Below, piece by piece: positions 1 to 64,000 of a DNA stretch of 64,000 bases; positions within the stretch are counted from its first letter, which is position 1; the number at the start of each line of letters is the position of its first letter. The notes beneath the pieces were generated by a model. It was not told where the DNA came from. It made no database searches and saw only the letters and a program-made list of their open reading frames with translations. The translations under genes were made by a program, and so were the position numbers. The DNA lies in the IMG/VR virus record IMGVR_UViG_3300035698_013504, positions 96,001 to 160,000 of that record. One strand, given 5' to 3'. Origin of the DNA: a virus. Its lineage: Duplodnaviria > Caudoviricetes.

Positions 1-1
1 T

Positions 2-334
2 CTTGCGCAAGAGTGTGAGTGTATCGATAATGGTGACGCGGTACCAATCATATCGATTAACGGCGTTACACCAGACGACAGCGGTAATCTGAGCATCGTT
101 GGTATGGAGTGCGTTGTAGTCGGCGCCGCCGCTAACTCCATCACGTTGGATGACGGGTGCTCTAAGCCCTGTTGCGGCTGCGAGGAACTCGAAGAGATTG
201 TGCGTGCGATGCAGCACGTACGTAATCAAGTGCAAACCTTGGAGAACTTGGCATCGAGGCTTACAGGTGCGATCACACAGATGGAAACGAACCTGATCGC
301 GTCCAAGACCGGCGAACTGCCTTGTAACACGTAG
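2..334 (+). CDS. 5'-truncated putative virion structural (tail/baseplate-like) protein; ORF is open from the window start
   Basis: Frame is open from position 2: LAQECECIDNGDAVPIISINGVTPDDSGNLSIVGMEC...CSKPCCGCEEL. The SINGVTPD..GNL motif and Cys cluster are shared with downstream paralogs. Confidence 0.6.
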   Translation, partial: LAQECECIDNGDAVPIISINGVTPDDSGNLSIVGMECVVVGAAANSITLDDGCSKPCCGCEELEEIVRAMQHVRNQVQTLENLASRLTGAITQMETNLIASKTGELPCNT

Positions 335-1738
335 ATGACCGAGACGTCAACAGATCCCGGAACCTCCTTCGGCATTCTTAGCTCTAGGGTGTTCATCCCA
401 TACCCATTCCGGAATAAGGTGACATCACCGGCCGGTATGGAGGAGCTCGTTGTCGATTTCTACTTGATGCATGAGAACGAAAGCGTGCTCTCCGCATTAA
501 TCAACTACCTACACGTTGACACGGTTGGCGGCACATACCACATTATCGTGAAGGACACAGGGTACGGCAAGATCTTCGACACCACGACCGGCGTCGTGAC
601 AACTACGTACTCGACCTACGATCGCTGGAGCGTCATCGAGTGGATCAAGGGGTCTGAGGTTTGTCGTATTGTCCTCGTCACGGACAGGATTGCGGACTTC
701 ACGTTCCCGGCCTCTCTAGCGGGCGCCTCCCTACACGACTCAACGTTTTACCGGAGACCTCTGCGTGTTAACAAGTTTGAGACCCCGCTCGGAGACTTCA
801 CTGATCAGGTTGAGTTGGTAAGCGGGTATAACGCAGAGGTCGCTCTTCAGGGCGAGACAGCTGGCGGGCGCATTACGTTACCGGCCGCACCGTTCAGTAC
901 TGCTACTACGCCACGAGACGCAACACGTGTGGAGATCCTAGCCGACGCGGGCGCAGGCGCCGGTGCGTACAAGGAACCGTGTGGCGCATCAGAGCAGTCT
1001 CTCCTCACAATCAACAACCAGACCACCAGTGATGGCGACCTTAGACTGATTGCAGACGGCTGCTACTGGATTGAAAGGCCGTCTACCGTCTCTGGTGGAT
1101 ACGCCACCATAATCGACGACAACATGCTGAAGATTCACAACGATTGTGGGCCGGGGTGCGAGTGCGAGGACTACATCAACGTTTACCTAGCTCTAAGTCG
1201 CATATGGGAGTCTGCGCAAAGCGCGGCTATTCAAGTACAGGGCCTGCGGTCAGAGTATGATAGACTCCGCGCGCTCTGGCTTGCCCACCAGGACTGTTAC
1301 GAGCAGGGACTCAAGACCCACGTACGCATTATCCCGAAGCCTGGGTTTGGCGTGCTGGTTATGGGTATGGTCATGAACGCGCAGCCTTGTGAACTTGACC
1401 CGCCGTTCCATATATCGTTTGAGGCGTTCATAAACGATCACATCGTTGGCACATTTGTGCCGCAGTCTGGACGTATGACGTCCGATGATGTAAAGTTTAA
1501 CATGGTTGACCCGTTGCAAGTATCCCAAGGGCTGTGGAATATAACGTACACCTCAGTCCTCAAAGGAACGCGATGGATTCGCTATACATTTGGGTTGGAG
1601 TTCGTTGCTGACGAGGACGGGTACGATAGAACACAGTACCCACTTTCCATGCTTATGCGCGTATATGACGGTAGCGGTAACTCCACATACGAGATGTCCG
1701 AGACAGTTGACCTACTGGCGCCCCTACAGAAAGCGTAG
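335..1738 (+). CDS. putative virion structural protein (467 aa), paralog module
   Basis: Long ORF containing LLTINNQ..DGDL and HNDCGPGCECEDY motifs like its neighbours, followed by a coiled-coil and a beta-rich C-terminus. Confidence 0.55.
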   Translation: MTETSTDPGTSFGILSSRVFIPYPFRNKVTSPAGMEELVVDFYLMHENESVLSALINYLHVDTVGGTYHIIVKDTGYGKIFDTTTGVVTTTYSTYDRWSVIEWIKGSEVCRIVLVTDRIADFTFPASLAGASLHDSTFYRRPLRVNKFETPLGDFTDQVELVSGYNAEVALQGETAGGRITLPAAPFSTATTPRDATRVEILADAGAGAGAYKEPCGASEQSLLTINNQTTSDGDLRLIADGCYWIERPSTVSGGYATIIDDNMLKIHNDCGPGCECEDYINVYLALSRIWESAQSAAIQVQGLRSEYDRLRALWLAHQDCYEQGLKTHVRIIPKPGFGVLVMGMVMNAQPCELDPPFHISFEAFINDHIVGTFVPQSGRMTSDDVKFNMVDPLQVSQGLWNITYTSVLKGTRWIRYTFGLEFVADEDGYDRTQYPLSMLMRVYDGSGNSTYEMSETVDLLAPLQKA

Positions 1739-1749
1739 CGTATACACCT

Positions 1750-4023
1750 GTGGCGATCATCCAGCAAGAGTGGCATAATCAGAACGAGAATAGGAACTAC
1801 CCGTTTGACGACAACGCGTCACGGCTAGGTCACGACGGTACGCTGTTGCCCAACGATATCATTGCCGATTGCAACATCACGTTCCCGTCCAGCTATGGTT
1901 CCTATTTGTACGTGTCCTCAGTCGTTGTCTCCAACGAGACCGTCTCCGTAACGTTTTTGGCCACAGACACGTCCCCGTACTGCGGCGGGTCATCGACAAC
2001 AACATTCCGCCCGATCGCGGCCATTACGGTAGTGAACCCCTCTAAGTGGCGCAATTACGCCGTAGACGCGCTGGTTGACGGCGTGGCGGGGTGGGTAGCC
2101 TTCGGGACAGGCGTATACGAACACTCTTTGCTGTCACTTCGCTTTGAGACGCCTGCCGCCTCAATGCTGACGCCTAGAAGCGCCAGAGGGTACGAGGCTC
2201 CTCCGGTAACGTCCCTACGCAAGGAGCAAGACGCAAACACGATACAAGGCACGGTACTCCTGACTGGTGCTGACCAGACCGTAATCGTCGAACCCGGCAC
2301 ACGCGTAATCGACGGGACGTCCCAAGATGTCGTCCTGGTTGGCCTCGACCTGTCGACTAACCCGAAAGACGTCCTGAGAACATACGCGGGCGACTGCGGG
2401 GGCCGACCTGATAGTCTTAGCTGCGCTAAACAGCCATTCCTTGACATCAACGGTGTCCGCCCTAACGAGAGCGGCAACCTGGACGTAATATTCCCCAGCC
2501 CAATCGTGGCGTCACCGATCTTTGGTGGTGGTGGTATCATTCTGGACCACCCGCTGGGGCTTGGAGACGTCTGTACCAAAGAGAACTTGGTCGACGACGA
2601 CCTCCTGCTGCCCTACGAGCCCAGCGACTCCTGTACGTGGTACTTCTCCTCAAGCTCCTCGTCCAGCGACAGCTCAGAGAGTATCTCGTCTTCGTCCAAC
2701 AGTAGCAGCTCCTGGTCAGCCGCGTCGATCTGCGAGGACTGGGAGCCGCCGAATACACCATGGCACTGGGACGATCTGCTGGGCACATGGACGTTGGAGA
2801 TCGGCGGCCTTAGTACGTTACGAAGGTTCTCCGACCCCAACGTTGGCGGCCCGCAGCTTAGTGTCTACAGATCTGCGAGTGCGCCAAAGGATGGCGACCA
2901 CCTTCTGGAAGGCGCTGCCCGCGTACATGACGCTGACGGTAATGCGTTCCTCGTATTTGGGTTTGAAGACGAAGAGAACTTCTGGTTCGCCGGGTTCTCG
3001 ACAAAGAAGATGTTCGACGGGTCTGATTTCAAACAGCTCGCGTACATTGGGCGGCGTACGTCGGACTCCGGGGCGAACTGGGATAGCGGCTTGGGTTACG
3101 GCCTGAGGTTCGAGCGTACGGCCGAGGTAGCCCCGACGACGTTCCAGCCGGGCACTGACTACTACATAAGCGTTGAGCTCCACAAGATCGGCCACACGAC
3201 AAGCATCTCTCTTCGGATCTATGACTACGCGGGTATCGCAGTGTCCTACGTGGCTATCAACGTCACAACGTCCTTGGTTACCCCAGGCCTGCTGGGAATA
3301 GGCGTTGCGGATAGCTACACCGAGTTCGACAACATCGGGTGGGACTGTGGTACTCAGATGTCTTCGAGTTCTTCATCCACGAGTGTGTCGAGCAGTTCAT
3401 CCAGTAGTTCTTCATCGTGGAGTTCCTCGTCGTCGAGTAATTCGTCGTCGAGTAGTAGCTCGTCTTGGAGTTCAAGCTCTTCGTCCAACAGCTCCAGCTC
3501 CTCCTCGAACAGTTCCAGTTCCTCGTGGAGTTCCAGTTCCTCATCATCTTCCAGCGACTCGTCAGAGTATAGCCCATTTGGTGAATTTCCAACCTCGGCG
3601 ACGCTCTACGTAGGGTCGTATACGCCCGGCACCGCGATTGTAAATCTACACGCCATAGACTCATCGTATTTGGGCGTGATTGAGGTCGTGGGGACCCCAG
3701 GGTACGATCTATATCTTGATTGGCAGTACACCGCGCCGCAACGTACGCAAGCGGTAAAGATTGTTGGGTTCTATGAGGGTAATCCTGCGCACAATGTTAA
3801 ACTATATCAGCGGGACTACCTGCTTGGCCAGTGGGTCGCGGTTACTGGCGATGCTTCGGACTTCCCGCACAATACGACAGATCAGACGTATCAGTTTACG
3901 CTCGGGGACGCTGCGACTTACGTTTCTATAGAGGGACATAGATCGCTACGTTTCCTTCATACGAGCAACGGCTTAGCAGGACATCAACTAAACCTGAATT
4001 ATGTACAGCTACTGGATCCATAA
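1750..4023 (+). CDS. putative virion structural/adhesin protein (757 aa) with two poly-Ser linkers separating beta-rich (lectin/CBM-like) domains
   Basis: N-terminal EWHNQNENRNYPF motif, DINGVRPNESGNL motif, Ser tracts at about 2647-2718 and 3361-3564. Confidence 0.6.
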   Translation: MAIIQQEWHNQNENRNYPFDDNASRLGHDGTLLPNDIIADCNITFPSSYGSYLYVSSVVVSNETVSVTFLATDTSPYCGGSSTTTFRPIAAITVVNPSKWRNYAVDALVDGVAGWVAFGTGVYEHSLLSLRFETPAASMLTPRSARGYEAPPVTSLRKEQDANTIQGTVLLTGADQTVIVEPGTRVIDGTSQDVVLVGLDLSTNPKDVLRTYAGDCGGRPDSLSCAKQPFLDINGVRPNESGNLDVIFPSPIVASPIFGGGGIILDHPLGLGDVCTKENLVDDDLLLPYEPSDSCTWYFSSSSSSSDSSESISSSSNSSSSWSAASICEDWEPPNTPWHWDDLLGTWTLEIGGLSTLRRFSDPNVGGPQLSVYRSASAPKDGDHLLEGAARVHDADGNAFLVFGFEDEENFWFAGFSTKKMFDGSDFKQLAYIGRRTSDSGANWDSGLGYGLRFERTAEVAPTTFQPGTDYYISVELHKIGHTTSISLRIYDYAGIAVSYVAINVTTSLVTPGLLGIGVADSYTEFDNIGWDCGTQMSSSSSSTSVSSSSSSSSSSWSSSSSSNSSSSSSSSWSSSSSSNSSSSSSNSSSSSWSSSSSSSSSDSSEYSPFGEFPTSATLYVGSYTPGTAIVNLHAIDSSYLGVIEVVGTPGYDLYLDWQYTAPQRTQAVKIVGFYEGNPAHNVKLYQRDYLLGQWVAVTGDASDFPHNTTDQTYQFTLGDAATYVSIEGHRSLRFLHTSNGLAGHQLNLNYVQLLDP
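3361..3564 (+). repeat. poly-serine coding tract (68 codons) punctuated by W/N/D/T/V
   Basis: Read directly from the sequence; mixed TCN and AGY codons. Confidence 0.95.
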
Positions 4024-4772
4024 TGGCTAGAGCACACCTATTTCAAGAGTGGCGAGACCTGACACGGTACATCAAGTATCCGTTCATGGATAGCGCTACG
4101 CTTGTCAACAGTGTAGGCGACACCATCCCGGAGAATCTGTTCAGCGATGCAAGACTGTACCCTGTCGGCGGGGGCGCCGGACAGTTTCTGTCGCGCGTTA
4201 CTATCGATGACGATGTTGTCATCGCGATCTCGGACGCAAGTGGCGAAATCGCAACAGGCACGTTTGACTTTGACACTGAGATTGATGTCGTTAAGGTGCT
4301 TGACCTGTACGGTCGCCCCGCTGGTGTATTCGTATCGTCGTGGGACCGCTTACAAACACTTGTCAACTGGGCGCCAGGAGACCACGAGTTTGAGCGTGCG
4401 CAGACAGAGTTTGCTGCGGCTGTTGTTGTCCCGCAGCCCATCGTAGGTGTAAATGGTATCGTACTGGCCGACGCCACCGTGTTCACGGGCGAGGTCATAC
4501 TCGTAGGCCATGACGGTATCGTACTACGAGAGGACGGTGGTACGGTACGGGTTGACATCGTTGGCGATCCCTACTATCTTCGTAAGCTATGCGCCGAAGA
4601 AGAGGTCGAGCGCGAGTGTGTGCAGGGTCTAAAGACGATTAACGCGATTGCGGCCGTAGACGGTAGGTTCACGATCACCGCCGGAGACAATCTCGCCACC
4701 GATACAGTATTGAGAGTCACCCCGACAACCGATGGGCTGCGGCTCACCGTTGTTGGACAGAAAGGAATCTGA
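4023..4772 (+). CDS. putative virion structural protein (249 aa), paralog module
   Basis: EWRDLTRYIKYPF N-terminal motif and LKTINAIAAVDGRF motif; start overlaps the upstream stop (TAATG). Confidence 0.55.
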   Translation: MARAHLFQEWRDLTRYIKYPFMDSATLVNSVGDTIPENLFSDARLYPVGGGAGQFLSRVTIDDDVVIAISDASGEIATGTFDFDTEIDVVKVLDLYGRPAGVFVSSWDRLQTLVNWAPGDHEFERAQTEFAAAVVVPQPIVGVNGIVLADATVFTGEVILVGHDGIVLREDGGTVRVDIVGDPYYLRKLCAEEEVERECVQGLKTINAIAAVDGRFTITAGDNLATDTVLRVTPTTDGLRLTVVGQKGI

Positions 4773-6415
4773 TGCCAGGCGTTGACTGGTACAACCATAA
4801 CGAGCACATTGATTACCCGTTCCTTACGAACGAGGTATCCAGCTCGTCGTCTGCAGCTGGGTCAGACAACTACATTGACCTCCGGGCGGACGTTACCGAG
4901 TTTCAAGCTGGTTGGGGGACGTTCCCGGCCGCCTATGCGCCTGAGGACTGCATCGACTTCGATACGCGGCATCCGAGTATACCCGATACGTCCACTTACG
5001 TGTGGACTAATGTCGCTCCGGCTGTTATCTCCTTTACAGCGGTTGACGTATCTGTACCTATTACCGGCTACTCCGTATTCTTCTACGCCAATGTGCCTGT
5101 AGGAACCACGATGCTCCTCCGGGCGGCGGAGTCGACAACCGTAAACAGTGACGTGTACGTCGTAGGTACAGGGGTAGCTCAGTGGCACGAGTTAGAGGTC
5201 GATAAAGCTTTTTCCGCCGTCGACTTTAACACAATCGTCTACTACTTTGTCAACACGGTCGTGCCCTCGCCTGTACAGACTAAAATGTACGCGTTTCATG
5301 TGCGCGCGCATTATCTCGGCGAGCCTGTTAACACGATGCCCTACGAGGGTAGAGGCGTTATCGACGCTGGCTTCATTTTGGGCCCCAATGCGGGCTTCGA
5401 CGTGTCACAGCACCAAGTTTACCTCCACAGCGTCACGAAGACCGAAGACAACATCGAGTTCGACTTCCGCACCGACGCGGCCGAGTTCGACGGCTGGCGC
5501 TTTCTGTTTACGAGAGACTTCACGACAGCCTGCTTTGGGGAAACCGAGTATGTGGACGCTGAGGAGATACCGGTTTCATCCTCATCCTCATCCTCGTCGT
5601 CTTCGTCCCTATCGTCATCGAGTAGCAGTTACTCATCAAGTTCTTCATGGTCGTCGTCGAGCAGCAGCGATTCGTCTAGCTCTTCGTCCTCTTCATGGTC
5701 ATCGTCATCGTCGAGTAGTAGCGACTCGTCGAGTTCATCCTCATCTAACTCGTCGTCGTCTAGCTCCTCGTCGTCTTCGAACAGCAGCTCTTCTTACTCT
5801 TCCTCGTCAAGCGCGGAGAGTTGGAGCTCATCCAGCAGTAGCTGGTCGTCAACAGCGGCTACGTACAACTTCATGGGCCGAGCGTTCCTCGTTACCGGCG
5901 ACTTGTCCGAGTACGATGAGTTGGAAGAAGGAGAGACACTCTATGCCTTTGCCAACATCGAACCAGCATGTATCCAGACGCTTGCCAACAGCTATGTAAC
6001 CGGCATCACGCTCGCGAATGATGGACGCAGATGCCCTACGCTTTGCGGGAGTAGCAGCTCCACGATGGGAGACGAGACAACCTTCTATCACACGCGTAAT
6101 ATGCGCGGCGCCATCATCTTACGAGAAGGGCACAATTGCGAGCTGGTTATCAACCCCGGCAATAATCAAGTGGAAATCAACGCCAATCTGGAGTATGGTA
6201 GAGGACAGACGTGCGTCGACATCATTATCGACGAGGCTGGGTTCTCCAGCGGACAGCTGTGTGAGTCTTGCGACGACTTCGTTACGGACATTAACGGTGT
6301 AGGCATTGAGGCCACATCGTTCAACATTTCTGGAGACTTCGGGGTTAAGGTTGTCCCCGATGCAGCGGGTCACCGCCTTGTTATCGAACTGGCAACGAAT
6401 CTTTGTGGCGCGTAG
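4772..6415 (+). CDS. putative virion structural protein (547 aa) with inserted beta-sandwich and a 92-codon Ser-rich tract
   Basis: DWYNHNEHIDYPF motif and CESCDDFVTDINGVG motif; Ser tract at 5576-5851. Confidence 0.6.
   Translation: MPGVDWYNHNEHIDYPFLTNEVSSSSSAAGSDNYIDLRADVTEFQAGWGTFPAAYAPEDCIDFDTRHPSIPDTSTYVWTNVAPAVISFTAVDVSVPITGYSVFFYANVPVGTTMLLRAAESTTVNSDVYVVGTGVAQWHELEVDKAFSAVDFNTIVYYFVNTVVPSPVQTKMYAFHVRAHYLGEPVNTMPYEGRGVIDAGFILGPNAGFDVSQHQVYLHSVTKTEDNIEFDFRTDAAEFDGWRFLFTRDFTTACFGETEYVDAEEIPVSSSSSSSSSSSLSSSSSSYSSSSSWSSSSSSDSSSSSSSSWSSSSSSSSDSSSSSSSNSSSSSSSSSSNSSSSYSSSSSAESWSSSSSSWSSTAATYNFMGRAFLVTGDLSEYDELEEGETLYAFANIEPACIQTLANSYVTGITLANDGRRCPTLCGSSSSTMGDETTFYHTRNMRGAIILREGHNCELVINPGNNQVEINANLEYGRGQTCVDIIIDEAGFSSGQLCESCDDFVTDINGVGIEATSFNISGDFGVKVVPDAAGHRLVIELATNLCGA
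5576..5851 (+). repeat. poly-serine coding tract (92 codons)
   Basis: Read directly from the sequence; all six Ser codons are used. Confidence 0.95.
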
Positions 6416-6424
6416 CGGACAACT

Positions 6425-8197
6425 ATGACAAACGCATTTTCATCAAGATCAGGGTGCTCGCTACCGGCTATACCGGCTATCGATGGCAACCTGCTGCCCA
6501 GTTGCACACTTGAGCTGCCCCCGGACCCTATATTCGCTGGCAACTACTTTGATTTCCCCATCCCGCCGCCGCCGGACTTCCTTTTTGGATGTTACGAGTT
6601 CGGTTTCCAGCACACGGGCACCGCCTGGACAGATCTTCAGGCAGTAGCTGAAGAGTCATCCGCGTTTGCGACCCCGGACCTATGCAATCCTACGGTCGAC
6701 GTACTGGTCTTGCCTGACGACGAACTGGGGTGGTGTGACCCAAAGGTCACGTTTGATCTAAAAATCCCAGCTACGCACATTACGATCTTTAACCCGGAAC
6801 GTCCCAGCTGTAAACACACGCTTGGCCGTATTGACATAGTTGAGAACCCCGGTTGTCGGTCTGTGCTCTCGATGGTGTTAACGTGGGCTGAGGCGTGCTT
6901 TGCGCCTGAAGTAAGCTTTAGCCCGGTCATCATATCGCCGGAGCTGCCGTCTCCGATACTTCCTTCTCCCGACGTATCCATTGAGGTATCCCCCGACGTA
7001 TCCATATCTCCTGGGGTATCCATATCTCCTGGGGTATCCATATCTCCTGGGATATCTGTATCGCCTGAAATAACGCCCAGCCCCGACCCGCCGTGGTTCT
7101 CGCCTGCAATTTGTACCCCGTCTTTATGTTGCTTCGGTAACTTCTCGGAGTACTACGGCGGTGAGTGTTCTACCGAAGCGAACGAGGCCGTGTGGGACTC
7201 GCTGGGTGGCCTTGGCCAATGGAATATGCAGTGCGGTCCCGACTCCACTTGTTCCGACGAGTATGACTGCGTCTATTCCATTGAATCGATGTATGTAGAC
7301 GGATTATGTCAGATACACTGGTGCCTGGAAGATGACGGCTGCACCTCCCCTTCGCCGTCTCCGACACCGACGCCGACTCCCGAGCCGACCCCTACTCCCG
7401 AGCCGACTCCGACGCCAACTCCAGAGCCGACTCCGACTCCGACCCCAGAGCCGACTCCGACCCCAACTCCAGAGCCGACTCCGACCCCGACCCCAGAGCC
7501 GACTCCGACCCTAGAGCCGACTCCGACTCCGTCCTCCCTTAGCCCAGGCCCGCCAGGCTGGACATGCGTTGAGAGAATAGATAAAGATGCGCTCGGAGCT
7601 ACAACCAGTCATACAGCAAAATGTTGGGCCGACACTTCAAGGTGGTTCGACTGGTTTGATTTCGACAAAGAATACACATTCGGCGACGGGACGTTTATAT
7701 TCCACAGTCTTGGAAGCTACCCAGATGCTTTTGAGTGTGAATTCTATTGTGAAGTGTCGCCGTCGCCATCTCCGAGCCCGTCTCCGAGCCCATCTCCAAG
7801 CCCGTCTCCAAGCCCATCTCCGAGCCCGTCTCCAGAGGAGGGCACTCTTTATATAACGTTCTCGAATCTCCGGCACGGGTTCACGCCTAGAGAGGGAGAA
7901 CATATGCTCATTGGTAGCATGGTGGGTGGCTCGTGGATTGACCCGGGAGATACCAACACTAGGCTCACATGGATGGGTAGCTTCTGGCGCACAGAATTCA
8001 GCGTCAACTACAACTGTGCGTGCGGGTTTGCTGACTCCTCAGGTTTAGGTCGCTGGGACAACCCGTGGAATGGCGTCTATGACCAGATCCACGGCTGTGC
8101 AGACTCCAACTGCGACGGTCCTCTTGGTAACCAAAGTTGTGATGTAGCTGGAGATGAGCCCCCGTATACGTGTACGGTTTCACTTTACCCGGCGTAG
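6425..8197 (+). CDS. Cys-rich modular protein (590 aa) with [14 protein letters not shown] and PS repeats; probable tail fibre/adhesin
   Basis: Cys-rich blocks separated by Pro/Ser/Thr linkers; last gene of the structural run. Confidence 0.55.
6998..7051 (+). repeat. 18-bp perfect tandem repeat x3 (gtatccatatctcctggg; VSISPG)
   Basis: Copies at 6998, 7016 and 7034. Confidence 0.95.
7349..7530 (+). repeat. Pro-Thr/Glu linker with imperfect 24-bp tandem units (ccagagccgactccgac...)
   Basis: Encodes [28 protein letters not shown]... Confidence 0.9.
7756..7833 (+). repeat. Ser-Pro dipeptide repeat (12-bp units ccRtctccRagc)
   Basis: Encodes (SP)13. Confidence 0.9.
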
Positions 8198-8223
8198 TAG
8201 CTTGACCTGTTAAGGAAAACCCG

Positions 8224-8658
8224 ATGGACATACTAGAAGACATAGACGAACCGTACCCTAAAGTTATGCAGGACTTTGACGCGGCGAAGAAACTCAACTG
8301 CCCGCACATGAGGCCCATAAAGAACGGGCCACTATCTAACTGCGAGCTTATCGCAGAGCTGGGCGGTGGGGATCTGCCTTTTGTCGGATCCATTTGCCTT
8401 AGTTGCGCTGGCGGGCCGCACCCATTTACTAAAGAAAGCCCACGTCTTAGAACTCTTGCCGCGCAGAGCATTCGAGTCATGGTCCGCGCAAGGTGTAAAA
8501 CGATAACTGAGGACACGCTCCTCAAGAGTGTGCGAGCTATAAAGGTATACACGGACGTCAACACCGCTGGAGGCATTCTCGTTCAGTGGGTACGTGACGG
8601 TTTACCGCAAGACCTTGCCGTCAAAGCAGCAACTAAAGAACTTTCTGAATTGATGTAA
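8224..8658 (+). CDS. hypothetical Cys-containing protein (144 aa)
   Basis: ORF with aaggaaaacccgATG start context; C..C motifs. Confidence 0.6.
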   Translation: MDILEDIDEPYPKVMQDFDAAKKLNCPHMRPIKNGPLSNCELIAELGGGDLPFVGSICLSCAGGPHPFTKESPRLRTLAAQSIRVMVRARCKTITEDTLLKSVRAIKVYTDVNTAGGILVQWVRDGLPQDLAVKAATKELSELM

Positions 8659-8713
8659 AGGCATAACAACGGTACTATGTAGCTGCGGCGCAGCATATAG
8701 AGGAGATACACCG

Positions 8714-10888
8714 ATGGCGGAAGACAACATCCTGGCGCGTATCCACGCGGCAACACAGGAGCTCAGCACAAACGGGGAGCTAGACAGGCGGATACACGAA
8801 GAGCTTACTCCCGGCATCAAGACACGGGTAATAGGTCCGTGCGCTTACAGGGGCAACGAGAAAGAGGCGCGAGAGAAACCGTGTTGTGGGGGTAAGAAAA
8901 CACGGGAAATCCTTTTTGCCTGTAGTCACCCAGAAATTGCAGCCGGGGAATCCTGGTCCGCTATCTGTCAGCGCTGTAGGTTCATATCCCCGGTCGCAAG
9001 CCAACCAAACAGCCTGCTGGGCGCCAAACGCATACTTGTTATGCCGTGGGGAGACAAGGGATCTATCCGCAACCTAATCCAAGCCCTCGACAAAATGTCG
9101 TTTGACGTGTCGGTTCTCCAACGTGGTGGAGGTGAGTGGAAGGACGCCGCGGTTGAGAAACTGAAGAACGAGCACTTCGACCTTGTTGTAACCTGGCAAC
9201 GCCTTTATAGCATGGGCTGGTGCGAAGAGGTCAACAAGATCATTGACGCGCGGAACATCCCTAAGCTCATCTTGGACTTTGGCGTGTGGGACCACTACAA
9301 GTCGGCTATCGTCGACCCGGTTGGTGATAACGCCGAATCTGCGGTAGCCGGTAACTTCATTCGGTTACTGCAAAACCCCTTGCAAGCCAAAGCTACAACA
9401 GATGCAATGATACGGTTACCGGCAATGGTTGATACGGTTAAGGCGTCGGCCGAGATAGGGGCGACGTATCTGGACGATGCAAACCTGTCCGGTCTTCCTA
9501 AAGACTTTATGCTTCTGCTTCTGCAGCGTACAGGAGACCAAGTACTTCTACGAGACGCTCCAAAGTCTAGGCAGGATCAAAGCCGTGTCGCCCGAGATAT
9601 CATTGCTGAGGCAAGACTCGCAGGCAAGTTTGTGGTTGTCAAGCCCCACCCGTTTGATAAGCCTTTAGAGGGCGTAGAGGCATCTGGGCCGCATCACCGG
9701 CTAGTAACAAACTTGACGATGGGAGATCAGAACACCGCGGTACTGTCGCATCTGCTGCTTAACTGCGAGCGGATGATCACCGTGAACTCCACAACAATCT
9801 TTATGGCCCAGTTGCTAGGCGTACCTGTATTCACGCTTGGTAAAGGCTGGTTTTCTGGGAACAGAGTTGCAAATGAACCCCCGCTGATTCGCGGTGCGGT
9901 TCTTGATAAGAATGCAGTAGACGTAGAGTACGCCAAGAAGTTCTTCGCGTTTATGTATAGCCGACAACTAACAATCGGTGAGTGTGGCGAGCCGGAAGCC
10001 GTGCTCAGGATCCTGAAGCTCATGCACCCGTCTTTGCTAGAGTCTTCGGAGGTGCAATCAAGCTCGTCGCCAGAGCCTCCAAAGGTTCCGACGCCGCAAA
10101 TCACGATGCCTACTATCAACGCCCAGGCCTTGTCGAAGACCCTAAAGCCCGCCCCACGCTCTGAGATGAAAGACGTTACCGCCATGCTGTTGACATGGAA
10201 GAGAGACTCCGCGCAGCAAGTAGTTAACTCTTTGCGCGACTCGGGCGTACAGAACATCTGGATATGGTGCAATGAGGGCGCAGCTGTACCTGATGGGGTC
10301 GATGTGTCCATCGTGTCTTCTACCAACCTAGGTAACTGGCAGCGTTTTGCGATGGCGCCGCTGGTTCCAACTTCACACATCCTTTATTGCGACGACGACT
10401 GTACGATTACGCCTGCCGGTATTCAGGCCCTTTCCAAGGGTATGGCGACGTTCCCCAACAACGTACTTGGTTTATGGGGGTGGGCGTTTAACCCGTCGTT
10501 CGAACACTACCGCCAGCGGGAGGAATTTCATAGCCACACGCTGCAGGGACATCAAGCGATGTATGCCGATATGATCTCCCCGTGTGGAATGCTCGCGCCG
10601 CGTATCGCTATCCAAGAGGCTATGGGTAAGGTTAACTACTGGAACACAGCCCTGAAGATATTTGGCGACCACACGTTGGACGATATGACACTTTGCCTGG
10701 CGATGTCGAAATGCGGATGTGGCAGGCCCGCTGTCGTACAGGGTGAGGGGGCCGGACTCAAGTTTATCAAAGACACCGCCCCCGCGTCTTCACTCGCTCT
10801 GAAACCGGGCCGTCGAGAGATACTATACACAGAGACACTTCCGGCGTTCCGCGGAATCGGATGGAGTCCGATTAAAGAGGGGAAGTAA
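8714..10888 (+). CDS. fusion of a Cys-rich N-terminus, a KpsS/KpsC-like capsule-modification (GT-B) domain and a C-terminal GT2/GT-A domain
   Basis: VVVKPHPFD and ITVNSTT..AQLLGVPVFTLG (KpsS-like); MLLTWKRD and HILYCDDDC DxD motif (GT-A); strong SD aggag. Confidence 0.7.
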   Translation: MAEDNILARIHAATQELSTNGELDRRIHEELTPGIKTRVIGPCAYRGNEKEAREKPCCGGKKTREILFACSHPEIAAGESWSAICQRCRFISPVASQPNSLLGAKRILVMPWGDKGSIRNLIQALDKMSFDVSVLQRGGGEWKDAAVEKLKNEHFDLVVTWQRLYSMGWCEEVNKIIDARNIPKLILDFGVWDHYKSAIVDPVGDNAESAVAGNFIRLLQNPLQAKATTDAMIRLPAMVDTVKASAEIGATYLDDANLSGLPKDFMLLLLQRTGDQVLLRDAPKSRQDQSRVARDIIAEARLAGKFVVVKPHPFDKPLEGVEASGPHHRLVTNLTMGDQNTAVLSHLLLNCERMITVNSTTIFMAQLLGVPVFTLGKGWFSGNRVANEPPLIRGAVLDKNAVDVEYAKKFFAFMYSRQLTIGECGEPEAVLRILKLMHPSLLESSEVQSSSSPEPPKVPTPQITMPTINAQALSKTLKPAPRSEMKDVTAMLLTWKRDSAQQVVNSLRDSGVQNIWIWCNEGAAVPDGVDVSIVSSTNLGNWQRFAMAPLVPTSHILYCDDDCTITPAGIQALSKGMATFPNNVLGLWGWAFNPSFEHYRQREEFHSHTLQGHQAMYADMISPCGMLAPRIAIQEAMGKVNYWNTALKIFGDHTLDDMTLCLAMSKCGCGRPAVVQGEGAGLKFIKDTAPASSLALKPGRREILYTETLPAFRGIGWSPIKEGK

Positions 10889-10893
10889 CAGCT

Positions 10894-11796
10894 ATGGGAA
10901 GCCTGTTAGATCGCATCAAGGATGCAGCACCCAAAGATCTGAAGCCTTACGTGCCGCCCGCCGATGATATGAAGGGGGCGCACATCTATATTCTATCGCA
11001 CGAGCGATATGAGCTGCTACGATGTTGTTTGGCGTCTGTATGCGCGTCTCCAATGACGTGCTATATCCATGTTATTGATGACTCGAGTCAAGATCCCCGC
11101 GTGATGAAACTGATATGCGCGTATCTTGAAGCGGGGCTCATTAAATCTGTTACTACCACTCCGCATCATCTGAAGCACGGCTGGTCGCGCCGTCTGATGA
11201 TGAACCATTTTGACGTAGATGATGCGCACACACTCATGCAGCTCGATGGAGATATTGTTGTGCCGCCAGGCGGCTGTGAACGTATGATCTCGATATTTCG
11301 TCAGCTTCATCAAAAGGCTGATGTACAGTGGCTTGGCGCGTGCCATATGGAGTATTTCTATGGTAAACCGAAGAATACACAAGAGGTCATTTCCGGTGAC
11401 GAGAGATATTTGATCGAACGCTTAACCCGCAATGCGAGTGAGGCCGCTTTCGTTATGTCAAAAGAAGCGGTCCGGTATAAACCTGCGCTAGATACGGTGG
11501 GGCCTCCTAGAACGCATCTCGGTAATTTTATTGTAAAGGTCGCGGAGATGGGAGTGACAGCAACCTTGATCACTCCGCCTATTCGGTTTCAACATATGGG
11601 GGCGTTTGATTCAATCGTTTGGCCGGGGCGCCCGTGGCCTCGCTACCTCTTTCGCGGCCTAGATGGTAAGCCATGGCAGCCCTTTGAGTGGTGTGAAATA
11701 GACTACAAGGAGATGGAAAGCCGCTACCCAAAATCCGTGAAAGAGTTGTCGGATAGAATTATCGAACACGCAGAAGTGGAGCTCCCAAGTGTCTAA
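10894..11796 (+). CDS. GT2-family glycosyltransferase
   Basis: IYILSHER.ELLR.CL, IHVIDDSSQD and MQLDGDIVV (DxD) motifs. Confidence 0.75.
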   Translation: MGSLLDRIKDAAPKDLKPYVPPADDMKGAHIYILSHERYELLRCCLASVCASPMTCYIHVIDDSSQDPRVMKLICAYLEAGLIKSVTTTPHHLKHGWSRRLMMNHFDVDDAHTLMQLDGDIVVPPGGCERMISIFRQLHQKADVQWLGACHMEYFYGKPKNTQEVISGDERYLIERLTRNASEAAFVMSKEAVRYKPALDTVGPPRTHLGNFIVKVAEMGVTATLITPPIRFQHMGAFDSIVWPGRPWPRYLFRGLDGKPWQPFEWCEIDYKEMESRYPKSVKELSDRIIEHAEVELPSV

Positions 11797-13342
11797 TATC
11801 GTTGAACGTATCACAGCAGCGTCATCGTTTCAACAAGGTAGGGCAATCCAAGAGAGTAGGACAAAGGAAACCAGCGGAACCTCGCGGGTCATGAAGTTTC
11901 CGAAAGCTATTCGACACAAAGACTTTAGGATGTACGCCGCATCAATTCTGAATTCGGCGAAGTTCGCCGGTATCGATATCGTTTACGAGTCAGGTAGAAT
12001 CTCACCTGTAACGGGTCTTGTCTTCATCACGCTGAACGGCATTGACGCGATTATTGACTACGCGGACGGGCTAACTACCAGGTGCCCCGATGTCACAACT
12101 CCGGTGTTCAGATTCAACTACACGCCATTAGCGCCAAATCCACGCAACACTTACGCGTTTGTACCGCTGACTTTTTACGATTGGAACAGCTTCAACCAGA
12201 TGCGAGAGTCTCTACCGAAGAAAAGAAACACAACACAGATTATTGCGACACAGCGCATTTTTCCGCCCCGTCTACTTTGGGATGATTATTTTGATACTGT
12301 TGGCGTGGCAGCCCAGTTACCTATTCGTCGACCGGCGGCGTGCGGTCTAAACAACCACCCACGGGAATACGTCCGGGGTATACTAGAGCCCCATATTGGT
12401 AAGCGGTTCATTTGGAAACGAGAGAGCCGCGACGTCTTTCTTCAGCAGCTAGTTGACCATTTGTTTACGTTCCACGTGCCGGGTACGAGGTTTGGTATTC
12501 TAGACCGGACAGTTTCTGAACACATGGCGTTTGGCGGTTGTGCTATATCGTCTCAGATCCTCACCGAGCTGCCCTATGGGCAGAAGCTTATCCCCGGTGT
12601 ACACTACGTTCAGTGCGCAGACGACTTCTCCGATGTTTTAGAGGTCACCGATTGGTGTTTACAGAATGTGGATAAATGTGTGGCGATAGGTCAAAACGCA
12701 ATGAAACTGTTCGATGCTACCTATCGACCGGCCAAGGTATGGGATTGGGTGTATAACATGATAACGAATGATGATACCGAGAGTGACGCACGTAGGGTGT
12801 TTAATACACGACTGGCTAAGGTAAGAGCCGACAGAATCAACATGCAACAAAATGTCGAGGAGCTGTTTTCCGCGTTCATGGAAATGTGGAAGATTCATCC
12901 AAGTCGATTTATGGAGATAGGATCACTTAACGGCGGCTCCCTCTATATACTCGCCGGAGCATGTGCGCCGGGCGCTGTAATAGCCTGTTTCGATATTAAA
13001 CGAGTTACTAAACGCCAAGCGATACTTGACGATTTACGCCGAGAGGGGTTTTTGACGTATGAACAAATTGGCGACAGCGGCTCGATGCAGACTCTCGACC
13101 GATTCAAAAAGATGTTTCCTCGCGGTTTAGACGCTTTACACATTGACGGGGATCATGGTAAACCAAACTGTTTCCTTGACTTTGAGTGGTATGGAACATC
13201 AGTACGTAACGGAGGCCTGGTTCTTATCCACGACATAGCGACTAAGTTTGAGTGTGCGGAAGCGTGGCTGGAATTACGACATCGATACCGACACGCCGAG
13301 TATAAAAACGGGGGGCAAGGGATGGGCGTTCTATTTGTTTAG
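11789..13342 (+). CDS. fusion of a GT-B-type (GT90/CgeB-like) domain and a class I SAM methyltransferase (Methyltransf_24-like)
   Basis: LIPGVHYVQCADDFSD (GT90-like); FMEIGSLNGGS, LDALHIDGDH and GGLVLIHDI (methyltransferase motifs). Confidence 0.7.
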   Translation: MSNIVERITAASSFQQGRAIQESRTKETSGTSRVMKFPKAIRHKDFRMYAASILNSAKFAGIDIVYESGRISPVTGLVFITLNGIDAIIDYADGLTTRCPDVTTPVFRFNYTPLAPNPRNTYAFVPLTFYDWNSFNQMRESLPKKRNTTQIIATQRIFPPRLLWDDYFDTVGVAAQLPIRRPAACGLNNHPREYVRGILEPHIGKRFIWKRESRDVFLQQLVDHLFTFHVPGTRFGILDRTVSEHMAFGGCAISSQILTELPYGQKLIPGVHYVQCADDFSDVLEVTDWCLQNVDKCVAIGQNAMKLFDATYRPAKVWDWVYNMITNDDTESDARRVFNTRLAKVRADRINMQQNVEELFSAFMEMWKIHPSRFMEIGSLNGGSLYILAGACAPGAVIACFDIKRVTKRQAILDDLRREGFLTYEQIGDSGSMQTLDRFKKMFPRGLDALHIDGDHGKPNCFLDFEWYGTSVRNGGLVLIHDIATKFECAEAWLELRHRYRHAEYKNGGQGMGVLFV

Positions 13343-13372
13343 AGACCGCGGACAGTTTACGACCTAAGATAC

Positions 13373-13401
13373 TTGACTCGTAGCGACTGCGTTGCTAAAC
13401 T
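13373..13401 (+). promoter_or_regulatory. sigma70-type promoter TTGACT-N17-TAAACT
   Basis: -35 at 13373-13378 and -10 at 13396-13401, upstream of the GT9 gene; the spacer holds an imperfect inverted repeat tagcgac/gttgcta. Confidence 0.6.
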
Positions 13402-13425
13402 CAGAGGAACTAAACCCCATAGGAG

Positions 13426-14433
13426 GTGGCCATGCCAGAATCAGTTCTCGTGATAAATAAGCAGAGCCCCGGCGACTACATTGTTATGAGCTCAGCAATT
13501 CGCGACCTAGCTCGTAGGCACCCGGGTAGGTACAGGGTAGCGGTCAAGACGGCCACGAAGGACGTGTGGCGCGAGAACCCCTACATCGAACACGAGCCCC
13601 TCCCCGTCGAGCCAAAGCCCAACGCCTTCAAGGCGGGTTACCCTCTGATCCATAAGTCGAATCAGGAGCGTGTCCACTTTATGTGGGGCTTCATCGAGGA
13701 CATGAACCGCCACCTCCAGCTCGACGGGTCTCCAGGTCAAGAGCAGGTGGTGCTGACTGAGTTTCGACCCGACCTGCACCTGACGGACGAGGAGAAGTCA
13801 GTCCGCCCGTTCAAGGAGCCCTACTGGGTCATGGCGTCTGGCGGCAAGTACGACTTCACCGCCAAGTGGTGGAACCCCGCAAGGTGGCAGACGGTCGTCG
13901 ACAGCCTAGCCAAGCAGCATGTCCTGTGTGTCCAAGTAGGCGAGCAAGGGCATTACCACCCAAAGATGGCGGGTACGATCGACATGGTGGGCAAGACGCG
14001 CTTCAGAGACCTCATGAAGCTGATCTATCACGCTGAAGGCGTTATGTGCGTCGTCACGTGTCTTATGCACATCGCGGCTGCATTTAACCGCCCGTGCGTC
14101 GTTGTGGCTGGCGGTAGAGAGCCCTGGTGGTGGGAAGCTTACACCGCGGAGAATCGACTGACCAACATGCGGCGAGGCATACCCGACTGGAACCCGCCGG
14201 AGACAGACTTCTTTATCCCTCACCGATACATCCATACCTGTGGCCAGCTGGACTGCTGCAAGGCAGGTGGGTGTTGGAAGGGTAGCGTTGTGACGAACAA
14301 GGAGAAGGACAGGTGCAAAGCTCCCTACCTTGACGATGGCGCCACGATCCCACAATGCCTGGCGATGATTACGCCCGAGCTGGTTCACCAGTGTGTGATG
14401 AGCTATTACGAGGACGGCACGCTCACTCGATAG
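13426..14433 (+). CDS. GT9-family (heptosyltransferase-like) glycosyltransferase
   Basis: SPGDYIVMSSAIRDL, KWWNPARWQ.VVD.L, VGKTRFRDLMKLIYHA and TCLMHIAAAFNRPCVVV motifs. Confidence 0.8.
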   Translation: MAMPESVLVINKQSPGDYIVMSSAIRDLARRHPGRYRVAVKTATKDVWRENPYIEHEPLPVEPKPNAFKAGYPLIHKSNQERVHFMWGFIEDMNRHLQLDGSPGQEQVVLTEFRPDLHLTDEEKSVRPFKEPYWVMASGGKYDFTAKWWNPARWQTVVDSLAKQHVLCVQVGEQGHYHPKMAGTIDMVGKTRFRDLMKLIYHAEGVMCVVTCLMHIAAAFNRPCVVVAGGREPWWWEAYTAENRLTNMRRGIPDWNPPETDFFIPHRYIHTCGQLDCCKAGGCWKGSVVTNKEKDRCKAPYLDDGATIPQCLAMITPELVHQCVMSYYEDGTLTR

Positions 14434-14444
14434 CAACGTGTTAC
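14433..14444. promoter_or_regulatory. palindromic operator-like motif GYARC-NN-GYTRC (gcaacgtgttac)
   Basis: One of five intergenic copies (14433, 16928, 30656, 43829, 56461). Confidence 0.55.
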
Positions 14445-14462
14445 AGAAACAGGAGAACACCG

Positions 14463-15800
14463 ATGGCACAGCTTGAACCGTTTACAGTAGCACCTGAAGA
14501 CATAGCCGCCTGCGCGGGCTGTGGTGAAGATGTACGTGGTGCTGCGTTCAAAGACGTAGAGACCTCGAGGATTGTATGCACAGAGTGCAAGGACCTCTAT
14601 ACTGCCCCGGCCAAGCCGCGGCTGCCTGCCGTAACGGTCCGTAGCGAGCCCATGGACGTTGAACCTGTCTACGACAGCCCGGTGGGCTATAAACCAGAAG
14701 AGCTTCAGCCCTGCGGTATATGCGCGATGCTGTTGCGCAGCGAAGAGTCCATGTGGGATGTTGGACGCAGGCGCATTCTGTGTAAGGTATGTGCGTCCAC
14801 CGAATACCCGGACCAGGTACGACTTGAATCTGGGATAGTCGTCACGAAGAAACCGGTTACCACCGACGCGGGCGAAGTGAAAGGCAACATCGAGGTAATC
14901 GAGGCCCGTAAGCGTGTTGACGACATGATGACCCAACAAGGTGCGGAAGTTCTTCAACAACTCCCCCCTACGGTTAGCGCCGCGCCTACGGTGCCAGACC
15001 ACCAGACCATACAGCGGCTAGGAGGACCTGACGTAGCAGCTATGATGCAGACACACCCAGAGCTCAGATACATCGAGCCGCCCGTTGAGATACACGTCCT
15101 TCTTTATGGCAACTACACCAACTTGCACTTCCGGTGCATCAACAGCATCATTGCCAATACCCCGCCCGGCACCTACTCTCTTCGTATTGGTTGCAACGAG
15201 GTGTGTGAGGAGACGATGAAGTGGTTGGAAACAAGCGTCATGACGCAAGTCGATGACGTCAGACTCTTTGTCGCCAGGAAGAACGTCAACAAGTATCCTC
15301 TCATGCAGAAGATGTTTGCGGACATTCAGTCGAAGTGGGTGGTGTGGTTCGACGATGACACGTACGTCCTCGACGGTAACTGGCTGCAGAATCTCTCGAT
15401 GAAGGTGGCTAAGCGGCGCCCGCAGGGCTATGCCTGCTTCGGTAAACCGCTATACGTCCACGTCAAAGAGGGGAACCAGGAGTGGATGAAGCAAGCCTCG
15501 TGGTATGAAGGCATGCCTTTCGCCGAACACCCTGACGCCAAGATGCGCGACAAGGGCTACAAGAAGGTAGACTTCATCCTTGGCGCGTGGTTCGCTATGG
15601 AAGCCTCGGTTATCCGCGAGCTTGGTTGGCCCGACAAACGCCTCAATCATAACGGTGGTGACGCCGCACTCGGCGAGGCGCTAAGGCAGCATGGGTACAA
15701 GCTCGACTGGTACCACGACGGTATCCGACCTGACGCCGAGGGCCGGGAGAACAGGCGTGGAACACATGAAGAGTATCCCGAGGCTGCACCAAAGCCGTAG
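14463..15800 (+). CDS. N-terminal Zn-ribbon repeats plus a C-terminal GT2-like glycosyltransferase
   Basis: Start reassigned to ATG 14463 (SD aggag). Two CxxC..CxxC blocks; WVVWFDDDTY DxD motif; NHNGGDAALG. Confidence 0.65.
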   Translation: MAQLEPFTVAPEDIAACAGCGEDVRGAAFKDVETSRIVCTECKDLYTAPAKPRLPAVTVRSEPMDVEPVYDSPVGYKPEELQPCGICAMLLRSEESMWDVGRRRILCKVCASTEYPDQVRLESGIVVTKKPVTTDAGEVKGNIEVIEARKRVDDMMTQQGAEVLQQLPPTVSAAPTVPDHQTIQRLGGPDVAAMMQTHPELRYIEPPVEIHVLLYGNYTNLHFRCINSIIANTPPGTYSLRIGCNEVCEETMKWLETSVMTQVDDVRLFVARKNVNKYPLMQKMFADIQSKWVVWFDDDTYVLDGNWLQNLSMKVAKRRPQGYACFGKPLYVHVKEGNQEWMKQASWYEGMPFAEHPDAKMRDKGYKKVDFILGAWFAMEASVIRELGWPDKRLNHNGGDAALGEALRQHGYKLDWYHDGIRPDAEGRENRRGTHEEYPEAAPKP

Positions 15801-15804
15801 CTCA

Positions 15805-15813
15805 TGCTATAAT
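15805..15813 (+). promoter_or_regulatory. extended -10 element TGcTATAAT
   Basis: Intergenic, about 30 nt upstream of ATG 15843. Confidence 0.45.
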
Positions 15814-15842
15814 CTATGGAGCGGTATTGGAAAGGGAGCAGA

Positions 15843-16340
15843 ATGTCTTCATCGTCTTCATCGTCTTCATCCGCATGGCCGTACAGGTACGTAAAGCTAC
15901 AGAAGAGTGTACCCGTCCGTTGGGACAGAGGTGCGCTCCACGGGTACCGTATGCTCGTCGAGGTGACAGAAGCCTACCTAATGAGCAGTGCGATCTTCAT
16001 CTACCGCAGATTCTCTGCAGGTGCGGGCGAATCGGATACGTACGACGAGTTCACGAACGTCGCCTCCCCCGCGGATATGGAAGAGTACCCGCTGACAATA
16101 CCCAATGAGACAGGTCGGCCGTTCTTCCGCTTGGCCACCATTGATCTTATCTTCAGGAACCTGGCTGACGCCGATGACGTGTGGGAATACATCCAGGCCG
16201 AGGTGAACTCGCTTGTTGTAGGTCTGAACAGGATGGATGACCTGGAAGCCACGTCGGTTGCCTTCTTCGGTAGCTCCAGTTCGTCCTCAAGTAACTCATC
16301 CTCGTCAAGTAGCTATTCGTCATCCTCATCCTCAGAGTAG
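15843..16340 (+). CDS. hypothetical protein with poly-Ser at both termini (probable virion protein)
   Basis: Begins MSSSSSSSSSAW and ends GSSSSSSSNSSSSSSYSSSSSSE; SD gggag before 15843. Confidence 0.65.
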   Translation: MSSSSSSSSSAWPYRYVKLQKSVPVRWDRGALHGYRMLVEVTEAYLMSSAIFIYRRFSAGAGESDTYDEFTNVASPADMEEYPLTIPNETGRPFFRLATIDLIFRNLADADDVWEYIQAEVNSLVVGLNRMDDLEATSVAFFGSSSSSSSNSSSSSSYSSSSSSE

Positions 16341-16346
16341 GAAGCC

Positions 16347-16628
16347 ATGGCTCTATTTCTGTCAGAACAAGCATTGAACGGCATCCTCAACGACCTACGA
16401 GTTCGAGCGGAGTTTCCGCAGCTGTCCTCCCTATGGCGTGAGACCCGCAACAAGAAGCCGTGCAAGTGCAACAGGAGCAAGGCTAGAACGAAGATACTCC
16501 AACGAGCAAAGCGCGCGATTACGAGCCTGCCCCCGGCGAAATTGGGGAGGCTGAAAGAAATACTCGGGATCAAGAATATAGAGGTTTGTACCCTTGAGGG
16601 AGGGGTGGTCAAGCAGGTGACGCTATGA
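16347..16628 (+). CDS. hypothetical basic protein (93 aa) with a KPCKC motif
   Basis: ORF with SD aggaag, packed directly after the previous stop. Confidence 0.6.
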   Translation: MALFLSEQALNGILNDLRVRAEFPQLSSLWRETRNKKPCKCNRSKARTKILQRAKRAITSLPPAKLGRLKEILGIKNIEVCTLEGGVVKQVTL

Positions 16629-16714
16629 CCCGATCGCCTTCATACATCCCGCTTAGAGGGTTACTATAAGCTGGAGACCCGTAGCTGTGCACTTCCTCCC
16701 ATAGGAGGTGTTGG

Positions 16715-16807
16715 TTGGCAAGATTGTCAGCGTTTCAAATAGGAAAGTTACTAGCAATCATATTTTGGATTCTAGTGTTCCTTTGGTTTATTGGCGGCTC
16801 GGGTTAA
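16715..16807 (+). CDS. small single-TM peptide (30 aa, MARLSAFQIGKLLAIIFWILVFLWFIGGSG), absent from the ORF track
   Basis: TTG start with SD aggaggt at 16703-16709; hydrophobic core of about 16 aa. Confidence 0.5.
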   Translation: MARLSAFQIGKLLAIIFWILVFLWFIGGSG

Positions 16808-16869
16808 CCACCCGAGTCTTGGGGGCTAACGCATTTATGTGTTGGGCCCCCTCTCAGGGGGCCCAGCAT
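16796..16869 (+). other. two GC-rich stem-loops (ggctcgggt/acccgagtc; tgttgggccccct/agggggcccagca)
   Basis: 9-bp and 13-bp stems, each including one G-U pair, in the intergenic gap. Confidence 0.7.
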
Positions 16870-16927
16870 GTGGCCTTACTCTTAGCTATGCGTCCTTACA
16901 CACGCACATGCGTGTAGACGCTGAATA

Positions 16928-16939
16928 GCAACGTGTTAC
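16928..16939. promoter_or_regulatory. palindromic operator-like motif (gcaacgtgttac) within a 19-bp duplication of 14431-14449
   Basis: tagcaacgtgttacagaaa is identical at 14431 and 16926. Confidence 0.55.
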
Positions 16940-16955
16940 AGAAAGGACAGCACCG

Positions 16956-17264
16956 ATGGCACAGGAAATGCAAACCGTACTCGGCAACGGTAACACCATC
17001 ACCGTCGTAAGTTCGGAGTTCGAACACGGTGACCTTATCGTGATCCTCGAAGGTCAAAAGCCTGACGAGGTTGGTTCCGCCGAAGCCAGACAGCTCGCAT
17101 ACAGTGTCCGAACGCAGAAGGGCATGGAGTCCGCTGGCCTTGAGGCTCAAGGCGGCCCGTATCCCGTGGATGAGAAAGGCGACCTCGTAGCCGCTGGCGC
17201 TCCGGTCGAGCCTGAGAACCTCAGGTTCCGGCAGGCCTTCAAGCTGAACAGGACACGGATGTGA
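16956..17264 (+). CDS. hypothetical protein (102 aa)
   Basis: SD aagga, caccgATG start. Confidence 0.65.
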   Translation: MAQEMQTVLGNGNTITVVSSEFEHGDLIVILEGQKPDEVGSAEARQLAYSVRTQKGMESAGLEAQGGPYPVDEKGDLVAAGAPVEPENLRFRQAFKLNRTRM

Positions 17265-17803
17265 TCTCCGCAACAGTCAAAGACTTAATCACGGCAGACG
17301 AGTACACGCTGCAGGACATACGGCAGGGGATGTCCATCTTCCATAATCACGATCACCTCATATTCCACCCGGGGTGTGAGGAGATCGAGTTGATGGCGGA
17401 TGACATCCTTGTCGTGTCTCTGCATCGTCTACTTCTCTATATGGGGTTCGGCGCTCAGCATGTGCGTTCAATCATTGAGCACTTCAAGGATCAGCTGATA
17501 GCTATAGGGCTAGCTGTGGGTGATATGCGGAAAGTGCCGGTGATGGCGTCCACGCTACAGATCATCGACTACCGGTGGGCAATACTGGATGGGGGCATCT
17601 GGAACTTCGTGGACTACGAGGTGTCGGCGCCGCCTGAGGTACCGTTGACGTCGATCGCTATTGGGCTGCCGGTTGCTGTATACCGGGCAGTTGGAAAGAC
17701 TGCAAAGCTTCTGGAGACCCGTTCAAAAGCGGAAGAGATGAGAGCTGATCGTGAACAAGACGGATCTGCTCCAGTACCCCAGCCTCCAGCTCCTGAAGAA
17801 TAG
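17261..17803 (+). CDS. hypothetical protein (180 aa)
   Basis: GTGA overlap with the upstream stop; natural amino-acid composition. Confidence 0.6.
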   Translation: MISATVKDLITADEYTLQDIRQGMSIFHNHDHLIFHPGCEEIELMADDILVVSLHRLLLYMGFGAQHVRSIIEHFKDQLIAIGLAVGDMRKVPVMASTLQIIDYRWAILDGGIWNFVDYEVSAPPEVPLTSIAIGLPVAVYRAVGKTAKLLETRSKAEEMRADREQDGSAPVPQPPAPEE

Positions 17804-18359
17804 ACGTCTGGTTGTCGAAGAAGGTGGCGTGCATGATCGGGTCGTCTGAGAAGTTGATGCCAGCCATATCCTCTTGAGTGTTGGGCCGCTCTACCAGATG
17901 CCGTAACAGTTTCGGCGTTCTCCAGATACCGTACTCCTCAAGCGCCAGCCCCACGAACTGCTTGATTTCATGCGAGAAGTCGTATCCCTGTTCGTCAGGC
18001 GGGTCAAGTAGTGTGGCCTCAGCAACGGCCCACATGATCTCCTCCGGCTCAGCAAGCTCCCACTTGTCAAAACTCGCCCCGTTACCGGACAGCGCGTTAC
18101 AGATGTGATTGAATGCCTCAAGGGAGTTGTAGAAGATGTCGGTGGTCAGGAGGGTCACGGCCGCCCAGATCTTGTCCCAGTTGCCCTTAGGTAACTCGGC
18201 CCCATAGTCTTCGGCCACCTGGATACGCAACGTGTCGGGTTCCCAGCTTAGGAACGCGGTGCCGTAACGATCCATGAGGATGGCCATCAAAGCGGTAGCG
18301 GTAGCTTTAGGGCTTTCGAGGACCTTGGCGAGTTGCGCCTTAGCGAGAGGGGTGGGCAT
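17658..18359 (-). CDS. hypothetical helical protein (233 aa), possibly head-assembly related
   Basis: Long ORF co-oriented with the 365-aa gene and terminase; the function is a guess. Confidence 0.6.
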   Translation of the reverse strand: MPTPLAKAQLAKVLESPKATATALMAILMDRYGTAFLSWEPDTLRIQVAEDYGAELPKGNWDKIWAAVTLLTTDIFYNSLEAFNHICNALSGNGASFDKWELAEPEEIMWAVAEATLLDPPDEQGYDFSHEIKQFVGLALEEYGIWRTPKLLRHLVERPNTQEDMAGINFSDDPIMHATFFDNQTSILQELEAGVLEQIRLVHDQLSSLPLLNGSPEALQSFQLPGIQQPAAQ

Positions 18360-18453
18360 GGTTTACACTTTATATCTGTGCGACAGCCGCCAAACCTAGC
18401 GTTTATTTTGTATTGTGTGTCTAGTTACGGCTGTCTCACAGAATTTCTTAGAG

Positions 18454-19551
18454 TTACGCAGTAGTCGTGTTATCCAGCGCCTGCTCAAACAGGTTCGCGT
18501 CGTCGCGGGGCAGTGTCGGCAGAATCTCTGCGAACTTCTCCGCATCCACAGACAAGCCGTCATCGGACAACACGGCGGACATGAAGTCTTCGCCCATTGC
18601 CTTTGCGATCTTGTCGAGCGGCAGCGCTTCAAGCGAATCTCTAGGCACCGTGGAGCCGGTTGTCAGCTGGATGGCCGCGCCAAGAACTGACGCAGCTTTT
18701 TCCTCAGTAACACTGAAGCAGATCTCTTCAGGCATATCGAGCCCGTCGAGGTAACTGTTGAAGAGGCCGGTCTCGCGGTCAACCGTATCCAAGATGAACG
18801 CGGCCGTCTTGAGCTGGTCATGCGACAGCGACTCGGCGTTACCGAGTTCGACAGCCATCTCAGCCAGCTTCTCGCGGAGATCGTTGTGTGTTTCGCCGAG
18901 CATAAGTACCCGACCCGCGAAACCCTCGGCAACGTCCTTAGGCATGGCCATGCCAAACCCGGCGGCCTTTTCAAGCCATTGGGCGACATCACTGACGACC
19001 GGGGTGACCTGCAGAGCATCCGAACGTTTGATCAGATTACGCGCGGCGTGCTGCCTGGCAACGAGGGGGAACTTGTGGGCCTGCATATGCAGCGACTCGA
19101 TCGACCTCAGGCACGCCTCCTTTGTGTGGGCGGGGAAGAGTCGACGTTTGCCGATGCCTGCGACTTCGTAAACGAGGCCGAACTGAGCGTCGGGGATGTC
19201 ACAAGGAGCCGAAATCTTCTCATGCTCAAGGCACAGCCGGTGGAACTCAGTGCCCATACCATGGTACGTGGCGCTCTTCTCAAGCTGGTCCCTGGTGTAA
19301 CGAGCCTCTTCATCCGGGAGCTTATGGCTCTCGTCAAGGAAGAAGGCCGTAGACAGCCACGTAGCTACTTTCGTGTGGCAAGGGAACTTCCGGGTGACCG
19401 GATATGCGAAGACTGTGGGCGCTACATCGTCAAGGTTGTCAAGCGGTTTATCGACAGCCTGCTTGACGAACGGAGGAACTTCGTGTACCTTTAGAAGTAG
19501 GTGACGTCGTTGTCCGTTCAAATCAGAGTACTGGTCCGCGATAGGATTCAT
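18454..19551 (-). CDS. hypothetical protein (365 aa) with an internal repeat (RKFPCHTK / RLFPAHTK)
   Basis: Long ORF; duplicated FPxHTK motif. Confidence 0.65.
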   Translation of the reverse strand: MNPIADQYSDLNGQRRHLLLKVHEVPPFVKQAVDKPLDNLDDVAPTVFAYPVTRKFPCHTKVATWLSTAFFLDESHKLPDEEARYTRDQLEKSATYHGMGTEFHRLCLEHEKISAPCDIPDAQFGLVYEVAGIGKRRLFPAHTKEACLRSIESLHMQAHKFPLVARQHAARNLIKRSDALQVTPVVSDVAQWLEKAAGFGMAMPKDVAEGFAGRVLMLGETHNDLREKLAEMAVELGNAESLSHDQLKTAAFILDTVDRETGLFNSYLDGLDMPEEICFSVTEEKAASVLGAAIQLTTGSTVPRDSLEALPLDKIAKAMGEDFMSAVLSDDGLSVDAEKFAEILPTLPRDDANLFEQALDNTTTA

Positions 19552-19552
19552 A

Positions 19553-22300
19553 ATGCAGTCCTCAGTTCAAAACTTGAATTCACTCATCTCAGCTAAGTCC
19601 ATCTTACAGGCCTTAGATGAGCGGGTCAAGACCTCTACCGCAGGTTTTCCGTTTGCGGCGGACTGCCCCTTCTGCGACGACAGCGAGAAATCCCTCCGTA
19701 TTTTTCAAGATCCGCTCGACGGTCTAGGGTCCGAACACGGACCTTGGGTATTCTGTAGGGCGTGCGATTACGCCTCCGACGGTATTGGTTTCTTCCAGAA
19801 GTACCGAGATACGCAGGGTATTGTGCGTCTTATGGGTGTTTTGCAGACTGAGGGTTTGGTTTCATTGCCCGGCTCCATCATCGACCCCGTAACGATATCG
19901 TACTACCAGCGCGTACAAGCAATCAGCCGCATGCAGCCCATGGTACTGTGGGAAAATGCAAAACAAGAATATGCGAAAGGCGTGCAGCCGGAGTGGCACG
20001 AGTTACTGTTTGACAAGAAGTTGTGGGGCTCAGTAGGCGCAAGACAGTGGCGCGGACGCATGGACCGATACATCGGAATGATGACCCGCGACGACATCCT
20101 GAAGTATATCCCGGATGCAATGCTACCTCAGAAGGGCATGAGGCACGCGCTTGTTATACCCTACTACGATCTGCCGGGGCGCATACGTTCTATCCTGTTT
20201 GCGTCTAAGAACCAGGAGTACAGGTACTATGTCGATGAGCCTGAACTAGAGACACACGATGCCGGACTGGCGTGGATCAACTACCTCGACCAGGAACGTG
20301 TAGTCTACGCCTTTGACAACCCGTGGCTTGGTCTGCAGATGCAGCGTAAGCATTTCTTCGCAACGCATAGCCCAATGCCAATCGTCGTATGGGACAAGAC
20401 GACTACCGGAGCATGGTTATCGCTCAACGCACAGCAGGTTATCTTCTGGGCGCCAACGCCGACCGTCGACACCTTCATCCAGGCACGCCTAGCACCGAAC
20501 TCAAAGATCGCAATGAAGCCCAGCCCGGTTGCGCGAGAGATGGATGACTTCCTAAGCAGGCGACCAGCAACAGAGTTCTTGCGAATCATGGACAAGTTTG
20601 CATCTCCATGGGAGCGTGTATTCAAGTCCTGGTTCCTCAAGCTACCTGAAAACCGTTGCGCGATGGTGTTGGAGCAGATGGAGCTAACACCCGCGGAGAC
20701 AGAGCGCATACTTCAGGACTGCGCCCGACACGAAACGCGCGAGATGAAGCTGCGGCTTGGGTACACCAAAGAGGCGCGTATCGCCAACTGGTCGACCTCC
20801 AAGATTAGATCAGAAGCCGCAGGCTGGTTCAACACGAACAAGGGGCGCAAGACTTTCCAGATTACGAGTTTCCACCTCGAGATACGTAAGACCGTTCACC
20901 ACAAGCCCACTGGTAAGCATTACGTTGTTGGTACTCTCCAGACACACGGGTGCGCCGACATGGTGTTTACAGCTGAGCACGACGAGTTCGCTGAAGCCCC
21001 CGGGCAATGGATAACCCGGTTCATGATGGACAAGGGGCAACCCAAGCCGTTCATCTTACGCGGGTGGGAAAACAAGCTGATGAATATTGCTCAGGCGTTC
21101 CACTCTCCAACGAGTGAATCGTCTGACGGTAAGATTGGCTGGCAGCAGGGCACAGGCTCTTTTGTGTTCCCGTCGTTCTCGTACCAGAATGGAAAGACGA
21201 TACGGGGCCGGTCACTATTCCTCATTCAGCCCGACGAGGACTTGCCGTTCCGCGGGCTATACCCGCCGCGCATTGCACTTACTCCGGAGATCGCCAACTC
21301 CTGGGCAGCTACAACGTCCAGCACCGCGGTGTTCCTCGCGACGGCCGCCACAGTGATGGCAAACATGCTCGCCCCTGTCTTCGAGCAGCCGTACACACCT
21401 GTTGGGTTCGTTGGCACCGAGAATGACGCCAGCAGCTATGTCGGTCGGATGACTGTAGACGCGCTGCGCCTCGTGAGGGTCGGGAACGACATCCTGGCTA
21501 ACCGAACTAGAGGGGCTGTGCGTGACGCGCTCATGCTAAAGACAGAAGAACACACCGTACCCTACTTCTTCGACAAGGACGTGCTCGGGGAGAAGGGTCT
21601 TGCGCTATGGGCCACCGACGTGACACGGCCGATCATCGCAAGGCTCAGCCTGCTAGACCAGTATGCTGTAGCTACCTGCGGGACCTGGATGTTTATCAGA
21701 GCGCCCGGCGTGGCAACCAGAGCCAACAAGATTCTGAACATGCCCGCGATACTCAGGTACCTCAGATGGATACAGTCAAAGAACTACGAGCTTGAGGTAA
21801 CAGGCATCTATCAGATCGACGTGCTGAAGAGTATGCGTGAATGGCTGGAGTCAGAATACCCGGACATCTCGTTTGCTGGCGCCTTCGACGAAGCTGAAGC
21901 GTCTATGAGTTACCTCTCTGTTGCGCCGGATATGTACTCGATAAGCGAGCGGATGCTGTTGTTGGTCTGCGAGTTGTACCGACGCGACGAGATCAAAAAG
22001 ATCAACGTACCGTTCTATGAGGCGTACAAGAAGGGCACACTACCGGCGATGAAGAAGGCAACGGTACTCGTTGATAACGACAGCCAGGTAGTCTACATAT
22101 CCAGAAGAAGGTTGTTGCAAAGATTGCAACGACTGGGGCTGCCTCATCCTAACCTGTCAGACGTGGCACAGTCATTCATTAAGAGTGGCGCCCTCCTTGA
22201 GGACATCGAGGATGCTGATAACGGCTCAGGGTGGGTGATCAAGCGTAAGACTTTCGAGAGGGTCTCGAAGGCCTGGAAAGATGCAAGTAGCGCTGTTTAG
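19553..22300 (+). CDS. large primase-like protein (CxxC..CxxC Zn-binding domain, degenerate TOPRIM, DUF927-like C-terminus), probably catalytically inactive
   Basis: ADCPFCDD...FCRACD; LVIPYYDLPGRIRSI; KIGWQQGTGSFVFP; no clear EG or DxD motif. Confidence 0.5.
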   Translation: MQSSVQNLNSLISAKSILQALDERVKTSTAGFPFAADCPFCDDSEKSLRIFQDPLDGLGSEHGPWVFCRACDYASDGIGFFQKYRDTQGIVRLMGVLQTEGLVSLPGSIIDPVTISYYQRVQAISRMQPMVLWENAKQEYAKGVQPEWHELLFDKKLWGSVGARQWRGRMDRYIGMMTRDDILKYIPDAMLPQKGMRHALVIPYYDLPGRIRSILFASKNQEYRYYVDEPELETHDAGLAWINYLDQERVVYAFDNPWLGLQMQRKHFFATHSPMPIVVWDKTTTGAWLSLNAQQVIFWAPTPTVDTFIQARLAPNSKIAMKPSPVAREMDDFLSRRPATEFLRIMDKFASPWERVFKSWFLKLPENRCAMVLEQMELTPAETERILQDCARHETREMKLRLGYTKEARIANWSTSKIRSEAAGWFNTNKGRKTFQITSFHLEIRKTVHHKPTGKHYVVGTLQTHGCADMVFTAEHDEFAEAPGQWITRFMMDKGQPKPFILRGWENKLMNIAQAFHSPTSESSDGKIGWQQGTGSFVFPSFSYQNGKTIRGRSLFLIQPDEDLPFRGLYPPRIALTPEIANSWAATTSSTAVFLATAATVMANMLAPVFEQPYTPVGFVGTENDASSYVGRMTVDALRLVRVGNDILANRTRGAVRDALMLKTEEHTVPYFFDKDVLGEKGLALWATDVTRPIIARLSLLDQYAVATCGTWMFIRAPGVATRANKILNMPAILRYLRWIQSKNYELEVTGIYQIDVLKSMREWLESEYPDISFAGAFDEAEASMSYLSVAPDMYSISERMLLLVCELYRRDEIKKINVPFYEAYKKGTLPAMKKATVLVDNDSQVVYISRRRLLQRLQRLGLPHPNLSDVAQSFIKSGALLEDIEDADNGSGWVIKRKTFERVSKAWKDASSAV

Positions 22301-22339
22301 TATTCCCCCCTATCTACGTACTAACCGAGGAGAAAATCT

Positions 22340-22780
22340 ATGCCGCCCGAATGTGATTTGTTCCGATATGAACCAGAACCTTTTGAGGTGTGCCCCAAGT
22401 GCGGGTCCGCCCCATTTCAATCAGTTAAGCGCGGATGGATCCAAAGGCCCAAACGCTTTCTATGGATCTTGTGGAAGCAGCCGTACTGCGCTATTGTCTG
22501 TTCTATCTGCGGTTGTCTAATTGGGCACGAGTACCCGCCGGAACCCAAAGACGACGATCAAACGTTCGCTAAGATTACACTCCCCAAGTTCAAACCAGGC
22601 GTACCGATGCCCGCCGTAGATCCTGCAGATGTATGTAACCTGGACGACCCGTCTTCCGCTATCTTCGCGGAAACTGTAAAGATGGTAAACGATATGGGCA
22701 TCTCCGTACAGATAGGTGACAAGGTGGTCACCCCGGGGACAGCCGCGGATGAGGTGCTTAAAGCTATCCGTAAGGACTAA
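22340..22780 (+). CDS. Zn-ribbon hypothetical protein (146 aa)
   Basis: CPKCG...CSICG; SD gaggag. Confidence 0.65.
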   Translation: MPPECDLFRYEPEPFEVCPKCGSAPFQSVKRGWIQRPKRFLWILWKQPYCAIVCSICGCLIGHEYPPEPKDDDQTFAKITLPKFKPGVPMPAVDPADVCNLDDPSSAIFAETVKMVNDMGISVQIGDKVVTPGTAADEVLKAIRKD

Positions 22781-24567
22781 GTGAACGTAGGATGTCTCGG
22801 GGCAACGAAGTCGCGCTGTTCTGGCGTGAGCTTCATATCGAACTGCTTGGCCAGGTCAGGCCACTTGCGTGTCTGATGCCAGATGGTAACCGCGGCGAAG
22901 TTGACTGAGTGACAAAGGTCATCCTTCATCTTCGGGTTACGGGTAATCAGGAACACGTCGGCGCCCTTTGCCATCTCGTGCTTGTCTTCGATGAGCGCGA
23001 GGAAGTCACTGACCAGGTCCTTCATAGAGTCGTATTCGGGGAACGTGATACCGGCCGTCTTGATCATTGCAGTCGTGAGGATCAACGATCGGGTCTTGTC
23101 CAAACTCCAGAAGTGCCGCGACGATGTCTTAGACGGCGGGTTATGCGTCAGCACGTTCTTTGTCGTCGCACGGACGTAGAGCATCGGAACGATGCGGTCC
23201 ATAGGCAGCCCGGCGTGGATGAGCAGCGCCTCTTTGATTTCGCCCGACCCGCCATAGTCATGCGCGATATACTGACACTGGAAAGCCTTAAAGTCCATGA
23301 GGATCTTAGCGGCCTCTTCATCGTGACTCAGTGAGGCGTAAAGACGCTCAGAGTATATGACTTCCAGTTTACCCGCGGGGGTGAGGCCCATAATGCATAT
23401 TGTCGTAAACGATATCTCAGAGGCGCCACCGCCACCCCAGTCAACACCCATTACGCGGAGTGTATAGTTACCTACATGCTTGAGAGCCTCGTTGCGTTCG
23501 TTCTTCCAGTCGAGGCAGCACGCACGCTGGAGGTCCGTAAGCGTAATGAGCTTGACCCCGACGTCAGAGCTCTCCCCCAAAATCTCGTTCATGAACGCGG
23601 CCTGTGTTGTCTGGAACCCGTCCATGGCCGCAACGATCTTCTGCCACTTAGCCTCAACGCCGTAATGCATTGGCATGATGATCTGCGGAATATGATACCC
23701 AGCGAATAACCAGCGGCGGTCGGGGTACCTGTGCCACCACTTACCAAGACGCGGGTTTACCGGTTTGCTGCACTTTCCACAGACGATGCCCTTCCGCCCA
23801 ATCATCTTGATGATGTCGTGATCAACGGACGGGATGTTGATGTGGCGACAGCTGTCGCACCGAATAGCCCACTCTGCCTGGGAACAGTCTTCCCACAGAG
23901 CCTGAATCGTATTGTCCAACGTCTTCGGGGTACCGCTGTACTGTTGCAGCGACCACTTCGAAGCATCCAAACAAGAACGGAGGATAGGAATGAAATCATA
24001 GTCAAGGTCTTGAACTTCATCGTAGACAGCCTTGTCTGCGGAGATACCACGAGCACGGTCTACGTCTAGGAGCGCAAATGTGAAGAACATTCGTGCCCCA
24101 TTCTTCATGGTTTTCTGAAGTACAGAATTCTCGCAACTGCTGTTAATCATCATGTTTGCGATAGGTGAGTGCTCAATAAAGGGCCTCACGTAGTTACTAG
24201 AGAACTTTCGAATCTGCTCGTAGCGAGGTGTTACGAACATGGTTTGGAAGTATGGTGAAGTCAACGACTGCAAGACATTCTGCGCTGCGAGCGTAGTCGA
24301 TTTCGATACCTGGCGCCCACACTTCAGCAGCAGCTGTTGTGGAACGTCAAGGTTGAACATCGGCTCCATCGGAAAGTGTTCCATCAAAGTGTAGGGCTCC
24401 CCCTTCAACGCCAGAAGTGGTAGAATGGGAACCAGAGTTCGCACCGGCCTAATGGCCTGATGCTCCACGAAAGACTGGATAACGTCTACCTGAGTTGGCT
24501 TAAAATCCTTTTTGCCGCTGACCCACGCGCCAATGGCTTGCTGGGTCTCTTTAAGTATGGAGGACAA
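22777..24567 (-). CDS. terL: terminase large subunit, GpA-like
   Basis: LLKCGRQVSKST (Walker A region), GISADKAVYDEVQD (Walker B), SGTPKT coupling motif, CxxC..CxxC Zn ribbon, MGVDWG nuclease motif; exact start uncertain. Confidence 0.85.
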   Translation of the reverse strand: MSSILKETQQAIGAWVSGKKDFKPTQVDVIQSFVEHQAIRPVRTLVPILPLLALKGEPYTLMEHFPMEPMFNLDVPQQLLLKCGRQVSKSTTLAAQNVLQSLTSPYFQTMFVTPRYEQIRKFSSNYVRPFIEHSPIANMMINSSCENSVLQKTMKNGARMFFTFALLDVDRARGISADKAVYDEVQDLDYDFIPILRSCLDASKWSLQQYSGTPKTLDNTIQALWEDCSQAEWAIRCDSCRHINIPSVDHDIIKMIGRKGIVCGKCSKPVNPRLGKWWHRYPDRRWLFAGYHIPQIIMPMHYGVEAKWQKIVAAMDGFQTTQAAFMNEILGESSDVGVKLITLTDLQRACCLDWKNERNEALKHVGNYTLRVMGVDWGGGGASEISFTTICIMGLTPAGKLEVIYSERLYASLSHDEEAAKILMDFKAFQCQYIAHDYGGSGEIKEALLIHAGLPMDRIVPMLYVRATTKNVLTHNPPSKTSSRHFWSLDKTRSLILTTAMIKTAGITFPEYDSMKDLVSDFLALIEDKHEMAKGADVFLITRNPKMKDDLCHSVNFAAVTIWHQTRKWPDLAKQFDMKLTPEQRDFVAPRHPTFT

Positions 24568-24569
24568 GT

Positions 24570-24668
24570 ATGGCTTCTCCCAATGATCCCTTCACTCTGA
24601 TAGCAGAGTTGATCGAGGACATCGTTTCTTCGGCGTTCACTATCGTCGCCGGAATATTCCGCCTGTAA
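24570..24668 (+). CDS. small amphipathic peptide (32 aa, MASPNDPFTLIAELIEDIVSSAFTIVAGIFRL)
   Basis: SD ggagg 6-8 nt upstream of ATG; not in the ORF track. Confidence 0.45.
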   Translation: MASPNDPFTLIAELIEDIVSSAFTIVAGIFRL

Positions 24669-24736
24669 CGGCGGCGCAACTGTTGTTCATTGTACAAGCA
24701 GCCCGGTTGCTGAGTCAACGACAAACCTAGGAGACA

Positions 24737-24940
24737 GTGACAGTGAAAACGAAATCATCCAGATCGTTACTTGAAGGTATGGGCCGTGTTGACCCCCGTC
24801 GGACCGTCCCAACTTACAAGATGAACTATCTACACTCCCATCGAAGACCAGTGACAGTGACCCCCTCAGCACTCGGGCAAGACACCGTCGAATCGCGTAC
24901 CATTACCGTTGAACAGGAGGCTAGGATACCATTTGAATGA
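24737..24940 (+). CDS. hypothetical protein (67 aa)
   Basis: GTG start after aggag. Confidence 0.4.
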   Translation: MTVKTKSSRSLLEGMGRVDPRRTVPTYKMNYLHSHRRPVTVTPSALGQDTVESRTITVEQEARIPFE

Positions 24941-25088
24941 TATATTCTCAGTAGGCGCCATAGCCGGTTGCTTAGGTGTGATCGTATTTGGCGTATGCAC
25001 AGGCGACGGCTTAGTCATTGTAGCGGGCCTTGGCGGTCTTTATATCTTCGCCAAGGCTCAGTCTATGTCGGGGCCAAAAGGCCCTTAA
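24933..25088 (+). CDS. small two-TM membrane protein (51 aa)
   Basis: TTG start after aggagg/agga; sequence ..FSVGAIAGCLGVIVFGVCTGDGLVIVAGLGGLYIFAK.. Confidence 0.5.
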   Translation: MNDIFSVGAIAGCLGVIVFGVCTGDGLVIVAGLGGLYIFAKAQSMSGPKGP

Positions 25089-25098
25089 AGGAGCAGGC

Positions 25099-25476
25099 AT
25101 GAGTGAAATTGAAGACAGCGTAAATGAAACAAAGCCCAGTCCGTACGCCGTCGTCCTCGATCAGATCAGGGACGCGGTCAAGGCTATACTCGACACACAG
25201 CCAGCCATCAGGTCTGTCGCGATTGTTATCGACTGGGCAGTCCCAGCAGGCGTGACCGAAGCGTCGCCGCCGTCCGGAGCGTGGATCGTACAGCCGCAAA
25301 AGATCTCCCCTGTGGACATCATTGAAGTATCAGCTAAGATCGCGGAGTTTCAAGCTGGATTTTGTCTGCGTGGCGCGACAATGTTCAGACAGGCATCACC
25401 GACACAACCTATAGGGAACGAAACCGATGGCCAAGAGCAAACTGACGCAAGCGTGGGAGAGCCCGACCAGATTTAG
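25099..25476 (+). CDS. hypothetical protein
   Basis: Start reassigned to ATG 25099 (SD aaggag). Confidence 0.6.
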   Translation: MSEIEDSVNETKPSPYAVVLDQIRDAVKAILDTQPAIRSVAIVIDWAVPAGVTEASPPSGAWIVQPQKISPVDIIEVSAKIAEFQAGFCLRGATMFRQASPTQPIGNETDGQEQTDASVGEPDQI

Positions 25477-26695
25477 TCTGGCCGAAGTACACCAGATCCT
25501 AGCAGCGGAGCTGAGAGATGTCCCAGGAATCGACGACCAACACCCCGACCTGGGGAAAGTCGTGCTTATACTCGGTAGCCACGGAGTGGGCAAAAGCCGA
25601 ATTGTGGAAGAAGCTTGTGAGACAGCGGGCGCAGAATTTGGGGTCTGGCATGTTGGCGCAACGGTCTTTGAAGACAACGTCGGGCTCCAAGAAATAGTAG
25701 GGCCGGAGGTTGCTAGCGCTGAAGGCGCCCCGAGTACTGTACGGGGCACGGTTCACCGGGCCTCAGAGGGTATCCCCGGATTTAGTCGGCAACCTATTTC
25801 TCCCTCAGGACGTGGATGTATCTTCCACGACGAAGTATTTTCCGGTAGCGTTGAACACCAAGACCAGCTACGCTCAATCATCAGTGGCCAACTTGGCGAG
25901 TTGAGGCTGCGCCCAGGCTGGGTCCAAGTTGCTGCAACCAACCCCGAGACCGCAGAATACATCACCGTTAAGTCTGTCGATGAGGCGTTGATGTCGAGAT
26001 TCATCATCCTCCCGGTAGAGCCCACAGCAGACGAGAAGCTCATGTATTGGAAGCAGAACGGCACGCTCCCAGACAGGCTGTTTCAATTCCTCTACCTGAA
26101 CCAATCACTTATCAACGCAACGGACTCGCGAGCATGGGCCAACATTGGACACTCGCTACGTAAATGGGCTGCGGCCGGGATTGGCGCGGATCTGATCACC
26201 AACCTGTTTGAAATCAACATTAGTACCGCTGTCGCCGCCTCGTTTAACACGTTTATGGCTCTGGGCACCAACCCAGACCTGTATCCTATCTCGTCAGAGC
26301 AGTTTCTAGGGGCTACAACGGCCCAGCACCGTACACACCTCCGTAGGGTGGGTACATGGCTTAGTAAGGGCAAGACGGCGCTTATAGGAGCTACCAGCTT
26401 CGAATTAAGAGCGATCTTGTCCGCGCGTAGAGATATTCAGGAGCTCCGCGGCATTATTACGCCCACAGCCCGTGAATATATCTTCGATTTCATGGAGGCG
26501 ATCGCCGATACCCATATGGATATGGTCGACGACCTCATTAACTCAGTTCAGAGTGGGCCACTTCAAAACGACATGCTGGATTACCTTGCCGCGGAGAAGC
26601 CAGGCCTACATGAGAAGATGATTCAAGCAGCAGGAGAATACGATGAGTGGGTCAACAGACGCCAACGCGCTCAGCAAACCGCAGCCGTCGGGTAG
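25427..26695 (+). CDS. MoxR/dynein-related AAA+ ATPase
   Basis: LILGSHGVGKS (Walker A), IFHDEV (Walker B), VAATNP (sensor 1), DEALMSRF (Arg finger). Confidence 0.85.
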   Translation: MAKSKLTQAWESPTRFSLAEVHQILAAELRDVPGIDDQHPDLGKVVLILGSHGVGKSRIVEEACETAGAEFGVWHVGATVFEDNVGLQEIVGPEVASAEGAPSTVRGTVHRASEGIPGFSRQPISPSGRGCIFHDEVFSGSVEHQDQLRSIISGQLGELRLRPGWVQVAATNPETAEYITVKSVDEALMSRFIILPVEPTADEKLMYWKQNGTLPDRLFQFLYLNQSLINATDSRAWANIGHSLRKWAAAGIGADLITNLFEINISTAVAASFNTFMALGTNPDLYPISSEQFLGATTAQHRTHLRRVGTWLSKGKTALIGATSFELRAILSARRDIQELRGIITPTAREYIFDFMEAIADTHMDMVDDLINSVQSGPLQNDMLDYLAAEKPGLHEKMIQAAGEYDEWVNRRQRAQQTAAVG

Positions 26696-28022
26696 TAGAC
26701 CACTCAACGCCGGGGAGCAAAAGTGTGTCAGCGATGCTGTTTACACGCTCCTCAGAGGTCAAAGCCATACGGATAGCGGCGATATAGGGTACGGCTTGTT
26801 CCTTCACCACATAGAGATACGGTCCGAAGATGGCCCAAATAATGGGTCTCCGGCCTCAATCGGTGTACGTAGGGATGGGACACCCGTGATGTTCCTCTGC
26901 TTCCCACGTCTTGAGGAGTGGGGTTTGTTACAACTAGACGCCTTCCGCGAAGTGTTGAAGCACGAGACACTACATTTCATACAAGGACATGTAGGTTCAC
27001 GAGGTACGATCCTCAAAGGCAAGTACGACAGGAAGGTCTTTGGGTATGCGTCAGACCTCGTCGTCAATCAGTACATCGACGTCTCAGCGATCACAACTGA
27101 TAAGTTCAGGCCTCTGACGGTAGAGGGTTTTGGCTTAGCACCAAATCTGACGACAGAGCACTACTGTAGACTTCTATCAACGCAGATGGATGAGATACAG
27201 GAGAAGCTCAAGGAGCAGTGCGGCGGGTCCGATTGGAGCCACGAGTTGGAGATCATACTGGACGGAGACTCAGAAGGAGTAGAGGCCGGTGAAGGAGCGG
27301 CGAATGTGCCAGACTCGGTACGTGACGCTGCAATCATCAGTATCATACAGCAGGTGTCTGATAAGACACGGAAGAGTCTGAGCCGCGGCTTTCAGTCGAT
27401 GGATGCCGAGGAGTACGTCAAAGCCTTGGAGCGCACAGCCGTCGTACCATGGCACGTGTATACCAGGCGCCGCGAGGGAAGGCATACGAAGAAGGAAATA
27501 GTACCAAGTAAACGTCGACCCTCCCGCAGATGTGTGCAGCACTTCGGCCGTATTCGTAAGCACGGCCTTAACGTTCTCTTCGTTGTTGATACCTCAGGGT
27601 CTATGACCCCTACTGAACTTCGGTGCGTTGAGCCCGAGGTCAGAGGTATCCATGATCGTGGAGCGCGTGTAGTTATCATGCACGTCGACGCTGGCGTTGC
27701 TAAGGTCGAAGAGTACACCCGCCACATGAAGATCGAGAAGTTTGCCGGACGGGGTGGTACTAAGTTCCAGCCCGCATTTGATAAAATCCCAGAGCTTTTC
27801 CCACCACCAGACTTCGTTGTCTACTTCACAGATGGTGCTGGGGAAGTAGGTGATGAACAACCGATCGACACGCTGTGGGTCCTTACTTCCACCGGCATGT
27901 CTACATCGGACTTCAAACGAAACGTCTGTTCGTGGGGCGAGGTCACAACACTGGATGTGAATCATGACACGAAAGTCGCCAACAGGGAGTTTGACTGTCC
28001 TGACGCATTCTCTTTCCCTTAG
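26643..28022 (+). CDS. DUF2201-type putative metallopeptidase plus VWA domain protein
   Basis: LKHETLH (HExxH), VVDTSGSM (MIDAS), GRGGTKFQP, YFTDG. Confidence 0.85.
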   Translation: MSGSTDANALSKPQPSGSRPLNAGEQKCVSDAVYTLLRGQSHTDSGDIGYGLFLHHIEIRSEDGPNNGSPASIGVRRDGTPVMFLCFPRLEEWGLLQLDAFREVLKHETLHFIQGHVGSRGTILKGKYDRKVFGYASDLVVNQYIDVSAITTDKFRPLTVEGFGLAPNLTTEHYCRLLSTQMDEIQEKLKEQCGGSDWSHELEIILDGDSEGVEAGEGAANVPDSVRDAAIISIIQQVSDKTRKSLSRGFQSMDAEEYVKALERTAVVPWHVYTRRREGRHTKKEIVPSKRRPSRRCVQHFGRIRKHGLNVLFVVDTSGSMTPTELRCVEPEVRGIHDRGARVVIMHVDAGVAKVEEYTRHMKIEKFAGRGGTKFQPAFDKIPELFPPPDFVVYFTDGAGEVGDEQPIDTLWVLTSTGMSTSDFKRNVCSWGEVTTLDVNHDTKVANREFDCPDAFSFP

Positions 28023-28380
28023 TTTCAGAGAGTCGATAGTAACGGCGTTACAGACGCTGTGCAATGAGGACTACGACGGAAAGTCCAGGCTGTGGTGCAG
28101 CCGTGAAGAGACTGTGCTTAAAGGCACCATATGGTACTGCCATGGTCTCCCGAATACTCAGGCGGTCATGCAGACGATCCGAGATAACCTTGACAAGGGC
28201 GAATGGGTTGCGCTGGCTGAGTATGTCGACTCGTTTATGTACCAGTACCCGTGCCAGATACACGTAGTATCCAGCGAGGGTATCGCCAGCGCCCCACCTG
28301 TGGGCACGATCAACTTCTTGGCTGAGCAACTTGGCCTCATTAAGGAGGGAGACCCATTGCCAAAGGCGGCTGACGAATGA
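27964..28380 (+). CDS. hypothetical protein (up to 138 aa)
   Basis: Fills the gap; ATGA overlap with the next gene; start uncertain. Confidence 0.5.
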   Translation: MTRKSPTGSLTVLTHSLSLSFRESIVTALQTLCNEDYDGKSRLWCSREETVLKGTIWYCHGLPNTQAVMQTIRDNLDKGEWVALAEYVDSFMYQYPCQIHVVSSEGIASAPPVGTINFLAEQLGLIKEGDPLPKAADE

Positions 28381-29213
28381 CACCAGCCAACTGGAGTATA
28401 GGTAAGCACTTCCATATGACACCGGACCGGTGGCTTTTGTGGAGGTCGATGTTACAACCTTGGATTGAAGTTCTTGGAGATGTCCCCAAAGACGCGCGTT
28501 ACGCCTTTTTGTGGAATACAGATATGAAGGGTCTGGGCAGAAGTGAGAAGTCGTATACGATAGCGATGTTATCTCTTGCGTGTAAATGGCGGGAACTCGT
28601 CGGGCCCCTTTACCGTATGGAGCTGCTTCCTAGGCCCAAGACGTGGCGTATGTACAACTGCCCACCCCCAGATAGGGTATTTGTCCCAGAGAGCCGTGAC
28701 GGCCCTATACGGCCGTGTATGTCAAGGATTTGCCCCTTCTGTACGGCCCGAGCTACGATTAAGGTCACAGAGAGCTTATCGCCAGCGTCAAAAGGTAAGA
28801 GAATCTTCCTTTCGGCAGGTACGCGGTTCATAGACACGCCGAGCAGAGATAACCTCAAAACGTTTCGAGTTCAGGCAGCTACAGCATGTAGAGCCCATAC
28901 AGATGTTCCGCTTGCGTTTCAATTCCTTGTCGGACTGCGCGACGGCGGATGGCGGGCGGATATAAGGGCTATCTCAGATGTTTGTGATCGTCCTGACGAT
29001 TTAACGGATGTTGTGTTCTCCGCGAACAAACGCCGGTTCACACTCAAACGTCAATACGTGCGTGTAAAATACCCAAGTCAGAAGCTTCCGATAAACGTTG
29101 GACTTCTACTTGGTAATGACTTCACGCCGAAGTACGCAGCGCGGATGATTCAACATCTTGAAGGTTTACGAACATTCTCCCTCATCAACAAGCAAAAAAC
29201 GCAACCCCTTTAG
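28377..29213 (+). CDS. Zn-finger protein resembling rolling-circle Rep/IS91 N-terminal motif, with a degenerate HUH
   Basis: RMYNC...PCMSRICPFCTAR; the expected HUH position reads WRADIRAI. Confidence 0.4.
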   Translation: MTPANWSIGKHFHMTPDRWLLWRSMLQPWIEVLGDVPKDARYAFLWNTDMKGLGRSEKSYTIAMLSLACKWRELVGPLYRMELLPRPKTWRMYNCPPPDRVFVPESRDGPIRPCMSRICPFCTARATIKVTESLSPASKGKRIFLSAGTRFIDTPSRDNLKTFRVQAATACRAHTDVPLAFQFLVGLRDGGWRADIRAISDVCDRPDDLTDVVFSANKRRFTLKRQYVRVKYPSQKLPINVGLLLGNDFTPKYAARMIQHLEGLRTFSLINKQKTQPL

Positions 29214-29217
29214 AATT

Positions 29218-29293
29218 AGTATATAGTACTGTAAGTACTATTATGCACAGTAACTAGTTAGTGTGCATAATATCTACTACGTAGATATATACT
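29218..29293. repeat. 76-bp AT-rich imperfect palindrome with nested hairpins (candidate origin/operator)
   Basis: agtatata (29218-25)/tatatact (29286-93) and tattatgcaca (29239-49)/tgtgcataata (29262-72) share one axis, with core taactagtta. Confidence 0.85.
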
Positions 29294-29331
29294 TCTTAAA
29301 ACCCCTACCCCTTTTCCAGGAGGATTAGACC

Positions 29332-30435
29332 TTGCCTATCATCACTGGTGACAACCACATAGCGCCGTATACGTGGTCACGTCATCCGAACTTGAGAGGT
29401 GACAGCTACTTCGCTTTTACCCAGGTGGTCGATTTATGCATTGCCGCCGAAGAACCGATGATCATTCTCGGGGATCTCTTTGATGCGAAGAAGCTTGACA
29501 GCCGTACGGTAATTGAGTTTCAAAGACAGATGGATCGAATGAAATCGGCTGAGCTAAACGTCTTTGCGATCCAAGGACAGCATGACAGGACCGACCCCCC
29601 GTGGGTCTCGATGCACAGTCAGATCACCCACGTCGATAAGAAATGTATCTCATTCCACGATACTATGTTCTACTTCCTCGATTACCGGGACCCAGAGAGT
29701 CTGGACGAGGAGCTTAAGAGTGTACCTGAGAACGCGTCTGTTCTGTGTCTACATCAGGCCCTCAAACAGGCCCTACCTTTTGAGAATGACGACGGTAGTG
29801 GGGTCTGGGACTTCGAGGCTGAGCAGGTGCCCGTACACATCCGTAAGATATTCCTAGGCGACATTCATACGCCTTACGATTTCGAGCTTGAGGGTCGTTC
29901 CTTCCAATACACAGGTACAACGTGTATGCAGGCAATCAATGAGCCTACGGATAAGCATGTGATCTGGTATAGGGCTGACGGTGTGGAGCTAGTACCTCTT
30001 CAGACGAGACCCTTCTATTCAGGTACGGCGGTTACCACAGAGTCACTCTCCAAGACGTGCGATATCATTCGTAGTATCCCCGACCCCGCCGAGGAGAATA
30101 AGGATTTCCCCGCAGAGGTGGCACGGCCGTACGTCGTTGTTGTATATCAGGCTGACGTTGAAGGCGCTACGGACAGACTCAATGCCGCGTGCGATGAGCG
30201 CGACTGCGAGCGTCTTCTAGTCTCGGTACGTCCCGAGCTAGTCTCGAACGGAGAGATTATCGCGACGGTTGACCCGGACGAGGTATCCCTCGAGAAGTGT
30301 TTGGACCTGACCGTTAGCCGGGAAACTGAAAAGGAACTTCACACGTTCCTGACTCTATTGCTTCGCACCCGCGATAACGAAGAGGTGCATAACGTACTCG
30401 CAGCACACCGCGACGAGATGGGGATCACCCTATGA
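29332..30435 (+). CDS. sbcD: Mre11/SbcD/gp47-like metallophosphoesterase nuclease
   Basis: GDNH, LGDLFD, GQHD and LGDIH motifs; SD aggagg; upstream of the SMC ATPase. Confidence 0.85.
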   Translation: MPIITGDNHIAPYTWSRHPNLRGDSYFAFTQVVDLCIAAEEPMIILGDLFDAKKLDSRTVIEFQRQMDRMKSAELNVFAIQGQHDRTDPPWVSMHSQITHVDKKCISFHDTMFYFLDYRDPESLDEELKSVPENASVLCLHQALKQALPFENDDGSGVWDFEAEQVPVHIRKIFLGDIHTPYDFELEGRSFQYTGTTCMQAINEPTDKHVIWYRADGVELVPLQTRPFYSGTAVTTESLSKTCDIIRSIPDPAEENKDFPAEVARPYVVVVYQADVEGATDRLNAACDERDCERLLVSVRPELVSNGEIIATVDPDEVSLEKCLDLTVSRETEKELHTFLTLLLRTRDNEEVHNVLAAHRDEMGITL

Positions 30436-30659
30436 AATGGGAAGACATCATCCATCATCATTATCGTGGCGTTGTGTCTGAAGGGAAGGCTGTCCTCGTC
30501 ACTCAGGGTATCCGCGACACCAACCACATGTCGAGCTACCTAGTCTCTGAATCCGCGTGGTTCGAGTGTAACCCGTTCCCCGACGACTTCTGGCACTTCA
30601 CCGTGAAGATAGACAGATACGCGTCGGTCTGCAAGGATCACGGGCTTGAGCCACAGTAG
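30432..30659 (+). CDS. hypothetical protein (75 aa)
   Basis: ATGA-type overlap with the upstream gene. Confidence 0.55.
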   Translation: MKWEDIIHHHYRGVVSEGKAVLVTQGIRDTNHMSSYLVSESAWFECNPFPDDFWHFTVKIDRYASVCKDHGLEPQ

Positions 30660-30667
30660 CACGCTAC
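30656..30667. promoter_or_regulatory. palindromic operator-like motif gtagcacgctac
   Basis: Perfect GTAGC-ac-GCTAC; 18/22 identity with 43829-43850. Confidence 0.55.
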
Positions 30668-30686
30668 TAACGAAAGGTCGTCCGTT

Positions 30687-31178
30687 ATGTCAGACTCAAA
30701 GGACGAGAAGGAATACTACGGCGGGTATAACCCGGATCATGACTTCTCCACGCACGAGGACGCCCATCCCGGCGTTCAGGTTAACGACTTGCCCGGGTTG
30801 CCGCTGAGTAGACTTATTATCGCGCTGAAGCGGTTACGTGTGATCGTGGAGACTCAGAAGCTGAGCTACGCAAATAGTGATGCAATGGGTGATAAGTATA
30901 ACTTCTGCTCGTGGGGCATGTGTAGTGTGTCCTCCGATCTTTGGCCGGACCCAAAGGATCACACGTGGCCGTACGCCTTTATGAGCGAGGGCCGCGTTGC
31001 CCCGCTTCGCCATTCTAGCAAGTGCCCACTCTCCCGGTACACACTACCCGGTCACGGCTGCTTTTATAGCTGCTCTGTGTTTACGGCTCGTTGCAAGACA
31101 CCAAGCCGTAAGACGGCCCTGGCCTGGATCGACGAGTACATTACCGAACTTGAGTTTGTGGAGGCTGGCCGAGCATGA
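30687..31178 (+). CDS. hypothetical Cys-rich protein (163 aa)
   Basis: ORF with SD aaagg; several Cys. Confidence 0.6.
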   Translation: MSDSKDEKEYYGGYNPDHDFSTHEDAHPGVQVNDLPGLPLSRLIIALKRLRVIVETQKLSYANSDAMGDKYNFCSWGMCSVSSDLWPDPKDHTWPYAFMSEGRVAPLRHSSKCPLSRYTLPGHGCFYSCSVFTARCKTPSRKTALAWIDEYITELEFVEAGRA

Positions 31179-31393
31179 ACTTTGTGAAGCTACCAGTTTC
31201 AATAAGTCTTAACATGACGGACCCGGAGGAGCTCGTTAACCTGGGCCTTGTTGAGTCGATCCGCCCACATCCAGAGCTTAGTCACGAGTGTATTCTCCGT
31301 TTCATCTCAGGTCGACAGATCTCACTCGACAGGACTGTTGAGCAGATCGAGGACATAATTTACAGGGCGAGAGTTCACAAGACGATTGTCTGA
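31175..31393 (+). CDS. hypothetical protein (72 aa)
   Basis: ATGA overlap. Confidence 0.55.
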   Translation: MNFVKLPVSISLNMTDPEELVNLGLVESIRPHPELSHECILRFISGRQISLDRTVEQIEDIIYRARVHKTIV

Positions 31394-31416
31394 AAACGAA
31401 AGGAATTCAGTAAGGT

Positions 31417-33528
31417 ATGCGACTACTAACCGCTAAACTCAGTAACTTTTGTCAGCACAGAGACCTTACGGTTGGGTTCTCGCCTGGAGTCAACGGGATC
31501 TTCGGACCCAATGGCTGCGGCAAGTCCAACCTGCTCCGTGCAATCTATTTCGCGTTTACCGGCGAGACCCCTAACATCGGCTCTAAGTCCGATGACATCA
31601 GCAACGGCGCCGACAAGGGCTTTGTTGAGGTGGAGTTCGAGGTCAACGGAGAAGTGGGTTCTATCCGTCGTCAGCTGCGTACGTCTACATGCGTACTCAA
31701 GCTTGGCGATCAGCGCTTTGGCAGCGCGAAAGAAGTCAACGCTAACCTCTGGCCTATTCTTGGTGTGTCCAAGGATCTGCTAGGTCGTACGATCTTTGTT
31801 CACCAGGAACAGCTGGACTCTGTTATCTTCGAACGGCCCGCAGAGCGGAACGCCGCGTTTCAGCGCCTGTTCAAGACGTATCGTTCGGAGGAGATTAGAG
31901 AGGTACTCCATGGAGAACTCTCACGGGTTCAGGTTGTGTCCTACGATGAGCGTATTGACGAGATGGAGAGGGAGCTGCGCGAGGTTGTCTCTGTAGACCT
32001 TACATCGGCCATTGCCACAAAGGAAGCCGCGGAGACGGAACTCGCCACGATTGACGAGACAGCTCTTCGTAACCGGATGGCCGCCCACAGTAACGCCGAC
32101 CTTGAGTTGCGTAAGCTACACACGCTCGTCAACGAGTTGAATGCCGCCAAATATGATCGTGTCAAGGCCAATGACATTGTTCAGTCGGTAAGTGATGCAG
32201 TTACAACGCTTGAGTGTCAGCGTGACGAGATTGCCGGAGACCTACCAAAGCTCCAAGCTCGTTACCAGGAGCTTCTCGTCTTGCAGCGGGATCGTCAGAC
32301 GCTCGAGTCCCTATCCGCAGAGGCTAAGACATTAGCGTCGTCTCGTCGTGACCCCCCGGTTCCGCCGGGTTATCCGCGGGACGAGGTACCTAAGGCGGAG
32401 GACTTTGTACAGCAACTCTCCACCGACATCGAGATAAACCACAGATTCGTTACGGCGATACGGGCCGACGGCAAGTGTGCCTTCTGCCAGTCTGTTGTTG
32501 ATCAGGCGCCGCAGAAGGTTGCCACAGCACAGTCACGAGCTGTCAAGCTTGCTGAGCAGCACAAAGCCTGTCTTGAGGAGTTCACGCGTCTTAGAGCCGG
32601 TTGGAGCGAGTATGATATCTCGAAGTCCACACACGATGAGTGGGCTCGCAACTATCAGATTCGTTGTTCACATGTTATGGACCAGCTGAAGGCTATTGGC
32701 GACGTTCCCCCAGTCTACGAAGAGCAGTTGACGGAAGTCGCTGCAGCGTTACAGAAGTATCGGTTGATCGAAGATGATCTTACGGTTCGTCGTCAGCAGT
32801 TCAACACTGCGCGCGACCGCAGGGCGTCTTTGGATACCACGATCGTATTGCTCGAGGAGCGTAACAAGATGGCCCTTGAGTTGCATAAGCAACTTATGGA
32901 CTCGGAGGCGTACGAGGAAGTTCGTCTGTCGCTGTTACGGGCCGACGAGTTGCGCCGAACTGTTGGTGAGTCGGAAGGTAAAATCGGCACGCTGACGCAG
33001 CAGCAAGAGACACAGGCGGCTAAGCTGGAAGACATGAAGCAGAAGGAGGCAGAGTCTGGCGCAAAGCGTAAGTACCAGGATCTGCTCACACGGTCACGAG
33101 TTGTTCTACACCGCGACCGTCTTCCCAATGTTGTCGCTCAGTCTTTCCGTGACGCCCTCAACAGTCGTCTCTTCAAATACCTGAGTCTCTTCGAGGCTCC
33201 GTTCAGCTGTGCCTTGCAGCAGGACTTGTCGTTCGTCTGTTCGTTCCCAGGCGGGTGGCAACCTGATGCTGGTCGGTTGTCCGGCGGCGAGCGTGTCGTT
33301 CTTGCGATCGCTTTTAGGTTTGCCGTCAACGATTTGTTCGCGTCACAGCTTGGCCTGCTGGCTCTCGATGAGCCTACTCGCTGGTTGGACGACGGGAACA
33401 TTGACCATGTTATCAACATCCTAGATCGTACCAAGAAGCTCACGTCCTCCGGGGCGTGGCAGGTGCTTGTTGTCACGCACGCTGACGCCCTTAAGTCCAC
33501 GTGCGACAATCGTATCGTTCTCGGGTAA
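31417..33528 (+). CDS. sbcC: Rad50/SbcC/gp46-like SMC ATPase
   Basis: GPNGCGKS, Q-loop FVHQEQ, CAFC zinc hook within coiled coil, LSGGE signature, LLALDEP, VVTH. Confidence 0.92.
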   Translation: MRLLTAKLSNFCQHRDLTVGFSPGVNGIFGPNGCGKSNLLRAIYFAFTGETPNIGSKSDDISNGADKGFVEVEFEVNGEVGSIRRQLRTSTCVLKLGDQRFGSAKEVNANLWPILGVSKDLLGRTIFVHQEQLDSVIFERPAERNAAFQRLFKTYRSEEIREVLHGELSRVQVVSYDERIDEMERELREVVSVDLTSAIATKEAAETELATIDETALRNRMAAHSNADLELRKLHTLVNELNAAKYDRVKANDIVQSVSDAVTTLECQRDEIAGDLPKLQARYQELLVLQRDRQTLESLSAEAKTLASSRRDPPVPPGYPRDEVPKAEDFVQQLSTDIEINHRFVTAIRADGKCAFCQSVVDQAPQKVATAQSRAVKLAEQHKACLEEFTRLRAGWSEYDISKSTHDEWARNYQIRCSHVMDQLKAIGDVPPVYEEQLTEVAAALQKYRLIEDDLTVRRQQFNTARDRRASLDTTIVLLEERNKMALELHKQLMDSEAYEEVRLSLLRADELRRTVGESEGKIGTLTQQQETQAAKLEDMKQKEAESGAKRKYQDLLTRSRVVLHRDRLPNVVAQSFRDALNSRLFKYLSLFEAPFSCALQQDLSFVCSFPGGWQPDAGRLSGGERVVLAIAFRFAVNDLFASQLGLLALDEPTRWLDDGNIDHVINILDRTKKLTSSGAWQVLVVTHADALKSTCDNRIVLG

Positions 33529-33533
33529 CACAA

Positions 33534-33564
33534 GGGGTGGGGGTTCTATACGGCCCCCCACCCT
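33534..33564 (+). terminator. GC-rich hairpin after sbcC (gggtggggg/cccccaccc), with a weak U-tract
   Basis: 9-10 bp stem 6 nt after the stop codon. Confidence 0.5.
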
Positions 33565-33611
33565 CTATGTTGTAGTTGTCAAGAAATTTACCAATAGGGT
33601 TAATATTCTGG

Positions 33612-33640
33612 TTGACAACTAGACCCACTATTGATACACT
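33612..33640 (+). promoter_or_regulatory. sigma70-type promoter TTGACA-N17-TACACT
   Basis: Perfect -35 at 33612-17 and -10 at 33635-40; the -35 lies in one arm of a 10-bp inverted repeat (33573-82/33612-21). Confidence 0.75.
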
Positions 33641-33689
33641 GATCGAACCTCTGATCAGAACCACGATGGCCTAATATGGAACAGAAATC

Positions 33690-34211
33690 ATGATCGAAGT
33701 AGTGGCGAAACTGGAGTTCATTACGCCGTGCCTCGGGAGTTTGAGGCAGCGTAAGAACCAGACGGGCGTGATACGAATGCCTCGCGATTCACAGGGGCAA
33801 GTCATATTCATGCAGACGTGGTGGCGCGGCGTGCTGGAGTACGGCGCCAAGGCGATGACCCGCCACCAGGAACACGTAAAGAACATTCAGGTGGACACCG
33901 TTGTTGACGGCCCAGTCCGCCGGTTCACACGACACTTCCGTAACCAAGGGCGCCAGGGTACGCAGATTCACGAGGCGTACATCGCAGGCGCGGTTGTGGC
34001 GGTCAACTTCATGTTACCGTCAGACATATCCGTAGAAGCGTTTACGGAGATTTTGAGTATTGGCGGCCAGTACCTTGGAATTTCACCTTACGGATGGAGA
34101 GAGGATTATGGACGATTCCGCGTTGTCGACGTCAGCCCCAGATCAAGAGCAAAGTCCAGTGATCCTGATTCGCCGACAGGGCAACCTGATACAGGTGACC
34201 CCGAGTCTTGA
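33690..34211 (+). CDS. solitary RAMP-superfamily (Cas7/Csm3/Cmr-like) protein, 173 aa
   Basis: RAMP motif order: beta1 KLEFITPCLG; PRDSQGQVIFMQTWWRGVL (R-D..G.P.IPGSSxKG equivalent); HEAYIAGAVVAVNF; terminal Gly-rich loop GGQYLGISPYGWREDYGRFRV. Confidence 0.6.
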   Translation: MIEVVAKLEFITPCLGSLRQRKNQTGVIRMPRDSQGQVIFMQTWWRGVLEYGAKAMTRHQEHVKNIQVDTVVDGPVRRFTRHFRNQGRQGTQIHEAYIAGAVVAVNFMLPSDISVEAFTEILSIGGQYLGISPYGWREDYGRFRVVDVSPRSRAKSSDPDSPTGQPDTGDPES

Positions 34212-35622
34212 ACCCTTGCTTGGACCAGAGTTGCGGTATTCTCATTTGAATCTGAACTTCACCCCTAGGGGTCGCCCCCGTCAGGAGTCTGACGGGGAAA
34301 AGGAAGACAAGCCCCCAGTGGAGCAGCGCCTTCTCTACACAATAGACGCCAGCGGGTCTCTCGTTTGTCCGGCCGGGTTGACGGAGCGTGTTTGTAGTAT
34401 CCTCACAAGGTTTCGTTATAGATACCGCATTGAGGACCTGCGCACACTTCCGCCGATCGAGCATGACTTATCACACCTTACGTCTCTGCGCCCCGGCCAG
34501 GACGAGTCGATCGCAGCGGTCATTTCCCATGATCACGGGCAGATCGTTGCCCCGACAGCCTTTGGTAAGTCACACCTAATGCGCCTTATCTGTGCGATAT
34601 ATCCCGACGTACCTATCGTTATATGCGTACCCGGTATATCTATCTTGCAGGGCCATTATCGTCAGCTACATCATTTCCTACCCGCATCGGAGATAGGCAT
34701 TGTAGGTGGCGGCAAGCGAGACCCTAAGCGCGTCACAGTATCGACGACCCAATCGCTTTTACATACAGATGTGGAGAAGTGTAGGTTGTTGCTCTTCGAC
34801 GAGGTCCACAAGGCCGCGGCCGAAGAGACGTCTAAGATGCTTGGCAAGTTCAGTAATGCCCGTATGTTTGGATTCACGGCATCGCCAGAAGGTCGGTCTG
34901 ATCGTGCAGAGCCTGTTATCGAGGCGCTGTTCGGGCCGGTTATCTACAGCATGCCATATCAGCGCGCGCTTCAGCTCGGGCTGATCTCACAGATATACGT
35001 GCACATCAACCCGGTGTCCGGTGACCCCATCGACAACGTGACCCGCGCCGGTAGGCTGCGTAATGGCGCCTGGTACAACAATGTACGGAACCGACGTATT
35101 GCTGAGGTAGCCCGTCGCTACGATAACGATACCCAGGTTCTAATCACCGTTGAGACCGTACAGCACGCTTTTGCGTTGAAACATCTGTTGCCGGAGTTCC
35201 ACGTGTGTTATGCCGGTATAGACGAGAAGTCTCAGAAGGCCCTCGCTAATCGTGGGTTTCTTCCTCCCGACTTCACACCCCTTGACGGTAACGGCCGGAT
35301 GCAGATGCAGGACATGTTCGAGCGTAGGCAGTTGTTGAAGGCTATCTCAACGCCTATCTGGAATACTGGTGTAGACTTTACAGGATTGGAAGTACTCATC
35401 CGTGCCGACGCCGGGTCTGGCGAGATTGGTAACATCCAGATACCCGGTAGGTTGTCTCGTATTTCCGAAGGTAAAGAGGGCGGTATCCTCGAAGACTTCG
35501 GCGACGAGTTCGACCCATATTTCCGTCGGAGAGCGCAGGACCGTCTCCGATCATACAAAAAACGAGGATGGGAGATCGTGAAATGCCAGGAGGGTCAGTA
35601 TCTTCAGCAGAGGGCGACATGA
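34108..35622 (+). CDS. SF2 DExH helicase, UvsW-like
   Basis: LRPGQ, APTAFGKS, LLFDEVH, FGFTASP, NTGVDF and QIPGRLSR motifs; start uncertain (ATG 34108 or GTG about 34159). Confidence 0.9.
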   Translation: MDDSALSTSAPDQEQSPVILIRRQGNLIQVTPSLEPLLGPELRYSHLNLNFTPRGRPRQESDGEKEDKPPVEQRLLYTIDASGSLVCPAGLTERVCSILTRFRYRYRIEDLRTLPPIEHDLSHLTSLRPGQDESIAAVISHDHGQIVAPTAFGKSHLMRLICAIYPDVPIVICVPGISILQGHYRQLHHFLPASEIGIVGGGKRDPKRVTVSTTQSLLHTDVEKCRLLLFDEVHKAAAEETSKMLGKFSNARMFGFTASPEGRSDRAEPVIEALFGPVIYSMPYQRALQLGLISQIYVHINPVSGDPIDNVTRAGRLRNGAWYNNVRNRRIAEVARRYDNDTQVLITVETVQHAFALKHLLPEFHVCYAGIDEKSQKALANRGFLPPDFTPLDGNGRMQMQDMFERRQLLKAISTPIWNTGVDFTGLEVLIRADAGSGEIGNIQIPGRLSRISEGKEGGILEDFGDEFDPYFRRRAQDRLRSYKKRGWEIVKCQEGQYLQQRAT

Positions 35623-36155
35623 GCCAATCTGATGATCGTATCCGACAGACCGTAAGTGATCTGAAGGATGCCTATTTGGACTTGATGCGCATGTGGAAAC
35701 CAGATGCACGACGCATGGGCAATAAGTACGATAAGAGACTTTACAAGTTGGCGTCTGAGCTTGTAGAGGTAGGCGGGAGCCCATGGGGTTACATGCGCTA
35801 TATGCACCGGCTGTACGGTAATCGTACCGGGCAGGTGTGGCCAAACCAGTTCCTGTCTGCGATGGCATTGACTGCGTATGGGCAGGACTTTGAGAATGAG
35901 CAGCGTGTACGTCGTATCCTGTTGCGTGCTGGCGCCAGCGTCGTTGCTGTCGAGATGCGCATAGGCAGGAGTCTTGAGGACGCGCTGTTGGATGAGCGTC
36001 TGCGTATCCCGGTCGTACTTCGTTTCTGGCTGGGACGTAGTGAAGGGCTGCCGAATGTAACCGCTATGTATGCGGAGCAAGCAGAGGAGCTGTTACGACA
36101 GGAGCCCGATTACGGAGTGGCACTACGAGAGTTTGAGGAGGCGGCAGATGTCTGA
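35619..36155 (+). CDS. hypothetical helical protein between UvsW and DnaB (possible helicase loader)
   Basis: ATG 35619 overlaps the helicase stop; function inferred from position only. Confidence 0.6.
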   Translation: MSQSDDRIRQTVSDLKDAYLDLMRMWKPDARRMGNKYDKRLYKLASELVEVGGSPWGYMRYMHRLYGNRTGQVWPNQFLSAMALTAYGQDFENEQRVRRILLRAGASVVAVEMRIGRSLEDALLDERLRIPVVLRFWLGRSEGLPNVTAMYAEQAEELLRQEPDYGVALREFEEAADV

Positions 36156-37623
36156 GATGCAACAGGGCATGCCTCAGAGTAGTGTTCTACTCCTAGTCAT
36201 GTACCTTCTCCGCTGTCCAGACATAAGGTCTGACGCAGCGGGTCGTATCAAGCCGGAGGATTTCAACAGACCCAACGAGTATCACTACCGCTTACTGTGG
36301 TCCGTGATACTTGGGTTTATCCACAAGGGACAGTCGGAGCTAATTACGCCGCAGTACTTACACAACGAGGTTGACATCCAGGCGCCGTCTGAGCCCGAGT
36401 ATCAAATGCCGGGTCTGGTAACCAGCCTTCACGCCTTTATCGACAATTGCTTTGCGCAGGACGGCGCGTTTGTAGTCGATTACGGAAAAGATCTACTTCA
36501 GACATTTCTAGACGAGCGCCGGGTTCTTGACGATTTCCGTCAGAATATTTCTGCAGGAACGGACTTGCCAGCCCTTGTGGCGTCGTTGACGCAGAACTAT
36601 GCGACGACCCGGGTTCAACGTTCGGAGATTCTTTCTCCGATGAAGCCGGGTAACGAGGAGTTTGGTGTAGCGCCAAGGCGTCCGTGTGACGTTGAGTTCA
36701 TTGACGCGCTGCTCGGCGGCGGTATGAAGCCCGGAGCCGTATACGGGCTGCTCGGCCCGTCGAGTGGTGGTAAAACGCTGTTGGCTGTTCAACTCTTGGT
36801 TGCTTATGGTATGCGTCAGCGTCATTGTGTGATGATGACCTACGAGTCTCCGGCCGCGGGTGATATCAACGATCGTATCTACGCTTGCACCACGCAGTCT
36901 GATATCCGAGAGTTTGAGAAACAGCGGGACGAGATTGACCCGGCCATCATTAAGCGTCTCACAGCCTGTCAGGCCGTCTGTGGAGATTACATTCATGTAA
37001 TTGACATGAGCGGTAGAACTGAAGGCGGAGAGCGTGGCGGCTGCGGCGGACCTGACGAGATTGCAGGTATCATTGATTCAATGGAGAAGGAGGACAGGTT
37101 ACCCGAGCTGGTGATCATTGACTGGCTATGGCCCATGATGCTTCGCTGGGTTGTAGGGCAGGGCAGGAAGGTAGACGAGGCCAGACCACTCGTTACGCTC
37201 GCGATTGATCGCCTGTGTCAAGTCGCATCCAAACACGGTAACAACTTCTGGATCACACACCAGGTTGACACCCCCGGCGCGAAGGCCAAGTCGGGTAAAA
37301 TGTTGCACTGGACAAGCTCAGCTGAGGCTAAGAACTTTGCGTGGATGGTGAACACCTGTTTCGCCCTCTCGCCTATTGATCTTAGCAACCCGGCCGAGTT
37401 TCCACTGACTACGATCACAGCGTCTAAGACTCGGAATGGTCGGTCGGATCACCGGTTCATCGAGCTGCAAGGTAAGTTCAGCCGCTTTGTTGATAGGCAC
37501 CTTGAGTGTGAGCGCGACGAGCGTTCGGGCTCGATATGTCTTATTGATGATGTGGGCGCCATACCTACTGACGCTGATGATATATCCTCAGAGATGCAGG
37601 ACGACCCAATGGGAGGCCCATAA
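36148..37623 (+). CDS. dnaB: replicative DnaB-like helicase
   Basis: GPSSGGKT (Walker A), MTYES, VIIDWL, WITHQ, KTRNG; start ATG 36148 after gaggagg. Confidence 0.85.
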   Translation: MSEMQQGMPQSSVLLLVMYLLRCPDIRSDAAGRIKPEDFNRPNEYHYRLLWSVILGFIHKGQSELITPQYLHNEVDIQAPSEPEYQMPGLVTSLHAFIDNCFAQDGAFVVDYGKDLLQTFLDERRVLDDFRQNISAGTDLPALVASLTQNYATTRVQRSEILSPMKPGNEEFGVAPRRPCDVEFIDALLGGGMKPGAVYGLLGPSSGGKTLLAVQLLVAYGMRQRHCVMMTYESPAAGDINDRIYACTTQSDIREFEKQRDEIDPAIIKRLTACQAVCGDYIHVIDMSGRTEGGERGGCGGPDEIAGIIDSMEKEDRLPELVIIDWLWPMMLRWVVGQGRKVDEARPLVTLAIDRLCQVASKHGNNFWITHQVDTPGAKAKSGKMLHWTSSAEAKNFAWMVNTCFALSPIDLSNPAEFPLTTITASKTRNGRSDHRFIELQGKFSRFVDRHLECERDERSGSICLIDDVGAIPTDADDISSEMQDDPMGGP

Positions 37624-38708
37624 TGGGCGTGTTAAACGTCGCACTTTACTCCTCCCTGGTTCGTCGCTTTGGGGAGGTACGCATCGTTGGTGGAGGGCAG
37701 CCTGTACGTTATCACGTGCTGTCCGATACGCGTAAGAGCTGGAAGGAGAGGCTTATCATTCCTCCCGGCGGCGCTGGTGAGTACTATGTAGTGTGCTGCC
37801 CGTGGTGTAACGACCGGAAGTTCAGGTTGTACATTAACCACAGGTGGAACACAACATGGGTAGACCCGGTACACGGCGAGATTGAGTTCGGAGGTTGGTT
37901 GGCCGTCTGTTACAACGAGCGTTGCTGCCAGGTCTATTCAGACTTGAAGGATCAGCTCAAGGCGTACATCTACCGCAAGAACAAGAAGCTGTGGGTGCCA
38001 CCCAAGGCGGCAACTCAGGTAGAGTTTAAGACGGTTGGTCTGCCGGGTTCGTGTGTACCCATCAACTCGTTGCCCCCAGACCACAAGGCGGTGCAGTACT
38101 TAGAGAGTCGCGGTTTCAACGTCGACCACATGAGTGAGCACTACGCTGTACAGTACTGCTGGAAAGCGACAGAGAGCCCGAACTACAAGGCGTCTCTTGT
38201 CGAGGATCGTATCGTCTTCCCCATTTACCGAGAGGGCGCGTGCATCGGCTGGCAAGCGAGGTTTGTTGGCGACCCGCCGAGCAAGAAGATTCCGAAGTAC
38301 TACACCATGCCCGGGTATCCGGTTCACTGGTGGCTGTACGGTTACGACGCTGCAAAGGAGTACCCCTACGGCGTACTCGTAGAAGGAATCCCGTCCGTAA
38401 TTCGTCTTGGACCCCCCGCTGTTGCGCTGATGGGTAAGTTCGTGTCAGCTCGGCATAGTATCCTAATGCAGGAGGCGTGGGACTCTTTGGTGATTGCCCT
38501 TGACCCAGACGTATACGAGGACAAGTCTTACGTGGCAAAGTACGTCAACGCAAACCCGTGGGAAGATCCGTATGGATCGTTCAGCCGTGGGAAAACACGA
38601 ATAATGTTCCCCAAGGACACGGACCCAGCCGATTTCCCTCAAGAAGAGAGTTGGCGAATTATAATGTCGCAAGTGAAGGAGGCCACGCCAGATGCTAGAA
38701 TGGCATGA
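37623..38708 (+). CDS. dnaG: DNA primase (DnaG/TOPRIM type)
   Basis: CCPWC..H..C Zn domain, DRIVFPI, WQAR, VLVEG, IALDPD. Confidence 0.85.
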   Translation: MGVLNVALYSSLVRRFGEVRIVGGGQPVRYHVLSDTRKSWKERLIIPPGGAGEYYVVCCPWCNDRKFRLYINHRWNTTWVDPVHGEIEFGGWLAVCYNERCCQVYSDLKDQLKAYIYRKNKKLWVPPKAATQVEFKTVGLPGSCVPINSLPPDHKAVQYLESRGFNVDHMSEHYAVQYCWKATESPNYKASLVEDRIVFPIYREGACIGWQARFVGDPPSKKIPKYYTMPGYPVHWWLYGYDAAKEYPYGVLVEGIPSVIRLGPPAVALMGKFVSARHSILMQEAWDSLVIALDPDVYEDKSYVAKYVNANPWEDPYGSFSRGKTRIMFPKDTDPADFPQEESWRIIMSQVKEATPDARMA

Positions 38709-40878
38709 GATAGAGCTTGATCCACAAGTCTTGGAGGAGAACCCCTTCACCGAGGAATTTGTTGCTCAGGCGGCGAAGATGAACTTCTCGCCTGAAGTCT
38801 ACATGCGCCATCTGATGGTGGAGCCGCTGTCAATGGTAGTTCACGACAAGTACAGTAACTCGACAGTAAGAACACACATCCCTGGCCATCTACTCGATTT
38901 TGCTAGCCCAGGGCCTCACCCCGCAGCGGTAATGATCATGGGCAAGATGCCCAACCGTGACGACGCGGCTGCAGGTAAGTACCTCGAGGGTCCTTCGGGC
39001 GATAAGCTCAAAGAGGCTTTCAAGGCTTGCAACATGAGTAGCTCTTACATGTACGCGACGAACGTCCTTAAGTTTCAGCTGCCGGAGAGTATGAAGAACC
39101 CACCGGCCGCGTTCTTAAAGTACGACCGTCCGATACTCATGCAGGAGATAGCACTCGTAAAGCCTAGATTCATCCTGTTGCTTGGTTCGATTGCTGTCAA
39201 GGCTGTCTTCGGTAAGAAGGCAACGATAACAAGGTACCGTGGAGCCCTCGTTGATTGGAACGGGGCCAGGGTGCTGGCGACAATTGATCCGGCGGTGTTA
39301 GTTCGTGACCCGAGCCTTTTACCCGGGTTCCTCTCCGACATTCGTAACTTCTGTGCAGCCATCGAAGAGGAGTCACAGGTAGAGGTAGAGCGCGAGCAGC
39401 TCAACTACTACTACATGGACACTGTTGAGAAGGTAGAGGCGTACTGTGATGTATGTGAGAAGCGTGGCGACAAGATTTTCGCGGTTGACTGTGAGTGGGC
39501 GGGCCAGAGCATATGGGATCCTGACGGATACCTACGGACCATCCAATTTTCAGCCAGACCAAGAGAAGCCGCTGTCGTTATTCTTCGAGACGAAGAAGGT
39601 CGGGAAATCCTGAGCCAACACGCTCTTCAGGTTTCTGACCGGTTACGTAAGATGCTGACGCGTGACGGCGTTGGTATCGTAGGACACTACATCCGTGCTG
39701 ACCTCCCGTGGCTTTACGACTTTGGCCTGGACCTCTTGTCGAGGGTTTGCTTCGACACGATCCTGGCGAGCCACTTGTTACAGGAGTCGCTGGACCACAA
39801 GTTGGAATCTTGCGCTGTCCGACACACTACGATGGGTAGATACGACTTGGCGGTAAAGCTTTGGCTGTCTGATAACAAGACCAAAGAGGATCTCAAGGCG
39901 GAGGGTTATCGGGACGTACCGGACGAGTTACTTCTTCCGTACGCCGCCGCCGATGCCGACGTTACACGTAGGATCTATGAGTTGTTCCACGCTGAGCTTG
40001 AGCGTGACCCGATGTTACACAACCTGTATTACAACGTGGTCATGCGAGCGACGTACCCTATTCTCGAGATGGAGATGAGCGGCATAGCTGTCGATAAAGA
40101 CAGGCTGCTGTTCATGCGCGATGTTTACGAGAAGCGCCTAAATGAGATGATAGACGAGCTACGCCAGATGATTGGTGACCCGGAGTTCAACGTGAGGTCA
40201 CCTCTTCAGGTACAGCAGCTTCTTTTCATGGAGGCTCCAAGAGGATTGGGCTTAACGCCCGTTAAGAGTACAGCCGCAACTCATAACATGGATTGGGAGA
40301 CCGCGGTTCGTAAGTTTGAGAAGCGTGAGATCTTCATCCCACCCCAGCCGTCGACGGATAGCGAGTCGTTGAGTATTCTTGCCGTGGAGTCTCCGATTGC
40401 CGAGTTGGTGCGGGATATCCGCATGGTGGACCAGGTAACGAAGAACTTCTTGCAGGGACCCGACGACACCGGCGAGTACAGCCGTGGCTTGATTGGGGCC
40501 ATTGACCCCGACGGCCGGATACGCACGAACCTAAGCCAGATGACGGAGACAGGCAGGCATAGATCGTTCAATCCTAATCTGCAGAACATCACGAAGGCAA
40601 AGGAAGATGATCTCGCTAAGATCATGGGACCCGGTGTCCCCACGATGCGTTCGTGCTTCATCGCCTCACCCGGGTGTGTATTGATTGAGGCAGACTACGT
40701 GTCAGCGGAAGTTATTGTGCTTGGTCACCTTTCTGGCGATCAGAGATTGTTAGCTGACGCTAAAGGAGATATCCACTCTCAGAATGCTGTGGATTTGATC
40801 GGAGCGCAGTGTAGTGTGGAGGAAGTGAAAGAAGCCTTCCCAGGGCTTCGCGTGGCAGCCAAATCCTTGACTTTCGGT
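38692..40878 (+). CDS. polA: family A DNA polymerase with N-terminal uracil-DNA glycosylase (family 4-like) domain and 3'-5' exonuclease; exon 1
   Basis: MIMGKMPN..D...G..LEGPSG, YATNVLKF and ILLLGSIA (UDG); FAVDCE and YAAADAD (exonuclease); TGR...NPNLQNI, LIEADY..AEV, KSLTFG (PolA motifs). Ends in U at 40878. Confidence 0.9.
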
Positions 40879-41746
40879 CGAATGTCGAGTAGCATGGTTG
40901 CAGTTGTCACGCGTGATCGTAATCAAGGAGAGCAGCCATGCCCAGATCAATGTCTATCGAGAAGAACTGTGAACAGTGCGGTAAAAAGTTTTCCCCAAGC
41001 AATAGAGGTAAGCGCGGAAGGGAGCAGAAGTATTGCTCTTCATCGTGTGGACTTCGTGGCGCCAGACCGTCTAGAGAAGTGTGTTGCAAGTATTGTAAGA
41101 CAACGTTTCTCCACCGAGGTAGAGGCCGACGGCTATTTTGCGATCGTTGTATGGTCGTGCGTCGGCGGGAGTACACGCTGGAGTACCGTATACGCCAGGG
41201 TACTATTGAAAAACCAGGCGTTGGGTCAGGAGGTAACCAGTGGGGTGAGAAGAATCACAGCTGGAAGCCGGTGGATCAGCGGAAAACCACGAAGTACAAA
41301 GGAAACTATCGGACAAGATGTTTTCGTGTGTGGGATAAAACGTGTGTCGTCTGCGGATCAGAGGATCGCATACAAGCCCACCATATTGACGGAGACTCAC
41401 AGAACTTTAAGACAGACAACCTTGTGCCCCTTTGCCATGAGCACCACTGGGTGGTGCATCACGACAGACGAGCTACAAAGGAAGAGCTACTCGACGCTCT
41501 ATTCAAGATCTGGCCAAAAGGCCGAATCAAAATCGCGGAAAAAACGGGGATCTCCCACGTGGACAACCCGAGGTGAAGGCCGCTGTAAAGGCGCCCAGCC
41601 GCAACGACTAGGTGGTGAGGCCGGTGTTAGTGTTCCGGCGTATAATCTACCCACGAGGCCGCGACCTGGAAACAGGAAGAGATAGTCTGGCCTTACAGGT
41701 AACTGTAAGAAGCACCGGATAAAGAGCCGGTGCGATAACAACAGCG
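40879..41746 (+). mobile_element. group I self-splicing intron (868 nt) in polymerase motif B
   Basis: P1: exon ttcggU pairs with gtcgag (U-G at the splice site). P10: gaat with exon 2 attc. P7: GACUA (41606-10) and AAGAGAUAGUC (41677-87). P9 stems cttacag/ctgtaag and gcaccgg/ccggtgc. Terminal G at 41746. Splicing restores AKSLTFG|IPYSRGA. Confidence 0.92.
40938..41576 (+). CDS. intron-encoded HNH homing endonuclease with N-terminal Zn fingers
   Basis: CEQCG..YCSSSC, CKYC..FCDRC, GEKNHSWK, CVVCG....AHHIDG...N...NLVPLCHEHHWVVH. Confidence 0.9.
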   Translation: MPRSMSIEKNCEQCGKKFSPSNRGKRGREQKYCSSSCGLRGARPSREVCCKYCKTTFLHRGRGRRLFCDRCMVVRRREYTLEYRIRQGTIEKPGVGSGGNQWGEKNHSWKPVDQRKTTKYKGNYRTRCFRVWDKTCVVCGSEDRIQAHHIDGDSQNFKTDNLVPLCHEHHWVVHHDRRATKEELLDALFKIWPKGRIKIAEKTGISHVDNPR

Positions 41747-42340
41747 ATTCCGTATTCAAGAGGCGCCAGAGCGGTTGCCCGAGAAATTCAACGAAGAGGC
41801 GTACCCTGTACGCCGGAGCAAGCTCAAGGTTTTATCGATGCATACAATCTGAAGTACATGTATGTGGCGGAGTTTATGAAGGATGTGAAGTCCGCCGTCA
41901 CAGATCCTGGTTATGTTGTGAGTCCATTCGGTCGTCGCCGTCGTTTCGGTGGCGCCGAGATTAACGACACCTCAATCATTGCAGCAATGCAGCGTGAAGC
42001 AGGCAACTTTCCCATCCAATCTACGGTAGCAGATATCCTAAATAGCGCGGCGTATGCGCTATGGCTCTACAGACACTTTCATCCGGACGCTCCGGAGTTT
42101 AAGATAGTCCTAGCTATACATGACGCCCTTCTCGTCGAATGTGCCGCGAGAGATGCGCACCGTGTAGCAACGGCGCTGTCTATGTGTATGTGCAGCGTTA
42201 AGGTACCGCATTTTAATTTCTCGCTCGAAGTGGACGTAGACGTGTTCATGGAGTGGGGAATTCACCCAAGGAAGGAGGATCTCATAGCACGAGGAATGCC
42301 TGAAGAACATGCTTTGATGTATGCTGCAGAGGAAAAGTGA
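41747..42340 (+). CDS. polA: family A DNA polymerase exon 2
   Basis: IPYSRGA (motif B end), SPFGRRR, REAGNFPIQSTVAD, AIHDALL (motif C). Confidence 0.9.
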   Translation: MPYSRGARAVAREIQRRGVPCTPEQAQGFIDAYNLKYMYVAEFMKDVKSAVTDPGYVVSPFGRRRRFGGAEINDTSIIAAMQREAGNFPIQSTVADILNSAAYALWLYRHFHPDAPEFKIVLAIHDALLVECAARDAHRVATALSMCMCSVKVPHFNFSLEVDVDVFMEWGIHPRKEDLIARGMPEEHALMYAAEEK

Positions 42341-42389
42341 CAATGACAATGGTCAACGTAAACGACAATGAGATCAAGGAGACGTACGT

Positions 42390-43829
42390 ATGAGTTACAA
42401 AGATCAACGCGGTGGCGGAGACGGCCTGGACACGATCCCCGGGTTTTCCGTCAAGCAGAAGGGTCAGCCGCATGACACGTTCTCGCCGACCTTCAAGGAT
42501 GGGCACGTCTTGACTTTCCGCCCGTTCCCCGAGGTTCTCAAGGACGGGACCGAAGCCGAGTGGCGTACCGGCCCTAACGAATTTGAGTTTGGCAACCAGA
42601 TGTGCGCCGTGAAGATGGTTCGCTACTGGGGCGCCAACGACAAGTTCACGTTCATCTGTACCCTGCCGGACAGCGAAGGTGGGCAGGAAGCCGCAAGCCC
42701 GGCCGAGATGTTCTACCGTGCCATCAAGCGCGCGGTGGACCAGAAGGACCCGCTCTATCCGATGCACTGGTACGAGTGGTTCGCAGGCGGTCAGAATCAA
42801 GGCGAGGCCCTTTCGGCTCCCAAGATTCACCTGATGCTTCAGGGCGCGGTCCTTCAGGACGGCCCGAAGCAGTACGTTGACCCCTCGACGGGCCAGGCAT
42901 CCCCTAAGATGCCCGCCATCCTCATGCTGCCCGTGTCTGCCCGCATGGAGATCGAGCGCAAGATGAACGAGGAAGTAAAGGGATATCAAGGTTCCTTCGA
43001 AGACTACGCGAATAAGTTTTCGATGGGTGACGTTTTCAGCTGTGCCGGTGGCCACGCCATCAGCATATACAAAGCCCCACCGGCCCCGAACGTTAGGCCT
43101 CACTATGAGGTGGTTCCCACCCCGACAGTGATGCCGATTCCGGTGAACTTGGTTGCCCAGCACTGGCGTCCGTGGGATGAGTTGCTTCATCACATGCCCG
43201 CCGCTGAGCAGGTTAGGCTCATCGAGAGAGCGTTCTCTCCCGAGGCCGTTGATTACGCGTTCTCGACGACCCCTCACGCTAAGCTTGTTAGCGACGGCGT
43301 GAAGGGCACGTGGGCAGCGTACAAGGCGACGAGGCAGCAATCGCAGCAGCCTCAAGGTGGAGGTTATGCGGCTCCCCAGCCGTACAGCCCGCCGATGTCT
43401 CCTCAGCAGGCGGCTCCCATGCAGCCCGTAGCTGCTCCTCAGGCGCCTCCTGCGACCTTTACCCCTCCCCAGGCACCCACGGCTCCCCCCGTGGCTCCTG
43501 CGGTCCCCCAGACGGCTTCCGGAGCGCCTGGTACGTTCGGTCAGCCGCTGCAAGCCCCAGCACTTGGAGCTATGCCGCCGGTTGATTGGGGTCAAGGTGC
43601 CCCCCAGGAGTCTACAGAGGCTCCAGCAGCTCCCGCAGCGCCCCCGGCGGCCCCGTCGGCGGCAGCTCAAGCTCAGGACTTTACAGCTAACCCCGTCGGT
43701 GACCCGGCGCAGGGCGATGCGATGATGTCCGACGCAATGTCGGAGTTGGGTAAGGCTCAGGCTATGGCCGGTGCATCACCTCCGGAGGCAACCCCTCCCG
43801 AGGCACCGACGCAGCCGACGCCGTTTTAG
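42390..43829 (+). CDS. putative single-stranded DNA-binding protein (gp32-like position) with a long Pro/Ala/Gln tail
   Basis: Follows polA; LTFRPFP motif; aromatic-rich core; low-complexity tail of about 170 aa. Confidence 0.5.
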   Translation: MSYKDQRGGGDGLDTIPGFSVKQKGQPHDTFSPTFKDGHVLTFRPFPEVLKDGTEAEWRTGPNEFEFGNQMCAVKMVRYWGANDKFTFICTLPDSEGGQEAASPAEMFYRAIKRAVDQKDPLYPMHWYEWFAGGQNQGEALSAPKIHLMLQGAVLQDGPKQYVDPSTGQASPKMPAILMLPVSARMEIERKMNEEVKGYQGSFEDYANKFSMGDVFSCAGGHAISIYKAPPAPNVRPHYEVVPTPTVMPIPVNLVAQHWRPWDELLHHMPAAEQVRLIERAFSPEAVDYAFSTTPHAKLVSDGVKGTWAAYKATRQQSQQPQGGGYAAPQPYSPPMSPQQAAPMQPVAAPQAPPATFTPPQAPTAPPVAPAVPQTASGAPGTFGQPLQAPALGAMPPVDWGQGAPQESTEAPAAPAAPPAAPSAAAQAQDFTANPVGDPAQGDAMMSDAMSELGKAQAMAGASPPEATPPEAPTQPTPF

Positions 43830-43840
43830 TAGCACGTTAC
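43829..43840. promoter_or_regulatory. palindromic operator-like motif gtagcacgttac
   Basis: Matches GYARC-NN-GYTRC directly after the stop codon. Confidence 0.55.
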
Positions 43841-43848
43841 AGACGTAA

Positions 43849-43875
43849 GGGGGTCGGGCATTGTGCCCGACCCCC
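43849..43875 (+). terminator. perfect 12-bp hairpin gggggtcgggca-ttg-tgcccgaccccc
   Basis: Intergenic after the SSB-like gene; poor U-tract. Confidence 0.55.
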
Positions 43876-43909
43876 ACCTCTTGGGTTGTTCATTGAGGAG
43901 GTTGTATAG

Positions 43910-44251
43910 GTGGTAGGCCGCGATAGAAGACTGTACATCGAGCTTTTCCACGGCCGTGAAGCCGGTGACGAGCTGGAGGATTGGGGAGAACCCGGGCCGG
44001 TTTTTGGTCCATGTTGTTGGGTACACACAACGTACGCGAACCACATTCGTGGTGGCGATGATGACGGTGAGATTTTTGAGGTCTTCACCGAAGACGATAT
44101 GATCTACTACGACGGGATGTGGTACGGAGACTGGTCGATCTTCCCTGTCGGAACGTTTGAGCAGGAGAGTGACCTACGCCAACGATTGACCATATTTGAC
44201 CCAGAGCTGGCTAAGATACCGGAGAAGACGCATGGCGAAGAAGAAGGTTAA
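43910..44251 (+). CDS. hypothetical acidic protein (113 aa)
   Basis: GTG start after gaggagg. Confidence 0.65.
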   Translation: MVGRDRRLYIELFHGREAGDELEDWGEPGPVFGPCCWVHTTYANHIRGGDDDGEIFEVFTEDDMIYYDGMWYGDWSIFPVGTFEQESDLRQRLTIFDPELAKIPEKTHGEEEG

Positions 44252-45470
44252 CAAGATTGCCCCCGCGGACTTTGTGACGTCGATGTGTCAAAACGCACAA
44301 GCCAAGGCGGGAGCCGAGAAGGTGTACGTTGCCAGCGAGCACGAGAAGCGCGAGTGGGGCCTGCCGATACCATGGCTTGCTCTCCAGTGGCTTCTCCACA
44401 GCAATGTCTTCCTCCTCCAAAAGGTGTGGGGCGCTGCAGGTCTGCCTCACAGCTGTAAGTCCGCGTTTCTTTTCGAGCTCTTTCGTATTCACGCTATGTA
44501 CGGCGGCGTTGGAGCCCTGATTGAGACAGAGGGCAAGTTCTCCCACGAGTTGTTCAAGGCGATCCTCTGGGATCTCGAGGACAACATTATGTACCAACGT
44601 GCTGAGACCGTTGACGAGGTACAGTGCGCGGCAACAAACGTTCTCAAGTTTATCAAGAACAGTTCAAAGACCAAAGAGCAGATCGTTATGCTCGGCATCG
44701 ACAGCCTGACTGGCACGCTCGGCGAGGAGATGAAGAAGAAGATCGGAGAGGAAGGCCATGCCGACAGAGCTTTCCCCGAGACGGCGCTTAAGTATGCCCC
44801 CTACTTCCAGTATCTCACGGGCGAGCTTGTTGGCTGGCCGATTACAGCTGCGTTCACCAACCACCGTAAGAAGGATGTGGATGGCGGCGCCGACAGGACA
44901 CCCGGCGGGTCTTCGCAGAACTTCCACGCGTCGATCTACCTGTGGATGGACAAGCTTGGCCAGGACCGCCCTAAGGCCGACGGCACCGAGGGTCGTATGA
45001 TTCGCTTCCGCACGAAGAAGAATTCGTTTGGACCCAACGACCGGCGTATCGCTTGCGAGTTCAAGTGGTGGTGGGACGTGGATCCCGAGACCGGCTTAAG
45101 GTATCAACGTGCTATCTGGGATTGGGATGCGGCTACAGCACACATGCTTAGCCAGAAGCTGATTAAGACCGGCATGCCGACGAAGGTTGGCGACATCATC
45201 AACGTGAAGGCCGACGGGTTGAAGTACAGCTGTAAGCTTCTTGGCTTGAAGGATGTTACGGCTCACGAAATGGGCGTTGCTATCCACAACGACCCCGAGC
45301 TTATGCGGGAGCTTGGAGATGCCCTGGCCATACATCAGTATGAGTCGTATGGCGGTGTGCAGGCTATTCAGTCCGTGCTTGATGAGGAAGCAGCGAAGCG
45401 TGCAAACGCTGAGAATGTTGAAGGTGTAGTCGACTATGTGCCAGAGGAAGGTGAGAGTGTTGACGTTTAG
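44232..45470 (+). CDS. recA: RecA/UvsX-like recombinase
   Basis: AGLPHSCKS (variant Walker A), LIETEGK, MLGIDSL (Walker B), AFTNH, TPGG, FRTKKN. Confidence 0.75.
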   Translation: MAKKKVNKIAPADFVTSMCQNAQAKAGAEKVYVASEHEKREWGLPIPWLALQWLLHSNVFLLQKVWGAAGLPHSCKSAFLFELFRIHAMYGGVGALIETEGKFSHELFKAILWDLEDNIMYQRAETVDEVQCAATNVLKFIKNSSKTKEQIVMLGIDSLTGTLGEEMKKKIGEEGHADRAFPETALKYAPYFQYLTGELVGWPITAAFTNHRKKDVDGGADRTPGGSSQNFHASIYLWMDKLGQDRPKADGTEGRMIRFRTKKNSFGPNDRRIACEFKWWWDVDPETGLRYQRAIWDWDAATAHMLSQKLIKTGMPTKVGDIINVKADGLKYSCKLLGLKDVTAHEMGVAIHNDPELMRELGDALAIHQYESYGGVQAIQSVLDEEAAKRANAENVEGVVDYVPEEGESVDV

Positions 45471-45472
45471 TC

Positions 45473-45501
45473 TTGACACAGGATGTCCCTTCAGATAGCA
45501 T
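45473..45501 (+). promoter_or_regulatory. sigma70-type promoter TTGACA-N17-TAGCAT
   Basis: Immediately after the recA stop; implies the next gene starts at GTG 45542. Confidence 0.65.
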
Positions 45502-45541
45502 GGTGGTTGGTAAAACACCATACAAGTCGGAGGTACTCCAG

Positions 45542-46123
45542 GTGGAAGTTCAAGTCTTAGCAAAGCACGACATCATCACAGATGGCGGGTTGTACATAGC
45601 GGACACGGGCGCCACAGGTGTGGCGTTTGGTGACACGGCCCCTACCCAGGCACAGAATATCGGTAGGGTTGCGGTGCAGTGGGCCGGTAAGAGTCGTATC
45701 TACTGGGTTGATGCAGAAGACCTCGTAGTACCCGACGGCCTAGACCCAGAGGATCTCGTGTCACAGCCTTCGAGTAAAGTATGTCTTAGTCTGCCTAAGT
45801 ACCCGCCATCTTCGTTTCATTTTGGCACGAGCCTTCGGATGTTTCGTAAGGCGAGAGGCCTTGGCCAGAGTGCCCTGGCTGACAAGATGGGTGGTACTAC
45901 GGGCCAGACAACCATTTCATTCTGGGAGAGGAAGGCGCATTGTCCGTCCGGCGAGTTCATCAAAGCAGTAGCTAACGCGCTGGATGTTCCGCCGTTCTTC
46001 TTCCTTGTGAGTAACAGTGACGCTGACGAGTCCGAACAGGAGCAGTTCATGGAAAATCTTTGTGAGAGTATTTCGGACGGCCTTGAGTGTCTACAACGCC
46101 TAAGGTCTCAAGTTTGTGGCTAA
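45542..46123 (+). CDS. XRE-family HTH regulator with an extra N-terminal domain
   Basis: FGTSLRMFRKARGLGQSALADKMG...TTISFWERK..PS; SD ggagg before GTG 45542. Confidence 0.8.
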   Translation: MEVQVLAKHDIITDGGLYIADTGATGVAFGDTAPTQAQNIGRVAVQWAGKSRIYWVDAEDLVVPDGLDPEDLVSQPSSKVCLSLPKYPPSSFHFGTSLRMFRKARGLGQSALADKMGGTTGQTTISFWERKAHCPSGEFIKAVANALDVPPFFFLVSNSDADESEQEQFMENLCESISDGLECLQRLRSQVCG

Positions 46124-46613
46124 CTTCTTTGAAGGGTTCGCCGATAAAGCAGCCCGCAGCGAGATTGACAGGCTAGACGTTTATGGCGTCAAGACCGTGC
46201 GCAGGATGCTTAAAGCCATGGGGGCAACTGATGCAGAACGTAAGGCCATCGAGTACAATTTAGGACCTGAGTACGCGATAGCTGACTTCTGTGAGCAGAT
46301 GGCTTTCCCCGTTCTTCTCATACCTTGTAAGGTTGAGCCTTTTCCGTTCCACAGGCTTGCCACCGCGTTCATTAAGACACCCGTGTATGACAGTCTTAGT
46401 GACGTTATCAGTTCCCTAGGCAGCGCTACGCGTGTCGGCATTGTCTTCTCCGCGTGGAGGAAACACTGGGTGGCACACACGTACTGGGAGGTTGTAGAAG
46501 TCCCCGGACACTCTCAGATGCGACGATGCGGTAAGACCGAGGGTATAGGTATGGTAGTTGAACTTGTTGACGGGTTCGCAAAAGCCGTCAGAACAGCGTG
46601 GAGTTACGAATGA
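46116..46613 (+). CDS. hypothetical protein (165 aa)
   Basis: Overlapping start/stop junctions on both sides. Confidence 0.6.
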   Translation: MANFFEGFADKAARSEIDRLDVYGVKTVRRMLKAMGATDAERKAIEYNLGPEYAIADFCEQMAFPVLLIPCKVEPFPFHRLATAFIKTPVYDSLSDVISSLGSATRVGIVFSAWRKHWVAHTYWEVVEVPGHSQMRRCGKTEGIGMVVELVDGFAKAVRTAWSYE

Positions 46614-47062
46614 GTAACTTACGACCAGAGAAACAATACTCTGAGCCGGACATTCGGGTCAAAGACCTGATAGAGTTCGGGAAGGAGCTAATCGATAAAG
46701 GCGTCTCGGAGAAGACGCGTACGAAGTTCGCCCGACTCGCCGTAAAGCCGCCCATGGTCCGTCTTGCGATAAATCAACGTTCCCTAATAACATGTCTTTC
46801 GGGTACCAACAATTATCGTGACGTACTGATGGCTGGGCTTACCGAAGAGGAGAGGCAAGCTCTCGTTGAGCTGGACCTTCGAGGCGTCTCGTTACGGAGT
46901 CGCGAGATCGCGCATGGGTTACTTAATGTCCATGAGCGGTGGATGGTAGCCAGACGGATCGGCCCTGTCTTTCAAAGGGCTAGGTCACGTCGGCACGCGT
47001 ATGTAAATTTGCACCAGATGTTTGAACCGGAAGATTTTGATGGAGTAGATCATGAGCCCTAA
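46610..47062 (+). CDS. hypothetical protein
   Basis: ATGA overlap at 46610. Confidence 0.6.
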   Translation: MSNLRPEKQYSEPDIRVKDLIEFGKELIDKGVSEKTRTKFARLAVKPPMVRLAINQRSLITCLSGTNNYRDVLMAGLTEEERQALVELDLRGVSLRSREIAHGLLNVHERWMVARRIGPVFQRARSRRHAYVNLHQMFEPEDFDGVDHEP

Positions 47063-48305
47063 ATTCGTTACTGGAGGCATCATGCTGCGGGGTCGTAGGA
47101 CTCCTGCGGAAATTCTTGAGGAGCTAGAACGTCAGAAGGCATCGGTGAAGGATTACGTGTTGAGTACCTCCGATGTTTCCTTTATGACACACCCCGTTAC
47201 GGGCGACCTGACCTTTGTGCTAGACATTGATGACGGCGATTTCCCCGAGCGGCTTTGTATGCCTCTCAACTCAAGGACGCATGCGCAGATTGCTCAGTAT
47301 GTCGGCCTACCTATGCGATCCGGGCTTTACAAGCGGTTCCGCACAGGCTCGTCGACGAATGAGCATCTCTATTATGAGACGTGGGCGATGCTTTACAACG
47401 AGGTTCTTCACAAAGAACCGTCGAGGCGGTTGTTTCGTACGGTAGAGGACAGCGGCGGTAACCGGTACCTTAGGGCATTCTTGTCCAACCGTTACATGAT
47501 TATCGACAACGCCGATGTCTTCTTTGCAGCGGCCGACGCGCTTGAGAATGTAGGCGCCGAGATCGTTCACGCGCGCCTTGACGACGATCACTTTCACATC
47601 TACGCCGTCGCGCCTGGCATTTGTGCTCAGGTGTCCCCGGACAGAGTGTTCACGGATGCAGACGGTAAGCGCGTCCGGTGGTCAGGCGATAAGGCCGACG
47701 TGCTTAACGCAGCGATCAGCATCTCCAACTCCGAAACCGGAGAAGGCCAGTGTGAGATCCGACCTGCTATCTTCCGCAGTGTTTCACAGACGTACTCAGT
47801 GTGGGACAGTGTTCTGTCCAAGAGGCACGCAGGCGGCACCGATGCCGCAGACGCTGCGATGCTGACGGACGATACTCGTAGGAAGAAGAACGACGTGTTC
47901 TACAGCGAGATCAAGGACTGGGTTGCTGGTACGTTTACACCGGAGACGCTCGAGAAGTACATCAAGATAGTTGAAGGCGCCGCGGTTGACGAGGTTGTTG
48001 ACCCCATAGCCGCCGTTGAAGGTTTGCGTGTTACATACGATATCACTGACGACCGGAAGGACGCTATCCGCGACCGGTTCCTTCGTCAGGGTGACAGAAG
48101 TCGATACGGGCTGGCTCAGGCTATTATGGATGAGTCTGCTGGTGACTTGGCGCCTTCGGAAGGCACCAACCTTGAGCGTATTAGTGCTAAGGTCCTGGAA
48201 ATCACCACGTCGGAAGAGCTTGCACACGTTGGACGTCGTGAGATCAAATCTCGTGAGAGTAAGGTACCGGCAACAGCAGTCGCTGTTGGCGATTTAGACA
48301 TTTAA
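47052..48305 (+). CDS. DUF932-like phage/plasmid protein
   Basis: RAFLSNRY.IIDN.DVF and ISISNSETGEG...I.P..FR motifs. Confidence 0.7.
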   Translation: MSPKFVTGGIMLRGRRTPAEILEELERQKASVKDYVLSTSDVSFMTHPVTGDLTFVLDIDDGDFPERLCMPLNSRTHAQIAQYVGLPMRSGLYKRFRTGSSTNEHLYYETWAMLYNEVLHKEPSRRLFRTVEDSGGNRYLRAFLSNRYMIIDNADVFFAAADALENVGAEIVHARLDDDHFHIYAVAPGICAQVSPDRVFTDADGKRVRWSGDKADVLNAAISISNSETGEGQCEIRPAIFRSVSQTYSVWDSVLSKRHAGGTDAADAAMLTDDTRRKKNDVFYSEIKDWVAGTFTPETLEKYIKIVEGAAVDEVVDPIAAVEGLRVTYDITDDRKDAIRDRFLRQGDRSRYGLAQAIMDESAGDLAPSEGTNLERISAKVLEITTSEELAHVGRREIKSRESKVPATAVAVGDLDI

Positions 48306-48316
48306 GGAGAAGCAAG

Positions 48317-49006
48317 ATGGCGAAGGCGGCAACACCAGAGAAGACGGGCGCAGCACTCGTGAAGGCAGGCGAGGCGCGGTACGCATCAGTTGTGAAGGAG
48401 TTCCAAGGCCGGTTCACCAAGCTGTCCAAAGGCGTGCTTCAGATCTACTGGGACATCGGTATCCACCTGACCTCCCTGACGGACAAGCCCGGGTACTTCG
48501 GGTCTCATACGGTTGGCGACATCGGTAGAGACCTCAATCTCTCCGGCGAGACGCTTCGTGCGGCCATGCGGTTTAACCGCGCCTACACCAAGGTGCAGCT
48601 GGCTGGGCTTCAGTCCAGGCGTATCAGTTGGCACAACACAATCATCCTGTTGGCGGTTGACAACGTCGAGAAGCGTACAGAGATGGAGACGGACCTGGCC
48701 TCAGGTAAGTTGAAGTCTAAGGACCTGCCTGAGATGGTCAAGAAGATCACCACGGCGGAGCGAGAGGCCAACCCGGACAAGTCTCGTAGAGGTGGCAGCC
48801 CCCCAACTACCGTACTGCGTCAGGCGTCGAAGCTTTCGTCGTCGCTCGGGGACTTCCTTGGCGGCGAAGTGACACAAGCTCTCAAGGCTTTCGAGAAGAT
48901 GGACGCTGAGAAGAGTGAGAAGGCCGCGGAGTACCGTAAGGACCTGAAGCGAGGCCTGACGGTCTTGGCCAGGAAGGTATCTGGCGCCCTCTCGTACTTC
49001 GATTAG
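48317..49006 (+). CDS. DUF1016/YhcG N-terminal-like DNA-binding protein
   Basis: YWDIG..L, L..AMRFNRAY and ISWHNTIILL motifs; SD aaggag. Confidence 0.55.
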   Translation: MAKAATPEKTGAALVKAGEARYASVVKEFQGRFTKLSKGVLQIYWDIGIHLTSLTDKPGYFGSHTVGDIGRDLNLSGETLRAAMRFNRAYTKVQLAGLQSRRISWHNTIILLAVDNVEKRTEMETDLASGKLKSKDLPEMVKKITTAEREANPDKSRRGGSPPTTVLRQASKLSSSLGDFLGGEVTQALKAFEKMDAEKSEKAAEYRKDLKRGLTVLARKVSGALSYFD

Positions 49007-49026
49007 TCGTTACCGGCACGTATCAT

Positions 49027-49066
49027 GAGGTCGGCGCTCTAATCGGCGTCGGCCTCTTTCGTTTTT
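49027..49066 (+). terminator. Rho-independent terminator
   Basis: gaggtcggcgc/gcgtcggcctc stem (G-U pairs) followed by tttcgttttt. Confidence 0.75.
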
Positions 49067-49079
49067 ACACGGAGTTGTT

Positions 49080-49502
49080 ATGGCCACATGGGAAAAAGAC
49101 GGACAGACTCAGATTCATTGTTCTAACTGCGGCACCATCTCCCCGCTTGACGCATGTTTCTTGTACCGCGCAGGATTTGGAGGAATAACCGCGGGGAGCG
49201 TAATGGATGTGGATAGGCTTGAATGTCCGTGCTGTCTGCAGATCATCGATGAAGACGCAAAGGTAACGATGGCCGATCACGATTACGTTTACGCTTCCAT
49301 AAAATCGGCCGGGGAGACGCTTATCAACCTAGCGCGCGCACATCACGGTCATGGTGTACGAAGGGTACTGCTTGCCCAAGACCCCGAGCAGCCTGGCAAG
49401 TGGTGTGTGACTATTGACAGTGAGCATACGCACGAGGTGTATCCTCTAGACATTCCGCCCCCGCCCGAGCACCCGGAGCTTGCGAGGCCAGATGGTAATT
49501 AA
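49080..49502 (+). CDS. Zn-ribbon hypothetical protein (140 aa)
   Basis: CSNCG...CPCC; SD ggag. Confidence 0.65.
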   Translation: MATWEKDGQTQIHCSNCGTISPLDACFLYRAGFGGITAGSVMDVDRLECPCCLQIIDEDAKVTMADHDYVYASIKSAGETLINLARAHHGHGVRRVLLAQDPEQPGKWCVTIDSEHTHEVYPLDIPPPPEHPELARPDGN

Positions 49503-49872
49503 CGTTGACAAAGATGACGAGCTTGGCTCCTTCACGTACGAGGTGCCGATTGTCGCGTCACTACAATTCCGCACGCGGAGGGAACTCCAACCGGCGGACA
49601 TCAATATGGTTTTAGAAATAGTACGCAGAGAGCTCGACAAACGCACGATGCACCCGATGGAAATCATGTTGGCCCACGGTGTAGATCCAGCTCAGGCTGC
49701 TCATCGTGTCAGAGCTCTATGTATGCCATCATGGTATGATTATCCAGGTGAGGACCCGCCGGGCGGTAACCTGGATGTGCAGGCGGCCGTAGTTAATCTT
49801 CGTCTCCAGGAGGAAGATAAGGATGTCTACTCAGGATCAGTGGTGGACGGACACGACATACCTCCAGTTTAG
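49492..49872 (+). CDS. hypothetical protein
   Basis: Probable start ATG 49492. Confidence 0.55.
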   Translation: MVINVDKDDELGSFTYEVPIVASLQFRTRRELQPADINMVLEIVRRELDKRTMHPMEIMLAHGVDPAQAAHRVRALCMPSWYDYPGEDPPGGNLDVQAAVVNLRLQEEDKDVYSGSVVDGHDIPPV

Positions 49873-50218
49873 CGCACACGTTCGTGTGAGCTACGAAGGT
49901 GTTGGCAATGGCCGCCGATGTTTTTGGCTGAAGGATTGTGACGGACGCAGGGCACGGGTGCTCGATGTTTTACAAGTCGAGCATACGCTACCCATCGAGA
50001 TCCTTGGCGGTTTACGCTTCCAGGGGTATGACCATAAGATTGACGAAGGGACAGGGCATCTGATGCTCCAGCCCTGTGAAGGTGGCGAGTGGGTAGACCA
50101 CGGCCCGTGGGATCAGTATGAGAAGGATAACGACATCAGTAAGAAGACTACACCTATCAATTTGAGTCGTAAACTCTCTACCCGTAAAGCTATCGAGGAG
50201 GCGCCTCTAGATCTTTGA
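49823..50218 (+). CDS. hypothetical protein (131 aa)
   Basis: ATG after ggaagataagg. Confidence 0.55.
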   Translation: MSTQDQWWTDTTYLQFSAHVRVSYEGVGNGRRCFWLKDCDGRRARVLDVLQVEHTLPIEILGGLRFQGYDHKIDEGTGHLMLQPCEGGEWVDHGPWDQYEKDNDISKKTTPINLSRKLSTRKAIEEAPLDL

Positions 50219-50230
50219 GGCAAAAGTCTG

Positions 50231-50260
50231 TTGACATTTAAGCGACAGAGCTGGTAAACT
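50231..50260 (+). promoter_or_regulatory. sigma70-type promoter TTGACA-N18-TAAACT
   Basis: Intergenic, upstream of the radical SAM gene (the true start is probably downstream of 50260). Confidence 0.55.
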
Positions 50261-51321
50261 TGTCACAACATAACTTGGAAGTGGGCTATCGCATGCATCA
50301 AAATGAAATCCCGTTTACACCTAGAGTACCTCGCGCTGCGATACGTAAGTCGTACGCGAGTCCGGGGAGTAAGTTCATATCCGATCATGTTCCAAAGCAC
50401 CCAGAGATACCTTGCCACAAGTATTCAATACTGCACCAGTCTTACGGTTGTCCGGCCCGATGCGCGTATTGTTACCTGGTAGGGATCCTACAGAAGAAGA
50501 CGTTCCCCACGTACTACACCAACTTCGACCGCATGGTACAAGACGTAGAGACGTGGATGGCGCAGCACAAAAGTCCAGCAATTCTTAACGCAGGGGCGCT
50601 TTCAGATTCATTCAGTACATCAATGCAATGGCTAAAGCACATTGCCCCCCTCTTCGCCGAGCAGGATAAGCACACCCTTGTCCTCGTCACCAAAGGCTGG
50701 AACGCGAAGTGTACCGATATGCCCTGGGAGCTCAGGTGGCTTACAGAGCGTTACACGTGGCAGCAGCGATCAAAGATCCTCGTTGTCTATTCCCTCAATG
50801 CCCCCGATGTCACGATGATGTACGAGTCCGGTACTCCGATGTTGAAGGACCGGCTTGAACAGTCTTTTGAGTTGTGGCGAAGCGGGTGGCGTATGCGATT
50901 CCGTATCGACCCGATGATACCCGTGCCCAGCTGGAAAGAGCAGTACCGTCTTCTGGCTTGGCAACTCGGTGAGCTTGCAGGTTCGAGATCAGCGCTTCAG
51001 GACGACGGCGACCTGCATGGTGACCCAAAGTTTTGGAAGGCGTTTCCCTACCCTGAGCGTATTACACTCGGAGCTCTGCGCGGCACGAAGTCGCTGATCA
51101 CACTCTGTGATGAACGCAAGTGGCCGTACGAGCTTGATGAAGACTCGAAACTTGAGGATGGCAAGCTGAGGATCGCTGGCGCTGTTCGTGCCAGGATGTT
51201 TCAGCACATGCAGTTTCACCTCAGAAAGGCTTTACCGTCTATACCCGTTGCGCTATGCAAGGAGCCGGTAGAGCTGTGCAAGTCGTTCTCGAAACGACTA
51301 GAGTGTGTCTGCGTACCATAG
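50260..51321 (+). CDS. spore photoproduct lyase-like radical SAM protein
   Basis: GCPARCAYCYL (CxxxCxxC), LNAGALSDS, VTK, YSLN, RFRIDPMIP, ITLG, ALCKE. Confidence 0.8.
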   Translation: MSQHNLEVGYRMHQNEIPFTPRVPRAAIRKSYASPGSKFISDHVPKHPEIPCHKYSILHQSYGCPARCAYCYLVGILQKKTFPTYYTNFDRMVQDVETWMAQHKSPAILNAGALSDSFSTSMQWLKHIAPLFAEQDKHTLVLVTKGWNAKCTDMPWELRWLTERYTWQQRSKILVVYSLNAPDVTMMYESGTPMLKDRLEQSFELWRSGWRMRFRIDPMIPVPSWKEQYRLLAWQLGELAGSRSALQDDGDLHGDPKFWKAFPYPERITLGALRGTKSLITLCDERKWPYELDEDSKLEDGKLRIAGAVRARMFQHMQFHLRKALPSIPVALCKEPVELCKSFSKRLECVCVP

Positions 51322-51327
51322 GGCTAT

Positions 51328-51669
51328 ATGTTACTACAAAGCGAGAGACGCGACAGGCTATGTTTGGGCGGGTGCAGTCAGATATTTGACAGCGTAGGTC
51401 GGGGTAATCGCGTCTGTAAGGCCTGCGCCCGCAGGCATGCACGTGAGCCCTCGCCGCCCAAGTCTCATAGTGTCTCTGGTAGTAGTAGGAGCCCCATGGC
51501 TACTGACTCCCAGTCAGTATTCCTCGGGTCTGGCGCGTCTAAGGCGCCTAGTTCCGTTAATGGGAAGACCACGAAGTCTAAGGCGCCGCGAAAGTGTAAG
51601 CAACCCCCTGTGAAACGCACACGTAAGGCCAGACCGCTGTTGCAAGATACCGGCGCGCTGGATTTTTGA
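51328..51669 (+). CDS. small Zn-finger protein (R.CL..C...F.S.G.GNR.C..C) with a basic tail
   Basis: Motif read from the translation. Confidence 0.6.
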   Translation: MLLQSERRDRLCLGGCSQIFDSVGRGNRVCKACARRHAREPSPPKSHSVSGSSRSPMATDSQSVFLGSGASKAPSSVNGKTTKSKAPRKCKQPPVKRTRKARPLLQDTGALDF

Positions 51670-51681
51670 GGAGATGTTGTT

Positions 51682-52335
51682 GTGATTATAGCCTCTACGA
51701 CTAAAGGAATCGTTTTCCGATTTGAGTGCGCCGACGAGGTAGACAGGCTTTGGCACGATCTGAAGCACCTGTACGACTGGTCATGCCAGAAGTCTAGGAA
51801 CGCGCCGTCGGGGTATGAGCCGCCGCTGGTCTTCTGTATTCAGCATTCCGATATACCTGAGGATGTATCTGGAGATCTGCTGAGACTCGGCAAGTCAGTG
51901 CTCGTCTCAGAGTCTTCCGAGGGCGCGCGTCTTGTACTGGTGACGACCCCGTCGGGGTTTTCAGTCAGGTTTCGTAACGCGCAGGACTTGAAGACTGTGT
52001 GGACCACTCTGGAGCGTATGGCTCGTGAGGGTAAACGCTCTGAGAAGCAGAAGTCCGAAGAGAGTCATGTCCTTGTTTACATCGTTCACGAGGACGGCCT
52101 TCCCCAGGAGGACCTAGACGATCTATTCGATGTCGGAAAAAGTCTTGCCCCATGGGAGTCTTCGGTTGTCAGATACGACCCCTCGGAGAGTAACACCATA
52201 CCGGGCATACCGGTGCCAACACTAGGAGAGAGACAGAGTGCCCCGCAAATCGAAGGGTTCAAAGTTATCCAAGGCGGACAAAGCAAAGAGACTCAAGCTT
52301 ATCAAAGCCCGCCACCAGATATTCCTGAAGCTTAA
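51682..52335 (+). CDS. hypothetical protein with an internal duplication
   Basis: GIVFRFECADEVDRLW...YEPPLVFCIQHSDIP repeats as GFSVRFRNAQDLKTVW...HVLVYIVHEDGLP. Confidence 0.65.
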   Translation: MIIASTTKGIVFRFECADEVDRLWHDLKHLYDWSCQKSRNAPSGYEPPLVFCIQHSDIPEDVSGDLLRLGKSVLVSESSEGARLVLVTTPSGFSVRFRNAQDLKTVWTTLERMAREGKRSEKQKSEESHVLVYIVHEDGLPQEDLDDLFDVGKSLAPWESSVVRYDPSESNTIPGIPVPTLGERQSAPQIEGFKVIQGGQSKETQAYQSPPPDIPEA

Positions 52336-52499
52336 TCAAGAAGTAGAGCCGCCGCTGGACGACGTCGAGAAGCCCGAATGTGTCTACGTCGACGACGGAC
52401 TAAGCGACGAGGACCTGATGGAGGACGCGCGTACTGTGTAATTGTTACAGCTGTGCCTGACGTTTCGGGCGCAGCTGTTGTTTATTGTGGAGACTACAG

Positions 52500-53249
52500 A
52501 TGCATGAGACGGAACAAAGGTATGACGTGTACGCGTGTGAAATTGTGCACGTTAAGATTGAGGGTGTTGTAGCCCCGTCTATGGAGCGGGCTATCGAGCT
52601 GGCCTCTCGAAGGTATGACGCTCACCAGCTGTTTGGCTATGCCCCCACGGACGGCTATGTCAGATACACCAAGTGGGCTGAGGAGACCGATGGGTTTTTA
52701 GTCGATGCCGTGAACGATGACGGGTCCATACAGTCTCAGTGGTTCCATGGCGACGGGAAGACACGTGTAGCCGCGTGGATGCCCAGCACAAAGGCAGAGA
52801 CCCAGGACCTCATCGAGGTTGCGAGCGGCGCGAAGATGACACCGGACTTCATTGGTGACACTACCCCAGTTACCCAGTGCGACCTTATCGGGCACTACAA
52901 GGCCATGTATGAGGAAGTGCTACAAAGGTACGACGAGGTGGCGCAAGTCTTTGATCTCTCGACCGAGCTGTGCCCCACGATTAACGCCGCCCCGTGGACG
53001 CCGGAGCAGCTCCGCGAGTTTGCCGACTTCAACAACTATGTTGACGGGTTCGTTGAGGTCGACCTCAATGACCTTATCAGTAACGATCTGGAGGAGGTGC
53101 TTGACACCCTCTCAGTGAAGTTAACAGGCTCGTCTTTGCTTATGGACATTACCTATAAGGTCGTAGGCGGCTCATACGAACGAGGCACGGTATTCATGCG
53201 TGTCTCCGGTGACGCGACGGATATTTTGGAGGAGGCTTCAGGTGAGTGA
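52500..53249 (+). CDS. multi-domain hypothetical protein
   Basis: Long acidic ORF; probable start ATG 52500. Confidence 0.6.
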   Translation: MHETEQRYDVYACEIVHVKIEGVVAPSMERAIELASRRYDAHQLFGYAPTDGYVRYTKWAEETDGFLVDAVNDDGSIQSQWFHGDGKTRVAAWMPSTKAETQDLIEVASGAKMTPDFIGDTTPVTQCDLIGHYKAMYEEVLQRYDEVAQVFDLSTELCPTINAAPWTPEQLREFADFNNYVDGFVEVDLNDLISNDLEEVLDTLSVKLTGSSLLMDITYKVVGGSYERGTVFMRVSGDATDILEEASGE

Positions 53250-53673
53250 CTACTATCAGATATGGGGTTCGTTGAGAGTGAACCCGTTTGAAGGTATGCA
53301 CGCGTTTCTCGACGACATGATTGATGAAGATGGTCCGTGCGCCTCGATTTCGGAGGTGCTTACGGACCATACAGTTCTCGTTGACATCACATACTCAAGT
53401 TTCGGTAGTCCTGAGACGGCGGAAGAGTTTGACGCCAAAATTCTCACGTTGGGCTTACACGCCGCCGAGTCGTCCGTATTCGAGTTCAATTATGACGGCG
53501 AGGAGGGGCACATAACTGCAGGCCCTTCTAATACAGCTAATGCCGCGGCGTTTTCCACCTGGACACTGGGTCGCATTATGGCCCTCACCCCCGATTTGAG
53601 GGGTGAAGATAGAAGGAGAGCAGCAAATGCCTGTCTCGGACAAGAGGGTTCAGATTCCCAAGTCAGCGGTTGA
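53242..53673 (+). CDS. hypothetical protein
   Basis: GTG 53242 after ggaggagg. Confidence 0.55.
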   Translation: MSDYYQIWGSLRVNPFEGMHAFLDDMIDEDGPCASISEVLTDHTVLVDITYSSFGSPETAEEFDAKILTLGLHAAESSVFEFNYDGEEGHITAGPSNTANAAAFSTWTLGRIMALTPDLRGEDRRRAANACLGQEGSDSQVSG

Positions 53674-53905
53674 AGATGTCATTAAGGGTCTCCGCGTGGA
53701 GCTCGACCGTCGTACGAAGGAGAAAGGCGCCGGAGCGTTCCTATCAACGCACGAAGTACTTGGCGTCGTAAGTGAGGAGTTTCACGAGTTGGAACATGCG
53801 GTACGGAGTAACCGGCTGAAGGATGTCCACAACGAGCTTGTCGACATTGCTGTCGCGTGTATCTTTGGCGTTGCGTGTATCCAGGAAGAAAGGATGGACT
53901 GGTAA
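53627..53905 (+). CDS. MazG-like all-alpha NTP pyrophosphohydrolase
   Basis: VSEEFHELEHAV...NELVDIAVAC; SD aaggag. Confidence 0.7.
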   Translation: MPVSDKRVQIPKSAVEDVIKGLRVELDRRTKEKGAGAFLSTHEVLGVVSEEFHELEHAVRSNRLKDVHNELVDIAVACIFGVACIQEERMDW

Positions 53906-54870
53906 TGGGCGCTGACATGCTTGGAATTACCATTAGTTGGCCGCTCGGCAAAACCCGAGAGGTCACTAACAGGAACGTTGACTGGCTGTTTAGCGTAGCG
54001 GCGGACCGTATCCCAGAGCTTACTGAAGACGACCTAGAGTACTTCTTTGATCACTGTTGGCATACTGACACCCAAGAGGTTGAAGGTTTGCCGCGGGATG
54101 AGATCGAGCGTGAGCTAAAGGATATCAGAGAGTCGCTGACTGTGTCGTTGCGGGAGGTTAAGTCTGCAGCGGATGGCCATCATCGTTACGCCTTCCTCGA
54201 TGTTGTTGGTGACCGAGAGGTTCTCTTCGCAGGCGGGCTGTCATGGGGTGACGAGCCGAACGAGTTGTACACCCACATGAACAACGTTGTTACGGCCGGT
54301 CTTTTTGACCAAGACTCTCCCAAGAGCTACGAGGAACATCTCTCCGAGTCGTACGTTGAGTCGGACGGCAATTGCCCAATCTGTGGCGATAGTGATATAG
54401 TTGGTGACAGCCTTAACGTGGACACGCAGTGCGTTACGCAAGAAATCTTCTGCAGCAACTGCGAGTCGAGATGGTACGATTTCTACAAGTTGCAGGGTTT
54501 GTTCAACCTGCATATCTGTGAGGAGGACGGTGACGTGAGTGAGAATCTTTCAGAGATCCCGGATCGGGAGTTTAACCTGGAGCACGCTGAAGGCACGCTA
54601 TTTGGTGTGCGCCTCAGGGGTAATGCTGACGGTAAGGACGCGGTCCGTGACGTAACTCGCGAGGACGCGATGGCGAGAGCTGTCGTAGCCAACAGCATCG
54701 CGAAACTTAGGCCGGAGTTGAAGGACAAGCTTCTCAACCAGGTTGGTATGATCATCGACGCGTGTAACAAGTCGCGCAAGCTTAACAACATGACGCCGTA
54801 CCAGTCTTCGTTTGTCCAGGCGATCCTTGCGGAGCGCGAGGATGAACGTATTGATGCTAAGCGCAAATAG
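53905..54870 (+). CDS. multi-domain hypothetical protein with a CPICG..CSNC Zn ribbon
   Basis: TAATG overlap; long ORF. Confidence 0.65.
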   Translation: MGADMLGITISWPLGKTREVTNRNVDWLFSVAADRIPELTEDDLEYFFDHCWHTDTQEVEGLPRDEIERELKDIRESLTVSLREVKSAADGHHRYAFLDVVGDREVLFAGGLSWGDEPNELYTHMNNVVTAGLFDQDSPKSYEEHLSESYVESDGNCPICGDSDIVGDSLNVDTQCVTQEIFCSNCESRWYDFYKLQGLFNLHICEEDGDVSENLSEIPDREFNLEHAEGTLFGVRLRGNADGKDAVRDVTREDAMARAVVANSIAKLRPELKDKLLNQVGMIIDACNKSRKLNNMTPYQSSFVQAILAEREDERIDAKRK

Positions 54871-54889
54871 CCCTGTTCGTAATTTACCC

Positions 54890-54931
54890 AAAGCCGCGCG
54901 GTCCCTATAAACGGGTCGCGCGGTTTTCTTT
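54890..54931 (+). terminator. Rho-independent terminator
   Basis: aaagccgcgcggtcc/gggtcgcgcggtttt stem followed by cttt. Confidence 0.7.
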
Positions 54932-54943
54932 GGAGATATACGT

Positions 54944-55453
54944 ATGAGCGTTGCAAGACCTGACTGGCCGGACCACGACTTTTCCGTTGCGTCCATCAAG
55001 AGCTTTATGGGGATGGACACGCTTGGCTACAACTGTTCTCTCCGCTGGGGCAATAAGAAGGTTGCTGATGTTGTCAACGACGGTAGTGGTGGAGAAACCA
55101 TAATCAGCTGGGCGCGGAACGATAACGCTGTTGCGGCCCGAGAGGCGGCGGAAGAATTGGTTACCAGACTTCCAGACCTTCCTCCTTTCGGTGGCTTTAA
55201 GGGGTCGTTGCCGATCGATTCCGCTGAGTTCTTTGTTGACCTCATCTATGAGGATGCGGAGCAGGTGAAAGAGTACAGACGTATTACCAAGAGCGACAAG
55301 CGCGTAGCGTTCCGCCTCATTGGTGATACGGAGGGCGAGTACCGCCTATACAGTATCCCGTATACGAAGGAGTTTGCAGAAAAGCTTCGCGCTAAGCACG
55401 GCGATGAGCTGGAGTGCATCCTTAACGAGAGTCCCCTATTGGAGGCAGCGTAA
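54944..55453 (+). CDS. hypothetical protein (169 aa)
   Basis: SD ggag; VADVVNDGSGG motif. Confidence 0.65.
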   Translation: MSVARPDWPDHDFSVASIKSFMGMDTLGYNCSLRWGNKKVADVVNDGSGGETIISWARNDNAVAAREAAEELVTRLPDLPPFGGFKGSLPIDSAEFFVDLIYEDAEQVKEYRRITKSDKRVAFRLIGDTEGEYRLYSIPYTKEFAEKLRAKHGDELECILNESPLLEAA

Positions 55454-55698
55454 TGCTTTGGGCTGTTGTAGAAATCACACGAGATGAACCCTCTGTAGTC
55501 CTGTTCGGTACGAAGGGTGAAGCGATTGATGAAGCCATTTTGCGCCTGGAGGAGGGCAACGTCACAATAACTGAAAGCATCATTGATGACTTTGAAGCTG
55601 AGGGCTCGTACTGCGAGTCGTGTTGGGCGGTGCATGTTGTGCCTGCTGACCCTTGTCCTCAGTTGCTTAAAGCGGGGCCAACATGTCATTCGGCGTGA
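55453..55698 (+). CDS. hypothetical protein (81 aa)
   Basis: TAATG overlap. Confidence 0.55.
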   Translation: MLWAVVEITRDEPSVVLFGTKGEAIDEAILRLEEGNVTITESIIDDFEAEGSYCESCWAVHVVPADPCPQLLKAGPTCHSA

Positions 55699-56108
55699 TG
55701 AAGACGGCAGCGCTGTATGCAAAGCGAATCAATTCTGCTTGTCGACTTTGTCGTCGTCGTAACGAGATAGATAGCCCCGTTATGGTTTCAGGTACAAATG
55801 TGCCGTTTCGGATTAAAGGCTCACAGGTAAAGGCCACGGTATTTGGAACCGAAACGCACTACTGTCTCCGCTGTTTTCGAGCGCTCGTTAGCGCCGCGAT
55901 GAAGTCGAGTCCGGAGATACGGGAGGCGGTAACGTCGAACGCGTCGTTCTCCAAGCTCTTGCTTGGGTATGGTATGGACCACCTTTGTGTTGGGCAGTCC
56001 ACCCTACTAGGTGGTCGTGATTGGGTGCTTGTGCCAAATGTGGTGTGCCCTGAAGATGACATGTTAAGACCCTTTTGGGATCAGGTTAGAGAGGAAGTAC
56101 AAGTATGA
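55683..56108 (+). CDS. hypothetical CxxC..CxxC protein (141 aa)
   Basis: CRLC...CLRC. Confidence 0.55.
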   Translation: MSFGVMKTAALYAKRINSACRLCRRRNEIDSPVMVSGTNVPFRIKGSQVKATVFGTETHYCLRCFRALVSAAMKSSPEIREAVTSNASFSKLLLGYGMDHLCVGQSTLLGGRDWVLVPNVVCPEDDMLRPFWDQVREEVQV

Positions 56109-56461
56109 TGCATATTACGGTTTTTGGTAAAGAAGATTGTTCGCTTTGTAAGGCGATCAAGGAGCTGTTCTCAAATCACATCGCTGGCGGGCGCCTTAAC
56201 GCGACGATTGATGTCTTTGAGTTTCCAACGTCGCTGGTAGGCACGTCGGTGGAGCAGCGAGGAGTTCTTGCGAACATCCGCGGGGATATGGCGTTTCATG
56301 ATCTTTATGAGGCTCCGGCGGTACTCGTTCGTTCTGCCCCTGAAGGTACTGTGATTTGGCAAGCCGGGGAGATCAAGAGTATTAAGACGATCCCCACAGG
56401 CAAGATCATTCGGGCGTCAAGTGGCGACGAGGACAGCCTCAACGCCCTGGCCCAAGGTTAG
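56105..56461 (+). CDS. thioredoxin/glutaredoxin-like protein
   Basis: ITVFGKEDCSLCKAIK; APAVLV cis-Pro equivalent. Confidence 0.65.
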   Translation: MMHITVFGKEDCSLCKAIKELFSNHIAGGRLNATIDVFEFPTSLVGTSVEQRGVLANIRGDMAFHDLYEAPAVLVRSAPEGTVIWQAGEIKSIKTIPTGKIIRASSGDEDSLNALAQG

Positions 56462-56472
56462 CAACGCGTTGC
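56461..56472. promoter_or_regulatory. perfect palindromic operator-like motif gcaacgcgttgc
   Basis: After a stop codon, 22 nt upstream of a -35 box. Confidence 0.55.
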
Positions 56473-56494
56473 TGAAATACCTCAAATAGTTGTC

Positions 56495-56523
56495 TTGCAT
56501 TTCAGCGGCTGTGTGGGTATAAT
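56495..56523 (+). promoter_or_regulatory. sigma70-type promoter TTGCAT-N17-TATAAT
   Basis: Perfect -10; intergenic. Confidence 0.7.
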
Positions 56524-56554
56524 GTTTACAACTGGTAGGTGGAGGCAATGACCG

Positions 56555-57487
56555 ATGGATAGTGTTCATGACTACAAGTTGGGTAAGATTGCCCACCTTC
56601 GTAGGCAGATTCACGAGAAGGTTCACTTCTTGAAGCAGTACCTGGGAGAGGAGCTAAGCGGCGCTACCTTCCAGGCGTATGTTGACGCAATGAGGGCCTG
56701 CCTCCGCCTACCGGTTGCAAGCAGGTCCGTATTAGCCGCGTCGTTATCTCAGTTCGCCGGAGAGGTTCTCACAAGTGACATGGCACGCCAGATAGAATAC
56801 ATGATGGCAGGTGGCCGGGATATGTTAGAGCCATCGGCCCTGTCTATGAAAGACGAGGCGCTGGACTTTGACTCCTCGGAGTCTCTTACTGAGGTTACGC
56901 AGCGGCGGAAAGCCGGGCAGGTGATCTTACCGTTTCAAGGCGTGTTGAAGCCGCAGTGGTTTCCCGTCGAGATAACAGACGGTGTGTTGTCATCTGCAGG
57001 CCGTAAGAATACGGTCTTTGTTGAGTTCTCGTTCATCATCGCGGCTGGGCCCGGCTCCGGAGCAACGCTGAAGCAGAAGGTTCCTAAGGGCTTTGTGCAT
57101 CAGTTTGCTGTAGCGCTGGGCTTACCGAAGTTCAAACGGTACCACCACCGCGAGCTTGTACGCATGTGGTTTACAGGTCTATGGGACCTAGTAGACGATA
57201 AGCCGACGTTGCAGAAGCACAGAGTAGAGCCGCACCACGTAACGCACAACCAGAAGACCTACCGAGCTCGTAGCCGCGCATGTATTCGGGAATGGAACGT
57301 TCTGTGTCACAACTGTCATGTAGGCTTCGAGGCGTGCCCCAACGGTACGCACTGGTTGACCCACACGGCAAAGGAGTGCAGGAATGGCCATCGTGGGTGG
57401 TTCCTGAAAGAAGGTACATCACCGCTATGTCTTCGTTGTCAGGAGGCAGCAGTTCGAAGGAGGAGACGAAGTGCCGCTACAGCTTAG
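56555..57487 (+). CDS. hypothetical protein with a Cys/His-rich C-terminus (310 aa)
   Basis: SD ggagg; C..C..C..H..C..H..CxxC tail. Confidence 0.65.
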   Translation: MDSVHDYKLGKIAHLRRQIHEKVHFLKQYLGEELSGATFQAYVDAMRACLRLPVASRSVLAASLSQFAGEVLTSDMARQIEYMMAGGRDMLEPSALSMKDEALDFDSSESLTEVTQRRKAGQVILPFQGVLKPQWFPVEITDGVLSSAGRKNTVFVEFSFIIAAGPGSGATLKQKVPKGFVHQFAVALGLPKFKRYHHRELVRMWFTGLWDLVDDKPTLQKHRVEPHHVTHNQKTYRARSRACIREWNVLCHNCHVGFEACPNGTHWLTHTAKECRNGHRGWFLKEGTSPLCLRCQEAAVRRRRRSAATA

Positions 57488-57995
57488 ACCAACGGACGGG
57501 TCTGATAACAGACTGTACTGTCCGGATCGTGACGTCGTCTATTTGTTCCCGGCGCTTGTTCGTCGGATGATGCATTCGTTTGATGACCAGGACTTGGAGG
57601 AGGTTTGGTGGCTCAACTATCCGCCGGGTCTAATAGAGGCCGCGAAGTCAATGGCCTTGTTCTGGGACCTCGCGCGTGACGGCAACGTACCCGCGGAAGA
57701 CGTGCTGGACAGGTGCGGGTTTACGTCTTTGAGTCTTCAGATACGGCTTGCGGTCTCGCATAGGTTCTTCCAGCTGTTCTTGCAGTCGTACATCGTGTAC
57801 CTGCGTGATATCACAACGCCCGGCGAGCCCCTTCCGGACAAGATTGTCAGTGACTACAACCATCTGCGGTTTGCAGAAACCTATAAGTCGTGGGGGCCGC
57901 TAAGAAGGTGGACCCACCGAGCAGTGCGTTGTGTACGTCGGTGGTTTGAGGCCACGAAGTACGACGCTCCGGGAGAAAAATGTCAATCAGAATAG
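57471..57995 (+). CDS. hypothetical protein (174 aa)
   Basis: GTG start after aggaggag. Confidence 0.6.
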   Translation: MPLQLRPTDGSDNRLYCPDRDVVYLFPALVRRMMHSFDDQDLEEVWWLNYPPGLIEAAKSMALFWDLARDGNVPAEDVLDRCGFTSLSLQIRLAVSHRFFQLFLQSYIVYLRDITTPGEPLPDKIVSDYNHLRFAETYKSWGPLRRWTHRAVRCVRRWFEATKYDAPGEKCQSE

Positions 57996-58693
57996 AACTT
58001 CAGAGGCTGACAGGCATGTTGCAGCAGATCGCCAACAGCTTTGGACTTGAAGACCTTCCCCGTAAGTACCTCGTGTTGGACTGCGAGACTTCGGGCGTCG
58101 ATAAAAACAACGACAGTATCATTCAAGTAGGGTACTGCGCTGTTGATTATGGAAAACCTCAGCTGATGGGCTCGATTACCATAAACCGCCCGCCGGGTGT
58201 CGTACGGGACTGGCCTATTATCACAAAGATCACGGGACTTACGCAGGCTGACCTTGACGTTGCTATGTCCCCTGAGGCCATATTCCCTAGATTCATGGAT
58301 ATGATTAAGGATTGGCTGGACAAGGACCATTTGCTCGTTGGCCACAACTTCATACGGTTTGACCTGCCCTTCTTTAATCGGGCGTTCGCTTCGGTAGGTG
58401 ACACTAGACGGATACCGGCTGACCGGTGTCTTGATACGGGTATGATGGTGAAGGCGTCACGCCTGAACCTGTCTATGTTGCCCAAGGAGAGCTTCAGATC
58501 TTTTGCTACGCGGGTGGACAGTATCCGCCGTCGTGGCGTCTACTGGTCGCTTGACAGGTACTGCATTGATGCTTACGGCCTTGAGAAGCGCGGTGCGGAT
58601 AGGACTAAGGCTCATGATGCAGGCTATGACTGTTTCATGACTCACCTCTTGCTTGAGGCCATGCGAGAGCAGCATGAGGAGGCGCAGCAATGA
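57980..58693 (+). CDS. DEDDh 3'-5' exonuclease (DnaQ-like)
   Basis: LDCETSG (ExoI), VGHNFIRFD (ExoII), AHDAGYD (ExoIII). Confidence 0.88.
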   Translation: MSIRIELQRLTGMLQQIANSFGLEDLPRKYLVLDCETSGVDKNNDSIIQVGYCAVDYGKPQLMGSITINRPPGVVRDWPIITKITGLTQADLDVAMSPEAIFPRFMDMIKDWLDKDHLLVGHNFIRFDLPFFNRAFASVGDTRRIPADRCLDTGMMVKASRLNLSMLPKESFRSFATRVDSIRRRGVYWSLDRYCIDAYGLEKRGADRTKAHDAGYDCFMTHLLLEAMREQHEEAQQ

Positions 58694-59031
58694 GGTACTG
58701 CAAGAAGCCCGTTGCGGTAGAAGCCGTAAGGTGGTTTAAGAATGGGGACCACCCCGACGACGGGAAGGAAACCTTCACAGATGATGATGGTACTCATCTT
58801 TATGGGGGCAAGGTAGTTCGACGTTATCGCCATCCAGAGCATAGTGGGCTAAGCATGTGTGACCAGTGCGGGGTTAAGATGCATTACCACGGCTGGCTTG
58901 ACACACTTGAGGGTGGGCAGGTTGTCTGTCCGGGTGACTGGATTATCACGGTAGAGGGCGAAATGTGTCTCTGTAAACCGAGAGTCTTTGACGCGATGTA
59001 CGAACCTATGGAGGTAGATGACAATGGGTAG
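58690..59031 (+). CDS. conserved phage protein (KKPV.VEAV...TLEG....PGDWII..CKP..F)
   Basis: Motif widespread in phages as I recall it; function unknown. Confidence 0.7.
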   Translation: MRYCKKPVAVEAVRWFKNGDHPDDGKETFTDDDGTHLYGGKVVRRYRHPEHSGLSMCDQCGVKMHYHGWLDTLEGGQVVCPGDWIITVEGEMCLCKPRVFDAMYEPMEVDDNG

Positions 59032-59617
59032 GCTACTTGCCCTAGACCCAGGAACGAAGTGCGGGTATGCGATTGTCGACTTCAGTGCCGACAACATGCC
59101 TAAGAAGGCCGACCCGAACCTTTGTGGTGTATGGGACTTGGCCGCTAAGCGCCACGAGGGCGCCGGGATGCGTTTCGTACGCTTCAAGAAGTTGCTGTTA
59201 GACACAGCCCCGACGATTGTTCTTTATGAAGAGGTACAGAGCCACTTCAAGTCGTCAGGAGCCGCACAGATGTACGGAGGTATCAGGAGTATCCTCGTGG
59301 CTTATTGCGAGGAGCATGAAGTACCGTACGCAGGTATCCCTGTGGGTACCATTAAGAAGCGCGCGACAGGTAAGGGTAACTGCGGCAAGGTTCCCATGAT
59401 CTCAGCGGCCATTGACTTCTTTGGCGCGATACAGCTCAATCCTGACCGAGCTGGTAAGGGTGACGACGACATCGCTGATGCGTTGTGGATCGCCCAGATC
59501 GGCGTTGAAGACTACATTGAGGGAGCAGTAGATGGCGGCCAGGAAGAAGTTCGAGACCAGGATGGTAGTCCGGATATCGCCGAACCAGGTGGTGCTGAGG
59601 ATTCTGGAGCGGTGTGA
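59018..59617 (+). CDS. ruvC: RuvC-like Holliday junction resolvase
   Basis: LALDPG..CGYA, LYEEV, VGTIKKRATGKGN..K, DDIADAL. Confidence 0.85.
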   Translation: MTMGRLLALDPGTKCGYAIVDFSADNMPKKADPNLCGVWDLAAKRHEGAGMRFVRFKKLLLDTAPTIVLYEEVQSHFKSSGAAQMYGGIRSILVAYCEEHEVPYAGIPVGTIKKRATGKGNCGKVPMISAAIDFFGAIQLNPDRAGKGDDDIADALWIAQIGVEDYIEGAVDGGQEEVRDQDGSPDIAEPGGAEDSGAV

Positions 59618-59870
59618 CTCGGTTGATGGTAAGGCCTGGTGGCGCCTAGAGGTGGACGACGGCATAACGCTGTCGACGCTGTACACGTGGATCGACAATA
59701 ACTTATTGAACGACTGCGGCGAGGTTAAGTGCGAGAGCGCCCGACAAGTGCTGAGTCTTATTGGTAAGGCGGTAGTCGCCCCGGGTTGTAGCGTTGACAT
59801 ATCTTCCAACATCAAGTGGCCAGTGTGGCGACTTTACATCAAGCACCTTATAACAGGAGGCTACGAGTGA
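59532..59870 (+). CDS. hypothetical protein (112 aa)
   Basis: ATG after ggagcag; overlaps the ruvC tail. Confidence 0.55.
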   Translation: MAARKKFETRMVVRISPNQVVLRILERCDSVDGKAWWRLEVDDGITLSTLYTWIDNNLLNDCGEVKCESARQVLSLIGKAVVAPGCSVDISSNIKWPVWRLYIKHLITGGYE

Positions 59871-60856
59871 GAGACCATCAGATACTTGGTTCAGATGGAC
59901 AGCCGATCACTGACCCTGAGGACATCAACGTCTTGATGATCGAGGCAAAGCGAGCGTTGCAGGACAACGAAACAGCGTTGTTGGTTCATGCAATGACTCA
60001 GGCGCATCAGATCTATCAGTTCGCTAGAGCTGAGCTGGAGACAAAGAACCTATCCCCCGACGTGTTACAGGTACTTGTTGAGTCTTCGACAGGTAAGGCA
60101 ACGAAGGGATTCACGATTCAGCAGTTGGTCAGAAGTCTTAAGAAGAAGACGGTTCCGTTTCTTGAGCACAAGATGGCCAACTTCCGCAAGGAAGAGAACA
60201 AGAGGAAGGAGCAAGCGAAGAAGATAGAACGCGCGCTTCCTCCTGTAGGTTTCCGTATGCCGCTGAAGTCTATGCAGGACAAGGTGGAGAGGTTTACGCT
60301 GTCGAGTGCCTTCGTCGTAGCAGGCAAGGATCATACTGGACAGATGGGTCTGCTTCAGCATACAGCGAAGCATTTCAAGGATCAAGAATACCGTGTTGCG
60401 TATCTTAGCGGCGCGGACTATACCCCTGACAAGGGCGGCGTACCGTGGGCTACAATGCTCATGCCTGCGTCTTGGTGGGCAGGGGCTGCGGCTAGTGCCC
60501 AGACGTTCGCAGAGGCGCTGGCCCCTGTTGCAGAGCAGGACATGCAGTTCCTTTTCGTCGAGAACCTCTCTGTGGCCTGTGGCGTACAGGACTCCTTCGA
60601 GTCTATGCGTGACTGGACGCAGCGTGCGATGGCTTTGCTCGTGTCGTGGTGTAAGTCGAAGCGGGTGGCCCTCTTTATGGGGCTGGACGTTTCACAGTGT
60701 GTGGACCCGGACAACCTCGAGACTGATTTCCCGTTTCTTGCTGACATACCCTATGTCGTAGCGAGATCCGGGGGTGTCGAGGGTACTGATGGTGTGTTGA
60801 TGCACGTCATCGTTGAGAATGACACAGTTCCACTGGAGGATGATGATGGCGAGTAG
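59816..60856 (+). CDS. hypothetical protein with a degenerate RecA-fold/P-loop C-terminus
   Basis: VVAGKDHTGQ, VAYLS, FLFVENL and ALFMG strand order; no catalytic Lys. Confidence 0.45.
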   Translation: MASVATLHQAPYNRRLRVRDHQILGSDGQPITDPEDINVLMIEAKRALQDNETALLVHAMTQAHQIYQFARAELETKNLSPDVLQVLVESSTGKATKGFTIQQLVRSLKKKTVPFLEHKMANFRKEENKRKEQAKKIERALPPVGFRMPLKSMQDKVERFTLSSAFVVAGKDHTGQMGLLQHTAKHFKDQEYRVAYLSGADYTPDKGGVPWATMLMPASWWAGAAASAQTFAEALAPVAEQDMQFLFVENLSVACGVQDSFESMRDWTQRAMALLVSWCKSKRVALFMGLDVSQCVDPDNLETDFPFLADIPYVVARSGGVEGTDGVLMHVIVENDTVPLEDDDGE

Positions 60857-61469
60857 TGAAGCTCCCCTATTTCTTGGCTTTGTTACTGAGGCCCTGCCGG
60901 ATTGGGCGTCGTACATTCCCCCGATTGTCGCCCCGTCGAATTACAAAGACGAGGTTAAGATCATGGCGTACATTGATAAGCGGCAGGACGAGCTGCTGTC
61001 TTCGGCGCACGTAGGTTCGCTTACCGGGCGTGTGACTGGCTTCTCGGCGGTCAATATTGATGGTGAGGTTATAGCCGAAGGATGTACCGCGGTTGACTTC
61101 ACGAACATATTTGGTTCTGGGGGCACCCGGGAGATTCAGTGTGAGCACGCGGAAGATAACTTCTTTGGGTCTTTTCAAGTCCATTACATTGCCCCTGCGC
61201 TCGTAGGCTTTGGGCTGAAGGACCGGCTGCGGCAACTATCTATCCAGTTAGCGGCTGACGGAATCCTGCCGCCCACGTGGATGTGGCAAGTACCGGTGTT
61301 CAACTCGTTCGCTTATGGTATCGTCGACCCGCTTCGTATAGCCGATTGTGGCATAGACGAGCTTCCGGCCTTGCTGTACCGTCTTGGTGTTGACCAGGAT
61401 CGGTTTGACTTTTCCACCCCTGTCGGTTACGCACAGGCGGCAAGGATTATCTATGGGAGGTTTGTGTAA
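60843..61469 (+). CDS. hypothetical protein resembling an inactive PolB-type 3'-5' exonuclease
   Basis: FLGFVTEALPD, ALVGFGLKDRLRQL, IVDPL; acidic catalytic residues are missing. Confidence 0.4.
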   Translation: MMASSEAPLFLGFVTEALPDWASYIPPIVAPSNYKDEVKIMAYIDKRQDELLSSAHVGSLTGRVTGFSAVNIDGEVIAEGCTAVDFTNIFGSGGTREIQCEHAEDNFFGSFQVHYIAPALVGFGLKDRLRQLSIQLAADGILPPTWMWQVPVFNSFAYGIVDPLRIADCGIDELPALLYRLGVDQDRFDFSTPVGYAQAARIIYGRFV

Positions 61470-61470
61470 C

Positions 61471-62097
61471 ATGACAGAGCCTGTACAGATGCGTCAGAAG
61501 GGCGAGCCTGACCCGGTGAAGTCCCCTGACAAGAGTATCAAAGGTGTTCGTACTCTCGCTGACCTTCGTAGCGAAGGTTACAGACCGTTCTCCATATCGT
61601 TGCTACACGCCTACGCTGGTGTGGACTTCGACATCGTTGCCCGGTTTGCCGAGGAGAGCAAGGAGACCGTAAGGTCTATGGCTATTAACTTTCCCTTCCC
61701 CCTCTTCAGTGTTGATAGCGAGTGGACTCGTCTATTGCATATCATCAACGAAGATGTGTGGGAGACGTTCAGGGCATTCATGATGGGTGTCGTGTTCGCC
61801 AATACTCCCGAGCAGGAGTATTGGAAGGCCACGCCCGCGCTGGGTACGCTTCAGGACCCGTTCGCGAGGATGACGAACCCGACGGAGGAGCCGGAACGTT
61901 GTTCGTTAGACGTGCTGCTCCCCATCGGCAACAAGCGGAGTCTTGGTATTATCCCCCACACCATTGAGGTTGAGGACGCCGAGGCGCCGGTCAGGATCGT
62001 ACAAATACCTACATCGATCACCTTGCAGTGGGGTCCGCCGGATCCCCGGGTTGTCGAGGAGGCTAAGGCCGTGTTTAGCACAGGAGACTTACAGTGA
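61471..62097 (+). CDS. hypothetical protein
   Basis: ATG 61471 after ggagg. Confidence 0.6.
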   Translation: MTEPVQMRQKGEPDPVKSPDKSIKGVRTLADLRSEGYRPFSISLLHAYAGVDFDIVARFAEESKETVRSMAINFPFPLFSVDSEWTRLLHIINEDVWETFRAFMMGVVFANTPEQEYWKATPALGTLQDPFARMTNPTEEPERCSLDVLLPIGNKRSLGIIPHTIEVEDAEAPVRIVQIPTSITLQWGPPDPRVVEEAKAVFSTGDLQ

Positions 62098-62381
62098 ACC
62101 TCGTTATCGCAATGCCGGACAGCATCGACGCTGGAAACGCCGTAGTTGTAAACCCCGACCTTGAGGCCGACAGTCAGGCTCTCGGGTCGCACCATGAAAT
62201 TCACATGGAGCCCATCTTCTACTCGAAGACGGCGCTTGTGAACGGGCCGTCTATCAGGCTGGTGGACGACGACGGTAAGATCATCTTTGCCGGTGTCCTC
62301 CGTATCTCTGGTAAGACTGGACAGATGTCTCTTGAGAGACGTATGAACCCGGTCAAGCCCGCGATCGTATCCGGCGAATGA
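62094..62381 (+). CDS. hypothetical protein (95 aa)
   Basis: GTGA overlap; SD aggag. Confidence 0.6.
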   Translation: MNLVIAMPDSIDAGNAVVVNPDLEADSQALGSHHEIHMEPIFYSKTALVNGPSIRLVDDDGKIIFAGVLRISGKTGQMSLERRMNPVKPAIVSGE

Positions 62382-63022
62382 TCAAATACGCGCACGTGCG
62401 TGAGATCGACGAGGGGGTGGAGGTTGTCGGTATATCCGGCGAGCCACCCGATGAGACGTTCAGGGTGTTGTCTTCGTGGAAGACGGCAGACGAGGCCATA
62501 TCTATCCTAGAGCTTAATGGGTGGAGTCGTGTTTGGTCCTCAGGTAAGTCTACCGGCCTTGTAGGTCCGCGGCTGTGGTGTCCTCCGGTAATGGGCCCTT
62601 CATTGGGTTCTTTGCCGGGGGTGCCCACTGCCTGCGTTCCCGTATCGTTCCTTGAAGCTTGTCCGTTCCCTGTTCACTCCGTGCATATTCCAGAGGTGAA
62701 CCATACGTATGATATCTTCCCGGAGATTGTTGAAGTTTTGGATCGCCGGTATGGTGCTATGTTTGGGTTCACTTACGGCGTGTCATCACTTATGGACATG
62801 TCATCTTCACTTGGCTATGGCCCTGTGCTTAACGCTGTGAGTCAGCGTGTTGGTGTAGGTATTCGTGCGATTGGTATTTGGTTTCGGCCCGAGGATGCTC
62901 AAACGGCCGCGTATAAGTACTTTGACAATTTGATCAGGAGAGACACAGATGGGAGTTTCTATGCGGAGGTTCGTGCGTACATTCACCGAAACGCGTTATC
63001 AGACGCTGACCCCGGGGGGTGA
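62378..63022 (+). CDS. hypothetical protein (214 aa)
   Basis: ATGA overlap. Confidence 0.6.
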   Translation: MIKYAHVREIDEGVEVVGISGEPPDETFRVLSSWKTADEAISILELNGWSRVWSSGKSTGLVGPRLWCPPVMGPSLGSLPGVPTACVPVSFLEACPFPVHSVHIPEVNHTYDIFPEIVEVLDRRYGAMFGFTYGVSSLMDMSSSLGYGPVLNAVSQRVGVGIRAIGIWFRPEDAQTAAYKYFDNLIRRDTDGSFYAEVRAYIHRNALSDADPGG

Positions 63023-63470
63023 CGAGCAGCAGTGGCGTACAGAGACGTCGACGGATTCGATTGACAACCAGGTCAACAAGTGGCTGTCTGAGGAGGATGC
63101 GATCATCATCTCGATTCAGCCAGAGACAAACATATCCGTCAGGAACACAGGTCCCGGCGAGATCGGGCAGAGGACAGTCAGGCTCCGGTATGTCGTATTG
63201 TACATGCCTGCTGACAAGTACTTTGAGTCCGAGACTCATCTGCGTCAAGCCACGCTGGCTGGTGTTGTTCAGGGCTTGCCTGTTGCACCACAGCCGCTAG
63301 CACCCATGACAGCCCCGGAGCGTACGGTAGTCGTATCGGACCCCGCGCCACCGCAGCAAGCCCCGAGGATGTTCCCCGGTATGCCCATCGAGGTTGTTCC
63401 CGTACCCTCAACGCCTCAGGCCCCCCCACCGCCGCTATCTACGCAAGGCGCTATCGTAGCGGGCGGGTAG
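62949..63470 (+). CDS. hypothetical protein with a Pro-rich tail
   Basis: IDNQVNKWL...IISIQ motif; start uncertain. Confidence 0.55.
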   Translation: MGVSMRRFVRTFTETRYQTLTPGGDEQQWRTETSTDSIDNQVNKWLSEEDAIIISIQPETNISVRNTGPGEIGQRTVRLRYVVLYMPADKYFESETHLRQATLAGVVQGLPVAPQPLAPMTAPERTVVVSDPAPPQQAPRMFPGMPIEVVPVPSTPQAPPPPLSTQGAIVAGG

Positions 63471-63509
63471 ATGTTCAACACCGCAATCTTTGTTACATGA
63501 GAAGGAGTA

Positions 63510-63851
63510 ATGATGGCAGACAAAAAGTTCTGGATGGTGCTCGTAGGCGATGATGACCCGGTGTGTATCGGGATCAACTCCGAGGAAGAGCTTCAGAAAG
63601 CTATACGTACTAGAGTGCTCGAGGCTGTAGAACCTCTGTGGGCATTTGTCTTTGACGGTGAGAAGTTAAAGATTCAGAATCCCCTGGCGTCCTGCACGGT
63701 TACCGGCGCAGGCGTTAACATGGAGATCAAAGGTGTAGGGGCCGGTCAAGCTGACGACGATTTGTTCGTCCCGATGAGGTATGTACGAGATGTTGCCACT
63801 AGAGAAGCCCCCGACGATGTCCCCCCTCCTGAAGACTCTGACGGAGAATAA
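63510..63851 (+). CDS. hypothetical protein (113 aa)
   Basis: SD aaggag. Confidence 0.65.
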   Translation: MMADKKFWMVLVGDDDPVCIGINSEEELQKAIRTRVLEAVEPLWAFVFDGEKLKIQNPLASCTVTGAGVNMEIKGVGAGQADDDLFVPMRYVRDVATREAPDDVPPPEDSDGE

Positions 63852-64000
63852 GATACGCGAGATAGCCGGGAGGTACACGGGGAACCGCCCCTTCCAAGTT
63901 CGAAGCTCTAAGGCGCGCGTCGACCCAGATGACCCAGACCGCGTTATTATCGATGTCGAGTTCATGCCCGTACTAGATCACATCACTGTCGATTTCACTA
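63817..64000 (+). CDS. 3'-truncated small ORF resembling a tail-sheath C-terminal/gp25-like module
   Basis: MSPLLKTLTENKIREIAGRYTGNRPFQVRSSKARVDPDDPDRVIIDVEFMPVLDHITVDFT..., open to the window end. Confidence 0.4.
   Translation, partial: MSPLLKTLTENKIREIAGRYTGNRPFQVRSSKARVDPDDPDRVIIDVEFMPVLDHITVDFT

Follow-up and report, generated by a model that had tools for sequence, protein, structure and literature searches.

A small gene lying between the recombination and replication genes of a virus encodes a single-RRM protein of about 150 residues whose core is basic and whose short tail is acidic and which, as judged by profile comparison, is a divergent and stripped-down relative of the phage RAMP protein Vipr. 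The gene, here called the mini-RAMP gene, lies in a 64-kb stretch of DNA (the window), which corresponds to positions 96001-160000 of G000, a complete virus record of 200,903 bp with direct terminal repeats. Our preferred reading, which may well be correct though we stop short of calling it probable, is that the mini-RAMP is a guide-less nucleic-acid-binding accessory factor that acts with the recombination and replication genes.

The features of the locus, in window coordinates, are as follows:
31417..33528, plus strand: Rad50/SbcC-like ATPase, the upstream border of an accessory slot (Pfam, PHROG, synteny in relatives)
33534..33563, plus strand: terminator-like G+C-rich hairpin after the Rad50 gene, closing the upstream unit; its arms covary in the relatives L001 and L002
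33612..33640, plus strand: sigma70-like promoter ahead of the mini-RAMP gene, TTGACA-17-TACACT plus an extended -10 TG (consensus scan)
33690..34211, plus strand: mini-RAMP (Vipr-like) gene, 173 aa (open frame and translation, family search, fold, hhalign)
33690-34139, plus strand: conserved core of the mini-RAMP, aa 1-150, followed by a variable acidic tail, aa 151-173 (alignment, composition)
34108..35622, plus strand: ResIII/UvsW-like SF2 helicase, with ATG at 34108, a frame open from 34060 and an alternative GTG at 34159 (Pfam, PHROG, homologue alignment)

The placement of the gene between Rad50 and a UvsW-like helicase, with an overlap of the helicase start, had been pointed out in a preliminary description of this DNA, and is confirmed by the Pfam and PHROG matches and by the coordinates. 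The same holds for the downstream DnaB, primase and PolA genes: the helicase is followed by a 195-aa protein, a DnaB-like helicase, a primase and a UDG-fused family A polymerase. The helicase, which shares 22-25% identity with cyanophage UvsW, starts within the last 53-104 nt of the mini-RAMP frame. The mini-RAMP gene has an intergenic flank of 160 nt on its upstream side and overlaps its neighbour on the downstream side. The sigma70 promoter assigned earlier to the gene is likewise present, and its -35 hexamer and TG are conserved in L001 and L002, whose mini-RAMP proteins are 78% and 68% identical to this one. In both of these relatives the pairing of the hairpin after Rad50 is kept via compensatory changes. 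A 10-bp inverted repeat around the -35 was also considered as a conserved element, and was rejected because its left arm is not kept in L001 and L002. No conserved substrate hairpin or repeat adjoins the mini-RAMP gene.

The mini-RAMP frame is real and conserved, and belongs to a large unannotated viral family. A word-indexed search recovered 10 relatives, and an exhaustive HMMER profile search recovered 340 clusters (50% identity) at a threshold of E<=1e-3, of which 192 reach E<=1e-10. These clusters comprise viral proteins of ~140-220 aa without annotation, and the look-alike clusters in the ESM Atlas are also assigned to viruses. The family, with its hundreds of clusters, is almost absent from NCBI. 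Searches of Pfam, PHROGs, NCBIfam, PADLOC and PDB sequences with the protein gave zero matches, tblastn against 50,697 cultured phages gave none, and a scan of genome contigs for close relatives, as well as a search for a second family copy in G000, were equally empty. The public sequencing runs that contain the mini-RAMP stretch are exclusively salt-lake metagenomes, all of them DNA, and none of the RNA runs checked contains it.

Despite divergence down to about 20% identity, an alignment of 128 members displays a characteristic set of conserved positions. G130 and G141 are invariant, and F10, L15, R81, H94, E95, G100, G126, S132, P133 and F143 are conserved in at least 90%; within this set, H94, E95, R81 and S132 reach 91-98%, and G126, G130 and G141 98-100%. 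A WW motif in helix 1 (W44 and W45) is kept in ~83%, and the glycine-rich loop follows the pattern G-x-Y-x-G-[ILM]-S-P-[YF]...[YF]-G-x-F. The peptide motifs on which the gene had originally been recognized are all present in the translation and, given this conservation across 128 members, represent more than chance. The core is basic (median pI 9.2), and in half of the members the C-terminus extends into a disordered tail 15 or more residues long, which is net acidic in 43 of 65 such cases. One longer member, P0031 (259 aa), was examined as a fusion of the mini-RAMP to the N-terminal domain of the helicase; this was rejected, its extension being a low-complexity acidic tail.

An AlphaFold2 model computed from an 11-sequence alignment (pLDDT 83.6, pTM 0.77) predicts an RRM-type topology, with beta1, alpha1, beta strands, alpha2 and beta4, and with the Gly-rich loop placed between helix 2 and the last strand; the RRM (ferredoxin-like) core required of a RAMP is thus present in the model. 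When this model was compared with the PDB using Foldseek, the best 50 matches were all RAMPs, namely Csm3, type VII Cas7, domains of gRAMP/Cas7-11, Cmr subunits and Csf2, with E-values down to 1.7e-7 (probability 1.00) against Csm3 and type VII Cas7. VIA-align, which is independent of Foldseek, was run against 48,161 representative chains and placed CRISPR RAMPs at ranks 1-30. Its top Z-scores were 11.4 (Cmr-beta) and 11.3 (Csm), with Cmr, Csm3, Csm5, Cmr4, Csf2 and gRAMP spanning Z 11.4-8, and the first non-RAMP chain was a Pop5-type RRM of RNase P at Z 6.9. The structural neighbours in the ESM Atlas were also RAMPs (TM 0.74). On this model the mini-RAMP has a RAMP/Cas7-like fold, and the structure searches bear out the original proposal of a minimal RAMP/Cas7-like protein outside any CRISPR locus. 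That proposal was to be abandoned in the event of a non-RRM fold or of homologs without the G-rich loop; because the structure searches return only RAMPs at their top ranks, and the loop is kept in the homologs, we find neither. At the sequence level, PF03787 matched neither the mini-RAMP nor the 128 members nor anything in the whole G000 genome (E<=10 in the genome), and hhalign comparisons with single sequences of Thermus Csm3 and Cmr4, and with a shallow Csm3 profile, were not significant.

Cas6-type RAMPs cut RNA using His and Ser/Tyr/Lys residues. The conservation of H94, E95, R81 and S132 at 91-98%, along with the appearance of Cas6 chains among the fold matches at Z 6-7, would be compatible with a RAMP-type RNase (like Cas6, Cas5d or Csm3) that processes phage or host RNA via His94-Glu95, Arg81 and Ser132. 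We regard this as highly improbable: Cas7-type chains match the mini-RAMP far better than Cas6 does, strand geometry would put H94 on one face of the sheet and E95 on the other, this copy has no Asp at the position of the catalytic loop of Csm3, and the gene lacks a conserved substrate hairpin or repeat beside it.

The closest relationships of the mini-RAMP lie with the VIPR systems (bioRxiv 10.64898/2026.04.26.720920,.720927 and 2026.10.15.759431). These preprints describe Vipr as a phage RAMP of ~20 kDa that forms polymers along vrRNAs, which consist of 9-16 YNNGG repeats and a structured tail, and silences DNA targets through a gapped code. Seven types of VIPR are distinguished, some with a single vrRNA and some with degenerate repeat codes, and their accessory vap genes include nucleases and helicases. 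A 2026 proposal derives the CRISPR RAMPs from VIPR as their viral ancestor. The preliminary description had mentioned, as unverified, reports of phage guide systems made of RAMPs only; these reports exist in the form of the VIPR preprints, and the mini-RAMP is related to their protein at the profile level.

Evidence for this kinship comes from two directions. A search of AlphaFold DB clusters with the mini-RAMP model, made blind to the preprint, returned X1U2U4, A0A1F4YLN4, A0A2D6XG06, A0A661D0E2 and A0A0F9A1L0 at ranks 1-5. These are exactly the five clusters given in the preprint as VIPR seed proteins (X1U2U4, A0A0F9A1L0, A0A661D0E2, A0A1F4YLN4 and A0A2D6XG06). For sequence comparison, the vipr gene of Escherichia phage SUSP1 was located via the published repeat in KT454805.2, where 11 matches flank a two-gene unit, and SUSP1 Vipr was aligned with four diverse phage homologues (alignment A6). 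In hhalign, the mini-RAMP family alignment (A2) matched A6 end to end over 141 columns with a probability of 92.2% and E 5.9e-7; it matched the single SUSP1 Vipr sequence at E 1.9e-5, and the closer 11-sequence mini-RAMP alignment matched the Vipr alignment at E 2e-6. In contrast, reversed sequences gave E 0.1-0.3, an unrelated helicase E 0.4-0.5 and the Csm3 profile E 0.38, and canonical Vipr itself reached only E 0.1 against Csm3. Furthermore, a plain Vipr HMM matches the family member P0171 directly (E 1.9e-4), and the mini-RAMP loop aligns with the Vipr G-loop. Since hhalign is significant against Vipr and not against the controls or the Csm3 profile, the mini-RAMP family is, by sequence profile, kin to Vipr specifically, and at that level neither of the two is detectably kin to Cas7.

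The same alignment of A2 with A6 was read against the functional residues given in the VIPR structure preprint:
SUSP1 Vipr H17, which reads G1: Ser17 in the mini-RAMP (N/S in the family)
SUSP1 Vipr K33 and the helical-bundle insert, mutation abolishes silencing: gap of ~28 columns
SUSP1 Vipr R138 in the thumb, mutation abolishes silencing: gap of 13 columns
SUSP1 Vipr D177, which reads G1 and whose mutation abolishes silencing: Pro133 (Pro in 120/128 members)
SUSP1 Vipr W178, which stacks on G2: Tyr/Phe134, with the aromatic character kept
SUSP1 Vipr R179: Gly135

In Vipr, the thumb domain and the helical bundle (R138 and K33) flip GGY and hold the skipped target base (VIPR preprints). RNA is bound in Vipr, as in Cas7, primarily by the surfaces of helix 1 and the G-loop. 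These last two elements, with the WW motif and G-[ILM]-S-P-[YF] respectively, are those strongly conserved in the mini-RAMP family. The middle part of the alignment, covering the thumb region, is of low confidence, and the beta-hairpin 77-97, which bears the conserved R81, could represent a short thumb.

The neighbourhood of the gene is conserved, with the order Mre11, Rad50, 0-5 variable genes, mini-RAMP, UvsW-like helicase, ~200-aa protein, DnaB, primase and UDG-PolA in 9/9 contexts. The mini-RAMP gene is nevertheless accessory and not part of the core replisome, because only 27/74 viral loci recovered with the helicase possess it, the other 47/74 being devoid of it, and because the occupants of the slot between Rad50 and the helicase vary. 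In relatives this slot holds members of a ~300-aa family (alongside the RAMP or in its absence), ~100-aa proteins or a dATP/dGTP pyrophosphohydrolase, in L021 JAB and ThiF genes, and in the phage G001 a canonical vipr gene and vrRNA. When mapped on the helicase tree, presence of the mini-RAMP takes about 6 changes (at least 3 forced), versus 18 with shuffled labels; its descent is therefore mostly vertical, with losses, and it has been lost or replaced in sister lineages. Two stricter relationships were considered and rejected: an obligate partnership of mini-RAMP and helicase, in view of the 27/74 loci, and a displacement of the mini-RAMP by the ~300-aa 'DPRWF' protein, since both are present in 20 loci. 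Another gene separates the mini-RAMP from the helicase in 2 of the 27 loci. The suggestion that the RAMP is coupled to the helicase thus reduces to one of position, the helicase being without a mini-RAMP in 47/74 loci; a complex prediction for the RAMP core and the helicase gave a score of 0.00, which carries no weight either way. The helicase is a core replication gene, and the preprint counts helicases among the vap genes. As a separate observation, the patchy accessory distribution is at least as fitting for a conflict gene as for a replication factor, and the sharing of the slot with vipr and vrRNA in G001 and with JAB/ThiF in L021 was counted against the preferred reading.

The absence of a CRISPR array, originally reported for 64 kb, extends to the complete 200,903-bp genome, which has no CRISPR-like repeat and no 20-mer occurring at least 3 times; an Rfam search of the window gave no match. 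As for VIPR-type guides, the 200.9-kb G000 has no YNNGG runs of five or more units, no windows of 9 or 12 YNNGG units above shuffles and no canonical vipr gene, and its maximum lag-5 self-similarity is 26/50, the same as at lags 4, 7 and 8, versus 33 in SUSP1. The same YNNGG pattern gave 11 matches in SUSP1 as a positive control. The one exception is a single (YNNGG)x4 at G000:192380-192399, on the same strand, in a ~600-nt noncoding stretch 62 kb from the mini-RAMP; about 0.2 such runs are expected by chance per genome, and under the criterion of the preprint (at least 4 units) it counts as a candidate vrRNA. In four other genomes with a mini-RAMP, arrays and a canonical vipr gene are both absent, and an 8-unit pattern allowing 3 mismatches found no match in them. 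These scans were keyed to YNNGG and lag-5, and the weakest of the NNNGG, YNNNG and NNNNG types, for whose detection a language model was needed in the VIPR preprints, would be missed by them. The earlier reading of RNA-guided recognition accordingly finds no guide RNA in G000 by the YNNGG and lag-5 scans. We also record that the (YNNGG)x4 run and the low-confidence thumb alignment were counted against a guide-less mini-RAMP.

One relative does possess guides. The 169-kb phage G001 has a mini-RAMP 41% identical to the G000 copy, with (YNNGG)6 located 77 nt upstream of the gene, and elsewhere on the same strand an array of eleven units of ~110 nt, in each of which a G-rich pentamer tract comes after a hairpin. 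It also encodes two canonical Vipr-like proteins, one from a 188-aa gene directly upstream of (YNNGG)6 and the other beside the eleven-unit array. Because Vipr-like genes adjoin both repeats, the guide arrays of G001 most simply belong to its canonical Viprs. The (YNNGG)6 had been considered as proof of vrRNA use by the mini-RAMP family; this is weakened by the canonical Vipr-like gene immediately upstream. Neither synteny between the G001 array and the noncoding stretch at 192.1-192.7 kb of G000 nor any nhmmer match of the array unit in G000 was found.

These data bear on the possibility that the mini-RAMP is the protein of a working VIPR-type RNA-guided DNA silencer, whose guide is non-YNNGG, very short or distant and whose helicase is Vap-like. 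The homology to Vipr, the inclusion in the preprint types of single vrRNAs, degenerate codes and helicase or nuclease vap genes, and the noncoding (YNNGG)x4 run with its expectation of about 0.2 all speak for it; additionally, the altered G-loop could read a different motif, and the patchy distribution suits a conflict system. We nonetheless consider it somewhat unlikely. The 200.9 kb display no pentamer periodicity (lag-5 26/50 vs 33 in SUSP1), the mismatch-tolerant 8-unit pattern is missing from the four other genomes, and in G001, the sole relative in which arrays occur, two canonical Vipr-like genes lie beside them. By alignment, the mini-RAMP family lacks K33 and R138, at either of which a mutation abolishes silencing in SUSP1, the flanks of the gene are short (160 nt upstream, overlap downstream), and the helicase is a core gene that occurs without the RAMP in 47/74 loci.

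The same features can be read as those of a decoy, which would either sequester guide RNAs or poison the VIPR filament of a rival phage or the class 1 CRISPR effector of a host. Loss of the target-engaging parts with retention of helix 1 and the G-loop is the expected look of a dominant-negative protomer, and the gene sits in a variable slot beside accessory genes, in G001 directly beside a vipr-vrRNA unit. Viral homologues of Cas5, Cas8 and Cas3 are proven anti-CRISPRs (bioRxiv 10.1101/2023.06.24.545427), and VIPR conflicts involve orphan parts and redirection (VIPR preprints). Such a function is in our estimate clearly unlikely, and the anti-CRISPR role suggested in the preliminary description finds no positive evidence. 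The mini-RAMP has no sequence likeness to any Cas7, whereas known Cas-derived Acrs share detectable sequence identity with their Cas counterparts (about 24% for AcrVIA2), and binding of a GGY guide is doubtful with the GG-reading Asp changed to a nearly invariant Pro. Moreover, the family is old, with identities down to about 20%, has its own invariant motifs (HE, SP) and is mostly vertically inherited, and its gene is predicted to be transcribed from the replication-operon promoter.

The preferred reading of a guide-less accessory factor can be cast as the following scenario. Along helix 1 and the G-loop, the mini-RAMP would still bind single-stranded nucleic acid, with RNA as the likeliest kind. 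The parts required for reading GGY and engaging target DNA, namely the bundle, the thumb segment and the residues that read GG, would have been lost. With these lost, it would therefore no longer be a YNNGG-guided silencer, and might represent an offshoot without a guide array, kept as an accessory nucleic-acid-binding factor. From the promoter and the position of the gene, it is predicted to be expressed with the phage recombination and replication genes, and could act on RNA or on R-loop/ssDNA intermediates that are also handled by the adjacent UvsW-like helicase.

The occurrence of a phage RAMP outside CRISPR is already known, having been in print since April-June 2026. The earlier claim of an undescribed system stands in part: the protein lineage to which the mini-RAMP belongs, Vipr, is now published, but the mini-RAMP branch, lacking the bundle, arrays and GG-reading residues, appears to be undescribed, as judged without the supplementary tables of the preprint. 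Tentatively, and with more doubt than confidence, we suggest that it might be a large, unannotated branch of the ancient viral Vipr/RAMP lineage and might dispense with a pentamer-repeat guide, being either co-opted into recombination and replication (on RNA or R-loops, with the UvsW-like helicase) or using an undescribed guide code.

Several implications follow from these results: 1) If a guide-less or new-code branch is indeed at hand, it would provide the first case of a RAMP whose conserved role lies outside CRISPR as well as canonical VIPR. 2) As an array-less sister family with a predicted RNA-binding core, it bears on the ancestral role of RAMPs before guides. 3) It bears likewise on how many guide codes exist. 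4) The mini-RAMP offers a very small (~150 aa) RAMP scaffold for tests of nucleic-acid binding. 5) Several hundred viral protein clusters can now be annotated as belonging to the family.

Among known systems, the nearest is Vipr itself (type II, Escherichia phage SUSP1; bioRxiv 10.64898/2026.04.26.720920,.720927). Both proteins are phage-encoded and about 20 kDa in size, are built on one RRM whose G-loop ends in [YF]-G-R-F, and are seen without an associated CRISPR array or cas genes. In contrast to SUSP1 Vipr, the mini-RAMP is 25-45 residues shorter, lacks by alignment the helical bundle (K33) and the 13-residue thumb segment (R138), and reads GISPYG in the G-loop where Vipr has GVGDWR; its genome has no YNNGG vrRNA array, no small vap gene accompanies it, and the gene has short flanks and heads a replisome operon. 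With the Cas7-group RAMPs of class 1 effectors (Csm3, Cmr4, type VII Cas7, Csf2 and gRAMP) it has in common the fold and the order of motifs (VIA-align Z 9-11). It differs from them in having no sequence-profile match (PF03787 nil, hhalign against the Csm3 profile E 0.38), in its much smaller size, in its lack of partner subunits or an array, and in the missing catalytic-loop Asp of this copy. The viral Cas-derived anti-CRISPRs, AcrIB3 (a Cas5 homologue), AcrIB4 (Cas8b) and AcrVIA2 (Cas3), resemble it as stand-alone Cas-like genes in phages without a CRISPR locus (bioRxiv 10.1101/2023.06.24.545427); they show detectable identity to their Cas counterpart (about 24% in AcrVIA2), whereas the mini-RAMP has none and constitutes an old, mostly vertically inherited viral lineage.

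A 10-bp inverted repeat (window 33573-33582 and 33612-33621) lies at the mini-RAMP promoter, where the right arm falls on the -35 hexamer. Since the left arm is not kept in the two closest relatives, the repeat is probably not an operator common to the mini-RAMP family.

The slot between Rad50 and the UvsW-like helicase has other occupants in the related phages. In 40 of the 74 related loci it holds a conserved family of ~300 aa with a 'DPRWF(I/V)DP' motif; the family is absent from G000, the complete genome holding the window. These proteins give a weak PHROG match to a transposase (phrog_4285), and part of the protein resembles the IS110 helix-hairpin-helix. The slot of one relative, L021, contains JAB-like and ThiF/E1-like genes, followed downstream by an unknown gene of 682 aa and then directly by the mini-RAMP gene.

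Occupants of the Rad50-helicase slot in related loci
L025:2926-3927; L029:2854-3768; L088:2786-3733; and others: 'DPRWF(I/V)DP' family
L021:3831-4837: JAB-like and ThiF/E1-like genes

Within the window, the family A DNA polymerase is encoded by two ORFs, separated by a gap of 172 nt.

The two polymerase ORFs
Window 38692-41685: UDG, 3'-5' exonuclease and N part of the polymerase (profile positions 7-217 of 381)
Window 41858-42340: 160 aa, C part of the polymerase (profile positions 251-380 of 381)

Several repeats were observed in G000 outside the window: a long coding repeat at 67400-69000, whose units are TGTGACGAGGG (Cys-Asp-Glu-Gly), and, near the left end, the 12-mer TGGGCGCTTTAC, present four times within 3.7 kb (3437-7110). 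Near the right end, a noncoding stretch of ~600 nt (192100-192700) contains irregular TTAGG repeats and the sole (YNNGG)x4 of the genome (192380-192399); as a possible lone vrRNA, the stretch is a weak candidate.

Two canonical Vipr-like genes are present in the related 169-kb phage G001 (IMGVR_UViG_3300017991_000051). The array adjoining one of them is composed of eleven units of ~110 nt; in every unit a G-rich pentamer tract comes after a conserved CCCGGG hairpin.

Vipr-like loci of G001
L007:9306-9872: Vipr-like gene
L007:9895-9924: (YNNGG)6 tract, between this gene and the mini-RAMP gene
G001:C1:~7500-8760 and ~6791-6931, minus strand: other Vipr-like gene with its adjoining array

Together, these genes and the array look like a full VIPR system, the phage RNA-guided silencing system of a Vipr protein and a vrRNA of YNNGG repeats.
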